IMG/VR virus record: IMGVR_UViG_3300012936_000001
Coordinates: 64,001 to 128,000 of that record
Reading direction: 5' to 3' (one strand)
Length of the DNA: 64,000 nucleotides
DNA from: a virus
Below are positions 1 through 64,000 of the stretch, one piece after another; position 1 is the stretch's first letter, and every line of letters begins with the position of its first letter. The notes under the pieces are model-generated. The model saw only the letters and a list, made by a program, of their open reading frames with translations, searched no databases and was not told the DNA's origin. The position numbers were made by a program, and so were the translations under genes.

Positions 1-471
1 ACAGCAGCCGCTCTTGGCCCGGTAGGAGGTGTATCAACCTCTGGAACAGCGAGAGTAAAAGCTTGTTTTCCGCAAACGCCGGTAATTACAGACGAACAGT
101 TGATTGATATTTTTAAAGCAAATGTTCTTCCTGTTGGAGAAACAAAAGGATTTATGTTTGACAGCGAAGTTTATCTAGATTATAATCATCCAGACGCTCC
201 TGGTTTTACGCCAGATGCTGATAAAAATTTACAGGTAGGTGATGAAAATATAGGGTCACACTTTGTTCCTAATCCTACTTCTCCTGGTGAAGGTTCTATT
301 AATGTAACTGATAAGCCTGCTGCCCCTGAAGGATTCGCAACACATTCTGAACAATTTGGTAATGGAGCCGGTTCAAAGATGGCACCTAATGAATTAGGCG
401 CTGCTCTAAGAACACAGCGAGAAACTTTTGGAGAGGCTTTGGCAAAAGGTAGGGCAATTAGAGGTTCATGA
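1..471 (+). CDS. Hypothetical phage protein, 5' partial
   Basis: Frame is open from base 1 to the stop at 471, which overlaps the next ATG (ATGA). Confidence 0.7.
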   Translation, partial: TAAALGPVGGVSTSGTARVKACFPQTPVITDEQLIDIFKANVLPVGETKGFMFDSEVYLDYNHPDAPGFTPDADKNLQVGDENIGSHFVPNPTSPGEGSINVTDKPAAPEGFATHSEQFGNGAGSKMAPNELGAALRTQRETFGEALAKGRAIRGS

Positions 472-941
472 GTAGTAAATTTGCATCGGGCAATTTTCCA
501 AAAGCTGATGGGAGAACTGGTCTTGGTTACGGCCAGCTTTCTCCCGTTCATCATTTACCATACCAGAAAGCAGGTACCTTTCCATACTCTGAAGATGAAT
601 GGGAAGATGAGCTGGATGATGTAGAGATAGACGAAAAGACTATTTCGGCAGTACATCAAAAAACTGCAACACCAAGAGATTATGATCCCATGCCATACGG
701 AAATCGTTTCTATAATATTTCAGGAAATAGAAAGATATACGAAATCAGATCTTTGTCGCCATACTATGATGGTTCACAAAGAGGTAAGATAAATCGCTAT
801 GGAGATCAAAAAGGCTGGAATTATTTACCAGATATTTGGGATGAAGACTCTGAAGAGCCTATTTATTCTTTAGAGGACCTTTCCGATAAACAAGAAAACA
901 ACTTAAGAGAATGGATTAATCTAATATTGAGGACACTATGA
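468..941 (+). CDS. Hypothetical protein, head region
   Basis: 157-aa ORF coupled by ATGA overlaps on both sides. Confidence 0.7.
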   Translation: MSSKFASGNFPKADGRTGLGYGQLSPVHHLPYQKAGTFPYSEDEWEDELDDVEIDEKTISAVHQKTATPRDYDPMPYGNRFYNISGNRKIYEIRSLSPYYDGSQRGKINRYGDQKGWNYLPDIWDEDSEEPIYSLEDLSDKQENNLREWINLILRTL

Positions 942-1159
942 GCAAACCATGCAACTTTGCCGTAAAAGCAAGACATGATTCTAGAAAAACTACTGCCGAA
1001 CAAAATTCTATACTAATAAAAAAATTTATGAGTAAATGGAAAAAATCAGGACTTCTTAAAGAGCTTAGGGATAGAGAATATCCTACTACAAGAGGTCAAA
1101 AAAGAAGACAGAAAAAAAATATCGGCATGAGACGCCATAAACATCGTCAAAGTTCGTGA
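938..1159 (+). CDS. rpsU: Ribosomal protein bS21 homologue
   Basis: 73 aa, very basic. LIKKFMSKWKKSGLLKELRDREY...KRRQKK matches the bS21 pattern (L+RFK+...G+..E.R.RE.Y...KR+.K). GGAGG RBS. Confidence 0.75.
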   Translation: MSKPCNFAVKARHDSRKTTAEQNSILIKKFMSKWKKSGLLKELRDREYPTTRGQKRRQKKNIGMRRHKHRQSS

Positions 1160-1177
1160 AGATTTGTTTTCTATGGA

Positions 1178-1185
1178 ATACTTAT
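1178..1185 (+). promoter_or_regulatory. Putative late promoter ATANTTAT (ATACTTAT)
   Basis: 34 nt upstream of the scaffold ATG; motif recurs before many structural genes. Confidence 0.6.
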
Positions 1186-1211
1186 GAATAAAATGTTAAT
1201 TGGAGAAATCA

Positions 1212-2915
1212 ATGTCTAATATCTTTGATGAAGCGATTGCAGACGCAAAAAAACTAAAAGAAATTGCGGAACAAAATGCAAAAAATAGGATTATAGAGGC
1301 TGTTACACCTAAAATAAAAAGGCTTATCGAAGCTGAAATTGCTGGTGAAGACATGGACCTGGAAGATGCAGAAGAAGATTCTGATGATTATGAAGAGTTC
1401 ACAGCCGGCGATACTGCCATGGATGTGGATTCCTCTTCTGGGCTGGATCTAAGTTATAACGAACCTGTGGAACCAGAAATGCCAGCAGATATGGGGTCAC
1501 CTATGATGACCGACGACATAGATCTGGATGATGGCCTTGGCCTAGAAATAGAAGACGATAAACCAGAAAAGAACGTTGTCATCAACGTCACGGTAGAAAG
1601 TGCCAGAAAATCTGCGTTGTCAAAATTGAGAAAAAGAAAAGCAGTAAAATTACTTGAAAGTCTAAGAAGTGCTAAAAATGCAAGCAAAAAAAGAAAAATG
1701 CTTTCTGAATTGGCAAAACTACAAAGAGAGTGCATATCTAGTAGTAGTACTGTTGACAAAAAATTAGCAAGAAAATTATCAACTTTATTAAAGGAGACAA
1801 ATATGTCTAGAAGAACACGAAAAAACTGGTTTTTATTCGAAGGCGAAGGTGAAGGCGAAGACGAGGACTTGGATCTCGGCGGAGACGAAGATCTTGACCT
1901 TGAAGATGAAGACGAAGAAGTGGACGTCGATGCTATTAAGTCAGCAATCGAAGAATTAGCTGATGCAGTCGGTCTTGAAGTAATGGACGAGGACGAGGAC
2001 GAAGACGAAGACGTAGAGGGTGAAGAAGAGGAAGAGGAAGAAGATCTTGACCTTGGAGAAGCCGATATGGATGATGTCGATATGGCAGAGGGAATATACG
2101 AAGCTGACATGGATGAAGACGAGGATCTCAAAGAAGACGATGATAAAGTCGTTGAGATTAACGAGTCTGCTCTTCGTAGAGACCTTATGAGAATGAAGCG
2201 CAATGCTCGTAACCGTCGTTCTCGACGACTTGCAGAATCACGTCGTTCAAGAAGCGCAAGCAGAAGACGCCGCAGACTTTTTGAAGCAGAAGCAGTAGAT
2301 GCTGCTAGCCATTTTGGCGGCGGATCTGCCGAACAAGAAATGTTCATTGATGTCGACGAAAACACTCTTATTAATGCTCTCGCAGAAGAACTTGGAGACG
2401 CACACGATCTTGACATGAACATAGACGGATCTGGAGATGCTTCCAAAGCAGCCGGCCATTTTGGCGGCGGAAAAGCTCAGGCTATTCGTGAAGCAAGACG
2501 AAGAAGAGCAATCGCTCGTCGTGCAAAAATTACAGAGTCTCGCGCAAAGCGTGCAGTACTGGCTGAACGCAAGAAAGCTGCAGCTGCAAAGCGTGAACTC
2601 AAAGAATCAAATCTTTTTAATGCAAAATTGTTGTATGTAAACAAATTGATGCAACAGCATGTTCTAAACAAAAAGCAACAGCGTGCGATTGTTGAGGCTC
2701 TTGATAATGCCAAGACGTTACGTGAAGCAAAACTACTTTTCGAAGGGCTTTCTGATTCTCTTTCGAAAGCAAAAAGAAAATCAGGCAACAGCCTAAATGA
2801 ATCCAGAGTTATTTCCGGAAGATCATCAACTGCAACTCGTAGCTCTGCTCCTGCAACTACTCAAATGAGTTCGGACCTTTCTAGATGGCAAAAACTCGCT
2901 GGAATCAAAAAGTAA
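1212..2915 (+). CDS. Prohead core/scaffold protein (T4 gp22-like position)
   Basis: Directly upstream of the MCP. Acidic low-complexity tracts, Arg-rich segments, many [LI]xE sites, LKESNLFNAKLLYVNKL block and C-terminal RWQKLAGI. Start placed at ATG 1212 after GGAGA. Confidence 0.75.
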   Translation: MSNIFDEAIADAKKLKEIAEQNAKNRIIEAVTPKIKRLIEAEIAGEDMDLEDAEEDSDDYEEFTAGDTAMDVDSSSGLDLSYNEPVEPEMPADMGSPMMTDDIDLDDGLGLEIEDDKPEKNVVINVTVESARKSALSKLRKRKAVKLLESLRSAKNASKKRKMLSELAKLQRECISSSSTVDKKLARKLSTLLKETNMSRRTRKNWFLFEGEGEGEDEDLDLGGDEDLDLEDEDEEVDVDAIKSAIEELADAVGLEVMDEDEDEDEDVEGEEEEEEEDLDLGEADMDDVDMAEGIYEADMDEDEDLKEDDDKVVEINESALRRDLMRMKRNARNRRSRRLAESRRSRSASRRRRRLFEAEAVDAASHFGGGSAEQEMFIDVDENTLINALAEELGDAHDLDMNIDGSGDASKAAGHFGGGKAQAIREARRRRAIARRAKITESRAKRAVLAERKKAAAAKRELKESNLFNAKLLYVNKLMQQHVLNKKQQRAIVEALDNAKTLREAKLLFEGLSDSLSKAKRKSGNSLNESRVISGRSSTATRSSAPATTQMSSDLSRWQKLAGIKK

Positions 2916-2961
2916 GTTCAGCCCAAGTTAAAAACAAACACAACTTTTATTGGAGACAAAA

Positions 2962-4920
2962 ATGTCATTTACATTGCAAAAGTTGACAGAGGGCATTCGT
3001 CAACGTCACATGGGTGCCCAACATCAACGACTTACAGAAAAATGGAACCGCACAGGTCTTCTTCGTGGTCTTAACGGACAAAACAAAGAAAACATGGCAG
3101 TTCTTCTCGAAAACCAAGCCGCTCAACTTTTGAGAGAGGCAAACACTCTTGGAGCTACTAGTGCTAGTGGAACTGGTCCCTCTGCTTCCGGAGACATTCG
3201 CGGATTCCAGAACGTTGCATTCCCAATCGTTCGCCGAGTATTTGGTGGATTGGTTGCAAACGATCTCGTATCTATTCAGCCCATGAGCCTTCCAGCTGGA
3301 TTGCTCTTCTATCTTGATTACACTTACGGTTCAAGCGTCGGTGGAGCAGATGGAACAGTTGACTCTACTGTTTATCAACAAGGTCAGTCAATCTACAACA
3401 ACCCTGCTGGAAAAGGAATTCAGTCTGGTTCTTTGGCTGTAGGTGGACAATACGATCTTGCTGGTGCAGGATTCTCACGAAAGCATACAGCTGCTGTTCT
3501 GGCCGAATCAAATACACTCGGAACAAACATTGTAACAGGTGTTTGGAGTCCTAGCGACGCATTCCAAAATGGAGCTAGCGTTTCTGATGCTTACATCTCT
3601 GCAGTTGGACAGTTTACTGGTTCTAACGCTCGATTGATGCAATATGATCCTCAGATTCGTACTGCTCTTGATAATAACGAGCTCGGCGCTGTTCTTTTTG
3701 CTATGATCCCTACATCTTTGATGACTGGATCTAATTCAGAACAAGCTGATCTTACCATGATCAAGGACATTGCACTTACTGCTGAAAAGGCCGGAGAAGC
3801 TACAAACGCTGCATTGCTTACTCAGTGGGGAGAAAAATATCAAGGTGGAAACAACGTCAAGAACCTCCGACGTCTCAACCAATTGGTTACGTGGGACGGC
3901 TCTGGTCTTCCTGTGCATGCTCCTCTTGCTGAATACAATACTTCAAATGCTTATGTATTGATGGTTGTAAAAGCGACAAAGGGCGCAATCCCTACTCTTG
4001 CAACTTTGGCTGCCGAGCAAATTGGTGATCTTTCTTTCCCAATTAAGCCTACCAGAACTTCTGGCGACAGCGGCGATTCAATCTTGGTTCCAACTTTTGA
4101 ATCTAACATGCTTGCTGGTGCTTCAAACGCTCCTGTTATTCCTGAAATCGACATTAAGATCGAATCTATCTCTGTTACCGCGGTAACTAGAAAGCTTCGT
4201 GCTCGTTGGTCTCCAGAACTTGCTCAGGACTTGAATGCATACCACTCTATGGATGCAGAAGTTGAGTTGACTCAGATTCTTTCTGAGCAAATTGCTCTTG
4301 AACTTGACCGTGAGATTCTTAACGACCTTCTTACTCAGGCAAATGGTGCTAACCTTTACTGGTCACGCGCTCCTGGTAAATTCGTCAACAAAGAAACCGG
4401 TTCTCAGATTGCTGTCTCAACTTCTGTGGCAAGTCCTTCTTTCACTGGTACAGTTCGTGAATGGTACGAAACTCTTACAGAGACCATCATCGACGCTGCT
4501 AACACTATTCACCGTAAGACTCTTCGTGGATCTGCTAACTTCATCGTGGTTGGACCTGATGTTGCTACAATCCTTGAAAGCTCTGTTCTTTACAAGCCTG
4601 TATACAGCCTTGACGGTGACGGGCAAGTTGGTAACCCAATGACTATTGGCGCCGAGAAAGTTGGTAACTTGAGCAATCGTTTCACAGTCTACAAGGATCC
4701 TTACTTCCCACGTAACAAGATCTTGATCGGTTACAAAGGTGGTTCTTATCTTGAAACTGGTTATGTATATGCTCCTTACGTGCCTCTTATTGTTACCCCT
4801 ACGATCTTTGCTCCTGAGGACTTCACTCCTCGTAAGGGTGTAATGACTCGTTACGGTAAGAAGATGGTTCGTTCTGACTTCTACGGAACTGTTACATGCT
4901 TGGATATGCACATCATCTAA
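2962..4920 (+). CDS. Major capsid protein, T4 gp23-like
   Basis: FPIVRRVFGGLVANDLVSIQPM, TRKLRARWSPELAQDL, EIDRE-like ELDREI, YAPYVPL and FTPRKGVMTRY are gp23-family motifs. Large central insertion. Confidence 0.95.
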   Translation: MSFTLQKLTEGIRQRHMGAQHQRLTEKWNRTGLLRGLNGQNKENMAVLLENQAAQLLREANTLGATSASGTGPSASGDIRGFQNVAFPIVRRVFGGLVANDLVSIQPMSLPAGLLFYLDYTYGSSVGGADGTVDSTVYQQGQSIYNNPAGKGIQSGSLAVGGQYDLAGAGFSRKHTAAVLAESNTLGTNIVTGVWSPSDAFQNGASVSDAYISAVGQFTGSNARLMQYDPQIRTALDNNELGAVLFAMIPTSLMTGSNSEQADLTMIKDIALTAEKAGEATNAALLTQWGEKYQGGNNVKNLRRLNQLVTWDGSGLPVHAPLAEYNTSNAYVLMVVKATKGAIPTLATLAAEQIGDLSFPIKPTRTSGDSGDSILVPTFESNMLAGASNAPVIPEIDIKIESISVTAVTRKLRARWSPELAQDLNAYHSMDAEVELTQILSEQIALELDREILNDLLTQANGANLYWSRAPGKFVNKETGSQIAVSTSVASPSFTGTVREWYETLTETIIDAANTIHRKTLRGSANFIVVGPDVATILESSVLYKPVYSLDGDGQVGNPMTIGAEKVGNLSNRFTVYKDPYFPRNKILIGYKGGSYLETGYVYAPYVPLIVTPTIFAPEDFTPRKGVMTRYGKKMVRSDFYGTVTCLDMHII

Positions 4921-4942
4921 TGACGGTGTAATCTATTCATCT

Positions 4943-4968
4943 AAGGCGGCTTTATGGCCGCCTTTTTT
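4943..4968 (+). terminator. Rho-independent terminator after MCP
   Basis: AAGGCGGC-tttatg-GCCGCCTT followed by a T run. Confidence 0.9.
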
Positions 4969-4978
4969 GTTTAACGGT

Positions 4979-4986
4979 ATATTTAT
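4979..4986 (+). promoter_or_regulatory. Putative late promoter (ATATTTAT)
   Basis: 32 nt upstream of ATG 5011. Confidence 0.5.
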
Positions 4987-5010
4987 TAATGATATATGGG
5001 GGAAATCATT

Positions 5011-5706
5011 ATGTTTAATTTGTTATGGCCACTAGTGGCATTTTCTGGGGAACCAATTCAAGAGATAGAGGTTATCGCACATGAAGACATTGAGGTCTAT
5101 GTTGCGCCTACGATAGTAAAAAATGAATCTAAAAAAATAGAAGCTACGATCGGCAACTATTCTATATTCGGTTATACGTCTCAGTATAAAAATCTTGCAA
5201 AAGTAAAAGATGTGTATGGATGGACAACTATAGACTATTCAGACCAAAATGTCAATGTGATGAACGAAGATACAATAAAATATTATTGGGAAGATTGCGA
5301 CTATAAGAAAGAACCAAAAAATTGTTCCTATAAAAATTCTCATTATCTTCTCGAATCCTATATAACTGTGGATGAAAACCAAATAACACTAGAGATGTTT
5401 TTATATGATCCAGAATTACAAATAATATCTTCCTCTAGAGAAACATCCACAATAAAGATAAATTGGATAAAACAACAAGAAATGACCGTGCAAGATAACA
5501 CTATGGGATCGATCAACAGAGGGAATAATTGTACACAATCTTCTTGTCCTGTTCAATCTAATTCTGGAACTTACGTAAGGAATAGATCTGTTAGCAAGCC
5601 AAAAGAAGAACATCCGATAAGATGGGATATTCCTCCAATGTTATTAAACAAACATGTGCAACAGTGTACTATAAGACTATGGTCGTCTGTAAAATTTAAA
5701 TTGTAA
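5011..5706 (+). CDS. Hypothetical protein with possible signal peptide
   Basis: N-terminus MFNLLWPLVAFS is hydrophobic; Cys pairs in the mature part. Confidence 0.7.
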   Translation: MFNLLWPLVAFSGEPIQEIEVIAHEDIEVYVAPTIVKNESKKIEATIGNYSIFGYTSQYKNLAKVKDVYGWTTIDYSDQNVNVMNEDTIKYYWEDCDYKKEPKNCSYKNSHYLLESYITVDENQITLEMFLYDPELQIISSSRETSTIKINWIKQQEMTVQDNTMGSINRGNNCTQSSCPVQSNSGTYVRNRSVSKPKEEHPIRWDIPPMLLNKHVQQCTIRLWSSVKFKL

Positions 5707-5722
5707 CAACAACAACACAAGC

Positions 5723-5730
5723 ATATTTAT
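5723..5730 (+). promoter_or_regulatory. Putative late promoter (ATATTTAT)
   Basis: 40 nt upstream of ATG 5763. Confidence 0.55.
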
Positions 5731-5762
5731 ATGCAAGCAATACAATCCATAGGAGAAATTAA

Positions 5763-6038
5763 ATGCCAGTTAAGAAAACAGAACCTGCAAAATCTACAGC
5801 AGGGCTTGAAAAAAAAGTAGCAGAACTTGAAAAGAAGCTAGCAGAGCTAGTTGCAAAATTGGAACTGCATGAAAAAGAATCAAAAAAAGGACAAGAAGAG
5901 CTTCATGCCAAGTGTGACGAATGCTGTAAACCAAAGTCTTCAGGAACAGAAGACAAAGAATGTCGTGAAGCTGTAAAAGCTATCGCAAAATCTTTACTTA
6001 GTCCAAGAGCATCTGTTCCAGACGTTTCTGGCCTGTAA
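5763..6038 (+). CDS. Small Lys-rich coiled-coil protein
   Basis: AGGAG RBS; heptad pattern LEKKVAELEKKLAELVAKL. Confidence 0.75.
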   Translation: MPVKKTEPAKSTAGLEKKVAELEKKLAELVAKLELHEKESKKGQEELHAKCDECCKPKSSGTEDKECREAVKAIAKSLLSPRASVPDVSGL

Positions 6039-6166
6039 AATTTACATACCAAATTCAAATAAGTCAACAAAAAAATTAATTCATTGATGACAAAAAATTG
6101 GCTGTATCTTATTGGTATTGCCAATTTTTCATTTAGGGCGAAGAAGGAATCAGGCAAATTTGAAAG

Positions 6167-6174
6167 ATACTTAT
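6167..6174 (+). promoter_or_regulatory. Putative late promoter (ATACTTAT)
   Basis: 30 nt upstream of ATG 6197. Confidence 0.55.
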
Positions 6175-6196
6175 ATTTGGAACGCGGGAGAAAAGA

Positions 6197-7366
6197 ATGG
6201 CAACATTTTCGAATACATTAAATCCAACGCCATTTGGCGTATTTAATTCCGATACTCAGTTTATTGCTGAAGCTGATAACATGGTCACTTTCGTCAAAAG
6301 AAAACTGGGCGATGATATTCTTTCTGTAGAACTTACAAAAAAACAAATATGGGCATGCTTTGAAGAATCTGTATTCGAATATTCCAAATTTATTAACGAG
6401 TATCAAGCAAAATCACAGCTTGGAAATATGCTGGGGAATCCTACTGGCTCTAATGCAAATTCTGGACCTAAGGGCGCAGAAAACAAATTTCCAAAGGAAA
6501 CCCTTGAATTTCTTACAAGAAAAGCAGAACCATATTCTGCCCATGCTGGTCTTGGTGGTTCTTATAATACATATTCTGGATCTATTGATCTAAAAATAGG
6601 CCAACAAGATTACAATATCTATACTACACTTTCTAATTCTGCCGGCGGCGTTTTTGGAAACATGACAAACAAAGGGAAAATAAGAATATTTGAAGTATAT
6701 CATTTTTCACCCCAGGCCGCATATAGATTTTTTGATACGACTAGTGCGATAAACTACCTAAATAACGAATTCGCTTTCGAATCATTCACGCCAGAAACAG
6801 TTTTTTATGTTCTTCCAGTGTTCGAAGATGTGCTAAGAGCACAGCAAATGGATATCTCGAATAGAGTGAGAAGAAGCAATTATTCATATCAGATCATGGG
6901 ACAAAATATCAGAATATTTCCAAAACCATCTGTATCTGGATCCCTATGGATAAACTATGGGCTACCTATGGATCCGCTCACAGGGTCTTTTCAAGATGAT
7001 TCAATTCATGGAATTTCTGGTCTTAATAATATACCGTATGATAACTTAAGATATGAAACAATTAATTCAATGGGTCGACAGTGGATTAGACAGTATACTC
7101 TTGCTTTGTCAAAAGAAGTATTGGGATTAGTAAGAAGCAAATTCGGTTCAGTTCCGATACCCAATGGAGATCTTCAATTAAATGGATCTGATCTATTAAG
7201 TCAGGCACAGTCAGAAAAACAAGAATTAAAAACACAAATAAAAGAAATGTTAGAGTCCTTAACTTACGATAAGTTAATTGAAAGTCAGGCAACCGAAGCA
7301 GAAAATATGCAAAGACTGCTGAAAACAGTACCTATTCCGCTAGGAAAGGTAATAACCATAGGATAA
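6197..7366 (+). CDS. Neck/head-tail adaptor protein (T4 gp13-like)
   Basis: KRKLGDDILSVELTKKQI at the N-terminus and WIRQYTLALSKEVLGLVRSKF...PNGDLQLNG resemble gp13. Position fits. Confidence 0.75.
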   Translation: MATFSNTLNPTPFGVFNSDTQFIAEADNMVTFVKRKLGDDILSVELTKKQIWACFEESVFEYSKFINEYQAKSQLGNMLGNPTGSNANSGPKGAENKFPKETLEFLTRKAEPYSAHAGLGGSYNTYSGSIDLKIGQQDYNIYTTLSNSAGGVFGNMTNKGKIRIFEVYHFSPQAAYRFFDTTSAINYLNNEFAFESFTPETVFYVLPVFEDVLRAQQMDISNRVRRSNYSYQIMGQNIRIFPKPSVSGSLWINYGLPMDPLTGSFQDDSIHGISGLNNIPYDNLRYETINSMGRQWIRQYTLALSKEVLGLVRSKFGSVPIPNGDLQLNGSDLLSQAQSEKQELKTQIKEMLESLTYDKLIESQATEAENMQRLLKTVPIPLGKVITIG

Positions 7367-7370
7367 TACA

Positions 7371-8024
7371 ATGGCAAGACTTTTTATAACGACAAGAGAA
7401 ATAGACTTTATATCTGACCTAACAAAGGAAATTACCAAAGACGTAATAGGTCAATCAATATATTATTACAGAGTAAGAGAAGATATATCGGAGGTACACG
7501 AGGTATATGAAGAATCTCTTGAAAAAATATTTGATCCTCCAATAGAGATAGAAACTCGAGTGATGTGGAACCCACAGGACATCAAGACTGACCGGTTTGG
7601 TCTCGAGGCCACAAGCCAGATAGAGGTGTATGTTCACTATCGAGACATGATAGACAAAGGAATATCGCTGCTTGAAGGCGATTATTTTTCATTCGGAGCA
7701 GATTTCTTTGAAATAACATCGATAAAATACGATAAGATTATCTTTGGTCAGGTTGAGCACATTTCTGGTTATACTATTATGGGCAAACAGGCAAGATTGG
7801 GTCAAATTAATATTAAGAATCCGCTTGGACCTACAGAAGAAATATATACTGATGCAAATTCTGTACAAAGATCTTTTGAACAACAAAGGGGACAACCTAA
7901 AAACTCAATCGGTGAAACAAATGATAAACGCGCACTGATAGATAACGGAACATTAGATAATCCAATTTCTCAGCCTCAGAAAATAATTTCTGGTTCAATA
8001 AATTCATATTTTTATGGTGAATAA
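7371..8024 (+). CDS. Head closure/neck protein (T4 gp14-like)
   Basis: Position after the gp13-like gene; VYEES..KIF.P, KFG-like DRFG and EGDYF motifs. Confidence 0.65.
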   Translation: MARLFITTREIDFISDLTKEITKDVIGQSIYYYRVREDISEVHEVYEESLEKIFDPPIEIETRVMWNPQDIKTDRFGLEATSQIEVYVHYRDMIDKGISLLEGDYFSFGADFFEITSIKYDKIIFGQVEHISGYTIMGKQARLGQINIKNPLGPTEEIYTDANSVQRSFEQQRGQPKNSIGETNDKRALIDNGTLDNPISQPQKIISGSINSYFYGE

Positions 8025-8026
8025 AG

Positions 8027-9205
8027 ATGTCGACTAGATATAATATAAAAACACAAAGAGGCGAACACTCTAAGACTGTATATCAAGAATTAAACATTCC
8101 AGAGAATTATGTTGTTCCATCCTGCGGGGTAGAAGACGTAGACAAAGCAATTTTTAAATTGTTCAATGAAGAACTTCCTATGACGATTGAATTAGAAGGA
8201 GAAACAAAAAGAATACCGGTTATTTTCGCAACTGGAGAAAGAGCGTTTATATTAAGAAGACAACAACCCCTCAGGGATCGTCAAGGCGCGCTGATTTTAC
8301 CACTCATATCAATTCTTCGTAGTGGCATCGATCAAAATCCACAAATCCAGCCGGCTATTAGTCCCGGAGATGGACAGATCGTAATTAAGAGAAATATATC
8401 TAAGAATAACGATATTTACAGAAGACAGGAAAACATAGAAGGCTTGCAAAACCAAAAGGGTTTTGCCACAAACAACAAGCATAAAGGTCCATCTTCTAGA
8501 ATAACCTACAATAGAGGAAAAATATCTTTAGAGCCGGTAAAAAACAACATATACGAATTTATTACGATGCCTGTGCCTAGATTTTTTGTAGCCACATATG
8601 AAGTTTCATTTTGGTCTCAATATTTACAACAGATGAACAAAATACAAGAAGCACTAATGACAAGCTACAACATTAGCCAAACAAGGACATTCAGGATAGA
8701 ATCAGACAAAGGTTATTGGTTTGTGGCAACCGTAGACTCCGGAATAAGTATAGACCAGAATTTCGACTCTTTTCAGGACGAAGAAAGAATAATAAAATCT
8801 TCGATAACTATTAATGTAAACGGTTATGTTATAAATCCTGATTTTGACGGGGCAATAAGCCCGATCAGAAGATTTTCTTCTTCGCCCCGTGTATCATTTG
8901 AAGCTGTTTTTGCAGACTTAGATGTGCCGCCCACGTCTCCAATAAAATCAGGAGATCCAAAAGATTATACACTTCAAGACCTTTCTGGAATAGATGATGA
9001 ATACCCAGGTTCAGCAATAGGGTTTTTACATGATGATGGCGAAAATGTTATCACCGGGATTGGAGGAAAGACAGCTGGAACAGAAAATGTAGTTAGAACC
9101 ATTACAGATCCATTTAATCAACAGTCAAAAAGAGTAAAAGTTGCCGTAAAATCTAACAATAAAAAGAAAGGCGAAACCGTTTATAGAAAATTATGGACTT
9201 TGTGA
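8027..9205 (+). CDS. Tail terminator/sheath stabiliser (T4 gp15-like)
   Basis: IPVIFATGER, ILPLISILR, P.F...TYEV.FW; immediately before the sheath genes. Confidence 0.65.
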   Translation: MSTRYNIKTQRGEHSKTVYQELNIPENYVVPSCGVEDVDKAIFKLFNEELPMTIELEGETKRIPVIFATGERAFILRRQQPLRDRQGALILPLISILRSGIDQNPQIQPAISPGDGQIVIKRNISKNNDIYRRQENIEGLQNQKGFATNNKHKGPSSRITYNRGKISLEPVKNNIYEFITMPVPRFFVATYEVSFWSQYLQQMNKIQEALMTSYNISQTRTFRIESDKGYWFVATVDSGISIDQNFDSFQDEERIIKSSITINVNGYVINPDFDGAISPIRRFSSSPRVSFEAVFADLDVPPTSPIKSGDPKDYTLQDLSGIDDEYPGSAIGFLHDDGENVITGIGGKTAGTENVVRTITDPFNQQSKRVKVAVKSNNKKKGETVYRKLWTL

Positions 9206-9215
9206 TATTGCCAAC

Positions 9216-9223
9216 ATATTTAT
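9216..9223 (+). promoter_or_regulatory. Putative late promoter (ATATTTAT)
   Basis: 31 nt upstream of sheath 1 ATG. Confidence 0.6.
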
Positions 9224-9246
9224 AACTAAAAATAGGAGACATAAAA

Positions 9247-12200
9247 ATGGCAGAAAAATCTTTTAAATCACCAGGATTTTTTGAACAAGAAATAGAACTA
9301 ACTGTTCAGAGACAATCTCCCTCCGGAAATCCTGCAGGAATTATTGGAACGGCAGAAAGCGGACCGGCTTTTGTTCCAATAACAATCGGAACCTTTGAAG
9401 ACTTTCGAAATCGCTTCGGTGGTCTTCATCCCGACCGTTTTGGACCTTACGCTGTAAGGGAGTTCTTGAAAAATAGAAACGCCGTAACTTATATGAGGGT
9501 CCTAGGCGCTGGTTCAAATGATTCGCCGACAGATATTACGAATACAAAAGAGTATGGAATAGTAAAGAATGCCGGGTTTATTCTTAAAGGTTCTACTTCT
9601 GAAATCGATAGTAGAAAACCTGGAACTGTCCAATTCTTAGTGGCTCAGCATACAATACCAGCTGCTGCAGACATTGGATATCCTCTTTTTACAGACAATG
9701 AATCATTCCCTTCGGTACGGGAGTCTAGTAAAACTTTTACAGCTGACGCCGGAATATGCCTTGTTCGAGCGGTAATATTCACTCCGACCGGTTCTTTGAT
9801 GACGATACAAGACAACGACTATGATATACAAGCTGCGGCAAACGTGAATGCCGCAGATGATCTTGCAACTGCTGACAGTACAAATTATGCTGTGAAACTA
9901 GTCCTCAGAAATGGAGAATCATCGGAATTTGGCAATAGCGACGGAAAAGGAAGTAATTCTCAAGGCGTGAGAGTATATTCTGCTTCTTTAGATCCAGATA
10001 ATGTAAACTACATAGGAAAAGTATTGAACACAGATCCAAAGTTGTTCCAGCAAGAGCAACATTTGCTATACTTGGATTTTCCAATAGAAACTTCGGTTGC
10101 GACACCATCAACAACTGCAAACCATGTCGGCCTGTTAATGGGTGGAGCAAACACGGTTACTGAAGTTCCTACGTCTGTAATTTCGGATGTTTCGCATGCT
10201 TCAATATTCGGTAGATATGATACACGTTATAAGGCTCCGAAGACAACAAAATTTATTTCGCAACCATACGGAACCACAGAGTTTGATTTGTTTCATTTCG
10301 AACTTCTTTCAGACGGTTCAAACGCGAATTCTTTATATAAAATATCGATATCTAACATAAAGGCTTCTACAAATCCAAATTACAAATATGGAACATTCAA
10401 CGTAGAACTAAGAAAATTCAACGATATTGATCAGTCGCCAGAAATCCTAGAACAATATACCGCTTGTTCTTTAGATCCAAGAAACGAAAGGTTTATAGCA
10501 AAGGTCATTGGAGATAAAAAAGTTGTATATGATTTTGACTCAGAAAATGAAGATGAAAAAAGACTAGTAGTATCCGGAAGATATCCAAACAAATCTTTAC
10601 GTCTGAGGGTTGTAATGGAAGACGCAGTATATAAAGACCAGGTGCCAGAAGATGCTTTGCCTTTTGGTTTTAAGGGCATACCTGTTATAAAGACTTCGCC
10701 GAATACAAAACAAGCACCTGCTACTTTTGACCCAATCAACTCTTTTGGAACCGCGGTTGTGAGCGGAACAAAAAGATTGGCAGAGGAAGCTAGCACTGCG
10801 ACTGATCTTACCGGTTCAATCGTGCCTCCGCTTCCTTTCAGGTTCAAAGTAACAAAAGGCGCTTTGGAATCTACTTCCACCAGTGTTCATTATACTGGCT
10901 ACCCTGGAGCAAAAGAAAGAATCGATGGTCGTTTATACTGGGGTGTTCAATTTCAAAAGATTGGTTCTTCTATCTACGCTCCAAACGGTTCAAATAAGGC
11001 AAATGAATTTATAAAATCTTATACCAAATTTCAAGGAATTCAGAAAATAGGCGCGCTGTATTCAGACAGTGACGCAAATTCCTTTGGATCTAATAAATTT
11101 ACTCTGGCAAGAGTAGCCTTAGGTAATTCATTGTCCGGGGCCGGCCACATCTCGGACATTACAGGTTCGGCAAGTCAGCACATGTTGGAAGCAGCCTATA
11201 TAAGAAATGGAACGGTCAAAGCGTCAGATTACACAGTGAACGATGCTGTCTCCGGCGGCGATCGAATAACGTTGGCTACGCTTATAAATTCTTCTAGCGT
11301 GCATTTCAATCGATTCAGCTCTTTTGCAAAGTTCAACAATATATTTTTTGGTGGATTTGACGGACTAAATATACTGAACAGAGATATCAATAATATGACT
11401 GACAAAGCAGCGTCAACCGATTCTGCTGCTGGAGGACTTGGAGGAGATTCCATCACTGGAGGCCTGGGATTATCTGGAACAAACGATGGTAGCACAATGG
11501 GTAAAGGAAAATTGAATAACGTTATCGCTTCGTATAGACAAGCTATCAACATCATGACAGATCCTTTGTCTGTAAGGACTAATATTCTTGCAATTCCTGG
11601 AATAAGAGACGCTTATGTCACTGACCACGCTGCAGAAAAATCACGTGATTATGCAATGGGGTTCTACGTAATGGACATTCCATCTTATGATGAAGACGGA
11701 AATAGAATATTTATTGACGACGCATCAAAAGTTCCGGACGTTGATAAGACAGCCGAAGAACTAGAAGGAAGGGTTTTTGATAACAACTATGCTGCAACCT
11801 ATTTTCCAGATGTTTTTATTACAGATCCACAGAACAATAGAAGAGTATTGGTGCCTCCTTCGGTAGCTGCTATCGGCGCCCTTGGATTTTCTGATACTGT
11901 TGCTTATCCATGGTTTGCTCCCGCGGGATTCAACAGAGGGTCTCTTGGATTTGTACAAAATGTCAAAGTTAGATTATCAACACTAGATCGAGATACACTC
12001 TATGAAAGTAGAATTAATCCTATATCTACATTTCCTAATGGCGGATTTGTAATCTTTGGACAAAAGACACTTCAGTTGGCTCAGTCTGCTCTTGATAGAG
12101 TAAACGTAAGAAGGCTTATGCTTGAGGTCAAAAGACAAATTGTTAATGTTGCAAGAAATCTTGTCTTTGAACAAAACAATAACCAGACAAGACAAAGATT

Positions 12201-12408
12201 TATAAACTCTGCCGCCCCTAAGTTGGCGCTTATTCAGTCTCAGGCTGGAATAGAATCTTTCAAAATTATTATGGATGATTCGAATAACACTGAAGCAGAC
12301 AAAGAAGAAAACAGACTTAACGGAAAAATAATCGTCGTTCCAACCCGAGCAATTGAGTTTATTTCAATAGACTTTGTAATTACTAATTCGGGTGTTGCAT
12401 TTGAGTGA
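9247..12408 (+). CDS. Contractile tail sheath protein 1
   Basis: SPGFFEQEIE, IIGTAESGPAFVP, PWFAPAGFNRG, GQKTLQ, LDRVNVRRL, FEQN and PTRAIEFI motifs. Confidence 0.95.
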   Translation: MAEKSFKSPGFFEQEIELTVQRQSPSGNPAGIIGTAESGPAFVPITIGTFEDFRNRFGGLHPDRFGPYAVREFLKNRNAVTYMRVLGAGSNDSPTDITNTKEYGIVKNAGFILKGSTSEIDSRKPGTVQFLVAQHTIPAAADIGYPLFTDNESFPSVRESSKTFTADAGICLVRAVIFTPTGSLMTIQDNDYDIQAAANVNAADDLATADSTNYAVKLVLRNGESSEFGNSDGKGSNSQGVRVYSASLDPDNVNYIGKVLNTDPKLFQQEQHLLYLDFPIETSVATPSTTANHVGLLMGGANTVTEVPTSVISDVSHASIFGRYDTRYKAPKTTKFISQPYGTTEFDLFHFELLSDGSNANSLYKISISNIKASTNPNYKYGTFNVELRKFNDIDQSPEILEQYTACSLDPRNERFIAKVIGDKKVVYDFDSENEDEKRLVVSGRYPNKSLRLRVVMEDAVYKDQVPEDALPFGFKGIPVIKTSPNTKQAPATFDPINSFGTAVVSGTKRLAEEASTATDLTGSIVPPLPFRFKVTKGALESTSTSVHYTGYPGAKERIDGRLYWGVQFQKIGSSIYAPNGSNKANEFIKSYTKFQGIQKIGALYSDSDANSFGSNKFTLARVALGNSLSGAGHISDITGSASQHMLEAAYIRNGTVKASDYTVNDAVSGGDRITLATLINSSSVHFNRFSSFAKFNNIFFGGFDGLNILNRDINNMTDKAASTDSAAGGLGGDSITGGLGLSGTNDGSTMGKGKLNNVIASYRQAINIMTDPLSVRTNILAIPGIRDAYVTDHAAEKSRDYAMGFYVMDIPSYDEDGNRIFIDDASKVPDVDKTAEELEGRVFDNNYAATYFPDVFITDPQNNRRVLVPPSVAAIGALGFSDTVAYPWFAPAGFNRGSLGFVQNVKVRLSTLDRDTLYESRINPISTFPNGGFVIFGQKTLQLAQSALDRVNVRRLMLEVKRQIVNVARNLVFEQNNNQTRQRFINSAAPKLALIQSQAGIESFKIIMDDSNNTEADKEENRLNGKIIVVPTRAIEFISIDFVITNSGVAFE
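12078..12113 (+). repeat. 36-nt exact repeat shared by the two sheath genes (second copy 15173-15208)
   Basis: GGCTCAGTCTGCTCTTGATAGAGTAAACGTAAGAAG occurs at both positions. Confidence 0.9.
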
Positions 12409-12415
12409 TAGTTAT
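12408..12415 (+). promoter_or_regulatory. Putative late promoter (ATAGTTAT)
   Basis: 36 nt upstream of sheath 2 ATG. Confidence 0.55.
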
Positions 12416-12443
12416 ATAAAAGAATCATGAAGGAGAGACATAA

Positions 12444-15400
12444 ATGTCAGAACAAATATTAAAAAGTCCAGGAGTTTCCGCAAGAGAAATAGATCTGTCT
12501 CAACCAGGCAGCACATCCCCTAGGGGAATACCTGCTTGCGTTATTGGAACAGCTCAGAAAGGTCCGGCTTTTGTGCCTATTACCTTTGCATCTTATGCTG
12601 ACTTTAAAACAAAATTCGGTGGAACCGATGGAAAATTATTCGGCCCAATTGCTGTCGCGGAATGGCTAAGAAATGCTCAGTCAGCAACTTATGTGAGAGT
12701 TCTTGGCGTCGGAAATGCAAAAAAAGCAAATACAAACGGAACTACAACTAATGCTGGTTTTGTCGTTGGTAATAAGCTTCCTCAAGCTGGAGGAAACATC
12801 GGAAGGAACATACACGCTACGGATCTCCGTCCCGCTGGCCGAACATTCTTTTTATCTGCCTTTATGAAAGACAAGTCTGATGCAAATGCTGATAAAATTG
12901 GATATTTGACAGACGCAGATTTGTCTGGATCTGTAGATAAAGCAGTGTTGAGAGGTTGTATTCTTGTCGCTTCTGGTGTACGTCCTGCATTGTCCGGATG
13001 GGACGCTTCTGAACTGGATGCCCCAAATACTACGACAACAATAACTAGTGATGCTGGCCATGAGGTTGGAGCCGTAAATTTGAATACTAATGGCGATGAA
13101 TCATTTGTAATGTTCCTTAACGGATTCACGAATACAAATGCTCAAACGGCTATAATCACCGCTTCGATGAATCCTTTGAGTAAAAATTATTTTTCTAAGG
13201 TCTTGAATACAGATCCAACAAAAATAGAAGAAAAAGGTCATTATCTTTATGCTCATTTCGACGTTCATCCAAATCAGGCAACGGTTACTGCGATGGAATA
13301 TCCGGAGAGAGATAAGCAACTCGAAAACGCAGTGGGTTATGCTCACCGCGTAATAATTCAATCAGGTTCACATACTAGAAATACTTTTCATGGTTCACAA
13401 TACAAGCCTAATTTTGAAAACTTTGAAGACAAATTTAAACATGCAGAGTCTCCGTGGATTATATCTCAGACACTAGGTTCCGGACCAAAAAATCTATTCA
13501 AGGTATATGCGCTAGACGCCGGAGAATATGCGAATACTCTTTTCAAAATATCTATTGCAAATATTAAAAAATCTTCTGATGTTAATTATGATTATGGCCA
13601 ATTTGATTTGTTGGTAAGAGCATTCGATGATACGGATGCAGAGCCACAAATCCTAGAAAAATTCACAGCTTGCTCTCTAGATCCTTCTTCCGATCGATAT
13701 ATAGCTAGGGTTGTAGGCGATCAGAATATATTCTTTGATTTTGAGAAACAAGACGCAAATCAAAAATTGGTTATAGAAGGTTTGTACCCAAATAGATCGC
13801 AATATATCAGAATTAAGGTTGTCGACGATGTTGAAAATGGCGTTATTAGCGCAACTGCTCTTCCGTTCGGATTCCGAGGAAAGAAACACTTGGTTCTTGA
13901 TGGTGTTTCTCTTGGTCCTCTAGACGCATCTGCTACCACCGGTCTTGATGAAGCAGAAATAGACGGAAATGTCTTTGAACCGCCTGTTCCACTTCGAAAA
14001 ACTCTACGCATAGGGCAAGGATCATTGTCAAGAATCGATTCTCGACTTTATTGGGGTGTTCAAAATACTATGCAAGGATCTGTTCTTGATCCAAATGCAT
14101 CCAGTGTTATTAATCCTCTGATAGCTAACTTTACAAAATATTTTCCAACCTTTGGAACCTATGCTCCTTTCGTCGGAGACAACGCCGGCGCAGCGAATGA
14201 TTCCAATGGAGCAAAGCTTGATAGCGATGCCTATAATAACAACATGTTTACCTTCGAAAGAATATGGGCAAAATGTAAATCCGGAGCTGTTGCAAACGCT
14301 GTCGATAATTTGCAATGGCACGAAGCCGTTTATATCAGATCAGGTTCTACGCCGGCCGCTAATTCTGGGCTTGGATATTTCCAAGAAGATGACGGTTCTA
14401 CGCCGAAGACGGCTGCGAATGGATATAGATTCTTGGATTACACAAAAGACTTTGGCGAACAAGCTTCGAAGAAATTCTTCAAGTTTACTACATTTTTGCA
14501 AGGCGGGTTTGACGGTTTGAATGTCTTCAAGAAAGATATGCATGAATTGGCCAACAATCAGGCACATCGAGAAGCTCTATATTCGACGTCAACCGGTTAC
14601 GGAACAACTGGGCCTACGATCGCGGCATATAGAAGAGCACTTGATATAGTAGCAGAAAAATCAGACGTCGATATTCAGTTGTTGGCAATTCCTGGTATTC
14701 GAGAGCCATCTATCACCGACTATGCCATCGATCAAGTAGAAAACAGATTTGATGCATTGTACATTATGGATGTAGAAGAAGAAGAAACTTCTGCTGGAAC
14801 AGTCGTAACTTCGTCTTTGCAAAATATCAACGTAACAAATACTTCTAATCGACTTTCAAACAGAGTGCTTGATTCTTCTTTTGCAGCGGCATATTTCCCA
14901 GATGTGATCATTGCAGATCCGGATTCAACAGCCAACATTCAGTCGCCACCTTCTTGTGCAGTATTAGGAGCAATGTCTCTTAACGACTCTGTCGCGCATC
15001 CTTGGTTTGCGCCTGCAGGATTTTCTCGCGGGGCTTTGTCGTCAACTATCGAAGCACAAGTAAAATTAAATCGTGCAAATATGGATTCTCTTTATGAAGC
15101 AGACATCAATCCTATAGTTGCTTTCCCAACTTCTTCTGGTGTTGTAATCTTCGGACAGAAAACTCTTCTGCAGGCTCAGTCTGCTCTTGATAGAGTAAAC
15201 GTAAGAAGATTGCTGATAGACATCAGAAGAAAAGTAAGATTGGTCGCAAACTCTGTGTTGTTCGAGCCAAACAGAGAGTCAACTCTTGCAAGATTCTCTG
15301 CTTCCGTTCAGCCGATTCTTACGGTTATTCAACAGCAACAAGGACTAGATAGATTCAAAGTCGTTATCGATACAACCACAACAACCCAGCAAGATGTTGA

Positions 15401-15500
15401 GAATAATACGATAAGAGGAAAAATCTTCTTGCAACCCACAAGAGCTGTAGAATTTATCTCTCTAGATTTTGTTGTTACAAATGCTGGTGCAGAGATTTAA
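12444..15500 (+). CDS. Contractile tail sheath protein 2 (paralogue)
   Basis: SPGVSAREID, GPAFVP, PWFAPAGFSRG, LDRVNVRRL, FEPN and PTRAVEFI motifs. Confidence 0.95.
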   Translation: MSEQILKSPGVSAREIDLSQPGSTSPRGIPACVIGTAQKGPAFVPITFASYADFKTKFGGTDGKLFGPIAVAEWLRNAQSATYVRVLGVGNAKKANTNGTTTNAGFVVGNKLPQAGGNIGRNIHATDLRPAGRTFFLSAFMKDKSDANADKIGYLTDADLSGSVDKAVLRGCILVASGVRPALSGWDASELDAPNTTTTITSDAGHEVGAVNLNTNGDESFVMFLNGFTNTNAQTAIITASMNPLSKNYFSKVLNTDPTKIEEKGHYLYAHFDVHPNQATVTAMEYPERDKQLENAVGYAHRVIIQSGSHTRNTFHGSQYKPNFENFEDKFKHAESPWIISQTLGSGPKNLFKVYALDAGEYANTLFKISIANIKKSSDVNYDYGQFDLLVRAFDDTDAEPQILEKFTACSLDPSSDRYIARVVGDQNIFFDFEKQDANQKLVIEGLYPNRSQYIRIKVVDDVENGVISATALPFGFRGKKHLVLDGVSLGPLDASATTGLDEAEIDGNVFEPPVPLRKTLRIGQGSLSRIDSRLYWGVQNTMQGSVLDPNASSVINPLIANFTKYFPTFGTYAPFVGDNAGAANDSNGAKLDSDAYNNNMFTFERIWAKCKSGAVANAVDNLQWHEAVYIRSGSTPAANSGLGYFQEDDGSTPKTAANGYRFLDYTKDFGEQASKKFFKFTTFLQGGFDGLNVFKKDMHELANNQAHREALYSTSTGYGTTGPTIAAYRRALDIVAEKSDVDIQLLAIPGIREPSITDYAIDQVENRFDALYIMDVEEEETSAGTVVTSSLQNINVTNTSNRLSNRVLDSSFAAAYFPDVIIADPDSTANIQSPPSCAVLGAMSLNDSVAHPWFAPAGFSRGALSSTIEAQVKLNRANMDSLYEADINPIVAFPTSSGVVIFGQKTLLQAQSALDRVNVRRLLIDIRRKVRLVANSVLFEPNRESTLARFSASVQPILTVIQQQQGLDRFKVVIDTTTTTQQDVENNTIRGKIFLQPTRAVEFISLDFVVTNAGAEI

Positions 15501-15508
15501 AGAACGTT

Positions 15509-15516
15509 ATACTTAT
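15509..15516 (+). promoter_or_regulatory. Putative late promoter (ATACTTAT)
   Basis: 35 nt upstream of tail tube ATG. Confidence 0.6.
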
Positions 15517-15543
15517 TAATATAAAACTTTTCAGGAGAAAAAA

Positions 15544-16032
15544 ATGGCAGAGACTTTATCCGTAGTGGACATGTTGCCCAATAAATTTGAACCAAAAAGA
15601 AAGAATAGGTGGATCTTTGCGCTTGAAGGTATCGATTCTTTCCTTATCAAGACTGCTGCTCGTCCCAGTATCACTATAGCGGAACACGAGATCAAGTTTA
15701 TGAATTCCAGAAGATATGTGGCTGGAGTTGGAAACTTTGACGCAATTTCTTTGACTCTTCACGATCCTATTGCTCCATCCGGTGCACAGCAAGTAATGGA
15801 ATGGGTACGTACTCATTTTGAATCTGTGTCTGGACGACAAGGATATGCAGATTTTTATAAGAGAGATGCACAGCTTAAGTTAGTTGATCCAATCGGTACA
15901 GTTATCGAACTTTGGGACATGAAAGGATGTTTTCTTACGAACGCAAACTTTAATGATGTTTCCTATGACGATGATGGCGGAATGGAAATATCTCTTACAA
16001 TGCGATTTGATAACTGCGTTTTACAATACTAG
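15544..16032 (+). CDS. Tail tube protein (T4 gp19-like)
   Basis: 162 aa after the sheaths; FEPKRKNRW, ARPSIT, DPIAPSGAQQVMEW and YKRD..LKLVDPIG.VIE.W motifs. Confidence 0.9.
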   Translation: MAETLSVVDMLPNKFEPKRKNRWIFALEGIDSFLIKTAARPSITIAEHEIKFMNSRRYVAGVGNFDAISLTLHDPIAPSGAQQVMEWVRTHFESVSGRQGYADFYKRDAQLKLVDPIGTVIELWDMKGCFLTNANFNDVSYDDDGGMEISLTMRFDNCVLQY

Positions 16033-16053
16033 AACAATCGAACGCTTGTATTG

Positions 16054-16097
16054 ATATTTGGTCAGCTTGTATAAGGGGGCTGGCCAGATATTTATTT
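16054..16097 (+). terminator. Hairpin/terminator after tail tube
   Basis: ATATTTGGTCAGCTT pairs with GGGCTGGCCAGATAT using G-U pairs, so it folds on the + strand RNA only; followed by TTATTT. Confidence 0.6.
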
Positions 16098-16117
16098 AGA
16101 AATAATTTACAAATTTT

Positions 16118-16146
16118 GTGTAAAGTCTTCTAAAAAATATTATATT
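16118..16146 (+). promoter_or_regulatory. Sigma70-like promoter GTGTAA-N17-TATATT
   Basis: 17-nt spacer; upstream of the ORF at 16175. Confidence 0.45.
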
Positions 16147-16174
16147 AATTAGGAATAACACCGCAGGAGAGAAA

Positions 16175-16819
16175 ATGTCAAAATCACTTAAAAAACTTTT
16201 GCTCGAGTCAATAGATGGTGCAACTGTTAATAATTTCCAAGAGATAGTCGACAACCATGGGTTCTTAGGAACCAAAGGCATTATAGTGACAGAAAAAGAT
16301 CTGATCGGATCTGATAAATATGTTCTCTTTGCATCTCCCTCCGGTCTCAAGCACATCGAAGAAAGGCACAAGGATCCTAATATGCCAGGTTCTGTTTTCG
16401 TACAGGGTATCAATCTTTATAACGTCATGCAAGACATAATTCAAGATAACCCTCCAAATGACATGCGACAATTTCCAAAAGTAAAATGGATAGAAGTAAA
16501 AATGAACGATGTTGTTGGCTATTCTGGAATATATCTAGACTCCCCAGAAAAAGTTGCAAAGATGAAAGATTTTGCAACCCCCGGAGGAAGAGGAGAGATT
16601 GTTAAAGTAGCTCCTGGAAAATTATATCCAACAAACGCCATGTCGCTGATTACGATAAAAATTGGAGACTTATCAGATGGAAGGGAGGCTCTATCTCTGA
16701 TTACTTTATTTCCTGGTGATGGGTCTATTGATGGAGTCGAGATTCCTTCTTCAAGGGATGAATTTGCAGCAAAAGGATTTTATTTTCAACTTCCTCCAGA
16801 ATCTCCAGCACTAAAATAG
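16175..16819 (+). CDS. Hypothetical protein, possible toxin-type RNase domain with LxE leader
   Basis: N-terminus MSKSLKKLLLE-S; GLKHIEERH and LITLFPG motifs resemble polymorphic-toxin RNase domains. Confidence 0.6.
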   Translation: MSKSLKKLLLESIDGATVNNFQEIVDNHGFLGTKGIIVTEKDLIGSDKYVLFASPSGLKHIEERHKDPNMPGSVFVQGINLYNVMQDIIQDNPPNDMRQFPKVKWIEVKMNDVVGYSGIYLDSPEKVAKMKDFATPGGRGEIVKVAPGKLYPTNAMSLITIKIGDLSDGREALSLITLFPGDGSIDGVEIPSSRDEFAAKGFYFQLPPESPALK

Positions 16820-16848
16820 TTTACAGAGCAAAAATTGAGCAATATAAT
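16820..16848 (+). promoter_or_regulatory. Sigma70-like promoter TTTACA-N17-TATAAT
   Basis: Near-consensus boxes with a 17-nt spacer. Confidence 0.55.
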
Positions 16849-16898
16849 TATCAGTGAGTTCTGTTCAGTTATTTTAATAAAGATTCATGGAGTTATAG

Positions 16899-17768
16899 AT
16901 GAGTACAAGACAAGGAAACGATGTCTTCAAAGACGATAAACCAGAAGGCGCTACAGGTTGGACTGGCCCGTCTTCTAATGTAATGAGAGACGAATTTGGT
17001 CTCGAGATCCCAGTGGAGTCAATTCCGCTTCCATCCAAAGGAGTTGTATATCCGCCAGATTCGCCACTGTATGGCAAAGAAACGATAGACATACGTCCTA
17101 TGACAGCCCGCGAAGAGGATATTCTTACAAGCCGCGCGCTAATTAAAAAAGGCACAGTTATCACAGAATTAATCAAGAGCTGTTTAATTGATAAAAGAAT
17201 CAACCCAGAAGATCTGTTGGTTGGAGACAGAAACGCAGTTATGACATCTCTCAGGATTACAGGCTACGGTTCTGATTATAACGTTGAGGTTGGTTGCCCT
17301 TCTTGTGGAGAGAAATCGAAACAATGTTTTGATCTGACAGAGCTTCCGATCAAGAGACTCGCACAGAATCCTATTGCTGAAGGATCAAATTGTTTTGAGT
17401 GCAAAATAGCAACTGGCGTTGAAGGAAAAGAACTGGTTATACGGTATCGTTTTATGACAGGTACAGACGAAAGAGAAATCCAAGTTTTGCAAGAAAGAAA
17501 AAAGAAAAAAGGATTTTCTGCAGATCAACTAATTACGACAAGATACCAAAGACAGATTGTTGCTGTAAATAACGTGACAGATAAGTCAAAAATTCAGATG
17601 TTCATTCAGAAAATGCCAACGAAATACTCTCGAACTCTTCGTAAACACATGGACGAAAACGAACCTGGCGTCGAAATGAAAGCGCATATGCAGTGTCCTC
17701 ATTGTTTCGAGGAGTCGGAGGTCTCCATGCCCATTGGGGCTAGCTTTTTTTGGCCTGACGCCGGATAA
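16899..17768 (+). CDS. Baseplate hub assembly/tail-assembly chaperone (T4 gp26-like)
   Basis: LPSKG..Y, RPMTAREEDIL, two CxxC pairs and C-terminal FFWP. Lies between tube and tape measure. Confidence 0.8.
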   Translation: MSTRQGNDVFKDDKPEGATGWTGPSSNVMRDEFGLEIPVESIPLPSKGVVYPPDSPLYGKETIDIRPMTAREEDILTSRALIKKGTVITELIKSCLIDKRINPEDLLVGDRNAVMTSLRITGYGSDYNVEVGCPSCGEKSKQCFDLTELPIKRLAQNPIAEGSNCFECKIATGVEGKELVIRYRFMTGTDEREIQVLQERKKKKGFSADQLITTRYQRQIVAVNNVTDKSKIQMFIQKMPTKYSRTLRKHMDENEPGVEMKAHMQCPHCFEESEVSMPIGASFFWPDAG

Positions 17769-18024
17769 CAAAGAAATATTTCTTGAACAGATTTTTAATT
17801 TAATGTACTACATTGGATTTACATATCACGAAGCTTACAATATTCCAGTCTGGCAAAGAAGATGGTTTATACAACGTCTTAATACCGAATTAGAGCGAGC
17901 AAAAAAAGCGAATGGAGGAGAGGCCCCTCCAACAAGAGCAATGCATCAGAACACCCCTGACGTACGCTCCATGATGGGGAGAATGAGATCGCAAGTTCCA
18001 GCTAATCTAAGAAGATTTACATAA
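17734..18024 (+). CDS. Probable frameshift extension of the chaperone (gpT/gp51-like)
   Basis: +1-frame ORF overlapping the end of the upstream gene at a T7 run. IFNLMYYIGFTYHEAYNIPVWQRRWFI is typical of chaperone extensions. Confidence 0.7.
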   Translation: MGLAFFGLTPDNKEIFLEQIFNLMYYIGFTYHEAYNIPVWQRRWFIQRLNTELERAKKANGGEAPPTRAMHQNTPDVRSMMGRMRSQVPANLRRFT

Positions 18025-18027
18025 ATT

Positions 18028-18056
18028 TTGTAAAAAAGCGAAGAATAAGCTATAAT
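18028..18056 (+). promoter_or_regulatory. Sigma70-like promoter TTGTAA-N17-TATAAT
   Basis: Consensus -10 box with a 17-nt spacer. Confidence 0.65.
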
Positions 18057-18171
18057 CAAAAAGACACCCTACTACAAATAAACATGAAGATGCATGTAAA
18101 TTACTAAGACGATAGGTGAAAACATACAAGGGTGACGAATATGCTAGTAACCAACCATAGGGAATAAGTCT

Positions 18172-18429
18172 ATGCAAAATAAAGAAACTCAACTTCTAAT
18201 AATAGAGTATCTAAATGCAGGGCTTGTTCCCTATGTTCCATTTTCAAATATACACTTTAACAAAAAGCCAACAAGAAAACAAAAAAGAAAGTTTCGAAAA
18301 TTATGGAGAAAACTTTCCGACGAAATAGCAAAATCAGATCATGGTACATATCCGTCGTTCAAGAAAAGAAGGTTAAGAAAGACCATTGTCTTAAATGAAA
18401 TGTTTTCAAGAATAGAAAGGCCAAAATGA
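18172..18429 (+). CDS. Small basic hypothetical protein
   Basis: 85-aa K/R-rich ORF with an ATGA overlap to the next gene. Confidence 0.6.
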   Translation: MQNKETQLLIIEYLNAGLVPYVPFSNIHFNKKPTRKQKRKFRKLWRKLSDEIAKSDHGTYPSFKKRRLRKTIVLNEMFSRIERPK

Positions 18430-18863
18430 ATTTACAAGAAGTAAAGGTAGGCGATTGTTGTTTTTTTCTCGTGCGTGGTGTGAATACACCAAAATTTGGT
18501 GAGATTTACAAAATTAGCGAAAAAGAAGAAATCATTCATGTAATAGAAGTCAAGGACTCGAAGTACTATTCAGTACATTCTAGAAATTTTGCATGGAACA
18601 AAGAAGACTTAAAAGATAAAAAATGGGAAGATCCACATAATTATAATGACACAGTGGAGAATGCTAATGAAAAAGAAACTACTAAAAGAAGCAGTAATGT
18701 TCATAACAGGAAGAAGGCCTCAGATTCAAATAAAAGGAGAATCAAAAAAAGCAAAGGCACTTCTGAGAGTGATGGTAGCAAGCAAAAATTTATACGAAGC
18801 ACTGGAAAGCAAAAATCCAAAACTAAAAGAAATAGAAAAGCTAGTAGAAATAAAAAAGGTTAG
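18426..18863 (+). CDS. Hypothetical protein (SH3-like N-terminus, basic tail)
   Basis: VKVGD...FGEI beta-barrel-like pattern. The C-terminal 65 aa are encoded over the next gene. Confidence 0.6.
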   Translation: MNLQEVKVGDCCFFLVRGVNTPKFGEIYKISEKEEIIHVIEVKDSKYYSVHSRNFAWNKEDLKDKKWEDPHNYNDTVENANEKETTKRSSNVHNRKKASDSNKRRIKKSKGTSESDGSKQKFIRSTGKQKSKTKRNRKASRNKKG

Positions 18864-18909
18864 AGCCTTCCAGTTCAAAAAGATTACAGGAAACGATTGG
18901 CCGTTATAA
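18667..18909 (+). CDS. Hypothetical protein with KKLLKE leader
   Basis: GGAG RBS at 18656-18659; amphipathic, protein-like sequence ending TGNDWPL. Confidence 0.65.
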   Translation: MKKKLLKEAVMFITGRRPQIQIKGESKKAKALLRVMVASKNLYEALESKNPKLKEIEKLVEIKKVRAFQFKKITGNDWPL

Positions 18910-18934
18910 TTTAAACTCAAAATTCAAGTCAAAC

Positions 18935-18942
18935 ATATTTAT
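18935..18942 (+). promoter_or_regulatory. Putative late promoter (ATATTTAT)
   Basis: 38 nt upstream of the tape measure start. Confidence 0.55.
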
Positions 18943-18972
18943 CAATGCATGGCTTGAGTTTCGGAGATAAAT

Positions 18973-21900
18973 GTGGCTAATGACGATAGAAAAGAATTAG
19001 AAGAGACCGGCAAAGCCGCCGAAGAAGCCACGGCTTCATTGGGACGAATGGCTGCTCAAATGAACGAGTTTTTCAAGGTTTTGGCAGGTGTTTCTGAAAA
19101 AGCAGCTGAGGAAACAAAGTCTGTTTCCGAACAAATGGAAGAAGCCGCAAAAAAAGCAGGTCTCGCCGCCGGCGCAACCGACGATTATGAAAAGGTTCTA
19201 CAGGAATTAAACAAAACATCTAATAGGTCCAGGAAGGAATTGACCGGTTTTCAAAAAGGCCTTTCCGATGCATATGATAAGGCGCTAAAATTTAATCTTG
19301 GATTATCTCTTATCAACGGAACTCTTGCATCGGTCAAGTCTACATTTGGACTTATGCAATCGATGCTGTCCGGAGCAATGTCAGCAATAAAAGGATTTAT
19401 TGGATTGGTTGATGGGCTATGGACTGGTCTCCTGGACGCAGCGGTTGATTACATGAACGGATCATCAGCCCTAAGACAAGCAATAGAGAACGTTAGAAAA
19501 GAATTCGGTGACTTGGCAACAAACGAAGGTGCTCAAGTCATGACGATGTATAAAGAGCTCAACAAAACATCTTCAACCCTTCGTACCACCGGTAGATCTC
19601 TGTGGAATACTTTTGGCGATTTTGCAGAAAGATTGCAATTCGTTACCGAAATAGCAACAGCAGCCGGCGGAGCAATGACCCGTTTCGGCGATTCGCTAGT
19701 AAAAAATCTGCCGCAAGTTGCGCTACTAAATAAATCTTTAAACGTATCAAACGAAGCGTTGATACAAATGATTAAAAACTCCGAACGTGCAGGCCAGGAT
19801 CCAAAAGAGGCATTCGATGAATTGGCAGTCTCTGTAGCGCACCTTTCAAAACAATTTGGCGTGTCTGCCAAAATGATAGGAAAGAATTTTGACGAGTTAA
19901 TAAAAGACACGGATACATTTGGTCATATGGGTCCAAAAGCCCTAGCATCCGTGGCAACTTACGCAGCAAAATTAAATGTTGAAATATCTACATTAAAAGG
20001 CCTGATGACCACATTCGATACATTCGAAGGAGCCGCGACAGCCGCAGGAAAACTAAATGAAGTTCTAGGAATACAAGTCGACACAATGAAGATGATAAAT
20101 GCTGACAATCCAGCCGAAAGACTGGATATGATGCGCAAGGCTTTTGAAGATACTGGTAAATCCGTTAACGATCTATCTAGACATGAACTCAAAGCACTGT
20201 CAGGTGCGTTGGATGGCATGCCAATTGAAGATCTTAAAAATTCTTTATCAATGTCAACAGATGATGTAAACTTTGCAGAGATTGCGGATGAGGCAGCCGA
20301 GGCTCAGAAAAAGATGTCTCCTGTGGAGGCAATGAACGAGCTATCAAAAAATATTGAGAAGCTTATAAAAAGTGGCGAGTTAGTAAAGGGTGGATTCTTT
20401 GCAAACTTTGTAGAAGGTATCAGTCTAGGAATCGAAAGATCGAAAGGATTTCGAACCCTAATGAGATATATTGGCCGACAATTAAAAGCTGTTCTCAATG
20501 CCGGTAAAGCAGTTGGAAAGATATTAGGTCCAATCTTTTCAGAAAAAGGACCACTTGGCAAATTAATAAAGCAATACAAACAGCTTATTGACTTTTCAAC
20601 AAAAGGTTCTATCGGGGCAAACTTTCTTATTGATATAAAAAATGCATTTAAGGGACTAATGAAAGACCTAGAGACAGACCCAAAAAAGGCGTTAACAAAA
20701 TTCTTTGATAATCTCAAAAAAGCTTGGAAAACTTATACTTCAGCAAAGTCCCCAATGGTAACAAATATCGGAGAAGGATTCAAAAACTTATTTATCGGCG
20801 CCCTAGAATATATACGGGACGAAGTTCCAAAAATGATAAAGGATCTTGGCGAAACCGTCTCTGCGGTCACCGAAGGAATTGGTAATGCCTTTGCAGAAGA
20901 TGGCGCGGTTAAGAAAATACAAGATCCATTTTTGTTAGCGCTCAGTGAGGCATTCACGGCTGTGTTCAAAGCAGTTTGGCATCACTTAGTTGGACCGGTT
21001 ATAGATCTTGCAGTCACACTTGGCGGTATACTTTTTGATTACATGTATCCAATATTAGAAAAAGTTTTTCTTGCGCTCATGATCAAGGCAATCGTAACCG
21101 CAATGCTGCAGGCAGTTGTTGCTTCGGCGGTTAAAAGGGTAATAGGTGCGGCAATGATGAAACTTGGCATGCAGGTCGCCGTACAGAACACTGTTGTTAA
21201 CCAAACAATAATACAAGGAGCTGCACAGACTGGAGGTGTGGCAACAGCGATAAACACCACCGCAAAAAGTATTACTATGGCAACGCTAGGCAATGCTCTT
21301 AAGATTGCTGGGTTCATGACAGTGATGGCATTTACTTTCATCGCCGCGGCATTTGGGCTTTATAAAGCAGCCGAAGCTGCCGGCATAACAAGCGACTTCA
21401 CCGGTTATCTAAAAACTTTTGCTGCGATCGGCCTGATAGCAGGGGCAACTGCCGCATTGATCTTTACGGTAACTGCCGCTGGAGAAGCACTCAGCAAAAT
21501 GTCACCGATGGCAATATTAAAGGGCGTCGTCGCTGTTGGACTCGCACTTCTCGCGATAGGAGGTCTTACGCTGCCTCTAATGTTTATAAACTATATGGTC
21601 GAAGGACTTGACTTATCGAGAGTTCTTGCTGCAGTTGGAATTATGGGTGTGCTTGTGCTTGAAGCTGCAGTCCTTATTGGGCTTGCCATAGCCGCAGGGG
21701 CCGCCGTCTCGGGCCCTCAAGCTATCCTGTTGGGAACAGGTCTCGCCGCTGTTGCGGCTGTGTTAACAGTTTTGGCTATTGCTGTAGGACCGGTCATGGC
21801 GCTAATAGCTTTAATGATCGGTAACATGAAACTCGAACCAGTAAGTAAAGCGGTAAACATAATGGGTAAATTAGTCCTTATGGCTGCAGGTTTGACCCTA

Positions 21901-23352
21901 ACAGCTATCGCAGTTGGATTTGCAATCGGCGCAAGCTTTGGTGTTGGTGGAGTAGCTATTGGTGTTGGATTCGCTGCGATCGCATCAATACTTTACACAG
22001 TAGTTGACGTGCTAGCCGGTCCCGATGGTATATTAGCATCGGTCAACAAGATAAAAATCACCAACTTCGACAACCTAGCTAAGAAAATAGCCTTCCTAGA
22101 AAAGCTTATGAATCTTATAACCGGAGTTGGAAAGGTTGCTATTGATGCTGCAAAGATCGCTGGTAACGTTTCAACGGGATTCTTTACTTCGTCAACAACA
22201 GCGACAAAACAATTCAAACAAGTGATGGCATCCATAAAAAGCATAATAGTAGCAATGAAAGATTCGTTAGTCGATGTCATTACGAACGTCAAGACGTTAA
22301 TGGTTCGCATCGGAACGGTAGATGCCAAGAAACTAAAAGCAGCTTCTGTAATTGCGCAAGTTGTGGGCTCGCTAGCCCAATTAATGGGCTCGATGACCGA
22401 TCCAATGAAGGAAGTGGCACGACTGGCGAAGAATAGAGATGGCGAGGTTGATTCGGGTGCGCTCACGAGCATGTTAAACAGCATGTCATCCGTTATGGAT
22501 ATATTTATTGGTAGCGATGCAAACAAGGGAGCATTAGAAAGAATCATCGATAACGTTATTAAGATGTCCGAAATGTTCAAGGGTAAACCTATCAAGGGAA
22601 TTAAAGGAAGACTAAGACTAGTTGGTATAGCGTTTAAAGCTTTTTCAGATGTTTCGACTGGGCTTGCAGCTGTAATGACCGCAATGAAGAAAAGACGATC
22701 GACCATGATAACCGAGGCAGATGAAAGTCGTAGGGCTCGTTATGGAGATCAAAAAACAACCCAAACCCGGGCAGACGTAATTGACCCTGATGATTTGGAA
22801 AAGACTATTAACAAATTAACGGCAGTGTTCAGCGGCGGGTCGCTGTCAAAATTTGTAAATGCATTGAACTCAGAAGCAAAACTGACAAAAGCAGTTGATC
22901 AAAAAGCACTTGATAAACTCGAGGCTGCTATGGGGTCCGCAGATAGCGTCATAAGTATAATGGACAAAGTATTTAAGCCTGAAACATTAAGAGCCGTAAC
23001 GGCAACGATGAATCGAATAAGAAAACTCAACGATTTGATAAGAACAACGCCAAAAGGCGAAACAACTGTCAAGATGCTCTTGCAAGAGGGAGAGCAAATA
23101 ATGAAGCAAGTGGCTAAATTTTCAAAATCTGTAGATGTGAAAATGTTGAATAAAGCCGAAGCCTTGGTTGGTATTGCCGAAAAAGATGGTAAAATACAAA
23201 TAGTAACTGATAAAATAAGCGTTAATTTCCATTTAAATATCAAGATGGAAACAAAGGAAATAGCGTATGCTCTTCACAAAGGAAAAGATGGGCCTTACTT
23301 TGAACTCAATCACAAATACCAACAGGATCCGTTTTTCAAGAACAATAACTAG
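18973..23352 (+). CDS. Tail tape measure protein
   Basis: 1459 aa, Ala/Gly-rich and helical with a long hydrophobic central region. Follows the chaperone genes. Confidence 0.85.
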   Translation: MANDDRKELEETGKAAEEATASLGRMAAQMNEFFKVLAGVSEKAAEETKSVSEQMEEAAKKAGLAAGATDDYEKVLQELNKTSNRSRKELTGFQKGLSDAYDKALKFNLGLSLINGTLASVKSTFGLMQSMLSGAMSAIKGFIGLVDGLWTGLLDAAVDYMNGSSALRQAIENVRKEFGDLATNEGAQVMTMYKELNKTSSTLRTTGRSLWNTFGDFAERLQFVTEIATAAGGAMTRFGDSLVKNLPQVALLNKSLNVSNEALIQMIKNSERAGQDPKEAFDELAVSVAHLSKQFGVSAKMIGKNFDELIKDTDTFGHMGPKALASVATYAAKLNVEISTLKGLMTTFDTFEGAATAAGKLNEVLGIQVDTMKMINADNPAERLDMMRKAFEDTGKSVNDLSRHELKALSGALDGMPIEDLKNSLSMSTDDVNFAEIADEAAEAQKKMSPVEAMNELSKNIEKLIKSGELVKGGFFANFVEGISLGIERSKGFRTLMRYIGRQLKAVLNAGKAVGKILGPIFSEKGPLGKLIKQYKQLIDFSTKGSIGANFLIDIKNAFKGLMKDLETDPKKALTKFFDNLKKAWKTYTSAKSPMVTNIGEGFKNLFIGALEYIRDEVPKMIKDLGETVSAVTEGIGNAFAEDGAVKKIQDPFLLALSEAFTAVFKAVWHHLVGPVIDLAVTLGGILFDYMYPILEKVFLALMIKAIVTAMLQAVVASAVKRVIGAAMMKLGMQVAVQNTVVNQTIIQGAAQTGGVATAINTTAKSITMATLGNALKIAGFMTVMAFTFIAAAFGLYKAAEAAGITSDFTGYLKTFAAIGLIAGATAALIFTVTAAGEALSKMSPMAILKGVVAVGLALLAIGGLTLPLMFINYMVEGLDLSRVLAAVGIMGVLVLEAAVLIGLAIAAGAAVSGPQAILLGTGLAAVAAVLTVLAIAVGPVMALIALMIGNMKLEPVSKAVNIMGKLVLMAAGLTLTAIAVGFAIGASFGVGGVAIGVGFAAIASILYTVVDVLAGPDGILASVNKIKITNFDNLAKKIAFLEKLMNLITGVGKVAIDAAKIAGNVSTGFFTSSTTATKQFKQVMASIKSIIVAMKDSLVDVITNVKTLMVRIGTVDAKKLKAASVIAQVVGSLAQLMGSMTDPMKEVARLAKNRDGEVDSGALTSMLNSMSSVMDIFIGSDANKGALERIIDNVIKMSEMFKGKPIKGIKGRLRLVGIAFKAFSDVSTGLAAVMTAMKKRRSTMITEADESRRARYGDQKTTQTRADVIDPDDLEKTINKLTAVFSGGSLSKFVNALNSEAKLTKAVDQKALDKLEAAMGSADSVISIMDKVFKPETLRAVTATMNRIRKLNDLIRTTPKGETTVKMLLQEGEQIMKQVAKFSKSVDVKMLNKAEALVGIAEKDGKIQIVTDKISVNFHLNIKMETKEIAYALHKGKDGPYFELNHKYQQDPFFKNNN

Positions 23353-23361
23353 GATGCCAAA

Positions 23362-23577
23362 ATGAAAGAAAAAAAATTTATGATTAAAGAAGTACTTGAA
23401 TCCGAACAGTATAAAGAGTTTCTAGAAAATGTTCCTCAAGAACAGCGAAAGACCGTTATTGAATATACCTTGGGGTTATGTCAAAAGCGGCAAAAAATGC
23501 TTGACATGGTCCAAAATTTATCAGACGAAGAAAAGGTAAAACTAATGAAGGAGTTGACCGGTGTCAGAGATAGATGA
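23362..23577 (+). CDS. Small hypothetical protein
   Basis: AGGA RBS; 71-aa helical ORF. Confidence 0.6.
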   Translation: MKEKKFMIKEVLESEQYKEFLENVPQEQRKTVIEYTLGLCQKRQKMLDMVQNLSDEEKVKLMKELTGVRDR

Positions 23578-26500
23578 GAAAAAAATAGTAAGTCCGAGGT
23601 CGGAAGACGGTGGGCCAGTCCAGACCTATCGCGACGATTTATATCAGGAAAGAAAAAAAACGCTTGGAGATTATTTAAAGTCGCAAACTTCTGGTGAGCA
23701 ATACAACTTACCTAATAGCGATGAGCAAATTCTTAGAAAAGAACACAAGAATGCTTTTAGTATTGGCGAAGGCGGTTCTGAATTTTCTGTAATGGATGAT
23801 GAAGGTAGACCGGCCGGAATACAAAATTCACCAGAGTCTCAACCTTCTTTCTCCAATCAGGAAGACTTGGAACAATCTTTTACTGAGGCATATAAATTTT
23901 TTGATAATCTGTCCAAAGGACGATTAGATGATTCTCTTGGAGGAGGCTCTTTTTCGAATGAAGATTTATCGACCTTAGAAATAGACAAGAACAATCAGGA
24001 ATCCGGACACTTTCTTCTTAATAATCCCAACAGGATTGCAGACAAAGTAGTATCTTCTGTTCTTAGAAGAAACCGGTGGACTCCATATCAAAATCCGGAC
24101 AACCCAGAAAGTGACAGAAGATACGAAAACATGAATCAGTCAGAGTATAATGTCGACCTAAGAAATCCGCGTCCGGAAATAGAAGAGTTTGAAGCAGATA
24201 CTCAGAAGCTTCGAAACATAGGACGATCCCTACTCCTGGCAGCATCTTCGGAAGACTCGGTTGCTTCTCCAGTAGACGTCCGAGAACAAGAATTTGACGT
24301 CGGAAGTTTTGACCTCTTATCTTTTTTGCAAAACTCAATTCCAGGTGACGTTGCCGGAGAGCCAAGCCCAAATTCGCTAAGTATTGACTTCGCAAACACA
24401 AAGATTCCCGTAGATAGATTCAGGCCAATAAACCATGACATTACTCTAGACAATCAATCTAACGACGGTCGAGAAAAAAATTATACCGCTTCATCTTATG
24501 GGGTATTGAACAACCATATTAGGCAATTTGAGGATCAGTCAGGAAGATCTGATATGGTTGTTCTTTCTTTTTTATCCTTGGTAGCGATGATAGTTAGTTC
24601 AATATTCACTCTTTTGATAGTCGAACTAATTTCCTCCGCCGCGACTGCGCTCACAGGACTTGCCTACAACAACTCTACAGGCAGAGGTTTAGGATCAAGA
24701 GTGCTTCCATCTGGAAATTCTATACAAAAACATTCTAGATCAATCGGAGGCTGGGAAGGACTCGGGGATGAGGCACTAAAAATAATTTTGAATTTGCCGC
24801 AGGCTTTTGTTGAGTATCTTGGCATTTATCAGCCAATGCATATCTCAGGCAAAAATGGATATGGTTCTTACTCTGCTGCTGTTGGAATGGGAATTATTTC
24901 CCTTGTTTACGCAATGGTCAAGGATTTCGGTTTCTCTTCAGGATTTTTTGCCAGTACGTTCAGAACTGTCATGCGAAGTGAGTTTACCGGTGACGAATTA
25001 TTAGATAATCCTACAGGTCTTGCAACGAATGGGTTCGACAGTCTAGTAGGATACTTTCGTAATCTAAGAGAATCAAGGGGACTCAAGGCTCTGAATTACC
25101 TTGCAAAGTTAGGAGACATATTTTATGTTTCTTACGATAGAGATTCTGCCTATGCGGTTAAGAATGTATCGCGACTAGGGTATGACGTAGTAAAAGGCCA
25201 GAAGGAGCACAATGAATTCTCCAAAATCGGAAGAACATTTAGATCACATCCTTCTAAGGTTGGCGGAAAATTGAACTGGAGAGTTGATTCTGCAGCTTCT
25301 TTCATCTTCGATTCCGAATATGAAGATAGAGCCTATCAATATGTCAGATCCGACCTAATTGGCGTGAGCATCGTTCAAGCCAGAGAAGAGGAATTAATGC
25401 AATCAAATTCTGAAATCGATGAAGATATTATCGGAAGAGCGGTAGATAAACCAACACGATTATCGGCCAAGATGGTTCGAATGATCGAAGAACAGTTAGA
25501 ATCAGAATATATGCCGTTCTATTTTCAAGATCTACGAACAAATGAAATTATAGCCTTTCATGCCTTTTTATCAAGTCTTACAGACGGATTTCAACCAAGC
25601 TACAATTCTACAAAGGGATTTGGTCGAATGGATCCTGTGATGACCTATGGAGACACTACTAGATCTATATCTTTTGCGTTCACTGTTTATGCAACCAGCA
25701 AAGAGGACTTCGATGTGATGTGGAAAAAAGTGAACAAGATGGTTACTCTAGTGTATCCGCAGTGGTCAGGAGGAACAAAAGTAAGATCTGCTGACGAACA
25801 ACATCTGTATACTATACCATATTCCCAAATTCCAACTGCTTCCCCGTTAATAAGAGTTCGAATTGGAGACCTAATTAAGTCAAATTATTCTCGCAAAGAC
25901 ATGACAAGATTATTTGGGACTTCTAATAATGATTTTACAGCCCATGGGGTGGCCTTTGGCTCACTATACCATTCCATTTGGCAACGGAAGCGAAGAAAAG
26001 AAGCCATGAAACAATTTAAAAAGTGGTCTGCTTCTCTCGTTGAACCGAATGGAAAACTATTCAAGGTCAGCAGCGTACCAAATCAGCCCCATACCACCCC
26101 TATAAAATTTCGTGTTGCTACAGGAGCAGATTTCTGGATAATAAACATGGACCCTGACGATAGAGCCAAGATTACCGAAGAAAGAAATAGTCTAAAAACG
26201 AAATCAAAAGTTATTAAGAAAACACCGCTTCAAAAGATAATTTACAAGGTTGGGTTTGCACCAACTTACCGAGAAGACGGAACCATAATTGGGCATAATT
26301 GGCAACTAGTAGACATGGACAAGAAAGTCGGAGAAGTACAGCAGACCGAAACGAGGAAGGGCTCCGATGGCCAATACAAAGAGGTACCGGTGGGAGAGCC
26401 AACAGATGTAAAACTAAACGATATGGACAACGGGCTCCAAGAGTCAAAATCTTTGCAGGGCTTCGTCTTCGATCTCGAGGTTGATTATCCGAAGTTCTGG

Positions 26501-27130
26501 AGCGCCATCGGGTGGCCTGATGAAAAGGCTTGGATTGCAGATCACTTTTTCTGTGAGCCAGTCGATGGTACTAAGGCAGAGCTATTGAAAGGATTTGATA
26601 ACTTAATTGAGGCACAAGCTTCAGCCCTCACAGCCGTAACAGCCAAGACTGGTATGGCCGCAGAAATAGCTGCTCAAATTGAAATGGCCCAAAACTGGAA
26701 AAAATTAATTAATAATGACAAGATTTTATTGGTGGTTACAAAAGAACTCGCGTTGGGTCAGGCTATTTGGGTTCAAGACGGATTCATAAGCCAAGAGTGG
26801 ATCAATCAAAACCCAGAACCAACAGACATTCCTTCAGTGGTTGAAAAAGTAGAAGCGTCACAAAAGTTTTTTGACCCAGAAAAAAACCCAATCATGAAAG
26901 CTTTCGAATCAACAGCGGGAACAGGACTGCCTGGAGTAATTACGCAATTAGGATTAGACTGGAAACTAAACGAATACCCATGGGAAATAGATCCCGGTAG
27001 TAAAGCCCCGATGGGCTGCGAAATCACTATTAACTTTCAACCAATGCACGAAATCGCTCCTGGGCTTGATAAGAACGGCATCAACAGAGCCCCTGTTTTC
27101 CGCGTTGGCTCAAGTGCAGATAAGGAATAA
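23561..27130 (+). CDS. Baseplate/tail-tube initiator-like protein with large extensions
   Basis: FHAFLSSLTDGF...GRMDPVMTYGDTTRSISFAF...PLIRVRIGDL and LPGVITQL..DW...P..CEITINF resemble a tube-initiator fold. GTG start after AGGAG. Confidence 0.6.
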   Translation: MSEIDEKKIVSPRSEDGGPVQTYRDDLYQERKKTLGDYLKSQTSGEQYNLPNSDEQILRKEHKNAFSIGEGGSEFSVMDDEGRPAGIQNSPESQPSFSNQEDLEQSFTEAYKFFDNLSKGRLDDSLGGGSFSNEDLSTLEIDKNNQESGHFLLNNPNRIADKVVSSVLRRNRWTPYQNPDNPESDRRYENMNQSEYNVDLRNPRPEIEEFEADTQKLRNIGRSLLLAASSEDSVASPVDVREQEFDVGSFDLLSFLQNSIPGDVAGEPSPNSLSIDFANTKIPVDRFRPINHDITLDNQSNDGREKNYTASSYGVLNNHIRQFEDQSGRSDMVVLSFLSLVAMIVSSIFTLLIVELISSAATALTGLAYNNSTGRGLGSRVLPSGNSIQKHSRSIGGWEGLGDEALKIILNLPQAFVEYLGIYQPMHISGKNGYGSYSAAVGMGIISLVYAMVKDFGFSSGFFASTFRTVMRSEFTGDELLDNPTGLATNGFDSLVGYFRNLRESRGLKALNYLAKLGDIFYVSYDRDSAYAVKNVSRLGYDVVKGQKEHNEFSKIGRTFRSHPSKVGGKLNWRVDSAASFIFDSEYEDRAYQYVRSDLIGVSIVQAREEELMQSNSEIDEDIIGRAVDKPTRLSAKMVRMIEEQLESEYMPFYFQDLRTNEIIAFHAFLSSLTDGFQPSYNSTKGFGRMDPVMTYGDTTRSISFAFTVYATSKEDFDVMWKKVNKMVTLVYPQWSGGTKVRSADEQHLYTIPYSQIPTASPLIRVRIGDLIKSNYSRKDMTRLFGTSNNDFTAHGVAFGSLYHSIWQRKRRKEAMKQFKKWSASLVEPNGKLFKVSSVPNQPHTTPIKFRVATGADFWIINMDPDDRAKITEERNSLKTKSKVIKKTPLQKIIYKVGFAPTYREDGTIIGHNWQLVDMDKKVGEVQQTETRKGSDGQYKEVPVGEPTDVKLNDMDNGLQESKSLQGFVFDLEVDYPKFWSAIGWPDEKAWIADHFFCEPVDGTKAELLKGFDNLIEAQASALTAVTAKTGMAAEIAAQIEMAQNWKKLINNDKILLVVTKELALGQAIWVQDGFISQEWINQNPEPTDIPSVVEKVEASQKFFDPEKNPIMKAFESTAGTGLPGVITQLGLDWKLNEYPWEIDPGSKAPMGCEITINFQPMHEIAPGLDKNGINRAPVFRVGSSADKE

Positions 27131-27135
27131 TCACC

Positions 27136-27429
27136 ATGAGAAGATATGCAAGATCATCAGTTTATGCTGCCGGCAGGGCACTTGGTACCTCCTTTGCAGT
27201 TCCAATTATTAGAGACGAAGTAAAAAGAGGTACTATACCGGTCGATGAATACATAACCAAAGAAGGTGATCGTCTAGATCACATTGCTGCAAGAAAGCTT
27301 GGTTCTGGAAAATATTGGTGGATTCTCGCAGCAACTTCAAATATCGGCTGGAGTATGCAGGTGCCTGTCGGTACACGTCTCTTAATTCCGGAAAATATGG
27401 ATCGAATTAAGTTAATAGTAGGTGGATGA
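27136..27429 (+). CDS. LysM-type baseplate wedge protein (gp53/tail X-like)
   Basis: YITKEGDRLDHIAARKLG...WWILA..SNI...G..L.IP. Confidence 0.8.
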   Translation: MRRYARSSVYAAGRALGTSFAVPIIRDEVKRGTIPVDEYITKEGDRLDHIAARKLGSGKYWWILAATSNIGWSMQVPVGTRLLIPENMDRIKLIVGG

Positions 27430-30400
27430 TGAGCAGGGAAACAAATCTCGAGTTAGCAATTGCCGATCTTGGCAGATTATTAGGTGTTCGAACTCAACAC
27501 GATCTTATGAGAGTGCTTTTTAGGAAAGCTACAGATAAAAATTTTTCCGATGAACAGATTGCCTTAGAACAATTTGATTCAAAGTCAGAAGATACTGAAC
27601 TCACAAAAATTATATCTGCGTTAATAAATATAACTGACGGAGGCATGTTAATAAGTGATTTTCAAGAGGTGTGGTCGTCTTTTCTTAGTAAAGCAGAACC
27701 GGAAGATGCAGAAAAATACGTCGACTCACAAATGATCCCTTTTACAATTCTTTCAAATGGAAAAAACATCCAGAATGTTAGCGAAATTAGCCCAAAAGAA
27801 ATGTCCATATTTTCTAATTTGGAAGCATCGTCCACGCCCGAAAAGTGGAATCCATCATTTGGCTCTGTGCAGTTTCACAATGTTGCTCTTAATTTTTCAA
27901 ATAGGTATTCCTCCGCGGCTACTGTTTTTCTCAGCGCTATTCCAACGGTTGAATTATCTAGATGTGTTCCTTATCTAGACGTTAAGTTAATAACAAACAC
28001 GAAAACAGTAGATGCAAGGGCCCAACAGCCCCCAGATGCTAATGCAATATCGTTATTTAGGTTTCTATACGGAAAAGAACCATTCAGGAACGAAGACTCT
28101 AGCAGTTTGATTAACATAAAATTAATAAACGAAAGACTAGAAACAGACAAATACGGACCGGACGGCGATCTCGTTGGCGGCGAAGATTCTGTTAAGACAA
28201 CTGTTGAAAGTACGGCTGCCGGAATGGAAATTTTCACATCGCCTCAAACTTTAGTGAACGGAGATGAAGCTTTTTATGACTTAGAACCAATTGATAGCAC
28301 CAATGCTGATGTTCATCTTAATAGAAAAACTCCTATTATAGATAAATTTAGGCCATTTATGACACTTAACAATTTTAGTTTAACCGTACAACCTACATTT
28401 GGCACATTGTCAACCAAGCAAGGGTCTATGAACATTACACTTCATGATCGATCTAGATTGGCAGAAATTTCTCAACTGACTTCACCTGGCGAATTTCAAA
28501 ACGTTGAGTTTCTTATAGAGTATGGCTGGTCACACCCGGATTCGGATTCTCCGTATGGAAAAATACTTAATGCTTTTCGAACTAGACAAAAATTTATTTC
28601 TATTGGATCTTCTTATTCTTTTAATCCTCAAGGAGAGGTTGCTATTGATATCAAATTGCTGACAAAGGGCTCTAATCAATTCAATTATGCATTAGTTACA
28701 GATGCAAAGATTCAGCCGTTGCTGGAGAAAATGAAAAATATTATTCAGATTATGAACAAGTTAGAAAAAGGAGTAAAATCAGAATACGAATCAGAACTGA
28801 AAGATATTATGAACGGAGGGGAAATCCTGGGCAAACTAAATAGTATCGAAGGAATGGTTTCACTGTCCGCAAAACAAATAAGTAGTTTGGAAAAATCTAT
28901 TCTAAAACTAGACAAGGAAATTAATAATGCAAACCTAGATTCTCTGATAAAAGACCTCAAAGATTCAGTAGGGCTTGGGGATAAATCTGAACCATCAACC
29001 ATTAAGAGGTATAAATCAGAACTTGAGAGGTCTATATCGGAATTGATGAAAGATATTGAGAATCAACCTGATCCGTATTTAAAAGCCATTGATCCAAGTC
29101 TTGGTATCGTGAACACCAAAACTGTTAATAAGGTTGTTGGCTATGAGGAAGTTGAAAATCCAGAGTGGACAAAATCTCAAAAAGTCCCGGGCATGGAAGG
29201 AAAAAAACGTGTAGGTCCCAGGAAAATAGTGGACATACCCAAATATATAAAAAAAGCAAAAAGAGAAAAACAGACGATAGTCTTGTCGTCAAAATACGTT
29301 TCCCTTGGAAAATTGCTTTATCTCTTTGTTGCTTCACCACTAGCTTCGAAGCACCTTTATGACGAAATACAATTTTTATTTTATCCACTAAACGCTTATG
29401 CATCGTTTGCAAGAAATGCAGATGTTGCCTCATTTCCTATATTGAAATCAAAATTTCAGGAACTTTTTCGAAAAAGGCTGGAAAGGAACCCAACTATAAC
29501 CTTGGGTCAATTTGTCGGCTTTATTAACAAATACTTTTTTTCTAATTTAGCTTCAGAAGTATTCGGCTTTGGAAATATTTATGAAAGAGATCAAAAAACG
29601 GCCGCTGCCAAACTACGCGCAAAATTTAAATCGAAAAAAGCAAAAAGAAAGGCGATTGATACTAAAACAGATATTTTGACAAAAGCCTACGGAGGCACAG
29701 GGCAAAAACCAAAATTCAAGAAGCCGGCTCTTTCTCTTCATATGGAATGTGTTCCTGCTTCTGGAGATTCAGAACGAACAATCATGAGGATTCATTTCTT
29801 TGACAAAAGTACATCGTCCTTTGAATCTTATGCGGATCTTTGGAACTCGACAAAATCGAGTTACCTATCGGGAGTTCAGACTACAATCTCTAATTCAGTA
29901 AAAAACCTTAAAAATATAGTGGAATCGGAAGATAAAAAAAATGCCGGTAACGCATCAATGGCTATTTCTGGCCATGAGCAGTTGATGCAAAGCCAACTAT
30001 CTAAGTTAGACGCCCTAGGACTGTTTGTTCCTATCGACGACCAAGGTAAAGTCGCACAATCAGATAGTGACCTAATAGGTTCAACAACACTCACGACTTC
30101 AAAAGTTAAATACTATCGTCTTAGAGGAGGCCCACTGGGATTGAGGCATTATTTTGCAAGAAACATGCCTACTATAAAATACGGAACAGAGTATTCAGCA
30201 ATACTTAATGCAAGTGTATCGACCCAGTCCGATCCCGCGATGCAGATGGTTCATATGGAAAGGCAGGGAAGAAAAGAAAACCTCCCGGGTTCCGAAGTTA
30301 ATGACGGATTGCCTCTCGTTACTTTTCCTATAAGCCTTTCTTTGGAGATGTTTGGTTGTCCTCTGATAAACTTTGGCCAACAGTATTTTGTTGATTTCCA

Positions 30401-30590
30401 AACAGGAACGACTATCGACGATATATATCGAGTCAACGGCGTAGAACATTCGTTTTCCCCCAATGACTTTAAGACACAGGTTCAAATGATTCCTGTGAGT
30501 CGGTCAGGAGAGTTCGTGTCCACCCAGTCTCAAATTACGCAAGCTATTAAGGAACTCGAGGATATAAAGCAAAAGTATAGCGATGAATAA
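27426..30590 (+). CDS. Baseplate hub protein (gp27/VgrG-like)
   Basis: LIEYGWS; C-terminal LSLEMFGCPLINFGQ...DIYRVNGVEHSFSPNDFKTQV. Position after the LysM gene. Confidence 0.65.
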   Translation: MMSRETNLELAIADLGRLLGVRTQHDLMRVLFRKATDKNFSDEQIALEQFDSKSEDTELTKIISALINITDGGMLISDFQEVWSSFLSKAEPEDAEKYVDSQMIPFTILSNGKNIQNVSEISPKEMSIFSNLEASSTPEKWNPSFGSVQFHNVALNFSNRYSSAATVFLSAIPTVELSRCVPYLDVKLITNTKTVDARAQQPPDANAISLFRFLYGKEPFRNEDSSSLINIKLINERLETDKYGPDGDLVGGEDSVKTTVESTAAGMEIFTSPQTLVNGDEAFYDLEPIDSTNADVHLNRKTPIIDKFRPFMTLNNFSLTVQPTFGTLSTKQGSMNITLHDRSRLAEISQLTSPGEFQNVEFLIEYGWSHPDSDSPYGKILNAFRTRQKFISIGSSYSFNPQGEVAIDIKLLTKGSNQFNYALVTDAKIQPLLEKMKNIIQIMNKLEKGVKSEYESELKDIMNGGEILGKLNSIEGMVSLSAKQISSLEKSILKLDKEINNANLDSLIKDLKDSVGLGDKSEPSTIKRYKSELERSISELMKDIENQPDPYLKAIDPSLGIVNTKTVNKVVGYEEVENPEWTKSQKVPGMEGKKRVGPRKIVDIPKYIKKAKREKQTIVLSSKYVSLGKLLYLFVASPLASKHLYDEIQFLFYPLNAYASFARNADVASFPILKSKFQELFRKRLERNPTITLGQFVGFINKYFFSNLASEVFGFGNIYERDQKTAAAKLRAKFKSKKAKRKAIDTKTDILTKAYGGTGQKPKFKKPALSLHMECVPASGDSERTIMRIHFFDKSTSSFESYADLWNSTKSSYLSGVQTTISNSVKNLKNIVESEDKKNAGNASMAISGHEQLMQSQLSKLDALGLFVPIDDQGKVAQSDSDLIGSTTLTTSKVKYYRLRGGPLGLRHYFARNMPTIKYGTEYSAILNASVSTQSDPAMQMVHMERQGRKENLPGSEVNDGLPLVTFPISLSLEMFGCPLINFGQQYFVDFQTGTTIDDIYRVNGVEHSFSPNDFKTQVQMIPVSRSGEFVSTQSQITQAIKELEDIKQKYSDE

Positions 30591-30626
30591 AATATAAAAT
30601 TGCGTTTTGCTTGTTACTATAGGTTC

Positions 30627-31667
30627 ATGATATCTATCTCAAAAAAAATTATTGGATCTGAACAGGACCTAGTATACGACAATGGCTTTAAATGGGGAAC
30701 CATCGAAGAGAATGATCTCTTAATTGGTCCCGGCAAATATTCTATTAGCCCGCTTCTAAGAATCTTTCAGGCTCCTGATTATTCTTTTATCGATAAAAAA
30801 TATATTACAATGGCCAAAGCTATGGGGCTATCCGATCCTAAATTTTACAAGATTATCGGTAAAAATCATATAAAAAATATAAGAAATACTTTAGAATTAC
30901 TTACTCCTACGATAAAAAAGATTCAAGAGTCTAGATATCTTAATGTGTATAAGAGAACCCAGGATTTTTTGTACTCTTTCGAAAAAGTAAAGGCTGACAG
31001 AACCAGATTCGCGTCACTTAAGGCAATGGGAACTAGATATGATGGCATTTCCTTTCGAGATGGCTACATTCATCCTCCACGATACCATCGTGATCGAACA
31101 AAGACAGGCAGATTGACAGTATCTTCAGGAATTCCTATACTTACGATGAAAAAAGAACACAGAAATGTAATGGAGGCTAAGCAGATAGACTACTCTTCTA
31201 TGGAACCTAGGTTCTTGTTGGCTTTGTCTGGCAAAAAAGTAGAAGGAGACCTTTACCAATGGGTCGCCGACCAATTAGACATAAAGAAAGATCGATCCTA
31301 TGCAAAGATAGCTGTTATATCGTCTATGTATGGCTCAAAAGTAGTGCCAGAAGTTACAGAACTATTTGGTCTTGATATATGGATACAGAAACTAGAAGAA
31401 TGCGTTACGGATGGAATTATAGAATCTTACTGGGGCAGACCTATAGTCGTTGGTGAATCAAAAGGGCATAAGCTTTTGGCACTATGGTTGCAGTCTACAG
31501 CTGCAGATGCAGCGCTTCTCGGATTCGCTAATTTATTTGAAGAAAGAAAAGATCTAATTCCTCATTGCGTTATTCATGATGCGTGCATATTTAATGGTAA
31601 CAATGTTCCAAAATATATTAATATAAATGAGAACATCAAGATGCCAATAGATTGCACGGAGCTATGA
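30627..31667 (+). CDS. Compact family-A DNA polymerase-like protein
   Basis: TKTGRL, motif A DYSSMEPR, motif B RSYAK.....MYG, LQSTAAD and motif C IHDA. No exonuclease domains. Confidence 0.75.
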   Translation: MISISKKIIGSEQDLVYDNGFKWGTIEENDLLIGPGKYSISPLLRIFQAPDYSFIDKKYITMAKAMGLSDPKFYKIIGKNHIKNIRNTLELLTPTIKKIQESRYLNVYKRTQDFLYSFEKVKADRTRFASLKAMGTRYDGISFRDGYIHPPRYHRDRTKTGRLTVSSGIPILTMKKEHRNVMEAKQIDYSSMEPRFLLALSGKKVEGDLYQWVADQLDIKKDRSYAKIAVISSMYGSKVVPEVTELFGLDIWIQKLEECVTDGIIESYWGRPIVVGESKGHKLLALWLQSTAADAALLGFANLFEERKDLIPHCVIHDACIFNGNNVPKYININENIKMPIDCTEL

Positions 31668-32270
31668 ATGAAATCATTGTGGGAACACATATTACTTGAA
31701 CAGGAAAAACAAGAAAAGACCTATCCGACGTATACAGCAAAGCCAGAATCGATTTGGCGAGGCATTAGATATAATTCTATAGACGGCGCCGTGGTTCAAA
31801 GAGAGCGATGTAACACTGATCCAGATGGGTTATTGAACGACCTTAAGGTTTCTGCAGGACAGAATAAAGAAGCGCTCAGCGAAACCGAAGTAATAGAGGA
31901 CTTGTACAAGATATATAATCAAGCAAATGAAAACAGCGTTTTATCAGACGTTGTTTTATCAACAGAACTTGTGCAAAATTCTTCTGGCACCAGAAAGGGA
32001 ATAAAAATTAGGTTTCAACCCCTTTGGAAAACACACTATCGAAGCGACAAAAAACCAAATGAAAAAAAATCAATGCAAGTTTGCTGTTTTTGGATGAAGT
32101 CCATCGCGGTTGCTTCTTTCAGATCTAAGAGAGTGCAAGCAAAGCGGTTTGTTGATAAAAAAACAGAAGCCGGAGTGTCCGAAGGTAACCTGAAGGTAGA
32201 AGTGGTCGAAGCGGACGATGTAATTATAGTGTACTTAGCGAGGAGAATCGAGCAGTGGGACGTCAGATAG
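31668..32270 (+). CDS. Hypothetical protein with MKSLWEHILLE leader
   Basis: 200-aa ORF with GGAG RBS. Confidence 0.7.
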   Translation: MKSLWEHILLEQEKQEKTYPTYTAKPESIWRGIRYNSIDGAVVQRERCNTDPDGLLNDLKVSAGQNKEALSETEVIEDLYKIYNQANENSVLSDVVLSTELVQNSSGTRKGIKIRFQPLWKTHYRSDKKPNEKKSMQVCCFWMKSIAVASFRSKRVQAKRFVDKKTEAGVSEGNLKVEVVEADDVIIVYLARRIEQWDVR

Positions 32271-32500
32271 AAAAAATTAGAAAAATTATAAGGCATATAA
32301 TAATGGAAGAGGTAGAAAAAGAGAAAGAAATCTTAGCCGAACCGGATATGTCTGAAGAAGAAGAAAGAAATTCTTCGGAAGAAATAGATGAGATGAGCCT
32401 TGCTGGAAATATTTCCGGACCGATGGCTCCACTTGGACTCGGCAGAGGAACAACTGGCGTTCCAGACTCAAGAGCTACAAAGAAAAAGAAAAGGAAGTAA
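32255..32500 (+). CDS. Small protein with IRKIIRHIIMEE leader
   Basis: GTG start after AGGAG; acidic middle and basic tail. Confidence 0.65.
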   Translation: MGRQIEKIRKIIRHIIMEEVEKEKEILAEPDMSEEEERNSSEEIDEMSLAGNISGPMAPLGLGRGTTGVPDSRATKKKKRK

Positions 32501-32502
32501 AA

Positions 32503-33192
32503 ATGGCATATCTTAATCACAACATTCCTGTGTTGACCTGTTATATTAGAAATGAATATCTTTTTAATCACACCAAAGGTCACGGGGATTTTACTCTTTG
32601 CGACGTACATTCTGTCGCCAGTTTAGAAAAAAGGTCCCCATTGTTTGAGGCTTTTTTAGAAAATGGCGTTAATTGGACTAGAAGGCCAATTACTGCTTTT
32701 TGCTGGAAAAAAGACGCCCCAATTAGACCTTTATGGGAACATATGTATTGGGATTGCTTTTCTCCATACATTGACGTACAAATAAGGCAGAGAATGGCCG
32801 GTCTGAGAGCCGAGCTTATCTTACCCTTCGGAGAACGACAAGAAGGCACATATCTTTTTTCTTTAGACTGGGGCTGGGAATCAAAAGCGGGTTTTACAGA
32901 CGTGAATTTTTCCGAAACACCAGAACATAAATGCGCGCATGTTTTTAAGATGGACGAAGGAAACTATTTTGCATATCCTAATAATAGAATAATATGGTAT
33001 GACGATGCCTGGACAAAGGATCGGATTAAAGGAAATCCAGGATATATTATTGATATGAACGTATACACCGTAGAAGGCGTGAGAAAACTCGAGACTGATT
33101 ATCAGTTTATGACAGAGTTCAAAAAAGCTGACCAAAAAGATTTTAAGGACGATTTCAAAAAAGAAGACGCTGATGAGAAAAAAAATACTTAA
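32503..33192 (+). CDS. Phage hypothetical protein
   Basis: 229 aa, aromatic-rich; YLNHNIP, WDCFS, PEHKCAHV and YPNNRI motifs. Function not recognised. Confidence 0.8.
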   Translation: MAYLNHNIPVLTCYIRNEYLFNHTKGHGDFTLCDVHSVASLEKRSPLFEAFLENGVNWTRRPITAFCWKKDAPIRPLWEHMYWDCFSPYIDVQIRQRMAGLRAELILPFGERQEGTYLFSLDWGWESKAGFTDVNFSETPEHKCAHVFKMDEGNYFAYPNNRIIWYDDAWTKDRIKGNPGYIIDMNVYTVEGVRKLETDYQFMTEFKKADQKDFKDDFKKEDADEKKNT

Positions 33193-34009
33193 GGAATGTA
33201 TTGTCCTTGCAAAGAAAAACAAGAATGGATGTTATCTTGCAAAAAATAGAGATAGAACATATAGTCCTACAACACAGGTTGTCCATGGAAACTATCCCTA
33301 TTTGGAGTACATAGTTCTTTCCGATACAGATACAGGATATTTTGAGGGAGTCAACGCAACAACAGGAATTGCCGCCTTAAATTCTGCGCTGTTGAATGGC
33401 GTTGATTTTGGAAAGTCCAAGTCACCCGAAGGTTACAGAATGCTAAAATCTTTACTTCATTCATCGACAATTGAGGAAATGATAGAAAAAATAACAAAAG
33501 AAAACAAAGTCTTTGGATGTACCGTTATAACAGATGGGCATGATATTTGCGTAGTAGAATCAGATAAAGATAATCATAAACACAAAATATACACTAATCC
33601 GGAAGAATATATTGTGCGTGCAAACCATGGAAAACTTCTGGGAAATGCAGGATATGAACCAAGTGAAGCTGATGATTATCTTTCCTCAAAAACAAGAGAA
33701 GCTGTGGGAGAGATAATTGTGCATAACTCGGAATGCATTGATGACGTCATGTCTAATTTTCTATATCCTTTTTTTGACAATATGGGAGCAATTAATCCAA
33801 CACGAAGTACAGATTACATGAGCACAACCTGTCAGCTAGGTATTGATATGGAGAAAAAAAGATTCTTAATTACTGATATTCCCGGAAAGCAGAAGTTTCT
33901 TGGTGTCAAGAAAATCGGTCCGTGGGAAAACAAACCGACTTGGAAAATTGAAGTTGTAGACTACAACAAGCCACTGCGTCCGTCTTTTAAATTCTGGGGA
34001 ACTCGATGA
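33173..34009 (+). CDS. Ntn-hydrolase (N-terminal Cys nucleophile; NRDE/TANGO2- or C45/C59-like)
   Basis: C9-IVLAK...LAKNRD, FEGVN..G and VRANH motifs. Confidence 0.65.
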   Translation: MRKKILKECIVLAKKNKNGCYLAKNRDRTYSPTTQVVHGNYPYLEYIVLSDTDTGYFEGVNATTGIAALNSALLNGVDFGKSKSPEGYRMLKSLLHSSTIEEMIEKITKENKVFGCTVITDGHDICVVESDKDNHKHKIYTNPEEYIVRANHGKLLGNAGYEPSEADDYLSSKTREAVGEIIVHNSECIDDVMSNFLYPFFDNMGAINPTRSTDYMSTTCQLGIDMEKKRFLITDIPGKQKFLGVKKIGPWENKPTWKIEVVDYNKPLRPSFKFWGTR

Positions 34010-34335
34010 AAAAATTTAGCTTACTGAAATATTTGAACCCATATAACGATTTTAACGATTTGTCTGGACTAGAATCTGATGAAGCAGAACGTCTGGATAA
34101 TACGAAAAATTCCAAGGTGTATAGACATGCTTCTGATTCTATAGAAGAAATGATAAGTTCTTTACAAGCTATCGAGGCTGCTCTTTTACGTGGCGATGTC
34201 GCGGCTACCTATGCTCTAGAAGACAAAGATCTTCATGATATAAAAAGAATACTAAAGAGATTGAAAAAAAGATACATGGGTTTGTTACAAATGAAAGTCG
34301 ATGTGTCTGCAAAAAATTATAAAAAAGATTTATAA
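34006..34335 (+). CDS. Hypothetical protein
   Basis: 109-aa helical ORF with an ATGA overlap. Confidence 0.65.
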   Translation: MKKFSLLKYLNPYNDFNDLSGLESDEAERLDNTKNSKVYRHASDSIEEMISSLQAIEAALLRGDVAATYALEDKDLHDIKRILKRLKKRYMGLLQMKVDVSAKNYKKDL

Positions 34336-34358
34336 ATATTTGATTGCCATACTATAAT
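34330..34358 (+). promoter_or_regulatory. Sigma70-like promoter TTATAA-N17-TATAAT
   Basis: Upstream of the SSB gene. Confidence 0.5.
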
Positions 34359-34420
34359 GTTCTTGTTCCGATAAAGGAACGTTGCATAAAACTAAACATT
34401 TGAACATTTGGAGAAAAGAT

Positions 34421-35203
34421 ATGGCTATCGATTTTGATGCAATCCGTAAAAAACTCAACCAGCTATCTGGTGCTAACTCAAAACGTAACTTGATGTGGCG
34501 ACCACCAGAAGGGGAAACTACAACCGTTCGAATCCTTGGATTCACTGACAACGACGGCAACCCTTTCAAAGAGCGTTGGTTCTATTACAATATTGGTAAC
34601 AACCCTGGCCTTCTTTCTCCTCATCAATTTGGTAAACCTGATCCGATTCAAGAGTTGATTCAAAAACTCAAATCAGAAGGAACCAAAGAATCATACGAAA
34701 TGGCAAAGAAGTTGTATCCTAAGATGCGTACTTATGCTGCTGTTATCGTCCGCGGTGAGGAGACTGAAGGAGTAAAGTTGTGGGCCTTTGGGAAGACAGT
34801 GTACCAAGCACTTCTGAACGTTATGCTGGATCCTGATTATGGAGACATCACTGATGTATACGAAGGACACGATATCAAGGTTACTTGTACAAAGCAAGCA
34901 GGTCGACAATGGGCAATGACAGATGTTATGCCTCGACCAAAGTCAACTCCCCTAGGAACAAAAAGCGAGATCAAAAACTGGCAGGATAATATCCCTGAAC
35001 TAGATGATCTCTATCAGCTCAAGTCCTATGATCAACTAGAAAACATTATCAATGCCTGGTTGAATGGAGATGAAGAAGCAGACGATACAAGCACAGGTTA
35101 TCAAAATACAGCAGCAAAGCAACCTCAAAAAAAGTCCAAGACTGAGTCGTTCGGTGATATCGATGATGCTTTCAAGGATCTTGAGGGTGATCTAGGCTAC
35201 TAA
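34421..35203 (+). CDS. Single-stranded DNA-binding protein (T4 gp32-like)
   Basis: WRP.EG...VRIL, PF.E.WF, VKLWAFGKTVY, DYGDITD..EG.D and an acidic C-terminal tail (DIDDAFKDL). Confidence 0.85.
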   Translation: MAIDFDAIRKKLNQLSGANSKRNLMWRPPEGETTTVRILGFTDNDGNPFKERWFYYNIGNNPGLLSPHQFGKPDPIQELIQKLKSEGTKESYEMAKKLYPKMRTYAAVIVRGEETEGVKLWAFGKTVYQALLNVMLDPDYGDITDVYEGHDIKVTCTKQAGRQWAMTDVMPRPKSTPLGTKSEIKNWQDNIPELDDLYQLKSYDQLENIINAWLNGDEEADDTSTGYQNTAAKQPQKKSKTESFGDIDDAFKDLEGDLGY

Positions 35204-35224
35204 AAATTGCCGATACTTATATCT

Positions 35225-35255
35225 AAGGAGTTGAATTTTTCAACTCCTTTTTTTT
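35225..35255 (+). terminator. Rho-independent terminator after SSB
   Basis: AAGGAGTTGAA-ttt-TTCAACTCCTT followed by a T run. Confidence 0.75.
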
Positions 35256-35282
35256 GTAAATAACAACGCATTCTAATATAAT
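35254..35282 (+). promoter_or_regulatory. Sigma70-like promoter TTGTAA-N17-TATAAT
   Basis: Upstream of recA. Confidence 0.65.
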
Positions 35283-35304
35283 AAAGCAGTACCAAGGAGG
35301 AAAT

Positions 35305-36495
35305 GTGCCAAAGAAAAAAGAAAGCGATTTTACCGCTGATTTAATAAAATCACTCAACAAAGACCATGGAGCAAGAATAGCATACAATCTTGCAGTCGAC
35401 GAATCTCCAACACATGTGAATCGTTGGATTAAAACAGGCTCTAAGCAATTAGACTGGATCGTAGCAGGAAAATCAGGTGGTGGATTACCTGAAGGAAGAA
35501 TAGTTGAAATCTTCGGGCCTCCTTCAATCGGAAAGTCACATATCGCCATACAGATTGCCAAGCATACGCAAGCGCTTGGAGGTATTGTTGTATATATTGA
35601 CACTGAAAACGCTACGTCTGTGGACAATCTTGGCCTACTGGGGGTTGACATCGAGAAGAGATTCGTCTATGTTGATACTCACTGCACGGAAGAGGTTCTC
35701 TCGATTGCGGAAAAGACAATCATCAAAGCAAAAGCAATGGAAAAAGACGTTCCTATTACAATCATTTGGGACTCTGTTGCTGCGACTTCTCCAAAGGCGG
35801 AATTACTTGGAGATTACGATAAAGAAACAATAGGACTTAATGCGAGGGTCATATCTAAGGGTATGCGCAAGATCACCGGCATTCTTGCCAACGAGAAGGT
35901 GTTGTTCATCTGTCTCAATCAAATTAGAACTAAAGTTGGAGTAATGTATGGCGATCCTACTACTACACCCGGGGGTAAGGCAATCCCTTTTCACTCATCT
36001 GTACGAATCAAATTGGGAGCAGGACAACAGATCAAAGACAAAAAAGGGAATATTGTCGGCATTAACGTTTCGGCGAAAACAATCAAAAACAAAGTAGCTC
36101 CTCCGTTTCGAACATGTCATTTCGAGATTCACTTTGGAAAAGGTATATTTGAACATGAACAATCATTTGATGTGCTTCGCAGATTCTGTAAAGAACATGG
36201 GCCTGTACAACACGATGGATTAGCTATGTCGATAGAAGGTACTGGAGCATGGAAGACGTTGACTGTCTGCAGCACAGAAACCGGAGAAGTTATTGAGGAA
36301 AAGAAGTTCTACAAGAATGATTTCAAAGATGTGTGGAACTCTCCCCAGTATAAACCTTATGTAGATAAAATATTTGACGCGGCTCATGCAGATTTGATGG
36401 GAAATCAAGAAGCTGTCGATATCAATTCTGAATCTTTTGAAGAAGTCAGAGCAGTAGCCATGATGATAGACGAGGACTCAATCGATGCAAAATGA
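35305..36495 (+). CDS. recA: RecA-family recombinase
   Basis: GGLPEGRIVEIFGPPSIGKS (Walker A), YIDTE, WDSVAA, NQIR, TPGGKA.PFHSSVR and KNKVAPPF motifs. Confidence 0.95.
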   Translation: MPKKKESDFTADLIKSLNKDHGARIAYNLAVDESPTHVNRWIKTGSKQLDWIVAGKSGGGLPEGRIVEIFGPPSIGKSHIAIQIAKHTQALGGIVVYIDTENATSVDNLGLLGVDIEKRFVYVDTHCTEEVLSIAEKTIIKAKAMEKDVPITIIWDSVAATSPKAELLGDYDKETIGLNARVISKGMRKITGILANEKVLFICLNQIRTKVGVMYGDPTTTPGGKAIPFHSSVRIKLGAGQQIKDKKGNIVGINVSAKTIKNKVAPPFRTCHFEIHFGKGIFEHEQSFDVLRRFCKEHGPVQHDGLAMSIEGTGAWKTLTVCSTETGEVIEEKKFYKNDFKDVWNSPQYKPYVDKIFDAAHADLMGNQEAVDINSESFEEVRAVAMMIDEDSIDAK

Positions 36496-37456
36496 AAATC
36501 CAATACTTTTGATAGATGCATATAATATATTTGCTCGAGCATACTGCGTAGTTCCTCTGATGTCATCTCATGGTTATCATCTAGGTGGAACTATCGGATT
36601 TATGAAATCCTTATCCAAATATATTGAAATGTTCAAGCCATCCCGCGTGATTGTCTGCTGGGAAGGTGGCGGATCCGCTAGGCGAAGACAAATTCTTCCG
36701 GAATATAAACTGAATAGAAAACCTATTAAGCTGAATAGATCCGACATATATGAAGACATACCGAATACACAAGAGAATTTTAACCATCAGGTTTCACTCT
36801 TGACTCAAATGCTAAAACATCTACCGGTTCAACAGGTCTATGTCGATCAATGTGAAGCAGACGATATCATTGGTTTCATATGCAGATATAAATTCAAGGG
36901 ACAGAAGAAAATGATAGTATCGATGGATCAAGATCTCCATCAGCTGATTTCTGCAGAGACTTTACAGTACTCTCCAGCATCGAAAAAAATTCTAGATGAA
37001 AATTATGTCCTGGGTAGATATGGAACATCTGTCGAAAATTTTATCACGGCAAGATGCTTTATTGGAGATGCATCTGATGGCATCTCAGGAATAAAAGGCT
37101 GCGGTTTCAAGTCACTTTTGAAACATTTTCCGGAATTAGGAAAATCGGATTTTATATCGGTAGACGACATAATTAGAATGAGCGAAGAGAGACAACGTCT
37201 AAAAAGGCCATTAAAAATTCTCTCGAGCATCATAGAAAACAAAGAAATACCAAAGAGAAACTGGCGGCTTATGTATCTTGATAATTCTAATCTTTCCTTT
37301 GAACATGTCAAAAACTTGGAATATAGTGTCAATGAATATAATCCAAAGAAAAATAAATTCGGTCTAGTAAAAGACCTGATACACGAAGGCATTGATATGC
37401 CTCGAGGCCTTGATGTTGATCGGCTCTTCATGAGAATGAACGCACATATAAAATAA
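36485..37456 (+). CDS. 5'-3' exonuclease/flap endonuclease (PolI N-terminal/T4 RNase H-like)
   Basis: LLIDAYN, RR...PEYK.NR, EADDII, SMDQDLHQL and GDASDGI.GI.G.G.K motifs. Confidence 0.9.
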   Translation: MQNENPILLIDAYNIFARAYCVVPLMSSHGYHLGGTIGFMKSLSKYIEMFKPSRVIVCWEGGGSARRRQILPEYKLNRKPIKLNRSDIYEDIPNTQENFNHQVSLLTQMLKHLPVQQVYVDQCEADDIIGFICRYKFKGQKKMIVSMDQDLHQLISAETLQYSPASKKILDENYVLGRYGTSVENFITARCFIGDASDGISGIKGCGFKSLLKHFPELGKSDFISVDDIIRMSEERQRLKRPLKILSSIIENKEIPKRNWRLMYLDNSNLSFEHVKNLEYSVNEYNPKKNKFGLVKDLIHEGIDMPRGLDVDRLFMRMNAHIK

Positions 37457-37467
37457 CAGGAGACTAC

Positions 37468-38871
37468 ATGGGACAACCAGCATTAAAGCCCATGGCTGCA
37501 CAACGCAACTTTAGCAGCTATGGCAAATTATTCCAAGAAAAAATATTTCAAGGTATGGCAACAGATAAAGATTGGGCACAACAAATGCACGAAGTAATGA
37601 GCCCCGACTATTTCGAACTCAAATACCTTCAGTATCTATGTCAGAAATATTTTGGCTACTATGATCAATACCGTTGTTTTCCCACTATGCAGCTCTTGAT
37701 TGGAATCGTGAGAGAAGATCTCAAGAAAGAAAAAAGCGATGAACTATTAAGAGATCAGATCGTTTCATTCTTGCAAAGAATGAGAATGAATCAAAATCCT
37801 GAAGATCTTCCTTATGTCAAAGATCAAGCGCTTCAGTTTTGTAAGAGACAAGCTTTCAAAGAAGCATTGGTCAAAGCAGTAGAATTAGTTCAAGGAGAAC
37901 AGTTCGAAGAAGTCGTCGATCTCATGAGAGGCGCAGTATCCGTAGGTATGCCACAATCTATTGGACACGAGTTTTTTGAAGACATGGAAGCAAGATTCCA
38001 AGACATACAGAGAATCACTACTCCAACTGGAATCCCAGAGCTTGATCACAAGGATGTTTTAGATGGCGGACTAGGCCGCGGAGAGCTTGGCGTTATAGTT
38101 GCGCCTACTGGTGTTGGTAAATCTCATTGGCTTGTGAACATGGGCGCTGAAGCAATTAAGCGTGGAAAGACAGTGGTTCATTATAGCTTTGAGTTATCAG
38201 AAACTCTTACTGGAAAAAGATACGATGCAAATATTACGGACATTCCAGTTTCAGACTTGATAGAAAGAAAAGAAGAGGTTATGAAACACTATGAAGATAA
38301 TGAGTACGGTAAATTAATTATCAAGTACTATCCGACAAGGACAGCTTCAGTAAATACTATTCGAAATCATTTGGAAAAATTAAAACTAAGAAATTATTGG
38401 CCATCTTTGGTGATAATAGATTATGCAGACGTTATGAGATCAACCAAGGCATACGACGCTTTACGACATGAGCTGCAATTGATATATGAAGAGCTGAGAC
38501 AAATGGCTGCAGACTTCAATGTGCCAGTCTGGACAGCGTCTCAATCGAATCGATCCGGAGCAAATGCAGACATGGTAGGTCTTGAAAACATGGGTGAATC
38601 ATACGGCAAGGCACAAGTGTCAGACTTTGTAATAGGTCTGAGTAGGAAACCAGAAGAAAAAGCGACAGGCTTTGGAAGACTATTTGTTGCAAAAAATAGA
38701 GCCGGCATGGACGGAATCAATATGCCGGTAAAAATTGATACTAGCAAATCTAAGTTCTCTGCCATACCGCAAGACGAATTAGAAACTTATGAAATGAACA
38801 CAAATCCAAAACAAAAAATGAAAGAACTATGGGAAAAAGTAAAACAATCAAAGGAAGATTTACATGACTAA
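37468..38871 (+). CDS. Replicative DnaB-family helicase (T4 gp41-like)
   Basis: APTGVGKS, SFEL, IIDYAD, WTASQSNR and KNRAG motifs. Confidence 0.92.
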   Translation: MGQPALKPMAAQRNFSSYGKLFQEKIFQGMATDKDWAQQMHEVMSPDYFELKYLQYLCQKYFGYYDQYRCFPTMQLLIGIVREDLKKEKSDELLRDQIVSFLQRMRMNQNPEDLPYVKDQALQFCKRQAFKEALVKAVELVQGEQFEEVVDLMRGAVSVGMPQSIGHEFFEDMEARFQDIQRITTPTGIPELDHKDVLDGGLGRGELGVIVAPTGVGKSHWLVNMGAEAIKRGKTVVHYSFELSETLTGKRYDANITDIPVSDLIERKEEVMKHYEDNEYGKLIIKYYPTRTASVNTIRNHLEKLKLRNYWPSLVIIDYADVMRSTKAYDALRHELQLIYEELRQMAADFNVPVWTASQSNRSGANADMVGLENMGESYGKAQVSDFVIGLSRKPEEKATGFGRLFVAKNRAGMDGINMPVKIDTSKSKFSAIPQDELETYEMNTNPKQKMKELWEKVKQSKEDLHD

Positions 38872-41371
38872 GTACACCAACAAATTTACTCATGAACAAG
38901 CGATGGAGGCATCTCTCGAATATTTCAACGGAGATCAACTCGCGGCATCAGTATTCGTAAATAAATATGCTTTGCAGGACGGAGAAGGTAATTATCTCGA
39001 GTCTACACCTCACGATATGCACAAAAGACTTGCTGCAGAGTTCAGTAGGGTGGAAGGCAAATATCCAAACGGAATGAACCGTCATGAAATATATGGATTA
39101 CTAAAAGATTTTAAGTACATAGTTCCACAAGGCTCTCCTATGTCCGGAATAGGAAATGATACAAAGATTCAATCCTTATCAAATTGCTTTGTAATTGAAG
39201 CACCGGCAGATTCATACGCAGGGATTCTAAAGACAGATCAAGAACAAGTACAGATCATGAAACGCCGAGGTGGAGTTGGCTTTGATATTTCTACAATAAG
39301 GCCGAAAGGACTTCCTACTTCCAACGCTGCAAAAACAACTGATGGGATTGAAGTTTTTATGGACAGATTTTCTAATTCATGCCGAGAGGTAGCGCAAGGT
39401 GGCCGCCGAGGAGCATTGATGTTGACGATATCGGTTCATCACCCTCAAATCATGGATTTTATCAAAATCAAACAAGATCTCAAAAAAGTAACAGGCGCAA
39501 ATATATCTGTACGAGTAACGGATGAATTTATGCGAGCTGTGAAAGATGGAACAACATATCAACAACGATGGCCTGTTGATAAATCTGATATAGAAGTCCA
39601 GGCAATTGCAGATGCCAACGAGGTTTGGAACGCACTCATAGAAGGAGCTCATGGTTCAGCAGAACCAGGTATACTTTTCTGGGACACTGCTAAAAGCATG
39701 ACTCCAGCCGACATTTACGAAGAAGAAGGCTTCGGCTCAGTATCCACTAATCCCTGTGGTGAGATTATTCTTTCGCCGTATGATTCGTGTCGTCTTATGT
39801 TGGTCAACTTAACATCGTTTGTAAAAAACCCTTTTACTTCTAATGCTTCTTTCGATTTTGGAAAATTTCGAAACGTATCTCGAAAAGCTCAAAGGCTCAT
39901 GGATGATATGATCGATCTCGAGATTGAACAAATTGATAAGATTTTATTCAAGATTGGTATTGATCCTGAAGATGATGAAATAAAATTCTACGAAAAAAGT
40001 TTGTGGCGGAAAATAAGGCATGCCGCCCTCACAGGTAGGCGTACCGGCCTCGGAATAACAGGCCTCGGAGACGCGATCGCGATGCTAGGCCAAACCTATG
40101 GATCCGAGTCTTCGATCAAGACAACCGAAGAAATCTATAAATGGCTGTCTCTTGCATCATACGAGGAGTCAATTCAGTTAGCCAAAGAACGCGGGGCTTT
40201 CCCGATTTGGAATCTTCAAAGAGAAGAAGGGCATCCATTTCTTGATAGGGTTATTAATTCCTTAACTGATGAGTCACAAGAAGACTATAAAAAATACGGC
40301 AGAAGAAATATTGCGAACACAACAACAGCTCCAGCCGGCTCGGTTTCTTGCCTTACACAGACTACTTCTGGTATTGAACCTGCGTTTATGCTGTACTACA
40401 AGCGCAGAAAAAAAGTCCAAGGAGACGAGGAAGTCACCTTTGTCGATGAATTAGGAGATAAGTGGACAGAGTTCAACGTATATCATCATGGATTTAAACA
40501 GTGGCTTGACTCTACTGAACCAGACTGCGAATGGGAAAAAGACAACATTGATGTTGCAGTGTCACATTCTCCATACGCCGGCGCTACCGCAAACGAAATA
40601 GACTGGAGAGCAAAAGTAAAATTACAATCCGTTGCTCAAAAGTGGATTTGTCATGCAATCTCAAATACTACAAATCTCCCTTCAGAAATTGACGTTGAAA
40701 CAGTTAAGGATATCTACCGAATGGGATGGGAACTCGGGTGCAAGGGAGTGACCGTATACAGAGATGGCTCTCGATCCGGAGTTCTTGTCTCCACGGATGA
40801 CAAAAAGGAAGATAAAGACATTTTCAAAGAGAGGCATGCCCCAAAAAGACCCGACACCCTCAAGTGCGATATTATACATACTTCTGTCAAGGGAACAAAA
40901 TGGGTTGTGCTTGTTGGACTTATGGATGGAAAACCATATGAAGTCATAGGCGGCGAAGCCGAAATGATTGAGCTCCCGAGGAGATACAAGAGTGGAACAC
41001 TCAATAAAAGATCTTTCAAAACTACTAATTCGAAATACGACCTTACAATTGGGGAAGGTGATGATGCTCTTTGTGTCAAGGATGTCGTGTCGGTCTTTGA
41101 TAACCCGAACTATGCTGGCTACACTAGAACTATTTCTTTGGCTCTTCGCCATGGCGTACCTGTACAATATCTCGTAGAACAACTACAGAAAGATAAAGAA
41201 GCAGATCTATTCTCGTTCTCAAAGGTAATTTCTAGATGTATTAAGAACTATATTACAGATGGCACAAAGGCTAGTAAGCAGTCATGTTCAAACTGCGGTG
41301 CAGAAGGAACAATAATTTATCAGGAGGGATGCCAAACTTGTACTGCATGTGGGTTCGGTGCATGCGGATAG
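38864..41371 (+). CDS. nrdJ: Class II (B12-dependent) ribonucleotide reductase
   Basis: SNCF, GGVG, RRGALM, TNPCGEI, APAGS, SGIEP and KGVTVYRDGSR motifs, with a C-terminal Zn-ribbon Cys cluster. No adjacent beta subunit. Confidence 0.88.
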   Translation: MTKYTNKFTHEQAMEASLEYFNGDQLAASVFVNKYALQDGEGNYLESTPHDMHKRLAAEFSRVEGKYPNGMNRHEIYGLLKDFKYIVPQGSPMSGIGNDTKIQSLSNCFVIEAPADSYAGILKTDQEQVQIMKRRGGVGFDISTIRPKGLPTSNAAKTTDGIEVFMDRFSNSCREVAQGGRRGALMLTISVHHPQIMDFIKIKQDLKKVTGANISVRVTDEFMRAVKDGTTYQQRWPVDKSDIEVQAIADANEVWNALIEGAHGSAEPGILFWDTAKSMTPADIYEEEGFGSVSTNPCGEIILSPYDSCRLMLVNLTSFVKNPFTSNASFDFGKFRNVSRKAQRLMDDMIDLEIEQIDKILFKIGIDPEDDEIKFYEKSLWRKIRHAALTGRRTGLGITGLGDAIAMLGQTYGSESSIKTTEEIYKWLSLASYEESIQLAKERGAFPIWNLQREEGHPFLDRVINSLTDESQEDYKKYGRRNIANTTTAPAGSVSCLTQTTSGIEPAFMLYYKRRKKVQGDEEVTFVDELGDKWTEFNVYHHGFKQWLDSTEPDCEWEKDNIDVAVSHSPYAGATANEIDWRAKVKLQSVAQKWICHAISNTTNLPSEIDVETVKDIYRMGWELGCKGVTVYRDGSRSGVLVSTDDKKEDKDIFKERHAPKRPDTLKCDIIHTSVKGTKWVVLVGLMDGKPYEVIGGEAEMIELPRRYKSGTLNKRSFKTTNSKYDLTIGEGDDALCVKDVVSVFDNPNYAGYTRTISLALRHGVPVQYLVEQLQKDKEADLFSFSKVISRCIKNYITDGTKASKQSCSNCGAEGTIIYQEGCQTCTACGFGACG

Positions 41372-41377
41372 ATCATT

Positions 41378-41406
41378 TTGAACATCAGAAGAAAGATGAT
41401 TATAAT
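41378..41406 (+). promoter_or_regulatory. Sigma70-like promoter TTGAAC-N17-TATAAT
   Basis: Upstream of the TTG start at 41434. Confidence 0.55.
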
Positions 41407-41433
41407 ATTCTTGAATCACTAAAGGGAGAAAAA

Positions 41434-42162
41434 TTGAACATATTTGCAAATGGCGACTGCCGAGAACTCATAAAGAAAATACCGGATGAATCAGTAGACC
41501 TAATTCACACTGATCCTCCATACGTGACCACTAAGTTTCACTGGGATCATCAAGAAATGGTTACGCCAGAATTAGTTGATGAATTTTTTCGTATTCTAAA
41601 GCCGGCCGGTTCGCTGTATTGCTGGTGCGGTATTGGCGAAAAAGGAAATTCACTCATGCGATGGCATCCAATTATTTCTACAAAGTTTTATTTCAAAGAT
41701 CTAATAACCTGGAAAAAAAGACGCGGGATCGGCATGCGAAAAGGTTGGTTATATACCAGAGAAGAATTGATGTGGTTTGTCAAGGATAACAAAAAATTTA
41801 TCTGGAACAAAGATTTTCAATATACCGATGAACCAAATCAATTCAAAAAAGGGTTTAAAGGCACAAAGGTACATCCTTTTAAGAGGATCACCAATGTCTG
41901 GATCGATGTCCCTGAAATACTAAGTAGAAGAGACAAAAAGACATCTCATGCGACTCCCAAACCAATGAAAGGGATCACAAGAGTTATACAATGTCATACG
42001 AAAGAAGGAGACGTAATATTTGATCCATTCGCTGGTTCTGGATCAACGCTAAAGGCAGCCGAACTGTTAAAAAGAAATTATATAGGATTTGAACTAGATA
42101 AAGAAATATTTGAAGAGACAAGACAAACATTAGGAGAACACAAGAATGAACTGGACGACTAG
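41434..42162 (+). CDS. DNA amino-methyltransferase (N6A/N4C, beta class)
   Basis: DPPY precedes H.TPKP and DPFAGSGS. Start placed at TTG after GGGAGA. Confidence 0.88.
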   Translation: MNIFANGDCRELIKKIPDESVDLIHTDPPYVTTKFHWDHQEMVTPELVDEFFRILKPAGSLYCWCGIGEKGNSLMRWHPIISTKFYFKDLITWKKRRGIGMRKGWLYTREELMWFVKDNKKFIWNKDFQYTDEPNQFKKGFKGTKVHPFKRITNVWIDVPEILSRRDKKTSHATPKPMKGITRVIQCHTKEGDVIFDPFAGSGSTLKAAELLKRNYIGFELDKEIFEETRQTLGEHKNELDD

Positions 42163-42766
42163 AATAGACCCGAAGATAAAAGAACTGGAACTAAGACAGA
42201 ATCCTGTAATCATAAGAGTAAACAAGTTCAATGAGGATACTGCTGCAGAATTTGCCACCCAAATGTCGATGGCACATAACACAGGGCAGTCAGTTATTCC
42301 TATTGTCATAGATTCTTATGGAGGCCAAGTATATTCTCTTATGAGTATGATATCGGCAATTCGATCTGCGGAGCTTCCTGTTGCAACCATAGTAGAAGGA
42401 AAGGCAATGTCATGTGGAGCGATCTTGTTTTCTTGTGGCAACGAAGGATTGCGTTTTGTTGCGCCAGAATCGACAATCATGATTCACGATGTGTCTAGTG
42501 GGGCATTTGGCAAAAACGAAGAAATTCAATCAAACGCAAAAGAAACAAAACGCTTAAACAAATTGGTTTATGAAATTATGGCAGACAATTGTCGCAAGAA
42601 AAGAGACTACTTTACGAAGGAAGTGCAGAATCGAGGACGCGCAGATTGGTATATTACTCCCAAGAAAGCCAAGAAAATGGGTCTAGCAGATCATATTGGG
42701 CTACCGAAATTGGATATCTCAGTTAGCGTTGAAATTAATTTGGCGTTAAAGGAGGAGTCTGAATAA
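42146..42766 (+). CDS. clpP: ClpP-family protease
   Basis: IDSYGGQV, GKAMSCGA (Ser), MIHD (His) and DWYI...A...GLAD motifs. Confidence 0.88.
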   Translation: MNWTTRIDPKIKELELRQNPVIIRVNKFNEDTAAEFATQMSMAHNTGQSVIPIVIDSYGGQVYSLMSMISAIRSAELPVATIVEGKAMSCGAILFSCGNEGLRFVAPESTIMIHDVSSGAFGKNEEIQSNAKETKRLNKLVYEIMADNCRKKRDYFTKEVQNRGRADWYITPKKAKKMGLADHIGLPKLDISVSVEINLALKEESE

Positions 42767-42770
42767 TTAT
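42763..42770 (+). promoter_or_regulatory. Putative late promoter (ATAATTAT)
   Basis: 27 nt upstream of ATG 42790. Confidence 0.45.
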
Positions 42771-42789
42771 AGCCATATAGGAGCTATAT

Positions 42790-43239
42790 ATGGTTGAAAT
42801 ATTTTCACAGTGGATTGCGACCCATAAAGCAGTCACATCATGGTTCCATGCTGCTCACCACCTTACAAAAGGTGTTGGGTTCGGCGGGGACCATGTTAAC
42901 ATTTACGGAAAGATATATACAGAATTTCAAGAAGACTTTGATGCTATAGTTGAAAAAGGGCTTGGGTTATGTAACGATGAGACGCTAGCAGATCCTCTCA
43001 CCATATTGTCATCCGCATCCACAATGTTAGGCCAATACTTTCAGCCATCAAATTCTTGCCCAGATAAATTAGCCATCGCTGCATGTGAATTGTCAAAAAG
43101 ATATGTCGATTTATTACAGCAGTTTTATACGAGGTTTGAGTCCTGTGGGCATTTAACTATGGGTCTTGACGACATGATGGCAGCCATGGCAAATCGATAC
43201 GAAACGCATGTTTATCTACTACAACAGAGAGTAAAATAA
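42790..43239 (+). CDS. Dps/ferritin-like protein
   Basis: HAAHHLTKGVGFGGDH..IY..IY....D.IVEK parallels the Dps HW.V.G..F...H...D...ER pattern; about 150 aa, four-helix pattern. Confidence 0.7.
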   Translation: MVEIFSQWIATHKAVTSWFHAAHHLTKGVGFGGDHVNIYGKIYTEFQEDFDAIVEKGLGLCNDETLADPLTILSSASTMLGQYFQPSNSCPDKLAIAACELSKRYVDLLQQFYTRFESCGHLTMGLDDMMAAMANRYETHVYLLQQRVK

Positions 43240-43652
43240 TGAAACTTACAAAAAGACAGCTTAAGAGAATTATAAAAGAAGAGTACACACGGTTGGTAAG
43301 CGAAGGTCTTATCGCAGAGTCTTATGGGCAAGATTATCGAAACCAAAAGAAAGCTATCGGCCGCAACACTGGCTACTTTGATATGCTTTCACAAAACAGA
43401 TACCGCCCCTCTCCTGACACAGTTTTTAACATGATAGACAAATTACATGGTAAGCCAGGCAAGACGATCGCTGCTAAGCTCGCATCTCATAGAGGAATAT
43501 CGCTCGATGATCTTGAGGCCGCTTATTCAGAAGCAAAACTTGACGGTGGACCTGACGCTGGAATTATTGAGGCTGCTATCGACTATAAGAAATATGGTCT
43601 TCCAAGAACAAAAGACACATATGTTCCATATCAGCAAGGTGGCCCAGAATGA
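43239..43652 (+). CDS. Putative internal virion protein
   Basis: N-terminus MKLTKRQLKRIIKEE...LVSE.LIAE-S. Confidence 0.65.
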   Translation: MKLTKRQLKRIIKEEYTRLVSEGLIAESYGQDYRNQKKAIGRNTGYFDMLSQNRYRPSPDTVFNMIDKLHGKPGKTIAAKLASHRGISLDDLEAAYSEAKLDGGPDAGIIEAAIDYKKYGLPRTKDTYVPYQQGGPE

Positions 43653-43909
43653 GAATAACCGAAGCAAATCTCCGAAAAGCCATTAGGAATCTGATCAAGG
43701 AATATGATGATGGCTTTGGTAACTATTATGACGGAGAAGACGCGGAGGAAGCGTCTTATGATGCTTTGTATCACAACCTAGACGGTTGGGCGAACAACAG
43801 TATGGATAAAAATTATCTGATATCTGGTTTACAATCCGGCTTTCAAAATGCAGACTATGAAACAATTGTAATGGTTGTTGAAGACTGGATTGCAGAAAAC
43901 GCAGAGTAA
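43649..43909 (+). CDS. Putative internal virion protein, acidic
   Basis: N-terminus MRITEANLRKAIRNLIKE. Confidence 0.65.
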   Translation: MRITEANLRKAIRNLIKEYDDGFGNYYDGEDAEEASYDALYHNLDGWANNSMDKNYLISGLQSGFQNADYETIVMVVEDWIAENAE

Positions 43910-43920
43910 ATATACCAAGG

Positions 43921-44745
43921 ATGAAAACAATGGGTTTGCGGCAACAGATATTATCTCGTAGCGATTATCACAGAGGATTATTGATTTTTATCGAATCAAA
44001 TCCTGGCTGTACCGAAGAAGATATTTTTAATTCGCCGATAGCTAATGCACTAATTCCTATCGCGATCCGCAAGCAAGCCATAAATCTGTGGGTAGACAAA
44101 TTAATTGTTGACGGTTACATACAAGAAAAAAATGGAAAATTGTATTCATCAAATTCCGCAGAATGGGAAGGGCATAATATAAAAACAGAAAGTAAGTTAC
44201 GTCGATCGATCATTGAATCAATTGAAAATAACACGCTTTCCCGCGACGAAGAGTTAGATCTTCTGTTCTTGATACACGACAAAAAACACGCAGCTTCGTT
44301 TGGAGAAATAATCCCGGGACTAGAAAAGGCAATCAAACTATTTTCCAAACGTTGTAACAGTTATCTCCACCGTGGAGTGACAGGTGAAGAAGCAAGATAT
44401 ATAGCATCATCAGATGTTGGAGACATTATAGAGAATCCTGGATACTCATCTTTTTCCAGAAGACCAGACATCGCAAGAAAATTTGCGAAATCATACCAGA
44501 CAGAAGAAATGCCAATTGTTTTAGAATTAGATAGAGGGGCGATGGCGTTTGATTATAATAGCTGGATATGGAATTTTTGGTACGGCAAAATGGGAACACA
44601 GCTTTTCTGGGACAATGACGCCCCAGATATTATGGAGCTTGCTGAAGAAGAGCAAGAATGGATCTTACCAAGAAATTCAAAGTTTGAAATAACCAAAATA
44701 AGAAAAGCTTTCAAATGTTTAAATTTCGAGGTTAAACTTAAGTGA
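43921..44745 (+). CDS. ADP-ribosyltransferase (R-S-ExE type) with N-terminal wHTH-like domain
   Basis: YLHRG, GYSSFS and EQEWILPR.SKFEI motifs. Confidence 0.75.
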   Translation: MKTMGLRQQILSRSDYHRGLLIFIESNPGCTEEDIFNSPIANALIPIAIRKQAINLWVDKLIVDGYIQEKNGKLYSSNSAEWEGHNIKTESKLRRSIIESIENNTLSRDEELDLLFLIHDKKHAASFGEIIPGLEKAIKLFSKRCNSYLHRGVTGEEARYIASSDVGDIIENPGYSSFSRRPDIARKFAKSYQTEEMPIVLELDRGAMAFDYNSWIWNFWYGKMGTQLFWDNDAPDIMELAEEEQEWILPRNSKFEITKIRKAFKCLNFEVKLK

Positions 44746-44752
44746 GAATAAA

Positions 44753-45649
44753 ATGGCAGTAGACAAAGAATTTTACAATGAAGCTAGCGCAGCAAAACTA
44801 GGATGGGAACCGGATTGGTTCATATCTGGACATAAATACTTTGATAAAAAATTAACAAGTGCAATAAGAAAATGGCAGAAGCAGAATGGACTCTATGCGG
44901 ATGGAATGTGCGGACCTTCTACTTTTCGAAGAATCAACGCAGAGAGAGAATCTCAAGTTGATCTAGAGGAGTTAGGTTGGATAACCGACACATCTGATGT
45001 TATCTGGTGGCAGAACAAACCTATCAAGATTGATTGGCCGGCTGATAAGGTCCACACTTTCAAGGATCCTGGATTCCCATATCCTATCAGTAAAGGAGTA
45101 AGAAAAAATTCAAGGAAAAGAGATATTCGGTCTTTTGTAACACACTGGGATGTCTGCTTAAGCGCAATGAGTTGTGCAAAAGTTCTCGTAAAGAAAAACA
45201 TATCGATTCACTTCTGTATCGACAATGATGGCACAATCATACAGTTGCACGATCTCAACGATTGGTGTTGGCACGCCGGCAACGGCCCTGTAAATAAGCA
45301 TGGTGTAGGTGTCGAGATCTCAAACGTCTATTATCCGAAATATCAGAATTGGTATGTAAAGAACGGATTTGGGAAGAGGCCAATTATGTCTGGTGCTTTA
45401 GCTCAGAATAAACCACTAGACGACTTCCTATGGTTCTATGATGTACAACTTGATGCATTAAAAGCTCTTTACAAAGCGATTCATGAAGGATGCGGCGTCC
45501 CCCTTGAGGCCCCAAAAACAAAATGGGCGTACGATAAAGAAGCCGCTTCGGGAAGGTGGAAAGGATTCATGAATCATTATCACTGTTCAAAAAAGAAAAT
45601 AGATTGCGGCGGCTTAGACATCGAAAAAATACTGGAAGAACTAAAATAG
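44753..45649 (+). CDS. Endolysin: peptidoglycan-binding domain plus N-acetylmuramoyl-L-alanine amidase
   Basis: AIRKWQKQNGLYADGMCGPST (PG-binding); VTHWD, SIHFCID.DG.I.Q, WHAG, GVEI and HYH...K.DC (amidase_2). Confidence 0.85.
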   Translation: MAVDKEFYNEASAAKLGWEPDWFISGHKYFDKKLTSAIRKWQKQNGLYADGMCGPSTFRRINAERESQVDLEELGWITDTSDVIWWQNKPIKIDWPADKVHTFKDPGFPYPISKGVRKNSRKRDIRSFVTHWDVCLSAMSCAKVLVKKNISIHFCIDNDGTIIQLHDLNDWCWHAGNGPVNKHGVGVEISNVYYPKYQNWYVKNGFGKRPIMSGALAQNKPLDDFLWFYDVQLDALKALYKAIHEGCGVPLEAPKTKWAYDKEAASGRWKGFMNHYHCSKKKIDCGGLDIEKILEELK

Positions 45650-45675
45650 CTTTTCATCTAGGTATATCTTTTTGT

Positions 45676-45711
45676 AAATCCCTCTATAATAGAAAAATTA
45701 TAGAGGGATTT
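45676..45711. repeat. Perfect 15-bp inverted repeat (terminator and/or RBS-sequestering hairpin)
   Basis: AAATCCCTCTATAAT-agaaaa-ATTATAGAGGGATTT, ending 3 nt before ATG 45715. Confidence 0.85.
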
Positions 45712-45714
45712 TTT

Positions 45715-46677
45715 ATGTTAGATTACAGTCAAAACAAAAGTTTATATAAAGACAAGTCCAAAACAGTTTCGACAGATCTTCGTGCTCCATTCAAGTGGGC
45801 AGGATCGAAAAATAGAATGTTCAAAAGATATATGGCTTCTGGATTTTTTACTTCCGAAGAACCAAAATATTTTGTTGATTTATTCGCGGGTACGGGGATT
45901 GTTTCTCAATGGGTTATGAAAAATTATCCGGGTATAGAAATTATAATCAACGAATCATGCGAAGAGCTTATTAACATGTATCGGTCAATGCAAAATTTTT
46001 ATTCTGATTTCGAAAAAGAATACAAGAAGCATGTTGCTTCGTATGCTTCCTATTATACTCCGGACGACAGAAAGAAACATTACTATAGCCTAAGGGACAA
46101 GTACGCCCTAAATTACCAAGGGATGACACCTGCTGAAGAAGGTGCCACCCTGTTTTATCTTTTGCAGACAGGGTTTAACGGTATATGGCAAACCTCAAAG
46201 AATTTTAATTGGAGATATGCTACAGCCGCCGGAGTTATGACCTGGAAACCAAACGGAGATCTTTTTGATTTGGCCAAAATCAAGAGATACGCAGAATTTA
46301 TCCGAAAATGTAAGTTGAACACGGGGGATTTTGAAAAACTAAAGTCACACGCTGGAAAAGACACGTGGTTTTATGCAGATCCTCCATATCGAGTATCTCG
46401 CGCTAAGTATGAATCATCTGGCGTCTTTGGGTCAGAAGACCATCAGCGACTTATAGACTTTGCAAATCTTGCTCATTCGAAAGGTTCGTTGATTGCTATG
46501 AGCAATAGAGAAGATGTCTGTTTTGGATTAGGAGAGGAACCAAAGACAATCACTAGAGGATTTTTCGCAGATAAATTTAATAATGATTGGAACGTTAATT
46601 ATTTTGATGTAAAATATACTGCCGGCAGACACAATAAAGGAGCGAAAGGCAAAGAAGTATTGATAAAAAATTATTAG
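45715..46677 (+). CDS. Dam-like (D12 class) DNA adenine methyltransferase
   Basis: PFKWAGSK, DLFAGTG, FNG, YADPPY and EVLIKNY motifs. Confidence 0.85.
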   Translation: MLDYSQNKSLYKDKSKTVSTDLRAPFKWAGSKNRMFKRYMASGFFTSEEPKYFVDLFAGTGIVSQWVMKNYPGIEIIINESCEELINMYRSMQNFYSDFEKEYKKHVASYASYYTPDDRKKHYYSLRDKYALNYQGMTPAEEGATLFYLLQTGFNGIWQTSKNFNWRYATAAGVMTWKPNGDLFDLAKIKRYAEFIRKCKLNTGDFEKLKSHAGKDTWFYADPPYRVSRAKYESSGVFGSEDHQRLIDFANLAHSKGSLIAMSNREDVCFGLGEEPKTITRGFFADKFNNDWNVNYFDVKYTAGRHNKGAKGKEVLIKNY

Positions 46678-46686
46678 GAGAAAATT

Positions 46687-47400
46687 ATGAAAATAGATCT
46701 TTATGACGATGGTATTGGCTCCGTAGAATATGTACAACATATGGGAGAAGATATCACAGTGGTAAATTCTGCCCGAGTATCTTTTGGAAAACATAAGGAA
46801 ACGATGGATGGCAAAGACAAAAAACTCATCAAGTATCTCTTACGTCATCGTCATACTTCTACACTCGAGCATAATATTGTCACTTTTCGTTTTGTTGTTC
46901 CTCTTTATATTCGTTCGCAGCATCATCGTCATCGTACTTGGTCTTACAATGAAATTTCTAGAAGATATACGGAAGAGAATATAAGATTTTATGAACCAAA
47001 AGAATTCCGAACTCAGCACAAATCCAATCGCCAGGCATCAAACATAGATAAAGTAAATCCAATCATGGGTTATTATGAAGACGGCGGACCCTCGTACGCT
47101 GACTCCCTAATAAGGCGGCATCACCTAGACTCTCTACATCTCTATAACGACTTAATGTCAAAAGGTGTTTGCAGAGAACAAGCTCGAGGAGTTTTGCCTC
47201 AAAATATGTATACGGAATATTACGGAACGTGCAATCTGAATAATCTCATAAAATTCTATGAACTCAGGACTCACGAAGGCGCACAATGGGAGATTCAAAA
47301 ATTAGCACACGCTTGCATGGATATAGCAAAAACTCTCTGGCCGATCACAATAGACTCCTATATTAGTCTAAAAAATAAAAGATTGGATTCAAAAAAATAG
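46687..47400 (+). CDS. thyX: Flavin-dependent thymidylate synthase
   Basis: NSARVS, H.S.LEH, RHRTWSYNEISRRY, REQARGVLP and AQWEI motifs. Confidence 0.95.
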   Translation: MKIDLYDDGIGSVEYVQHMGEDITVVNSARVSFGKHKETMDGKDKKLIKYLLRHRHTSTLEHNIVTFRFVVPLYIRSQHHRHRTWSYNEISRRYTEENIRFYEPKEFRTQHKSNRQASNIDKVNPIMGYYEDGGPSYADSLIRRHHLDSLHLYNDLMSKGVCREQARGVLPQNMYTEYYGTCNLNNLIKFYELRTHEGAQWEIQKLAHACMDIAKTLWPITIDSYISLKNKRLDSKK

Positions 47401-47463
47401 ATACTTATATCTGTTAGTTCTCTGTTCTTGTCAGGAAAATTATATTTAAAAAAGGGGAAAGAA

Positions 47464-47781
47464 ATGAGCGAGAACGGATGGGAAATACACTCGAAATTAG
47501 TATTAAAAGAATTAGAAACATTGGCAGCCTCGATAAGACAGTTGCAGGCACAGATAGTCGACCTAAAAAGTGAGATAGCAGAAATAAAAGCCAGAGAAGA
47601 CAAGGTGCAAATGTTGACTCAGTGGAAAGAAAGAGTTGATGAAGTGGCTTCGCCATCTCAAATGAGAGATCTTCAAAAACAAGTACAGCAACTTCAGGAC
47701 TTTAAAGTAAAAGCCACAACCGCATTTATTGCTGTACAGATGGTGGTTGCCGGCGCCTTTGCATTAATAAAAATGTTTTAA
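47464..47781 (+). CDS. Coiled-coil protein with C-terminal transmembrane helix (possible lysis-related)
   Basis: Heptad coil followed by AFIAVQMVVAGAFALI. ATACTTAT motif at 47401. Confidence 0.6.
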   Translation: MSENGWEIHSKLVLKELETLAASIRQLQAQIVDLKSEIAEIKAREDKVQMLTQWKERVDEVASPSQMRDLQKQVQQLQDFKVKATTAFIAVQMVVAGAFALIKMF

Positions 47782-47810
47782 TTGTAAAATAAAAGTTTCT
47801 TCTATATAAT
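47782..47810 (+). promoter_or_regulatory. Sigma70-like promoter TTGTAA-N17-TATAAT
   Basis: Upstream of the Fpg gene. Confidence 0.65.
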
Positions 47811-47841
47811 CTTTTTGAACTTATTGTGTAGGAGAAACTTT

Positions 47842-48645
47842 ATGCCTGAAGCACCAGAAGTACGATCAATGGCCCAATCGCTTGCAAAACTGTGGAGTGG
47901 AAAGACACTGACTAATGTAGAAGTAGTTTCTGGACGCTACATCAAGAACGAACTGACCGGACTAGATACGATAAAATCCTTGCTTCCTCTCAAGGTCGTT
48001 GGTGTCGGCGTTCATGGAAAGTTCTCTTATGCCATACTTGAAAACGAGACTTTTGCTTGGTTTACCATGGGCATGACTGGCTGTTGGAGAAAGGAAAATA
48101 ACAAACATGCCCGTGTCAAATTTTCTTTTGGTGGCTTTGACACTTATTTTACGGACATGAGAAATTTTGGTACTGTGAAATTTGTGCGAGGCAAACACAA
48201 AATGATAGAAAAACTAGAGTCGCTAGGTCACGATCTCATTGCAGAAGACATGGATAATGAAGAGTTTGTTATCAGAATGCAAGCAAAATCAAAGTGGCAA
48301 CTATGCAAGGCATTGATGGACCAGACAATCATAGCTGGAGTTGGAAACTATATCAAAGCTGATTCTCTGTGGCTCGCAAAGCTTAGTCCAAAGAAGTTGG
48401 TCGGAGACTGTACTGACGAAGAACTAATAAATCTTAAAGATTGTGTTCGACGAGTTATGCTTGAGTCCTTCAATTCAGGAGGTGCAACCATTCGAACATA
48501 CAAAAACATTGATGGCGAAGAGGGTGAGTATGGCTCAAGGTTCCTTGTGTATGGCAGAAAAGAAGACCCGGACGGAAATCCAGTCATTCGTGACACGTTC
48601 GCAGATGGGAGAACAACTCATTGGTGTCCGAAAGTCCAGAGCTAG
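47842..48645 (+). CDS. mutM: Fpg/Nei-family DNA glycosylase
   Basis: N-terminal MPEAPEV, HGK, GMTG, D.RNFG, LMDQ.IIAGVGNY (H2TH) and GRTTHWCP.VQ motifs. Confidence 0.9.
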   Translation: MPEAPEVRSMAQSLAKLWSGKTLTNVEVVSGRYIKNELTGLDTIKSLLPLKVVGVGVHGKFSYAILENETFAWFTMGMTGCWRKENNKHARVKFSFGGFDTYFTDMRNFGTVKFVRGKHKMIEKLESLGHDLIAEDMDNEEFVIRMQAKSKWQLCKALMDQTIIAGVGNYIKADSLWLAKLSPKKLVGDCTDEELINLKDCVRRVMLESFNSGGATIRTYKNIDGEEGEYGSRFLVYGRKEDPDGNPVIRDTFADGRTTHWCPKVQS

Positions 48646-48800
48646 CCATAGGTGATTATGTTATGAAAATTATGGGATACGGAGCCGGAAAACTAACCGG
48701 CGTTGTTGTTGGCATCGAAAAAGAAAAGGTCGTTGTCTTTACGGAAAATGAAATAGACAGGTGGCATTTAAGATTTGTAAGGGTGATGTATGAAATATAA
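48624..48800 (+). CDS. Small SH3/KOW-like protein (below ORF-track cutoff)
   Basis: GTG after GGGAGA; MSESPELAIGDYVMKIMGYGAGKLTGVVVGIEKEKVVVF. Fills the gap between Fpg and the MTase. Confidence 0.5.
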   Translation: MSESPELAIGDYVMKIMGYGAGKLTGVVVGIEKEKVVVFTENEIDRWHLRFVRVMYEI

Positions 48801-49401
48801 AACAATTCTAGCAGACCCTCCATGGAAATTATGCACCGGCGGCCAAAAATCTCTGGCGGTACATACACATTATCCTGTACAGACAAAAGACCAGATTATA
48901 TCAACGATGACCAATTGGTTATCACAATACGAGGTAGCAGATGAGGCTCATTTATATTTGTGGACAGTTAATTCTTATTCCGCCGGCTATTCAAGAGGCA
49001 TTCTTGATGCCGTTGACGTTTGTAACGCTCTTGGCTTTCGACCTGTAACGAACATCGTCTGGACAAAGCCCCAATCAAATCCAACTCCGTATGGTCAAAG
49101 AGCAGTTGAGCTTTGTCTTTTTGGCGCAAAATGGAGAAAGGGAAACCATAGAGAGGTCATGTATAAAGGAACCAATAATCAAGAATGCGTAGCACAGGCC
49201 GGTCTTGTAAGAAGCACGGATTGGTTCACTTCAGACAGGAGAGAACACTCAAGAAAGCCAGATGAATTTTATGAATACATAATGAATAGATCCAAGGGCC
49301 CATATCTTGAACTATACAGCAGAACAGCTCATCCAAAATGGGACTCTGTCGGAAATCAAACTGGAAAATTTAATATTAACACAAACCAAAAAGATAATTA
49401 A
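48790..49401 (+). CDS. MT-A70-family adenine methyltransferase
   Basis: YKTILADPPW, HLYLW, IVWTK, E.CLFG, HSRKP and YLELYSR motifs. Confidence 0.88.
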   Translation: MKYKTILADPPWKLCTGGQKSLAVHTHYPVQTKDQIISTMTNWLSQYEVADEAHLYLWTVNSYSAGYSRGILDAVDVCNALGFRPVTNIVWTKPQSNPTPYGQRAVELCLFGAKWRKGNHREVMYKGTNNQECVAQAGLVRSTDWFTSDRREHSRKPDEFYEYIMNRSKGPYLELYSRTAHPKWDSVGNQTGKFNINTNQKDN

Positions 49402-49415
49402 CAACAGGAGAAAAC

Positions 49416-49649
49416 ATGAAATTATCCGATAACACAATCGCACAAATCGCAAAATGCCTTCAGGTAGCAATTCTATCAGGGACGGATGTCGTTGATAATT
49501 TGCGACAACTCCGGCTCGTAGCAAATGGAGAGATGCTCGAAGTTGATCCCAAGTACATGTCAGACTTTGAACACGCACTCGCAAAGATGGTGGAAGAACT
49601 AGAAGAGAAAAGCGACCCGAATCAACTAGGACTTTTTGACGAGACGTGA
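49416..49649 (+). CDS. Hypothetical protein
   Basis: AGGAG RBS; 77 aa. Confidence 0.7.
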   Translation: MKLSDNTIAQIAKCLQVAILSGTDVVDNLRQLRLVANGEMLEVDPKYMSDFEHALAKMVEELEEKSDPNQLGLFDET

Positions 49650-50371
49650 AAAACAAAAAATCAAAACTAAGAATAGATAATGCCGCAGCAATGATAAAAA
49701 ATTCATATCAGATGCACCGCGGCATGATCTCTATTCATGGGGAGTATACTCGAGACTTAAATGAAATATTGGAAAAATTTGATCAAGAAGCTTCTAGTGA
49801 GAAAAAGAACGGTGAAAAAATGTCAGATTCTACAGAGGTTACAGTAGGCATAGGAGATTCGCAATCAAGTAATCAGGCACCAAAAAAAGAAAAAACAAAA
49901 AGATATAAAAAGCTTGACAAAAAAAGAAAAATAATTCCCGCGAAAGAAGTTCATCCACCTTGGGCAAAGGAATTATACAGAAAAATAATGAGAAAATGCC
50001 ACCCGGACATTTTGCAAAATTCTACTATATCGGCCGTAGAAAAACAATACAGGGCCGAAGTCGTACTTCAGGTTACAGAAGCAATAAAAAACAGAGAATA
50101 TGCCGAGATTCTCTTCCTTGGGATAACTGTCGAATCCTACACGGAAAAATTAAAAGCTTCTGACCAATTAAAGATGTTGAATAACATGTTTGCAGGCCTT
50201 GCCGATAAGATAGACAAAATTCAAAATTCTGTCTCTTGGCTATGGGGAATAAATTGGGACAATATTGAGTCTCGCGTTCATATAATACAAGTTGTAATGA
50301 GATCAAAGGGTTTTCCGTTACCTTCCCGGCAAGAAATAATTGCAAAAATTGTAGAACACGAATTAGAATAA
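49646..50371 (+). CDS. J-domain-containing protein
   Basis: AKELYRKIMRKCHPD followed by a helix ending EAIK; HPD motif intact. Confidence 0.65.
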   Translation: MKNKKSKLRIDNAAAMIKNSYQMHRGMISIHGEYTRDLNEILEKFDQEASSEKKNGEKMSDSTEVTVGIGDSQSSNQAPKKEKTKRYKKLDKKRKIIPAKEVHPPWAKELYRKIMRKCHPDILQNSTISAVEKQYRAEVVLQVTEAIKNREYAEILFLGITVESYTEKLKASDQLKMLNNMFAGLADKIDKIQNSVSWLWGINWDNIESRVHIIQVVMRSKGFPLPSRQEIIAKIVEHELE

Positions 50372-50425
50372 ATTCTGTGTAGCCAGGCCACAAATGTGCT
50401 AAATTATCATATGGCAGGAGGAACT

Positions 50426-50578
50426 ATGTCAAATCCATGGGACTATGAATATCATCACCCAAATAAATCAATACGCAAAAAATCAAAAGAAGCAATAAAG
50501 ACTTTTGTATTTGCTACTGCAATCGTTGTAGGAATTTATTACCACTTTCTAAAAAGCAATGTAAAACCAATCAATTAA
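50426..50578 (+). CDS. Small membrane protein
   Basis: AGGAGG RBS; one hydrophobic helix. Confidence 0.5.
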   Translation: MSNPWDYEYHHPNKSIRKKSKEAIKTFVFATAIVVGIYYHFLKSNVKPIN

Positions 50579-50587
50579 AATTACAAT
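50559..50587 (+). promoter_or_regulatory. Sigma70-like promoter ATGTAA-N17-TACAAT
   Basis: Upstream of dnaE. Confidence 0.5.
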
Positions 50588-50610
50588 AGTAATGAACTAT
50601 AGGAGAATAA

Positions 50611-53600
50611 ATGAAACCAACAAAATTTGTCGGATTGCATGCTCACGATGGCTTTTCGACTTTCGATGGCCTTGACTATCCACAGGATCACATTGACTTT
50701 GTAAGATCCAACGGCATGAATGCAATGGCCATTACGAATCACGGGCACATGAATTCGTATGCACACGCGCAGCTTCACGTTGAAAAGATTAATAAAGCCG
50801 GAGCTAATTTCAAGTTCATTCCAGGCTGTGAGATGTATGTTCATCCCGACTTGAATCTTTGGCAACTAGAATACGACATTCGCAAAGCGAAGAAGAAGGG
50901 CAACCTAGAAGAGGCGGCCCGCCTAGAAGAACTACGTAAAGAGATAGATCCCACCATTCAATCGTCTGGTGATGATGTCGAAGAAGTTGCAACAGAAGAC
51001 GCCGGTCTAACGATCGAGAATGAAGACGAAACAAAGTCTGGAAAGTTCTTTGATCCAATCAAAAGACGTCACCACTTGGTAGTTCTTCCTCGAACCTCAA
51101 CAGGGCTGCAGCGGCTTTTTCATCTAGTGTCTCGTGGATACAAGGAAGGATTTTATCGCTTTCCTCGAGTTGATTATAAGATGTTGAAAGAGGCTGCCAA
51201 AGGTGGACATATAATGGTGTCGACAGCCTGCCTAGGTGGTCCGTTGAGCTATGAAGTCTTCAAGCAGTTGGATGGAATAGAGTTCGATGACATACGCCCT
51301 GAACTTCTTGATAATCCAGAATTACGCAAAAAGATTATGCAGAACGTATCCATTGCATATAATCAGCTGGTCAATGCAATCGGAGAAGAGGGAGTAATGC
51401 TCGAACTTCAGTTCAATCGACTCGGCGCACAACATCTTGTGAATCGCGTTCTTATTGAGTTCGCTCGAGATAATGGCCTTACAGATAAACTCATCGTAAC
51501 ATGTGATTCACATTATTCAAAGCCTTCGCATTGGAAAGAGCGTGAGCTTTACAAAAAACTTGGATGGATGAATCACCGTGAATTCTCACCGGATTCTTTG
51601 CCGAAGTCTATCGAAGAACTCAAGTGTGAACTGTATCCAAAGAATGCAGATCAGGTGTGGCAGTCATACAAAGATACAACGCAGGGAATGCCGTTCTATT
51701 CAGACAAGGAAGTATTCGATGCTGTCGAACGCACTCACTATATTGCCTATGAGATGATTGGAGATATTCAGCCGGATCGCTCTCAAAAGCTTCCGTCGTA
51801 TGTAATCCCAAAAGACAAGACAGCTGATCAGGCACTTATTCTTTCATGTAAAAAAGGGCTTGTTGAAAGAGGTCTGCATAAAAGTAAAGAATACATCGAT
51901 CGACTTAAGTATGAACTTACGGTCATCAAATCAAAGAACTTTTCAGAATACTTCTTGACCACCAAGGCAATTATCGACTTGGCAAGAAAGCATATGTTCG
52001 TCGGCCCCGGCCGCGGCTCTGGAGCCGGTTCACTTGTGAATTATGTACTCGGTATCACAGATGTTGATCCTATCAAGTATGGTCTTCTCTTTGAAAGATT
52101 CTTGTCTCCTGACCGAAAAGACATGCCAGACATCGATACAGACATCGGCGACCGAGATCAATTGATTACCTTGATGCGTGAAGAGTTCGGAACAGAGAAC
52201 ATTGTTCCTATCTCAAACTACAATACTTTCAAACTCAAGTCATTGGTAAAAGACATATCTAGATTCTATGGCATTGAGTTCTCAAAGGTAAACAAGGTTC
52301 TATCAAGTCTAGACCGAGATGTTCGCCAAGGGCTTCGATCGGACGGTGTAGAAGTGAATGGCCCTGTCGAAGCAAAGCTAGAGTGGGCAATAAAGTATTC
52401 TCCGGCTTTCTCAAAATTCATCGAAGATCATCCGGAGATTGCAGAACCTATTGATGTATTGTTCAAACAGAACAAGGCGCTTGGCCGACATGCAGGTGGA
52501 GTTATTGTATCAGAAAATATTGCAGAACGAATGCCTCTCATTCTTGCTCGTGGAGAACTACAGACTCCGTGGGTAGAAGGAGCTTCGTACAAACATCTAG
52601 AACATTTTGGTTGGGTAAAGTTTGATCTTCTCGGCCTAGAAACTCTTCGGATCATAGAAAGAACAATCGAGCTTATTCTCAAGAGAAAGAAAGGAATCAA
52701 GGATCCATCGTTCGATCAGATCAAGGATTGGTTCAATGAGAATATGGCAACGGACACTATCGACTTTGATGATCAACGAGTGTATAAAAACGTGTATCAT
52801 AAAGGCAAGTGGGCTGGTATATTTCAGTGTACTCAGGCAGGTGCCCAACAATTGTTCAAGAAGGCTCAACCGTGTTCGATTGTAGATATAGCAACGCTAA
52901 CTTCTATCTATCGTCCAGGACCGCTTGGAGCAAACGTAGATAGATTGTATCTTCGCAACAAGAAGGAGTACAGTGCAACATACGGCCATCCTCTCATCGA
53001 AAAGATTCTTGAAGAGACATTCGGTTGCATTATCTTTCAAGAGCAGGTGATGGAGCTTGCGAACAAGGTTGCTGGTATTCCAAAAGAGGAATGTAATTCT
53101 GTACGTAAAATGATGAAGCCGCAAGGCTCATCCAAAGATGCTTTGTCAAAAGCAAAAGCACTGGAAGATAGATTCGTCGGCGGCTGTATCGAGAATGGCA
53201 TCTCTAGAAAGATTGCTCAAAAGTTGTTCGATGACATTATGTTGTTCGCATCGTATGGGTTCAATAAGTCACACGCGGTTGCTTATGCGATTGATTCGTA
53301 CTATTGTGCTTGGCTGATGACATACCATGAAGAAGAATGGCTCTGTGCGTATCTCGAATCCATGGAAGGCAATCCGGACAAACGAGGAAAAGCTTTCTCC
53401 GAAGTCCAAGCTCTGGGATATGAGATTGTTCCAATCGATATCAACTACGCTGAAAAGAACTGGACTATTCTTCCAGGAAAGAAGTTCATGCCATCGTTCC
53501 GTTCCTGCAAAGGGATTGGCGATACGGCGATCGATGAGATAATAGAGAATAGACCTTATCATTCTTTCAATGAGATGTTCTGGACCGATGAAGGAAAGTG

Positions 53601-54192
53601 GAAACTCAGCAAGTTCAACAAGCGTGCCATAGAAAGCCTTATTCGGATCAAGGCTCTCGAGTCGATGGGCGAGATAGGCGATGGCAAACTGTTTGAGTCC
53701 TACAAACACGCGTATGAGTCGATTATACCAAATTGGAATAATATCCGAAAGTCTCTCAAGAAGAATCCACTTCAAGGCAAAGATAATTTCTACGAAGCAG
53801 TCGAGACAAATGCCGGCTGCGGTGAGTGGACTCGGATGGAAATCATCAAGAATGATATGGACCTTCTAGGATCAGTGTCCGTAGAGAAGATCGTGCCGCC
53901 TCGATACTTGAAGAGGTTCAGCCAAGAAGGATTTTTACCGGTTGATGAATATGCCGGCAGATATTTTTACTGGTTCATTGTCGTTCAAATGACTCCGAAG
54001 AAAACAAAAAACGGGAAGTCTTATCTCCGACTAAAGATTATGGGACAAAACGGCCGGCAGGAATGGATGAACGTCTGGTCCTGGAATGGAATAGACCAGA
54101 TCGACCCTTATACGGTCTGTGTTGCTGAAGTCTCAGAGAATGCGTTCGGAAAGTCTTCTCGCTGGTCACGATTCGAAATATTCACAGAATAA
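50611..54192 (+). CDS. dnaE: DNA polymerase III alpha subunit (family C)
   Basis: PHP domain (LHAH, TNHG, STACLGG, DSHY), GRGSGAGSL, MPDIDTD, HAGGV, KFDLLGL and YGFNKSHA motifs. Confidence 0.95.
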   Translation: MKPTKFVGLHAHDGFSTFDGLDYPQDHIDFVRSNGMNAMAITNHGHMNSYAHAQLHVEKINKAGANFKFIPGCEMYVHPDLNLWQLEYDIRKAKKKGNLEEAARLEELRKEIDPTIQSSGDDVEEVATEDAGLTIENEDETKSGKFFDPIKRRHHLVVLPRTSTGLQRLFHLVSRGYKEGFYRFPRVDYKMLKEAAKGGHIMVSTACLGGPLSYEVFKQLDGIEFDDIRPELLDNPELRKKIMQNVSIAYNQLVNAIGEEGVMLELQFNRLGAQHLVNRVLIEFARDNGLTDKLIVTCDSHYSKPSHWKERELYKKLGWMNHREFSPDSLPKSIEELKCELYPKNADQVWQSYKDTTQGMPFYSDKEVFDAVERTHYIAYEMIGDIQPDRSQKLPSYVIPKDKTADQALILSCKKGLVERGLHKSKEYIDRLKYELTVIKSKNFSEYFLTTKAIIDLARKHMFVGPGRGSGAGSLVNYVLGITDVDPIKYGLLFERFLSPDRKDMPDIDTDIGDRDQLITLMREEFGTENIVPISNYNTFKLKSLVKDISRFYGIEFSKVNKVLSSLDRDVRQGLRSDGVEVNGPVEAKLEWAIKYSPAFSKFIEDHPEIAEPIDVLFKQNKALGRHAGGVIVSENIAERMPLILARGELQTPWVEGASYKHLEHFGWVKFDLLGLETLRIIERTIELILKRKKGIKDPSFDQIKDWFNENMATDTIDFDDQRVYKNVYHKGKWAGIFQCTQAGAQQLFKKAQPCSIVDIATLTSIYRPGPLGANVDRLYLRNKKEYSATYGHPLIEKILEETFGCIIFQEQVMELANKVAGIPKEECNSVRKMMKPQGSSKDALSKAKALEDRFVGGCIENGISRKIAQKLFDDIMLFASYGFNKSHAVAYAIDSYYCAWLMTYHEEEWLCAYLESMEGNPDKRGKAFSEVQALGYEIVPIDINYAEKNWTILPGKKFMPSFRSCKGIGDTAIDEIIENRPYHSFNEMFWTDEGKWKLSKFNKRAIESLIRIKALESMGEIGDGKLFESYKHAYESIIPNWNNIRKSLKKNPLQGKDNFYEAVETNAGCGEWTRMEIIKNDMDLLGSVSVEKIVPPRYLKRFSQEGFLPVDEYAGRYFYWFIVVQMTPKKTKNGKSYLRLKIMGQNGRQEWMNVWSWNGIDQIDPYTVCVAEVSENAFGKSSRWSRFEIFTE

Positions 54193-54194
54193 TC

Positions 54195-54223
54195 ATGTAA
54201 ATACAAATAACCATTAGTATAAT
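54195..54223 (+). promoter_or_regulatory. Sigma70-like promoter ATGTAA-N17-TATAAT
   Basis: Upstream of the TS-fold gene. Confidence 0.6.
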
Positions 54224-54244
54224 ATAACAGCACACGGAGTAAAA

Positions 54245-55108
54245 ATGAAAACTGTATTCAGAGATCTCAATAAAGCCTTTGTGTTTTCGCTCGCAGCTCT
54301 CCAGAGGGATGGTAAGCTTGTGAACTCGCGAGGCACAAAACAAAAAGAAATAATCAATTATAACATCTGTATTCTAGATCCGACCGCACTGTCTATCGAA
54401 CCAAGGGCACGTAAGTTCAATCCAAGCTATGCAACAACAGAATGGTTATGGTATTTGAGCCAATCTCGTTCGGCAAAAAATATTGGCAAAATGGCAGGAA
54501 TATGGAAAAAGATAGCAGACGGAAGAGATGAGGTAGAAAGCAACTACGGCACATATATTTTTGAACAGTGGAACTGGGCAGTACAAGAACTGTTACTTGA
54601 TAAAGATACCCGCCGTGCAACGATTGCAATCAACCAGCCATTTCACAAGTATGCCAATCCATGCGACTATCCATGTACACAGTATCTTCAGTTCTTGATA
54701 AGGGACAACAAACTTCATCTAATCGTCAACATGAGATCAAATGATGCAGTATTCGGTTTTTGCAATGATGTTTTTGCCTTCTCATTATTTCAACAGATGA
54801 TGCTTAACGAACTTAACTACAATGACCGGGAAGGAGGCAAAGCACTTGAACTAGGGCATTATTATCACCACGCTGGATCGTTCCATATATATGAATCTCA
54901 TTGGCCAATGATGGATAAGATACTCAGCAACTACTATCCGTTATACTTGCAAAAAGAGGGTTCTGGTGAACTTCCAAAACTCAAGAAATACAAACTGCGA
55001 GAAACTGTCCATGGCTTCGTCGGTAGGTATATGTTGCCAGAAGATGACATGACGAAAGAACAAATAAAAGAATTCACCCAAAAGATAGCAAAGGAAATCT
55101 ATGTCTAA
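54245..55108 (+). CDS. Thymidylate-synthase-fold enzyme, probable dCMP hydroxymethylase (T4 gp42-like)
   Basis: E.LWYL, SNYG, DTRRA, PCT (catalytic Cys), MRSNDAVFGFCND (Asp at the dCMP-specificity position) and SFHIYE motifs. Confidence 0.75.
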   Translation: MKTVFRDLNKAFVFSLAALQRDGKLVNSRGTKQKEIINYNICILDPTALSIEPRARKFNPSYATTEWLWYLSQSRSAKNIGKMAGIWKKIADGRDEVESNYGTYIFEQWNWAVQELLLDKDTRRATIAINQPFHKYANPCDYPCTQYLQFLIRDNKLHLIVNMRSNDAVFGFCNDVFAFSLFQQMMLNELNYNDREGGKALELGHYYHHAGSFHIYESHWPMMDKILSNYYPLYLQKEGSGELPKLKKYKLRETVHGFVGRYMLPEDDMTKEQIKEFTQKIAKEIYV

Positions 55109-55613
55109 TATATTAGAACAAGCAAACAACATTATCAACAATCGATCGGAAGAAAAAGAACGCCAATACGGCCCAATGGGAGAAGGCTTTGAAAGAGCCG
55201 CAATGATTGCGTCAGGTATGTCTGGAAAAGAATGGACCGCTCATGACATGTTTATTGCAATGGTAGCACTCAAATTCTCGAGACAGTCTTATAATTTCAA
55301 AGAAGACAATCTTCTCGACGCTGTCGCATACCTTGGAGCGTGGCAAAATTACATCGATGAACAAGAGAAAAAGAAAGATGAACAAGAGAAAAAGAAAGAT
55401 GAAGAACAAAAACACGAAGGAAAAATTATTAAGAATGATTTCCTCTCGGCGGTTGGAAATCAGACGCATGAGGATCTTAAAAAGGAGTCGATTCAAAAAA
55501 AATCAGATTCGCACAACCCCTATTCTCTTAAGAAAGCTTTAGTTGAACAAATGGGAAATCATGGTTATACTATGCTTGTTCCCCCATCATTTCAACACGA
55601 GGATGAAAAATGA
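55101..55613 (+). CDS. Small helical protein (DUF6378-like)
   Basis: ILEQAN.I...R...YG...F...A...M.ALK.SR...K.DN..D...Y pattern. Confidence 0.6.
   Translation: MSNILEQANNIINNRSEEKERQYGPMGEGFERAAMIASGMSGKEWTAHDMFIAMVALKFSRQSYNFKEDNLLDAVAYLGAWQNYIDEQEKKKDEQEKKKDEEQKHEGKIIKNDFLSAVGNQTHEDLKKESIQKKSDSHNPYSLKKALVEQMGNHGYTMLVPPSFQHEDEK
55356..55403 (+). repeat. In-frame 21-nt tandem duplication (DEQEKKK x2)
   Basis: GATGAACAAGAGAAAAAGAAA twice, plus a partial copy. Confidence 0.9.
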
Positions 55614-56056
55614 AAATTTGGAAAATGAGAGAAGTAAAAACACCTACAAGAGGCACGCCAGGATCTGCTGGAATTGATTTCTATGTTCCTGAAGATTATC
55701 CGGATAGTCTTTGTACCATAGCCCCGGGAGAAAGATTCTTTATTCCATCTGGAATTAAAGCGAATGTACCTGATGGTTTTGCGCTTATAGCCATGAACAA
55801 ATCTGGCGTTTCAATGAAGAAAGGCCTAATGGTTGGTGCATGCGTTGTCGATTCTGACTATCAAGGTGAAATTCATCTACATCTAATCAATACTTCAAAT
55901 AAGAAAGTTACTATATCGCCAGGAGAGAAGCTGATTCAATTTCTATTAGTGCCAGTAAGCCACTGTGAAGTAGAAGTAGTTAAGTGGCCGGATGAGTTGT
56001 TCGATCAAGAGACAATAAGAGGCTCAGGTGGATTCGGCTCAACGGGAACAAAATAG
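55610..56056 (+). CDS. dut: Trimeric dUTPase
   Basis: SAGIDF, KSG, VVDSDYQGEI, Q and RGSGGFGSTG motifs. Confidence 0.92.
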   Translation: MKIWKMREVKTPTRGTPGSAGIDFYVPEDYPDSLCTIAPGERFFIPSGIKANVPDGFALIAMNKSGVSMKKGLMVGACVVDSDYQGEIHLHLINTSNKKVTISPGEKLIQFLLVPVSHCEVEVVKWPDELFDQETIRGSGGFGSTGTK

Positions 56057-56106
56057 CTGAAGCGCATAAATATAAATTGCAATCTTCTAGAAATTGGAGA
56101 TAAGAA

Positions 56107-56997
56107 ATGATAGAACCTTCTTCCGTAAACATGGTGATATACCACGCAAACTGTAACGATGGATTTGGCGCAGCATACGCTGCTTGGAAACTGTTAGGAA
56201 ACAGAGCTGAGTACTATGCTGCCAATCACGGTACGCCGCCTCCTGACGTAAAGGGAAAGAAAGTAGTGATACTTGATTTTTCATATGGTAACACAACGAC
56301 AAAGCTTTTGATTGAAGACGCCGAATCTTTGTTTATTATCGATCATCATAAATCAAACATGGTTGAGCTCCATGACATTACAAATACACATTTTGATATG
56401 ACAAAAAGCGGTGCCATGCTATCATGGGAGTTCTTTCACCCAGGCAAAGAGGCGCCAAAATTTATTCAATATATACAGGACCGAGATCTCTGGAAGTGGG
56501 AACTACCGTATTCGAAAGAGTTCAGCGCTGCCTTTGACATGGTCCCATGGGAGTTTGACGAATATGAAAAATTTGAAGATGATTCTGTGTTCGACGATGC
56601 TGTTAAACGTGGATCATATATACTTGCATATTCAAAGACAGTGGTCAAGAAAGTATGCGATAAAGCGACAAAAAGAAATTTTGGAGAACATGATGTGATG
56701 GTCGTAAATTCTTCTCATTGGATGTCTGAAATTGGAGCTACTCTCGCAAAAGACTGCGACTTCGCGATGATATGGTACTACGATCACGATGAACAAATAT
56801 ACAAATGTTCGCTCAGAGCATTTCATGACACCGTCGACGTGTCTGAGATAGCAAAGAGATTCAAGGGAGGTGGTCATCGAAAGGCTGCGGGGTTTGTCCT
56901 GCCGAGGCAAAAACATCCGGATTCTATCTTCTTTCCGGAAAAAGAAATTAAGAATTGTGAATGGATGGAAGAAAGAGGAGAGTTCGGTGCCGACTAG
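56107..56997 (+). CDS. DHH/DHHA1 phosphoesterase (NrnB-like)
   Basis: YHANCNDG, LDFS, IDHHK, DRDLW, SLR and GGGHRKAAGF motifs. Confidence 0.88.
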   Translation: MIEPSSVNMVIYHANCNDGFGAAYAAWKLLGNRAEYYAANHGTPPPDVKGKKVVILDFSYGNTTTKLLIEDAESLFIIDHHKSNMVELHDITNTHFDMTKSGAMLSWEFFHPGKEAPKFIQYIQDRDLWKWELPYSKEFSAAFDMVPWEFDEYEKFEDDSVFDDAVKRGSYILAYSKTVVKKVCDKATKRNFGEHDVMVVNSSHWMSEIGATLAKDCDFAMIWYYDHDEQIYKCSLRAFHDTVDVSEIAKRFKGGGHRKAAGFVLPRQKHPDSIFFPEKEIKNCEWMEERGEFGAD

Positions 56998-57403
56998 ACC
57001 AGAATGGGATAAGATATGGACGGACTTCGCAAAGTTGATCTCTACTCGTTCAACAGATCCGACTTTCCAGGTAGGGTGTTGTATCGTGACACAAGACAAT
57101 ACTCAGGTACTCGCTATCGGATATAACGGAGACCACAAAGGTGGACCGAACGAGAGAGAATCAATGGAGCCTGGCCATTCGGGATTTATTCATGCAGAGA
57201 TTAACGCTCTTATTAAGATGGATTATAATAATCCAAAGAAGAAAACAATATATCTCACCTTATCTCCATGCAAATCCTGCTGTAAGGCCATAATTAATGG
57301 TGGTATAGATAGAGTAGTGTACACAACCGAGTACCGGGAAACATCTGGAATAGAATTATTACAAAAGGCAGGAATTGAGGTCGTATACTATTCTGCCGAA
57401 TAA
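56987..57403 (+). CDS. dCMP deaminase
   Basis: RS....QVG, GYNG, HAEINA and SPCKSC motifs; GTG start after GAGGAG. Confidence 0.9.
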   Translation: MPTRPEWDKIWTDFAKLISTRSTDPTFQVGCCIVTQDNTQVLAIGYNGDHKGGPNERESMEPGHSGFIHAEINALIKMDYNNPKKKTIYLTLSPCKSCCKAIINGGIDRVVYTTEYRETSGIELLQKAGIEVVYYSAE

Positions 57404-57407
57404 TTAT
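57400..57407 (+). promoter_or_regulatory. Putative late promoter (ATAATTAT)
   Basis: 33 nt upstream of ATG 57433. Confidence 0.5.
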
Positions 57408-57432
57408 TTGAAAGAATAGGAGAAATCAAGCG

Positions 57433-60400
57433 ATGTTACTAGATGAACTTTTAGAAAGCGTAATAATGGCAGCGCATGCATTGAACGAAAAAGATGCATC
57501 AAAAAGTCTAGACGAAGTAGAAGGAGATGAGGAGAAAGACGACTTTGGTGAATTTAATAAGTACATTGACAGAATAACAAAGAATTCAAAAAGTTTGGAA
57601 GATTTGCTCAAAAAGGAACTCGGCGACAATGAAGGTGCTAAAAGTATCCTTTTGCCTTTTGAAACTACGCGAACACTCTTGTTAGGGACACAGGAAACGA
57701 TAGCGAATCCAAAAACAGATTTTCAAGATCCAAAAAATGAAAATGCGAAACAAATAAATAGCACTTTGCAAAATTTTATGATCAATCTTGTATCACTGCG
57801 AAGAGGGCTGGAAAGTCTAGCGGAATGGTCAAAAGGCTTAGATAAGATAGGAATTAAGGACGCACAATTTAATAAGTTGTTTGGTGTTGTTCAAAAAGAA
57901 TCAATGATTCATAAATCTAGTCTTTCTTCTCTGCTATTAGAAATGAAATCACCAGAAGACTATCCTGCTGGATCTATTGCAAAAGCGATTGCAAACCTTG
58001 CCAATTTCAACGTTAATCTAAAAGACGTTTTTGACCCAGACGGAAGAGAACATAAATTAGTAATCAATTATTTTAAGAAGCTGGATGACAACATTGGCAA
58101 ATTAGAAAAGACGCTAGGAAACAAAAAAGCACTTGAAAGCGAAATTGATAAATTTTTCAAAACAAGACCAGGCCAAGGTGTCATTGCAGCTGCCTGGTCC
58201 TTTGCTAAGTCAATGGTGGCATCCTTTTTTAAGCCGGCACCTATTGGCGATGGAACAATTCTTAATGCTAGGCAAGCCATGGGATCAATAGAAGAACCAT
58301 CAGGCCTCTTGTTTCTTAGTCCAAAGCAGATCATAGATATAAACGAGAAGGTCAACACTGGTCTCAAGGACATGAAGAAGAATGTCTCTATCGTGCGGGA
58401 CATGCTCGCATTCGGCGGAAAAGACGCAGACAGAATCCAGGCATACATCAAGGATAACGAAATAGAGGCCGACGATTATCTAGAAGATCTAGATGCAAAT
58501 ATAGACTGGGACAAAGAAAAAGACTACAAGAAGCTAAAAGCGGCAATGATATCGTCAGACTATTATGGAGAATCCTATCAGGTTCAAAAAAATCTAATAC
58601 ACAAGAACACGATGCAAAATCTTTTGTTCGAAGACGCAGAAGAATTTGTCGATCTTTGGAATCAATTTCTCTCAAAAGGTAACAACATAACCCAGAAGAC
58701 AAAGGAAGCCGGGACCCTCCTGTTTCCGAAATTATCAGATGATTATGACTGGAGTGGTGAAACCCTAAATTGGGAAAAGAAAAAAGAGCCCGACATGGCT
58801 TTTCCGCAAGGTAGCCTTTATCCCTCCTCTGACGACCCAGAATTTCGAGCGATATTGAAAAAGGTTGAGAAGAAAGAACCTCTCTCAGACGAAGACCAAA
58901 ATAAATTAAAGGAATTAGTGAAGGAAGAACCATATAAAAAAGCAGATCTCGCACAGGCCTTCATCGAAGACAAAGGTAATGATATCAATAACGCAGATTT
59001 GGCCAATCAGATTGCTGACATTATTACGTTAGGTAACGATGAAGTATTGCTGTCTGCGGTTGACGATGACAGAGAGCAGATCAACAAAACCTTAGAAGAA
59101 AAAGGAATCCCGTATGCAATCAACGCAGAAAAGGATGATGACGGCAAACCCATTGCAATTAGATTGATAAGGGTTGAAGATAAGCCAGAGCGCGGAATAA
59201 ATCTGCCCGCCGGTAAGACAAAGGTCTCAAGGGCTGCGATGAAGGCTTTATTTCCCGATAAAGATGAGATAATCACCCAAGCACTCGCCGCGTTAGGAAA
59301 TTACGAATTGATCGAATCTAATAAATTGCTGCACAGAAATTCACTAGCCCAGTTATTATCCGAAGAAAAACAATCGCTATTAAAGTACATTGTTTCTTAT
59401 TATAGCAAGAACGCTATTGATCAAACCCAAAAACACTGGGAAAATACCCCGGGAGCCAAAGACGCGGCACTGAAAAGACTGAACAATATGCTAATACAAA
59501 AGAAAGATGTGCTCAAGGAAAAAGGAATTGATCTTGATGAAGAAATAGAGATTGCCGAAGAAGAGCCAGGTGAAACAACGATTACACTAGAGCCTGGTAA
59601 ATACCCTGATCCAAAAAGCGCCGAGGAGGAACTTGACAGCTCACCTGTGACTGATGATCTACCAACCGCGGAAAAGAAGAAAGTAGCGTCAGTCATGGTT
59701 GGTGTATCACAGAAAGAAACAACGCCTCAAGAAGCTAACGCTGAATTGTTTGGCACTGGCTTGGGAGTAATGACCCCCACAGGTAAACCCTTGGAGTTGG
59801 TCGAAGAGGAACCTCCTCCACCCAAGCCGAAGAAGGAAGAAGGGCAGCCGGTACCCGATGAGAAAGAAACATTTTATTATTCTTTTACACCGCTGAACAC
59901 ATTTAGGCCTACCAAGACCAAAATCGCTACAGTTGAAGAAATCATAGCCAATATGAAGAACGATAGCATCGCGTCGCATATGGTTTATTTATCTGCAAAA
60001 GATGGTTGGTCTATGAACACTTTTGGCTCCTTTGACAACGACTGGCCTCAGGTCCTAGGAGGATCCTCGGATGCTGCCTCTGAGAAAAAAGGCGTCTCAA
60101 AACAAAAAATCAAATCCCTATTCAGCAACACTACTTCGAAATTCTACGACGACCTTGAATATAAATATACCGGCAAAGACGGCAGCAACAGCAAACGTGA
60201 TATGGGCAGTTCGTTGATGATGCATATTCCAAAAGCTATTGCTTCAGCAACCGGCCTGGAGCTGACAGAATCTCGCCTTATTCACAAGTCAAGTCTATCA
60301 TCTCTTCTCAGAGAGGCTTCTGTTTTTGATAAAATATTTGATGAGTTTCATTCTAGTTTTGCTAAGAAAGCGCAAGATAAAGATGGAGGAATATTCAAAA

Positions 60401-61371
60401 AAGAACCATTGAAAAAATTCCTAAGAGGCATTTTTGAGAAGGAAGAATTAAAATCCGTCATGAAAGACTTAGGGGTCGACGATGTTTTCTCCGGTGGAAC
60501 AGATGATGAAGAACCGGAAGCAGACGTTCAACCAGTGAGTGTGCCAAAAACTGGCAGCCCAAAGGAGGATGTGGAGAAAGACCTCAACAAAGCCGGGATC
60601 CAAAATTCGAAAGAAGTTGCTAATGACCTTGATGCGGATGGAGATGGCAATATAACGTCCAAAGAAGCTGAGGATCTTGCAAAGAAAAAGGAGGACATAA
60701 CCGCCAAACCTGGGGAAGACGATTCAACTAATCTTATTGTGGAACCTTCCGCCGAACAGAAAGATTCGGGCACAAAGATAAGCAGAAAAACAGACTTGAG
60801 AGATTTCACCGAAGATGAACAAGATACCATCGAACTGGCGCTTGCCGACATATTAGATGGAGATATTGTAACAGAATCCAGCCTACACAAACTTGGACTA
60901 GGCATTTTACTTGAAAACAAAGCAAACGATTTTGTAGAGCTGTTATTTGATTCTGGCCTAGAAGCTGAGCAGGTTCAAACCATTATCAAGAAGATAAAAG
61001 ACAACAAGGATCTTAGCGACAAATTAAAGAAGCTCGGCATAGATATGGAAGAGACATCAGAAAAATCTATTCCAGGCGTAACTATTCGACCGAAATTTAT
61101 GGACCTCATTAATAAAAAGAAAAAACAACTAGCAACCCAAGCATTCACGCGAGATCCAGAAGAGGGTGGTATAAAAGGTCTTCCTGGGGTCAATGTATTG
61201 AAGAAAATGTTCGGGGACCCGACACAAGTTGCTAATATCGAAAAGACTTATAACTATATTGCCAAGAAAACAGTAAAGGCTCCAATCTTTCCAGAAGGAA
61301 AGCGCAGCCCCAAATCAAAACTTATTCACAAACGTAGTCTTACCGAAGCATTATTTAGTGACGATGACTAG
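57433..61371 (+). CDS. Large putative virion polyprotein with six repeated linker motifs
   Basis: 1312 aa. An [LI]H[KR]xSLxxLLxE-like motif has its His at residues 160, 390, 634, 951, 1152 and 1299; one EF-hand loop. Confidence 0.75.
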   Translation: MLLDELLESVIMAAHALNEKDASKSLDEVEGDEEKDDFGEFNKYIDRITKNSKSLEDLLKKELGDNEGAKSILLPFETTRTLLLGTQETIANPKTDFQDPKNENAKQINSTLQNFMINLVSLRRGLESLAEWSKGLDKIGIKDAQFNKLFGVVQKESMIHKSSLSSLLLEMKSPEDYPAGSIAKAIANLANFNVNLKDVFDPDGREHKLVINYFKKLDDNIGKLEKTLGNKKALESEIDKFFKTRPGQGVIAAAWSFAKSMVASFFKPAPIGDGTILNARQAMGSIEEPSGLLFLSPKQIIDINEKVNTGLKDMKKNVSIVRDMLAFGGKDADRIQAYIKDNEIEADDYLEDLDANIDWDKEKDYKKLKAAMISSDYYGESYQVQKNLIHKNTMQNLLFEDAEEFVDLWNQFLSKGNNITQKTKEAGTLLFPKLSDDYDWSGETLNWEKKKEPDMAFPQGSLYPSSDDPEFRAILKKVEKKEPLSDEDQNKLKELVKEEPYKKADLAQAFIEDKGNDINNADLANQIADIITLGNDEVLLSAVDDDREQINKTLEEKGIPYAINAEKDDDGKPIAIRLIRVEDKPERGINLPAGKTKVSRAAMKALFPDKDEIITQALAALGNYELIESNKLLHRNSLAQLLSEEKQSLLKYIVSYYSKNAIDQTQKHWENTPGAKDAALKRLNNMLIQKKDVLKEKGIDLDEEIEIAEEEPGETTITLEPGKYPDPKSAEEELDSSPVTDDLPTAEKKKVASVMVGVSQKETTPQEANAELFGTGLGVMTPTGKPLELVEEEPPPPKPKKEEGQPVPDEKETFYYSFTPLNTFRPTKTKIATVEEIIANMKNDSIASHMVYLSAKDGWSMNTFGSFDNDWPQVLGGSSDAASEKKGVSKQKIKSLFSNTTSKFYDDLEYKYTGKDGSNSKRDMGSSLMMHIPKAIASATGLELTESRLIHKSSLSSLLREASVFDKIFDEFHSSFAKKAQDKDGGIFKKEPLKKFLRGIFEKEELKSVMKDLGVDDVFSGGTDDEEPEADVQPVSVPKTGSPKEDVEKDLNKAGIQNSKEVANDLDADGDGNITSKEAEDLAKKKEDITAKPGEDDSTNLIVEPSAEQKDSGTKISRKTDLRDFTEDEQDTIELALADILDGDIVTESSLHKLGLGILLENKANDFVELLFDSGLEAEQVQTIIKKIKDNKDLSDKLKKLGIDMEETSEKSIPGVTIRPKFMDLINKKKKQLATQAFTRDPEEGGIKGLPGVNVLKKMFGDPTQVANIEKTYNYIAKKTVKAPIFPEGKRSPKSKLIHKRSLTEALFSDDD

Positions 61372-61380
61372 GAGAAATAA

Positions 61381-61839
61381 ATGAAAAAGAAACTCACAGA
61401 AAAAAGAATCATCAACGCTATACGTAAAGTGTATCGCCAAAGACTGGCAGAAGTCGCCATAGCAGCCGGGCTAGAAGAAGCAGACATGTATGACAAAAGA
61501 GGCAACATGATTCTCTCTCAAGGATTGAAAGTTCGACACAAGGCTTCCGGATATGAATATACTGTAGACCATGTAGAGGGCGACGGAGACGGCGCAGTTA
61601 TATATCTTCGGCACCCAGACCAACCAAGATTCGAAGCAAGCGATTCAAACATGACAATATCAGAATCCGGAGTTTCCGTCGATCTATCCGGTGTAGATTT
61701 ACAGAGAGTCGCTGGCAAAAAGAAAATGCCAAAGGTTCAGCTGAAAAAGAAACCAGATGCCGGAGAGTTGAAAATACCAAAGTCTTCTCTTTTGGCGGTA
61801 AGTAAAGAAGAATTCGACAAAGCATATGAGGTAGAATAA
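61381..61839 (+). CDS. Hypothetical protein with KLTEKRIINAIRK leader
   Basis: AGGAG RBS; beta-rich core GLKVRHK.SGYEYTVDHV. Confidence 0.7.
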   Translation: MKKKLTEKRIINAIRKVYRQRLAEVAIAAGLEEADMYDKRGNMILSQGLKVRHKASGYEYTVDHVEGDGDGAVIYLRHPDQPRFEASDSNMTISESGVSVDLSGVDLQRVAGKKKMPKVQLKKKPDAGELKIPKSSLLAVSKEEFDKAYEVE

Positions 61840-62525
61840 TGGATAGAACAATTAAAAAAATTATCAAAGAGACGTTAGCCGTGAAAGAAAAAGGCCCGAT
61901 AAACGAGTCTTATGTTACTCGAGCAAAGAAATATGATTTACCTACAGAACTATTGTCCGAAAAGAATAAGAAGGCACACCAGGAGCTCTTAGCCAACTAT
62001 GTGGAATCTCTCAATGCGGTCTCTGCGAAACTAGACACTGTATCTCGAGACGATGCTAGCCTAAACCATTCTTCGATTCGTTCACTAAAAATTGATGAAA
62101 CATATAATGCCAACGCTGCTTATCTTCATGCCCTTTTCTTCCAGAACATCTCAGACCTCAAGTCAGTTATCACGATGGATTCTCTTACTTTTATCAGGAT
62201 CGAAAGAGATTTTGGATCTTTTGATGCGTGGCAAAAAGATTTTATTGCAACATGTCTTTCAGCTAGAAATGGATGGGGACTATTGGTATACAATATGTTC
62301 CTAGGAAGATACATGAACGTGGTCGTAGACCTCCATTCTCTCAACGTTCCGATTGCTTCTATTCCTATCTTGATTATGGATTGTTGGGAACATTCATACT
62401 ACAGAGATTATCTTAAAGATCGCAAGACATATGTGTATGCTATGATGAAAGAAATAAATTGGGAAGTAGTAGAAAAAAGAGTCCGTAAAGCAGAAAAGAT
62501 CGCCAAGATTCAGGAGAAAGGATAA
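61839..62525 (+). CDS. Fe/Mn superoxide dismutase-like protein with N-terminal leader
   Basis: Candidate ligands in KAHQEL, YLHALFF and DCWEHSYY; IERDFGSFDAW and INWEVVEKR motifs. Confidence 0.85.
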   Translation: MDRTIKKIIKETLAVKEKGPINESYVTRAKKYDLPTELLSEKNKKAHQELLANYVESLNAVSAKLDTVSRDDASLNHSSIRSLKIDETYNANAAYLHALFFQNISDLKSVITMDSLTFIRIERDFGSFDAWQKDFIATCLSARNGWGLLVYNMFLGRYMNVVVDLHSLNVPIASIPILIMDCWEHSYYRDYLKDRKTYVYAMMKEINWEVVEKRVRKAEKIAKIQEKG

Positions 62526-63232
62526 TGAGATATAAGAGGAATAGGCTTTGGGAACTTGCAGGTATAGTTCATCGATCCGAACTTCTTACCGAAGGAGGTG
62601 ACGATGCCGGTGACGACAAAGAACTAGATGCTGGCGGTGACGACGATGCAGGCGGAGATGATGCAGAAGATTCCGGTGGCGATGATCTTTTCGGCGGAGG
62701 AGACGAAGGCGGCGATGAGGGTGAATCTGGAGGCGATAAGGAAGGTGAAGAAAAAGAAGAAGAGGAGCCTGCCGAAGTTCTCACAGCATCAGAGATTTCT
62801 CGATACGGCACCGGAGAGTTTGAGACCGAGATCGATGAAATCTTTATGACTATTTTTGATCAGGCGAAAGGCCGAGCAAAAGTAAGATCGGAAAAATCTA
62901 TTGGTTATCCTGGAAAAATAGATTTGGAGGAATCAAGAAAATATAGCCTGAGAGTGCTTCTGGAAGAAGCAGACCCAAATTCTGAAGAGTTTGATTTAGT
63001 CTTTTTTACAAATGAAATAGCAAGATACATAAACAACTATACTACTCTGCTAGACGTAGAAGGAATTTTATTTTCGAAGGCAAAGCAATTTTTATTAAAT
63101 CAGCGATCGAAAGAAGAAGCAAATACGTTTGAAGAACTTCTAGCAAGAGATCATGGTCTTAACTTTTCTCATGACGACATATACAAAAAACCACTACCAC
63201 CGGAGGCTGCAGGAGCCAAGGCTTCATCATAA
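62525..63232 (+). CDS. Acidic Gly/Asp-rich putative prohead-associated protein
   Basis: RLWELAGI...LLTE leader, GGDD-rich tract and an internal ESRKYSLRVLLEE. Confidence 0.7.
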   Translation: MRYKRNRLWELAGIVHRSELLTEGGDDAGDDKELDAGGDDDAGGDDAEDSGGDDLFGGGDEGGDEGESGGDKEGEEKEEEEPAEVLTASEISRYGTGEFETEIDEIFMTIFDQAKGRAKVRSEKSIGYPGKIDLEESRKYSLRVLLEEADPNSEEFDLVFFTNEIARYINNYTTLLDVEGILFSKAKQFLLNQRSKEEANTFEELLARDHGLNFSHDDIYKKPLPPEAAGAKASS

Positions 63233-63531
63233 TGTCAAAAAATAAAAGATATGATTTCAGTACAAGGAAGAGCATTCATTTCCACCTGAATAAAAATATT
63301 CACGCAGATCTGAGAATTGCTCTTTTACAAAAAGGTCTCACGATGCAAGATGCTTTAGAGGCATGTTCAGTTTTGATAGCAGAACAACATCCTTTTATGG
63401 AGAAACACCTTGATAAAGTGGTTGAAAGAAAACTTAATGGGGAGAAGCAAATTGCAAAAAGAGAAGCAGAATCAATATACGAAGCTATTGAAAGAGCTAG
63501 AAGACCTGAAGAAAAAGATTCAGGAAATTGA
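63232..63531 (+). CDS. Ribbon-helix-helix-like DNA-binding protein
   Basis: RKSIHFHL (strand), KNIHADLRIALLQKG (helix), TMQDALE (helix). Confidence 0.55.
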   Translation: MSKNKRYDFSTRKSIHFHLNKNIHADLRIALLQKGLTMQDALEACSVLIAEQHPFMEKHLDKVVERKLNGEKQIAKREAESIYEAIERARRPEEKDSGN

Positions 63532-63763
63532 AAAAGAAAAAGAAGAAATGTTAGAAAGAGAAAAGCTTTCTGCCAAAAACCAGAATCTTATTTCTCGTTC
63601 TTTGCTCGACTGTGCACAACAAATTACTGTCATTTCTACAGCTATTCATACATGTTTAGATAGAATTGATGCAATAGATGCGGAGTTTATGGTTCTGAAG
63701 GAAGCCATAGGGCTTAAAAATCAAGATTATAATTTTTTTAATAATGGAACGACCTATAATTAA
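63410..63763 (+). CDS. Coiled-coil hypothetical protein (start uncertain)
   Basis: Heptad-rich ORF; the true start may be 63437 or 63548. Confidence 0.55.
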   Translation: MIKWLKENLMGRSKLQKEKQNQYTKLLKELEDLKKKIQEIEKEKEEMLEREKLSAKNQNLISRSLLDCAQQITVISTAIHTCLDRIDAIDAEFMVLKEAIGLKNQDYNFFNNGTTYN

Positions 63764-63786
63764 TAATGACACCAAAGGAGAAAGTC

Positions 63787-64000
63787 ATGTTGAGTGAAAA
63801 AGAAATTGTCGAAGCAGTAAAGGAAATGCCAAAAGAAGAGAAAAAGTCTTTGTCCGAAAAATTAGCCGAACAATTTTATCTAGATGTAAAAAGTAAAGGC
63901 GTTCTTGATGCTATTCAAGAAAAGGCGGTATCTAGAAAGCTATTAGTTTTTATTGTTGCGACAGCACTGATGTGGTATGGACTTGATCCAGAAACATGGT
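63787..64000 (+). CDS. Membrane protein, possibly holin-like, 3' partial
   Basis: AAGGAG RBS; SRKLLVFIVATALMWYG hydrophobic segment; runs off the window. Confidence 0.55.
   Translation, partial: MLSEKEIVEAVKEMPKEEKKSLSEKLAEQFYLDVKSKGVLDAIQEKAVSRKLLVFIVATALMWYGLDPETW

Follow-up and report, generated by a model that had tools for sequence, protein, structure and literature searches.

Question posed by the locus

To our knowledge, Ntn hydrolases are unmasked only by self-cleavage or by removal of the initiator Met. A gene in the DNA of a T4-like phage encodes a predicted Ntn hydrolase whose putative nucleophile, Cys9, lies directly behind an eight-residue leader that ends like a cleavage site for a prohead protease, and this raises the question of what exposes the Cys, and where. 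The gene lies in a stretch of 64,000 nt (positions 64,001 to 128,000 of the IMG/VR record IMGVR_UViG_3300012936_000001), which is referred to here as the window and to which coordinates refer unless stated otherwise. The features of the gene are as follows.

33173..34009, plus strand: gene of a putative Cys-Ntn amidohydrolase precursor of 278 aa (ORF, AF2 model, Foldseek and VIA matches, 486 representative relatives)
33173..33196, plus strand: leader M1-E8 (MRKKILKE), basic and CTS-like, ending in L6-K7-E8, which reads as an I/LxE prohead-protease site (sequence, junction of relatives)
33197..33199, plus strand: codon of Cys9, the predicted N-terminal nucleophile once the leader is gone (invariant Cys, structural alignment)
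33242..33256, plus strand: K24-N25-R26-D27-R28 motif, with K24, R26 and D27 invariant family-wide
33617..33628, plus strand: R149-A150-N151-H152 (RANH), with N151 invariant and R149 and H152 near-invariant

The protein begins MRKKILKECIVLAKKNKNGCYLAKNRDRTY and carries EGVN at residues 58–61 and RANH at 149–152, as an earlier note on this DNA had read. Reading on from the preceding stop codon, the ATG at 33173 is the first possible start, and as ATG, GTG or TTG does not recur before the Cys9 codon, any protein made from the ORF would include the leader. The last 20 nt of the upstream ORF, stop included, are shared with the start of this one, and the gene is surrounded by replication genes (gp32, UvsX) and not by head genes. 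Four copies of the T4 late-promoter motif TATAAATA lie in the window, where 4.2 would be expected, and a scan for sigma-70 promoters and terminators around the gene remained at chance level.

Fold and family placement

The AF2 model of the window protein has a pTM of 0.79. It displays the four-layer alpha-beta-beta-alpha Ntn fold, and the model, VIA and Foldseek agree in placing Cys9 at the position of the nucleophile, as had been proposed. Leader residues 1–6 have pLDDT values below 50, and the first strand of the mature chain (E9–16) begins at Cys9. Every Foldseek match with E ≤ 1e-3 is an Ntn enzyme, and the top matches are all Cys-Ntn hydrolases. Using VIA, the best match was NAAA (Z 17.1, rmsd 3.1, 190 aligned residues), with acid ceramidase (Z 16.2, rmsd ~3.2, ~190 residues), BSH (Z 13.2), AAT (Z 13.1), PGA and PvdQ spanning Z 12–16. 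Model residue 9 pairs with residue 1 of the mature chains, namely C126 of NAAA, C143 of acid ceramidase, C103 of AAT, C2 of BSH and S1 of PGA/CA. Because Cys9 aligns with the first residue of these mature chains, the leader must come off for activity.

Across 141 aligned sequences, C9, K24, R26, D27, N151 and R175 are invariant. We take the spacing of K24, R26, D27, N151 and R175 to be like that of R18, D21, N175 and R228 in BSH. By analogy, the KNRDR motif presumably corresponds to the Arg/Asp pair (R18/D21 in BSH) with which BSH/PVA-type enzymes hold their free alpha-amino group, and N151 is a candidate for the oxyanion-hole Asn.

The protein has 486 representative relatives (clusters, E ≤ 1e-3). 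PF03417 (AAT/peptidase C45) is matched by 62 of 141 family members at E ≤ 0.01, and relative P0010 scores 28.2 bits against a cut-off of 23.2, whereas the window protein has no PF03417 match at E ≤ 0.1 and does not reach the Pfam gathering score. Since relatives match and the window protein does not, its family is best described as a distant sister group of PF03417 and not as a scored member. The nearest ESM Atlas clusters are AAT. For the window protein, the Pfam scan returned only a sub-threshold Schlafen match and the PHROGs scan nothing, and PDB sequence and profile searches with family alignments gave chance matches only. From the model and these family matches, the gene product is predicted to be a cysteine Ntn amidohydrolase on a distant branch of the AAT/peptidase C45 group, and the best guess from the fold is a substrate with a non-peptide or acyl amide bond. 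The comparison with NRDE/TANGO2 enzymes drawn in the earlier note proved weak: PF05742 is matched by 2 of 141 relatives (E ~1e-3, best 1.1e-3) and not by the window protein, the motif reads KNRDR and the start is not Met-Cys.

The known enzymes with this fold expose their nucleophile in different ways. NAAA and acid ceramidase, lysosomal Cys-Ntn lipid amidases that align with the model from the nucleophile, are only 10–13% identical to the window protein; these eukaryotic enzymes activate themselves at acid pH and keep the alpha subunit. AAT, with Cys103 under Cys9, self-cleaves between Gly102 and Cys103 and keeps an alpha chain of ~100 residues, whereas the leader of the window protein is 8 residues long and its junction is Glu-Cys. 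BSH and PVA (C59, PF02275; Z 12–13) also have the Cys-Ntn fold in common with it. BSH frees Cys2 by Met removal, PVA sheds a 3-residue propeptide by trimming itself at Gly-Cys, and the window family shows both styles, as some variants start with Met-Cys. BSH and PVA have no known phage-protease link and no sequence-level match to the window protein.

The junction before the cysteine

The chance rate of [LIVM]xE is ~0.017 per position, and a single L-K-E before a Cys, taken alone, could be chance. However, all of the 10 closest homologues keep E8 and C9, with leaders of 4 to 10 residues. Among 141 family representatives, 64 have an E-junction, with Glu at P1 in 64/64 and L, I, V or M at P3 in 63/64. 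P3 of the 59 distinct IMG/VR leaders is L in 31, I in 24, V in 3 and M in 1, giving L or I in 55/59. In all 193 E-junction sequences (64 representatives and 129 IMG/VR loci), Glu directly abuts Cys, with leader lengths between 3 and >20 residues, or with the Ntn domain internal. The [LI]xE-Cys junction expected behind variable leaders is kept in homologues. The shortest leaders, MNE and MINE, are too short for a T4-like targeting signal.

A sister clade from huge non-T4 phages has the junction [K/R]-x-[A/G/S]-Cys instead, with a basic P3 in 72/72 and a small P1. Of 21 records of E-class relatives, 15 contain an S77 protease gene, among them 5/5 of those with a completeness of 90% or more, against 0/8 records of the sister clade; this link between junction class and S77 is confounded by phylogeny, because the junction classes are clades. 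Pfam searches of the 618-kb record of the sister clade matched neither S77 nor S78 nor Gp23. Met-Cys starts have at least 4 separate origins, of which 3 fall in S77 phages. The enzyme can therefore do without the leader and without packaging, and the repeated shifts show selection for a Cys that becomes N-terminal.

A megablast search of 10 kb against deposited phage records gave no match, and tblastn against deposited phages detected only the Chryseobacterium phages MA9V-1 and MA9V-2, which are the sole cultured relatives found. The MA9V-1 gene MA9V1_182 (WIC41446.1) has the leader MTSANNNEFLNE directly before Cys, and virion data by SDS-PAGE are available for these phages (PMC10537231). A related-locus search with the close-homologue alignment yielded 4 loci.

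The prohead protease and similar leaders across the genome

The genome encodes a gp21-type protease (Pfam Peptidase_S77, PF03420; E 1.9e-27, 92.6 bits; G000:C1:62169-62585), ~1.4 kb before the window start; the protease as a whole spans G000:C1:62079-62684. The preferred site of gp21 is I/LxE (PMC12991175), and the agreement of L6-K7-E8 with it, pointed out earlier from the leader, now has a protease to go with it in the same genome. A scaffold-like gene, a capsid gene and a gene with a similar leader lie in the window.

1200..2915, plus strand: highly charged scaffold-like protein of 571 aa with ~40 [LIVM]xE sites, directly upstream of the major capsid protein gene
2950..4920, plus strand: Gp23-type major capsid protein (PF07068, E 4.2e-76), with LTE, LTE, LLE and LRE-A sites in its N-terminal region
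18667..18863, plus strand: comparison gene with the leader MKKKLLKE-A (reading MKKKLLKE-AVMF), at genome coordinate 82667

The scaffold-like protein, for which no family match was found, is presumed to be a substrate of the same S77 protease. The leader likeness between the Ntn gene and the gene at 18667 holds, and it extends further: basic leaders ending in [LIVMF][LIVM]xE at residues 5–20 occur in 35 genes of this genome against 10.7 expected (Poisson 3e-9). These include neighbours of the protease gene and the protease itself (MSDLKLLTE-9), which has its counterpart in LIE-9 of T4 gp21 (PMC9026906). In the 20-kb loci of relatives, N-termini of neighbouring genes resembled the phage's own Ntn leader at a rate of 0.0059 versus 0.0030, a ~2-fold enrichment that is too weak to use.

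The T4 CTS is an N-terminal propeptide of ~10 residues, with processing governed by residues 8 and 10 (PMC9026906). The T4 internal proteins IPI–IPIII and Alt, which carry a CTS and are processed by gp21, likewise combine a short N-terminal propeptide ending in I/L-x-E with the phage's own S77 protease, and likewise place one leader type on many unrelated payloads (PMC9026906, PMC5694885). The window leader, basic and hydrophobic, has 8 residues compared with the 10–20 or so of T4-type targeting propeptides. A further difference from the T4 proteins is that the residue after the cut is here the catalytic nucleophile, so that the predicted cut would create an active site and not merely free a protein.

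A second site at the C-terminal module

Two ORFs flank the Ntn gene.

32503..33192, plus strand: upstream 229-aa ORF (phrog_3704, E 1.6e-43), kept beside the Ntn gene in a 41%-identical relative
34006..34335, plus strand: 109-aa ORF, the detached C-terminal helical module (ATGA overlap; BLASTP to P0005 residues 283–382, E 3e-6; alignment)

The helical module is fused to the Ntn domain in relatives and is a separate gene in the window. All 14 fusions of Ntn domain and C-module have [LIVM]xE just before the module, at a distance of 2–6 residues in the 11 of 14 in which it was measured; 12.6% would be expected per lineage, and at least 7 lineages are represented. This second site follows a predicted disordered linker (pLDDT 27), reads LPE in the fused relatives P0005–P0009 and marks the position at which the gene is split in the window lineage. 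Because no Cys follows it, self-cleavage cannot explain it. Some fused C-modules end in a CTS-like tail (..IRKLIIE-TRK). The Ntn domain is often internal in large proteins of relatives, among them polyproteins in which it is found with a P-loop kinase and a nucleotidyltransferase.

A sequencing error at the boundary between the Ntn gene and the ORF at 34006 was considered and rejected, as four homologues (91–41% identity) end alike, in ..WGTR or ..WGLQ, and locus L002 has the same two ORFs. Complex prediction for the mature Ntn domain with the downstream ORF gave a score of 0.00, which carries no weight either way. The product of the upstream ORF is 26% identical (E 2e-7) to that of the gene upstream of P0005 in locus L163; it has no Pfam match, and its Atlas look-up returned viral hypothetical proteins only.

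What removes the leader

On balance, and with modest confidence, we favour the view that the Ntn enzyme is a zymogen unmasked by the phage's prohead protease. The Cys-Ntn amidohydrolase would be made as an inactive precursor, Cys9 being active only as a free N-terminal residue, and the S77 protease would most likely remove MRKKILKE at head maturation, cutting right before Cys9 and thereby creating the active N-terminus. We infer the identity of the cutter, the place of cutting and the packaging: the enzyme would probably be loaded into the prohead, trimmed inside it and carried in the virion, loading being probable because the leader resembles short capsid-targeting propeptides on many unrelated genes of the phage. 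The earlier note had proposed activation only after packaging and head maturation, which would tie activity to the virion. Its core is upheld by the fold, the junction, the S77 gene, the shared leaders and the second [LIVM]xE, whereas its strict form is weakened by the Met-Cys relatives in S77 phages, by the ability of T4 gp21 to cut a cytosolic protein (PMC12991175) and by the behaviour of the structural relatives.

That behaviour gives autoproteolysis a high prior, because the nearest structural relatives (NAAA, acid ceramidase, AAT and PVA) all self-process, and the same is true of cephalosporin and penicillin G acylases. Cys9 would attack the E8-C9 bond by an N-to-S acyl shift and the leader would be lost without the phage protease; P3 and P1 would then serve self-cleavage geometry or catalysis, and the likeness to a gp21 site would be a coincidence or a secondary adaptation. 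Acidic P1 residues are found at self-processing sites, for example in the propeptide of Bacillus subtilis PurF (..EE-C) and in glycosylasparaginase (Asp-Thr). The sister clade is equally strict in its own junction, with a small P1 as in AAT and PVA, and since it occurs where no S77 was found, it suggests that the family can self-process. An often internal Ntn domain recalls other Ntn alpha/beta precursors, and the Met-Cys variants show that the mature domain needs no leader. Autoproteolysis nevertheless leaves unaccounted for the second [LIVM]xE at the Ntn/C-module boundary, which no nucleophile follows, the likeness to ~35 other leaders and the I/LxE match in 55/59 distinct leaders. If the enzyme trimmed itself, the protease site of a targeting tag need not abut Cys, yet it does so in every E-class sequence. 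We regard self-cleavage as the main alternative, although a less likely one.

It is improbable, in our judgement, that the S77 protease unmasks Cys9 in the cytoplasm late in infection, with the enzyme not being capsid cargo and the leader acting as a timing lock only, e.g. on a late or lysis-linked amidase. Such a route would fit the finding that an LPE loop of a cytosolic host protein is cut by T4 gp21, even when gp21 is expressed alone (PMC12991175), the leaders of 3–5 residues in many relatives, too short for T4-type targeting, and the position of the Ntn gene within a block of replication genes. However, T4 gp21 is described as restrained by autoproteolysis, which quickly ends its activity (PMC12991175), the basic window leader is similar to longer ones on probable head cargo genes, and the helical C-module of fused relatives, in some cases with its CTS-like tail, could supply targeting. 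We give very little credence to a leader that is never removed, with the protein inactive or working by another mechanism (an internal Cys, or binding only) and the junction kept for folding. The lack of any Pfam model matching the window sequence would be in keeping with this, but Cys, K-x-R-D, N151 and R175 are invariant in 141 sequences, and the independent Met-Cys shifts tell against it too.

The CBASS CD-NTase offers a parallel to unmasking by the prohead protease: this enzyme, too, is turned on by a prohead-protease cut in a disordered segment, at an I/LxE-type site that reads LPE (PMC12991175). LPE recurs as the linker site of P0005–P0009. The CD-NTase, however, serves the host as a defence sensor and its cut lies in an internal loop, whereas in the proposed case a phage enzyme would have its own N-terminal nucleophile exposed. 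The enzyme of this T4-like marine phage is probably switched on only when heads mature. Extending this to the whole family of 486 clusters, with the head-maturation protease as obligate activator and, in T4-type phages, I/LxE cuts both freeing the Cys of a packaged amidase and separating fused modules (the helical C-module and, in polyproteins, the P-loop kinase and nucleotidyltransferase), is a tentative proposal that we think somewhat likelier to fail than to hold.

Implications

Within the literature searched, no paper was found that connects an Ntn hydrolase with a prohead protease. If unmasking by the prohead protease is true, a dedicated foreign protease that makes the nucleophile would be a third unmasking route for Ntn hydrolases. 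On the tentative family-wide reading, trans-activation by a dedicated protease would be a first among Ntn hydrolases, and the enzymes would form a new class of capsid cargo. The arrangement leader-I/LxE-Cys would also offer a design rule for protease-gated enzymes. For the phage, it would amount to a simple lock that holds the amidase inactive in the cell producing it and has it ready in the virion or the late cell. On the family-wide reading, the enzymes brought in by virions would already be armed and would act in the next host at DNA entry. Capsid targeting as known from the small anti-restriction proteins of T4 would also cover enzymes and polyproteins of uncultured T4-like phages that abound in aquatic habitats.

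Genomic setting of the Ntn gene

By gene content, the source virus is a T4-type myovirus: the parent IMG/VR record (167 kb, about 62% complete, the window being its positions 64001-128000) encodes a capsid protein of the Gp23 family (PF07068, E 4e-76), a pair of tail-sheath paralogues and proteins for the tail tube and baseplate hub, together with homologues of gp32, UvsX, an RNase H-like protein, DnaB and NrdA. The loci discussed here are:

G000:C1:62079-62684 (parent record), gp21-type prohead protease, roughly 1.3-1.9 kb ahead of the window
1200-2915, protein of 571 residues with long acidic and basic runs, directly upstream of the capsid gene
9247-12408 and 12444-15500, two neighbouring tail-sheath paralogues (1053 and 1018 residues)
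32503-33192, upstream ORF of 229 residues, overlapping the start of the Ntn gene
33173-34009 (+), Ntn gene, 278 residues
34006-34335, next ORF

In both sheath paralogues, sheath-family matches are confined to the last ~300 residues. The Ntn protein begins MRKKILKE-CIVLAKKNKNGCYLAKNRDRTY and carries the motifs EGVN (residues 58-61) and RANH (149-152). Its ATG at 33173 is the earliest possible start past a stop and no other start precedes the Cys9 codon, so the leader belongs to any product. The gene overlaps its upstream neighbour by 20 nt and its downstream neighbour at an ATGA, and replication genes surround it. The gene has an A8 run at one end, in the leader codons (AGAAAAAAAATA, 33176-33186), and an A6 run at the other, where the ATGA joins it to the next ORF (34008-34013). 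The upstream ORF matched phrog_3704 (labelled ferredoxin) and no Pfam family; because its position is retained in a 41%-identical relative (L163), it may act with the enzyme.

A predicted Cys-Ntn amidohydrolase

The sequence of the window protein alone matched no Pfam or PHROG model. The Ntn fold with Cys9 at the nucleophile position, as proposed in the earlier note, was borne out by an AlphaFold2 model built from ten homologues (pLDDT 73, pTM 0.79), whose matches were limited to cysteine, serine or threonine Ntn hydrolases. The top Foldseek matches were AAT (E 7e-6), choloylglycine hydrolases, penicillin V acylases, C69 dipeptidase, NAAA and PurO, and VIA-align gave Z 17.1 against NAAA (rmsd 3.1, 190 residues), 16.2 against acid ceramidase, 13.1 against AAT and 13.2 against a bile salt hydrolase (BSH). 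Since nearly every such alignment starts at model residue 9 and residue 1 of the mature, processed chain (NAAA C126, acid ceramidase C143, AAT C103, BSH C2, acylase Ser1), the model places Cys9 at exactly the N-terminal nucleophile position of Ntn enzymes. The likeness to NAAA, acid ceramidase, AAT and BSH lies in the Cys-Ntn fold, with the nucleophile aligned to Cys9.

An exhaustive profile search yielded 486 representative relatives. Aligning 141 of these showed C9, K24, R26, D27, D51, E58, G59, N61, D78, G115, N151 and R175 to be invariant; PF03417 (AAT) was reached by 62 and TANGO2 was touched, weakly, by only 2. The family's neighbours in the ESM Atlas are clusters of AAT. Fold matches, invariant residues and kinship with PF03417/AAT therefore identify the protein as a Cys-Ntn amidohydrolase, predicted to be catalytically intact and standing as a distant sister to peptidase C45; its activity almost certainly requires removal of the leader, residues 1-8. 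From the fold, the best guess for the substrate bond is an acyl amide or another linear C-N linkage, carried by a small molecule or by some part of the envelope.

The junction ahead of the nucleophile

The ten closest homologues all keep E8 and C9 behind a variable leader (for example MRKKLLNE, MKQKNNLFE, MPKNLNE, MINE, MILKE and MSTKKQLLKE). Family-wide, three junction classes were distinguished: [L/I/V/M]-x-E-C (E type), [K/R]-x-[A/G/S]-C (small-residue type) and direct Met-Cys. The E type accounts for 64 of the 141 representatives, with Glu at P1 in all 64 and a hydrophobic P3 in 63; in IMG/VR it occurs at 129 loci with 59 distinct leaders (P3 Leu in 31, Ile in 24, Val in 3, Met in 1). The conserved [LI]xE-C junction behind variable leaders that the earlier note had proposed is therefore found among homologues. 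It has the same I/LxE motif that T4 gp21 prefers (PMC12991175; PMC5694885), and processing of the 10-residue T4 capsid-targeting sequence depends on residues 8 and 10 (PMC9026906). The protease to match is encoded about 1.4 kb before the window (Peptidase_S77, E 1.9e-27).

The small-residue type comprises 72 representatives, all with a basic P3 and many in proteins of 1000-3100 residues. In the maximum-likelihood tree it forms a single clade (support 0.88), the E type covers most basal branches and Met-Cys has at least four origins, the leader having been lost at least three times inside T4-type clades. The ATG starts of Met-Cys relatives are real, some with Shine-Dalgarno-like sequences ahead. 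Such starts were seen in close relatives from S77-encoding phages (IMG/VR L020-L032, L038, L039 and L131).

We searched for S77 in the records containing relatives, grouped by junction type. It was present in 15 of 21 E-type records, including all 5 with completeness of at least 90% (completeness is 37-89% in the six lacking it), in 4 of 4 Met-Cys records and in 0 of 8 small-residue records. Among the last, a 618-kb record (92% complete) had no S77, S78 or Gp23 Pfam match, and the other seven are 10-23% complete, implying genomes of several hundred kb. S77 was also present in a relative from the window clade (137 kb) and in the cultured Chryseobacterium phage MA9V-1, whose homologue MA9V1_182 (OR050627.1 152544-153368; L167:2977-3801; annotated hypothetical), 43% identical to the relative P0018, begins MTSANNNEFLNE-C. 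The S77-like domain of this phage lies within a 1349-residue frame. Across these records junction type tracks head-protease type, a correlation rather than independent replication because the junction classes are clades.

A second site in fused relatives and polyproteins

Six of the ten close homologues have 406-442 residues, with an extra C-terminal part homologous to the ORF at 34006-34335 (BLASTP E 3e-6; also aligned). That ORF is a stand-alone version of the helical C-terminal module that many relatives (P0005-P0013, L003, L005) carry as a fusion. The gene split is, on this comparison, real, since four short forms (91-41% identity) share the same end point and L002 has the identical two-ORF layout.

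All 14 fused sequences examined, from at least seven lineages, carry [LIVM]xE (LPE, LKE, MSE, VNE, LDE, IDE or INE) just ahead of the module's conserved L..(Y/L)L(D/N)P motif, at 2-6 residues in the 11 measured; the chance expectation is 0.0167 per position, about 12.6% per lineage. In the P0005 model, residues 265-280 before LPE (281-283) have pLDDT <50, averaging 27 over the block, and two long helices make up the module. The gene boundary of the window lineage (WGTR and stop, then MKKFSLLKYLNP) falls exactly where fused forms keep the site in a disordered linker. The second-site Glu is followed by N, S, G, A, V, T or F, in no case as a nucleophile in an Ntn setting. Read from sequence, this site is unexplainable by self-cleavage and is as expected if these proteins are I/LxE protease substrates, so that the E-C cut is most economically put down to that protease as well. 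Leaders are minimal in most fused forms (MNE, MINE, MILKE, MLSE) but longer and basic in most split ones, and a CTS-like tail (..IRKLIIE-TRK) closes some fused forms; the numbers are small, but the pattern hints that targeting might be possible from either end.

Other E-type phages carry the Ntn domain inside 900-1760-residue proteins that also include a nucleotidyltransferase (cytidylyltransferase-like) and a P-loop kinase (AAA_33 / Zeta-toxin-like); it is internal in the 1300-1760-residue proteins L044:8912-13456, L069:4133-9409, L033:8006-11971, L083:9569-13633 and L070:927-4895. Several start MNKLTE- and show a further [LIVM]xE some 10 residues ahead of their nucleotidyltransferase domain, which gives these polyproteins a protease-cut look. 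In the sister clade, the domain is N-terminal or internal in giant 670-3133-residue proteins of huge phages, two of which carry a eukaryote-type topoisomerase I core beside it. The strict [K/R]-x-[A/G/S]-C junction of that clade, often MxREA-C, was seen at IMG/VR loci L008, L009/L080, L064 and L017 and at metagenome locus L007.

Leaders on other genes of the genome

A crude gene call gave 175 genes, of which 35 encode a basic stretch and then [LIVMF][LIVM]xE, its Glu falling within residues 5-20, against 10.7 expected from the pattern's rate inside proteins (Poisson 3e-9); they are not independent events, as about ten form one MKITKRQLKRIIKE paralogue set. A 14-residue leader, M(K/R)(I/L)(T/S)KRQLKRII(K/R)E, is nearly identical on about ten paralogous or cassette-like genes with unrelated sequence after it (e.g. 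window 43239, 43649 and 61839; G000 52540, 53385, 134906 and 162177-164918). Unrelated leaders adjoin the protease gene (MKLKRSVLKQLIKE-C and MSAKAFRNFVIRE-A) and occur elsewhere (MSKSLKKLLLE-S, MDRTIKKIIKE-T, MDKRKIKSIIKE-S, MKKKYSLKRILGE-A), and the gene at 18667 does carry MKKKLLKE-A, the leader used for comparison in the earlier note. The protease itself begins MSDLKLLTE; its LTE-9 resembles LIE-9 near the N-terminus of T4 gp21 (PMC9026906), both being LxE at residue 9. The 571-residue protein, which matched no family, has about 40 [LIVM]xE sites and is probably a scaffold chopped by the protease. The N-terminal region of the capsid protein has four such sites.

Which activity would expose Cys9

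We give somewhat better than even odds to the S77 prohead protease as the enzyme that would cut E8-C9 and free Cys9 as N-terminal nucleophile. The main alternative, that the window protein processes itself in the Ntn style, seems less likely to us, although all the closest folds self-process and the strict junction of the sister clade, whose phages yielded no S77, suggests that the family is capable of it. Ntn autoproteolysis is compatible with acidic P1 residues; self-cleavage, however, leaves the second [LIVM]xE of fused relatives unexplained.

That the S77 protease makes this cut within the prohead, the enzyme being packaged as capsid cargo, is a proposal we hold tentatively, at a little under even chances. 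Protease-dependent activation need not occur in the capsid, since gp21 can cut a cytosolic protein (PMC12991175). Against a packaged zymogen, neither leader nor packaging is essential, because Met-Cys relatives exist inside S77 phages; the Ntn gene sits among replication genes, and neighbouring genes sharing each relative's own Ntn leader are enriched only 2-fold.

The observation made in the earlier note is confirmed, and the sequence and fold checks that it proposed all turned out in its favour. In the literature searched, we found no CTS-like propeptide whose removal exposes an Ntn hydrolase's nucleophile. Both ingredients, Ntn zymogens and propeptide processing of the T4 type, are known; what seems new is their combination.

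Follow-up and report, generated by a model that had tools for sequence, protein, structure and literature searches.

The phage protein P0001 carries six copies of a short conserved motif, here called the joint, which set off six mutually unrelated segments. We give an even chance to the reading that P0001 is a head-internal cargo or core polyprotein of six modules that would be cut at the joints by a gp21-family protease; we infer the cleavage and the packaging, as well as what becomes of the pieces and what they do. The source is an uncultured marine T4-like jumbo myophage with a genome of 167 kb, and the window analysed is a stretch of 64,000 nucleotides (positions 64,001 to 128,000 of IMG/VR record IMGVR_UViG_3300012936_000001). 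The gene and its signals lie near the end of the window:

57400..57407, plus strand: promoter-like ATAATTAT upstream of P0001, a weak match to CATAATTA
57418..57423, plus strand: ribosome-binding site AGGAGA of P0001, 9 nt ahead of the ATG
57433..61371, plus strand: candidate polyprotein P0001, ATG start, 1312 aa, 146 kDa, pI 4.9, orphan

Judged by sequence comparison, P0001 is a real gene, given the homologue P0006 and the fragments P0002, P0007 and P0008. It is located among nucleotide-metabolism and DNA-metabolism genes, and the capsid gene lies about 52 kb upstream of it. An earlier note on this DNA had placed it behind a putative late promoter. A weak candidate element is found 33 nt upstream, where ATAATTAT resembles the CATAATTA present 23-43 nt upstream of about eight genes; TATAAATA-type T4 late promoters number two in the whole genome, none of them close to P0001. 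The product is acidic, rich in Lys, Glu and Asp, and predicted to be mostly helix or coil. Neither P0001 nor its homologues matched a Pfam, PHROG or PDB family, and the Pfam comparison of P0001 returned no peptidase family, such as an MPTase, that could serve as a processing domain of its own. The label "capsid polyprotein" fits loosely: P0001 is not similar to any capsid protein, and its place would be inside the head, as cargo or core protein.

Six joints between unrelated segments

The joint spans 12-13 residues with the consensus h-h-H-[KR]-x-[ST]-[LM]-x-x-L-L-x-E. All six copies reported in the earlier note were recovered in the 1312-aa reading frame, the sixth at the C-terminus (a slash marks the predicted cut):

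57433..57903, plus strand: segment 1, 157 aa, pI 4.7, homologous to the N-terminus of P0006
57904..57942, plus strand: joint 1, aa 158-170, end L-L-L-E/M, Q-K-E-S before it
57943..58593, plus strand: segment 2, 217 aa, pI 5.4, homologous in P0006 and P0003, with weak collinearity to the slot protein of L006
58594..58632, plus strand: joint 2, aa 388-400, end L-L-F-E/D, resembling the scaffold site K-L-L-F-E/G
58633..59325, plus strand: segment 3, 231 aa, pI 4.6, with a P0006 counterpart for the first ~35 aa only
59326..59364, plus strand: joint 3, aa 632-644, end A-Q-L-L-S-E/E, L-I-E/S before it (59308-59316)
59365..60276, plus strand: segment 4, 304 aa, pI 5.0, predicted long coil at about aa 700-830, homologue not found
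60277..60315, plus strand: joint 4, aa 949-961, end S-L-L-R-E/A (capsid protein Q-L-L-R-E/A), L-T-E/S before it (60262-60270)
60316..60879, plus strand: segment 5, 188 aa, pI 4.4, very acidic, homologue not found
60880..60915, plus strand: joint 5, aa 1150-1161, end I-L-L-E/N, V-T-E/S before it (60868-60876), orthologous joint retained in P0006
60916..61320, plus strand: segment 6, 135 aa, pI 9.6, the sole basic segment, homologous in P0006 and P0008
61321..61368, plus strand: joint 6, the C-terminal tail, aa 1297-1312, holding L-T-E/A and an acidic end

The pattern H-[KR]-x-x-[LM]-x-x-[LIA]-[LF] matches P0001 six times, where 20,000 shuffles of the protein average 0.0066 matches and never give more than 1, and the joints contain half of all its His residues (6/12). 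The joint motif is absent from all other open reading frames of at least 50 aa on both strands of the 167-kb genome. The segments between the joints, 135-304 aa long, are as unrelated as first described, with every pair at BLASTP E > 1. Joints 1 and 4 have a 10-residue string in common in which seven of the ten codons differ, every difference being synonymous, and no DNA repeat above about 20 nt at 75-80% is present. The proposal that selection acts on the peptide and not on the DNA is borne out by these codon differences and by the joints being 69% identical, versus 33% for the flanks, in a homologue of 32% identity. Among marine metagenome contigs, the three strain differences shown inside joints are two synonymous changes and one R-to-K replacement. 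The contigs, from four marine runs, represent strains 90-100% alike; in one run, a lone contig skips from 59564 to 61274, a signal too weak for interpretation.

Five joints end in L-x-E and joint 6 contains L-T-E. Bracketing of the joints by two cut sites, as envisaged at the outset, holds for joints 3, 4 and 5, each with an h-x-E-S upstream, whereas joints 1 and 2 are without a canonical upstream site. The cleavage motif by itself is not enriched, P0001 having 23 [LI]-x-E sites versus about 20 predicted from composition. An amphipathic-helix reading of the joint was rejected on its low helical hydrophobic moment (7th-56th percentile). Single-sequence AF2 models reached a mean pLDDT of 41.1 for aa 1-660 and 40.5 for aa 640-1312, too poor for domain boundaries, a fold search or linker exposure; at this low pLDDT (about 41) they do no more than suggest mostly helices plus the coil tract at about aa 700-830. 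An ESM Atlas search gave no usable match.

Homologues and the hypervariable slot

P0006 is a homologue of P0001 at 32-34% identity, and P0002, P0007 and P0008 are fragments of a relative at about 84% identity. Four joints occupy orthologous places in P0006 and are identical at 38/55 positions (69%), versus 174/533 (33%) in the flanks. Segments 1, 2 and 6 retain an identity of about 32-34%, while the middle of P0006 is unrelated to that of P0001, with the right breakpoint at joint 5. On the question raised in the earlier note, whether modules shuffle while the joint is kept, P0006 swaps its middle modules and conserves its joints. The final ~30 residues are almost identical in P0001, P0006 and P0008. 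The family appears to be small: megablast and tblastn against phage records (50,697 of them for tblastn) found no relatives of P0001, and a search of representative proteins returned P0002 and P0003 only. Nothing beyond P0006 and the fragments emerged from a word search of 5.8 billion proteins, from IMG/VR scans with P0001, P0006 and an alignment of the tail, from one metagenome scan or from a tail-only protein search.

P0001 occupies a slot in the gene order DHH-g177-[slot]-d152-SOD-like, and about 70 related contigs share this order. What stands in the slot ranges from no protein, as in many relatives, to one of about 1300 aa, and these proteins do not align with P0001. Nearly all slot proteins of the relatives end in R-W-x-x-L-A-G-[IL], which is also the tail of the scaffold-position protein in 16/16 relatives checked and in the cultured Flavobacterium phage immuto; these tails are preceded by h-x-E/S or N sites, as are joints 3-5. 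P0001 and P0006 have a joint-type tail in place of this scaffold-type tail. Two other slot proteins, those of the distant relatives L006 (three joints) and L048 (two or three joints), have the same joint as P0001 plus the scaffold-type tail. By hhalign, joint 1, segment 2 and joint 2 of P0001 aligned with L006 at E 2.3e-4 and a probability of 44%; when profiles of the P0001 family and of the main R-W-x-x-L-A-G slot family were compared, the probability was 10%, at which homology is not shown. Outside the P0001 protein family the joint was not found in this genome and 30 related records. Ten other tail-bearing proteins from relatives matched no Pfam family, and a ParB-like guess (from D-G-H-H-R-W) for two tail-bearing proteins at G000 132448-134889 is unsupported, as no Pfam family matched there either.

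The prohead protease and the meaning of the joint

The Glu-type prohead protease on which the earlier proposal depends is present in the genome. Its gene and those of its predicted substrates are listed with one further candidate:

G000 62058-62684 (1.3 kb before the window): gp21-family prohead protease gene, Peptidase_S77
1212..2915, plus strand: scaffold-position protein, acidic/basic and helical, between the protease and capsid genes
2730-2744 and 2883-2906, plus strand: putative cut K-L-L-F-E/G and C-terminal tail R-W-Q-K-L-A-G-I of the scaffold-position protein
2962..4920, plus strand: T4 gp23-like major capsid protein, predicted maturation site Q-L-L-R-E/A at 3124-3138
62525..63232, plus strand: downstream 235-aa protein, its first 23 residues with W-E-L-A-G-I and V-H-R-x-x-L-L-T-E/G, then a long acidic Gly/Asp/Glu tract

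The protease matched PF03420 at 92.6 bits (cut-off 27; G000 62169-62585), its His and Ser columns are invariant across 13 relatives, and the order of protease, scaffold-position and capsid genes is that of T4. Residue 19 of mature T4 gp23 aligns with capsid residue 75, which predicts by alignment an equivalent cut at Q-L-L-R-E/A. This site is kept as [LVIA]-[LI]-[RK]-E in 17 relatives and reads I-V-S-E/A in immuto, where the scaffold site K-L-L-F-E/G is K-L-V-F-E. We built matrices of widths 5-11 solely from predicted capsid maturation sites and ranked about 52,000 proteome positions. Joint 3 ranked at 2-10 (at best second of 52,373) and joint 4 at 13-84, which puts both in the top 0.2% or better whatever the width; joints 1 and 2 fell in the top ~1% at most widths, and joints 5 and 6 scored poorly. 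The joints end in [LI]-x-E as claimed, with their last 5-9 residues among the proteome's best matches to the capsid-site matrix. Complex prediction for the protease, given as an alignment of 13 rows, and 44 aa around a joint scored 0.02, a value that counts neither for nor against cleavage. The half of the joint with His-Lys may act as an exosite or extend the recognised sequence.

At least nine unrelated genes of the genome encode N-terminal leaders of the form M-K-I-T-K-R-x-L-[KR]-R-I-I-x-E, whose spacing I-x-K-x-x-L-x-x-h-h-x-E is that of the joint. A leader-only matrix ranked joints 4, 1 and 3 at 41, 82 and 99 of 51,669, effectively one comparison near the 0.1-0.2% tail. Both these leaders and the R-W-x-x-L-A-G tail have the look of general tags in this phage, and the first 23 residues of the downstream 235-aa protein are a probable clip-off leader. 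P0001 has neither candidate tag, that is, no R-W-x-x-L-A-G tail and no basic N-terminal leader; its N-terminus, M-L-L-D-E-L-L-E-S, is unlike the M-K-I-T-K-R leaders.

These comparisons bear on the view of the earlier note that each joint is a capsid-targeting peptide, giving multivalent docking to the prohead core, and is excised by two flanking cuts. The C-terminal joint, almost invariant in P0001, P0006 and P0008, does stand where relatives have the scaffold-type tail; the joint's spacing resembles that of the leaders, and h-x-E/S precedes joints 3-5 as it precedes the R-W-x-x-L-A-G tails. Unlike the two general-tag peptides, however, the joint is on no other protein of the genome and 30 related records. 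L006 and L048 carry joints plus a scaffold-type tail, so the joint is apparently insufficient or unused for targeting there. A single polypeptide needs only one tag, and joints 1 and 2 lack the canonical upstream site. With the joint confined to one rare protein family and other peptides looking like the tags, a docking role for every joint is unsupported, and we consider it doubtful.

Less probable, in our estimate, is that P0001 is a sacrificial, auxiliary scaffold or inner-body-like protein, cut at the joints for clearance into functionless pieces. Its acidic, Lys/Glu/Asp-rich, predicted helix/coil character with no domain matches would suit such a role, fragments of T4 gp22, gp67 and gp68 do leave the head (PMC9026906; PMC5694885), and fast divergence is compatible with weak constraint. 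Yet many relatives have an empty slot, so P0001 is dispensable as a core component; pieces of 15-34 kDa would be rather big to be cleared; and the ~32-34% identity of segments 1, 2 and 6 between P0001 and P0006 suggests folded, selected modules.

A capsid-unrelated cytoplasmic hub, in which H-K-x-S-L-x-x-L-L binds a host or phage partner six times and the terminal Glu is incidental, seems to us slightly more improbable still. The invariant His and L-x-x-L-L core reach well past the three-residue requirement of gp21-type proteases, the neighbouring genes belong to DNA metabolism, and P0001 is without a general head tag; all this a hub would accommodate. It leaves unexplained the resemblance that the Glu-ended half bears to sites in the capsid and scaffold proteins, the h-x-E/S before joints, the scaffold-tailed slot relatives and the small or acidic residue that follows the Glu, as at the capsid site. 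Chance, composition or remnants of a recent internal DNA duplication, for which nothing but a Leu/Ser/Lys-rich composition speaks, have next to no probability and are refuted by the shuffles (0.0066 expected versus 6 observed), the differing codons, the unrelated segments and the conservation of joints in homologues of 32% identity and below.

According to the protease-cut cargo reading, full-length P0001 would be co-assembled into the prohead core, and the activated protease would cut after the Glu closing each joint, with further cuts at h-x-E/S just before joints 3-5. Five or six separate polypeptides (modules of 15-34 kDa) would be released, which may stay with the DNA and perhaps be ejected, or be cleared like scaffold fragments. 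The hypervariable slot would then encode head-internal proteins, cargo or core, in this marine lineage. In a more specific and rather improbable version, the joint is a portable "cut-here" cassette, a peptide with an invariant His, that recruits the protease or core and is excised on both sides; it would allow equal loading of six cargoes from one late gene, with modules slotted in at the joints, of which P0001 has six, P0006 four and L006 three. A dedicated cut cassette of this kind is not described in the literature searched.

Relation to known systems and implications

The T4 protease gp21 cuts after L/I-x-E; it trims off short targeting propeptides and breaks core proteins into a number of pieces (PMC9026906). 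T4 IPI-III and Alt (PMC9026906, PMC3012670) are like P0001 in the gp21-family protease, in a short conserved peptide ending hydrophobic-x-Glu, in hypervariable payloads and in genes outside the head cluster; trimming of Alt at both ends also counts as a likeness. Conserved tag and hypervariable payload have their counterpart here in a slot variable across about 70 loci and in joints at 69% versus flanks at 33%. In contrast, the T4 tags are single N-terminal leaders of 7-20 residues on single-module proteins, whereas the P0001 peptide is internal or C-terminal, has six copies with an invariant His and joins unrelated modules, and targeting is not indicated. Gp22, gp67 and gp68 and the SPN3US and phiKZ head proteins (PMC9026906, PMC10052503, PMC5694885) are likewise acidic and helical with several Glu sites for the prohead protease, the cuts in P0001 being predicted. 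Their multi-site cuts use a 3-residue motif in propeptides and scaffolds and yield debris plus one mature product, unlike a 12-13-residue joint between 15-34 kDa modules. P0001 has no sequence homology to them and differs from T4 scaffold and core proteins in lacking both head-cluster location and conservation in the lineage; for phiKZ/SPN3US inner-body or ejection proteins there was no PHROG match, and tblastn against 50,697 phage records was empty.

Polyvalent proteins (Iyer et al. 2017, PMC5512222) are also large, mosaic and rapidly reshuffled, with predicted capsid travel and processing. They have recognisable effector domains and often their own peptidase domain, whereas P0001 has no recognisable domain and its processing would use the prohead protease at a repeated joint. 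The scaffold-tailed cargo candidates, in culture represented by Flavobacterium phage vB_FspM_immuto (MW353176), share slot and lineage with P0001 and are themselves predicted cargo. We rate P0001 as a variation on the theme of T4 capsid targeting and gp21 processing.

Were the joints not cut, P0001 would still be unusual as an orphan protein with a strongly conserved six-fold short motif. If they are cut in the head, T4-like phages would be able to load a set of unrelated proteins encoded by a single gene and swap these by module, and the T4 capsid-targeting paradigm would widen from single tagged proteins to jointed polyproteins. Joint, scaffold tail and N-terminal leaders would together provide sequence rules for head cargo in uncultured phages, and engineered capsids could be loaded with proteins by means of joints serving as cut sites. 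If the cassette reading is true, the arrangement would be a phage counterpart of the RNA-virus polyprotein strategy, for injected effectors. Cleavage at the joints would also point to marine jumbo phages, which are abundant, as holders of a stock of proteins that evolve fast and may be injected.

Six joints in an orphan protein

The window corresponds to G000 64001-128000, G000 being the whole genome record, a 167-kb fragment from an uncultured virus with a CheckV completeness of 62%; related records measure 235-289 kb. Every large gene in the window lies on the + strand. Among cultured phages, Flavobacterium phage vB_FspM_immuto has the most similar capsid protein (44% identity). Genes in the window include:

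in the window, +: T4 gp23-like major capsid protein
in the window, +: tail tube protein; baseplate hub; thymidylate synthase; dUTPase; DHH phosphoesterase
9247-12408 and 12444-15500, +: two adjacent tail-sheath paralogues, each >1000 aa
50611-54192: bacterial-type DNA polymerase III alpha subunit with PHP, NTPase, finger and HhH domains
57433-61371, +: ORF of P0001, 1312 aa, 146 kDa, pI 4.9, good ribosome-binding site

The likeness of the sheath paralogues to known sheaths is limited to the C-terminal sheath domain. Genome-wide, CATAATTA is enriched 23-43 nt 5' of start codons (for example at G000 38463, 46257, 59184, 132408 and 148473) and also precedes a 674-aa gene directly before the protease cluster, making it a candidate promoter element of the phage. 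The genome all but lacks the T4 late box TATAAATA (2 copies).

P0001 matched no family in Pfam, PHROG or PDB. Its hallmark is the motif H-[KR]-x-x-[LM]-x-x-[LIA]-[LF], present in six copies (His at 160, 390, 634, 951, 1152 and 1299), each within a conserved Glu-ended peptide of 12-13 residues, hereafter a joint. Chance recurrence is excluded, since 20,000 shuffles of P0001 averaged 0.0066 copies and never held more than one, versus the six observed. A 22-column profile of the copies, run against the whole genome in six frames, matched exactly the six P0001 places and, for E values as high as 10, no others. Copies 1 and 4 have ten residues in common, yet 7 of the 10 codons differ, all synonymously, and no DNA-level repeat of note lies behind the joints; on recheck the coordinates, copy counts and codon statement of the earlier note were all correct. 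As a helix, the joint is not amphipathic. The joints separate segments of 157, 217, 231, 304, 188 and 135 aa, no two of which are similar, in agreement with the earlier description of them as unrelated; five of the six are acidic (pI 4.4-5.4) and the last is basic (pI 9.6). P0001 contains 23 [LI]-x-E sites, which is not above composition expectation; the joints stand out by their extended conserved context rather than by the tripeptide.

Searching 5.8 billion proteins with the joint profile yielded a single genuine full-length homologue, P0006, a 1007-aa protein encoded on a 265-kb contig, together with P0002, P0007 and P0008, fragments of a relative with ~84% identity. P0006 aligns to P0001 residues 2-435 (32%) and 1146-1312 (34%), its middle is unrelated, and its four joints sit at places orthologous to those of P0001. 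Identity between the two is 38/55 in the joints versus 174/533 in the flanks. The right breakpoint of the swapped middle is joint 5 and the left lies ~35 residues past joint 2. The C-terminal ~30 residues, joint 6 among them, hardly vary among P0001, P0006 and P0008, and joint differences between strains, displayed in marine metagenome contigs (n=3), comprise two synonymous changes and one R-to-K. The family is rare: 30 related full records, IMG/VR and a metagenome scan contained no further member.

The prohead protease and its predicted sites

The earlier reading depended on a Glu-specific prohead protease, and a Peptidase_S77 (T4 gp21 family) gene is indeed present at G000 62058-62684, ending 1.3 kb ahead of the window (92.6 bits versus a cut-off of 27). 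As in T4, the protease gene comes first; two small genes, a gene at the scaffold position for a helical, acidic/basic protein of 567 aa, and the capsid gene follow. T4 gp21 cleaves after L/I-x-E, strips propeptides of 7-65 residues and fragments core proteins (PMC9026906). Residue 19 of mature T4 gp23 aligned to residue 75 of this phage's capsid protein, which places the equivalent cut at most three residues from Q-L-L-R-E/A (the slash marks a predicted cut). This site is kept as [LVIA]-[LI]-[RK]-E in 17 relatives, where it is followed by a variable Gly/Ser-rich stretch before conservation returns, and reads I-V-S-E/A in phage immuto. By homology, it offers a putative independent model of protease substrates in the lineage.

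A position matrix built from the relatives' capsid sites only was used to score ~52,000 proteome positions at several widths. Joint 3 ranked 2nd to 12th depending on width and joint 4 13th to 84th. For widths of 5-11, joints 1 and 2 stayed within the best-scoring ~1%, apart from a 2.5% placing of joint 2 at width 7; joint 5 came in the top 1-6%. The end of joint 2 resembles K-L-L-F-E/G of the scaffold-position protein (K-L-V-F-E in the immuto counterpart), and L-I-E/S, L-T-E/S and V-T-E/S precede joints 3, 4 and 5, respectively. The predicted cuts in P0001 would thus follow Glu 170, 400, 644, 961 and 1161 in joints 1-5, and Glu 628, 946 and 1148 in the three preceding sites.

Nine genes of the genome encode the N-terminal leader M-[KR]-[IL]-[ST]-K-R-x-L-[KR]-R-I-I-x-E or a close variant. 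Conserved positions are spaced alike in leader and joint (I-x-K-x-x-L-x-x-h-h-x-E), and a leader-only matrix ranked joints 4, 1 and 3 at 41, 82 and 99 of 51,669 positions; since the joints do not count as independent cases, this likeness is suggestive only. Two further proteins carry related elements:

62525-63232: 235-aa protein downstream of P0001, with a 23-residue leader combining W-E-L-A-G-I and V-H-R-x-x-L-L-T-E/G
G000 159956-162112, outside the window: 718-aa protein starting M-K-K-K-Y-S-L-K-R-I-L-G-E/A

The first, whose leader is followed by a ~70-residue tract of almost all Gly/Asp/Glu, is probably another protein with a clip-off tag, and its combined leader indicates that tag elements of the lineage do occur together. 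In the second the leader peptide recurs at residue 604 as T-E-S-K-Y-S-L-M-N-I-L-R-E/D, making it, as judged from these peptides, the genome's second protein with an internalised leader-like joint.

The P0001 slot and a shared scaffold tail

With the neighbouring DHH gene as bait, 72 related IMG/VR loci were fetched. They conserve the order DHH-g177-[slot]-d152-SOD-like-d235-d99, in which the slot, the position held by P0001, ranges from no gene to proteins of ~1300 aa; by tblastn, none of these slot proteins was detectably similar to P0001. The 177-aa ORF before the slot (window 56870-57403) overlaps the DHH gene end and is a conserved real gene (40-69% identity in relatives) whose true start probably lies downstream of the listed GTG. 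The Fe/Mn superoxide-dismutase-like protein (window 61839-62525) scores 80 bits in its C-terminal domain and weakly in its N-terminal domain, and is conserved beside the slot in ~70 related phage contigs.

Almost every slot protein has R-W-x-x-L-A-G-[IL] as its C-terminus, in most cases shortly after an h-x-E-S/N site. The scaffold-position protein also terminates in this tail, both here and in 16/16 relatives examined and phage immuto; the tail is absent from T4 gp22. Its occurrences in this genome, as R-W-x-K-L-A-G-[IL], are:

window 1212-2915: scaffold-position protein, tail at 2883-2906
G000 132448-133596 and 133597-134889, outside the window: two more proteins with this ending

Tails of this type also end many orphan proteins in related loci. 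Being common to slot proteins and the scaffold-position protein, the tail points to co-assembly of slot proteins with the scaffold, a step that we infer, and is a candidate for a head-loading signal used across the lineage. The immuto gene between protease and capsid (L115 4026-5267; MW353176.1 125582-126823) bears the label 'DNA polymerase phi-like protein'; its position, acidic repeats and R-W-Q-K-L-A-G-I tail identify the predicted product as the scaffold protein, and the label is probably an artefact that arose from acidic sequence of low complexity.

Two slot proteins combine P0001-type joints with the scaffold-type tail: the 872-aa protein of related locus L006 has three joints, and the 751-aa protein of related locus L048 has two to three. 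In hhalign, the P0001 family and L006 matched over joint 1-segment 2-joint 2 with equal spacing (E 2.3e-4, probability 44%).

A protein possibly built to be cut

The recurrence of the joints in P0001 is confirmed, and its interpretation is partly supported. The most economical reading, to which we give about an even chance, is that P0001 is a head-internal protein of modules joined by protease sites and cut up at head maturation. Of the earlier proposal, the joints as protease sites stand up better than the idea that each is a prohead-docking peptide. We regard the latter as unlikely: the joint is private to the P0001 family, while other peptides look like general tags, and relatives carry joints together with a scaffold-type tail. 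The best candidate for a targeting role would be the joint-type tail at the C-terminus of both P0001 and P0006, since it occupies the place of the relatives' scaffold tail and is nearly invariant. Rival readings make P0001 a sacrificial core protein or a cytoplasmic multivalent hub. T4 core proteins and SPN3US/phiKZ propeptides are cut at several sites, but at three-residue motifs and to give one mature product (PMC10052503, PMC5694885).

P0001, if read as a protease-jointed head protein, shares with T4 internal proteins and Alt the protease family, a Glu-ended tag and a hypervariable payload, whereas their tag is a single N-terminal leader (PMC9026906, PMC3012670). Polyvalent proteins likewise embody a packaged mosaic protein undergoing processing, but are defined by recognisable domains and often their own peptidase, both of which P0001 lacks (PMC5512222). 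A limited literature search found no paper describing jointed polyproteins of this type.

Inside the head, cleavage at the joints during maturation would convert P0001 into pieces; we infer the packaging and the cleavage, as well as what becomes of the pieces. Slot proteins of three other related loci (L039, L005 and L049) have recurring Glu-ended peptides of their own, for example two copies of D-L-L-F-E in L039 and one in L005, so that repeated cut-site-like joints may be common in the slot.
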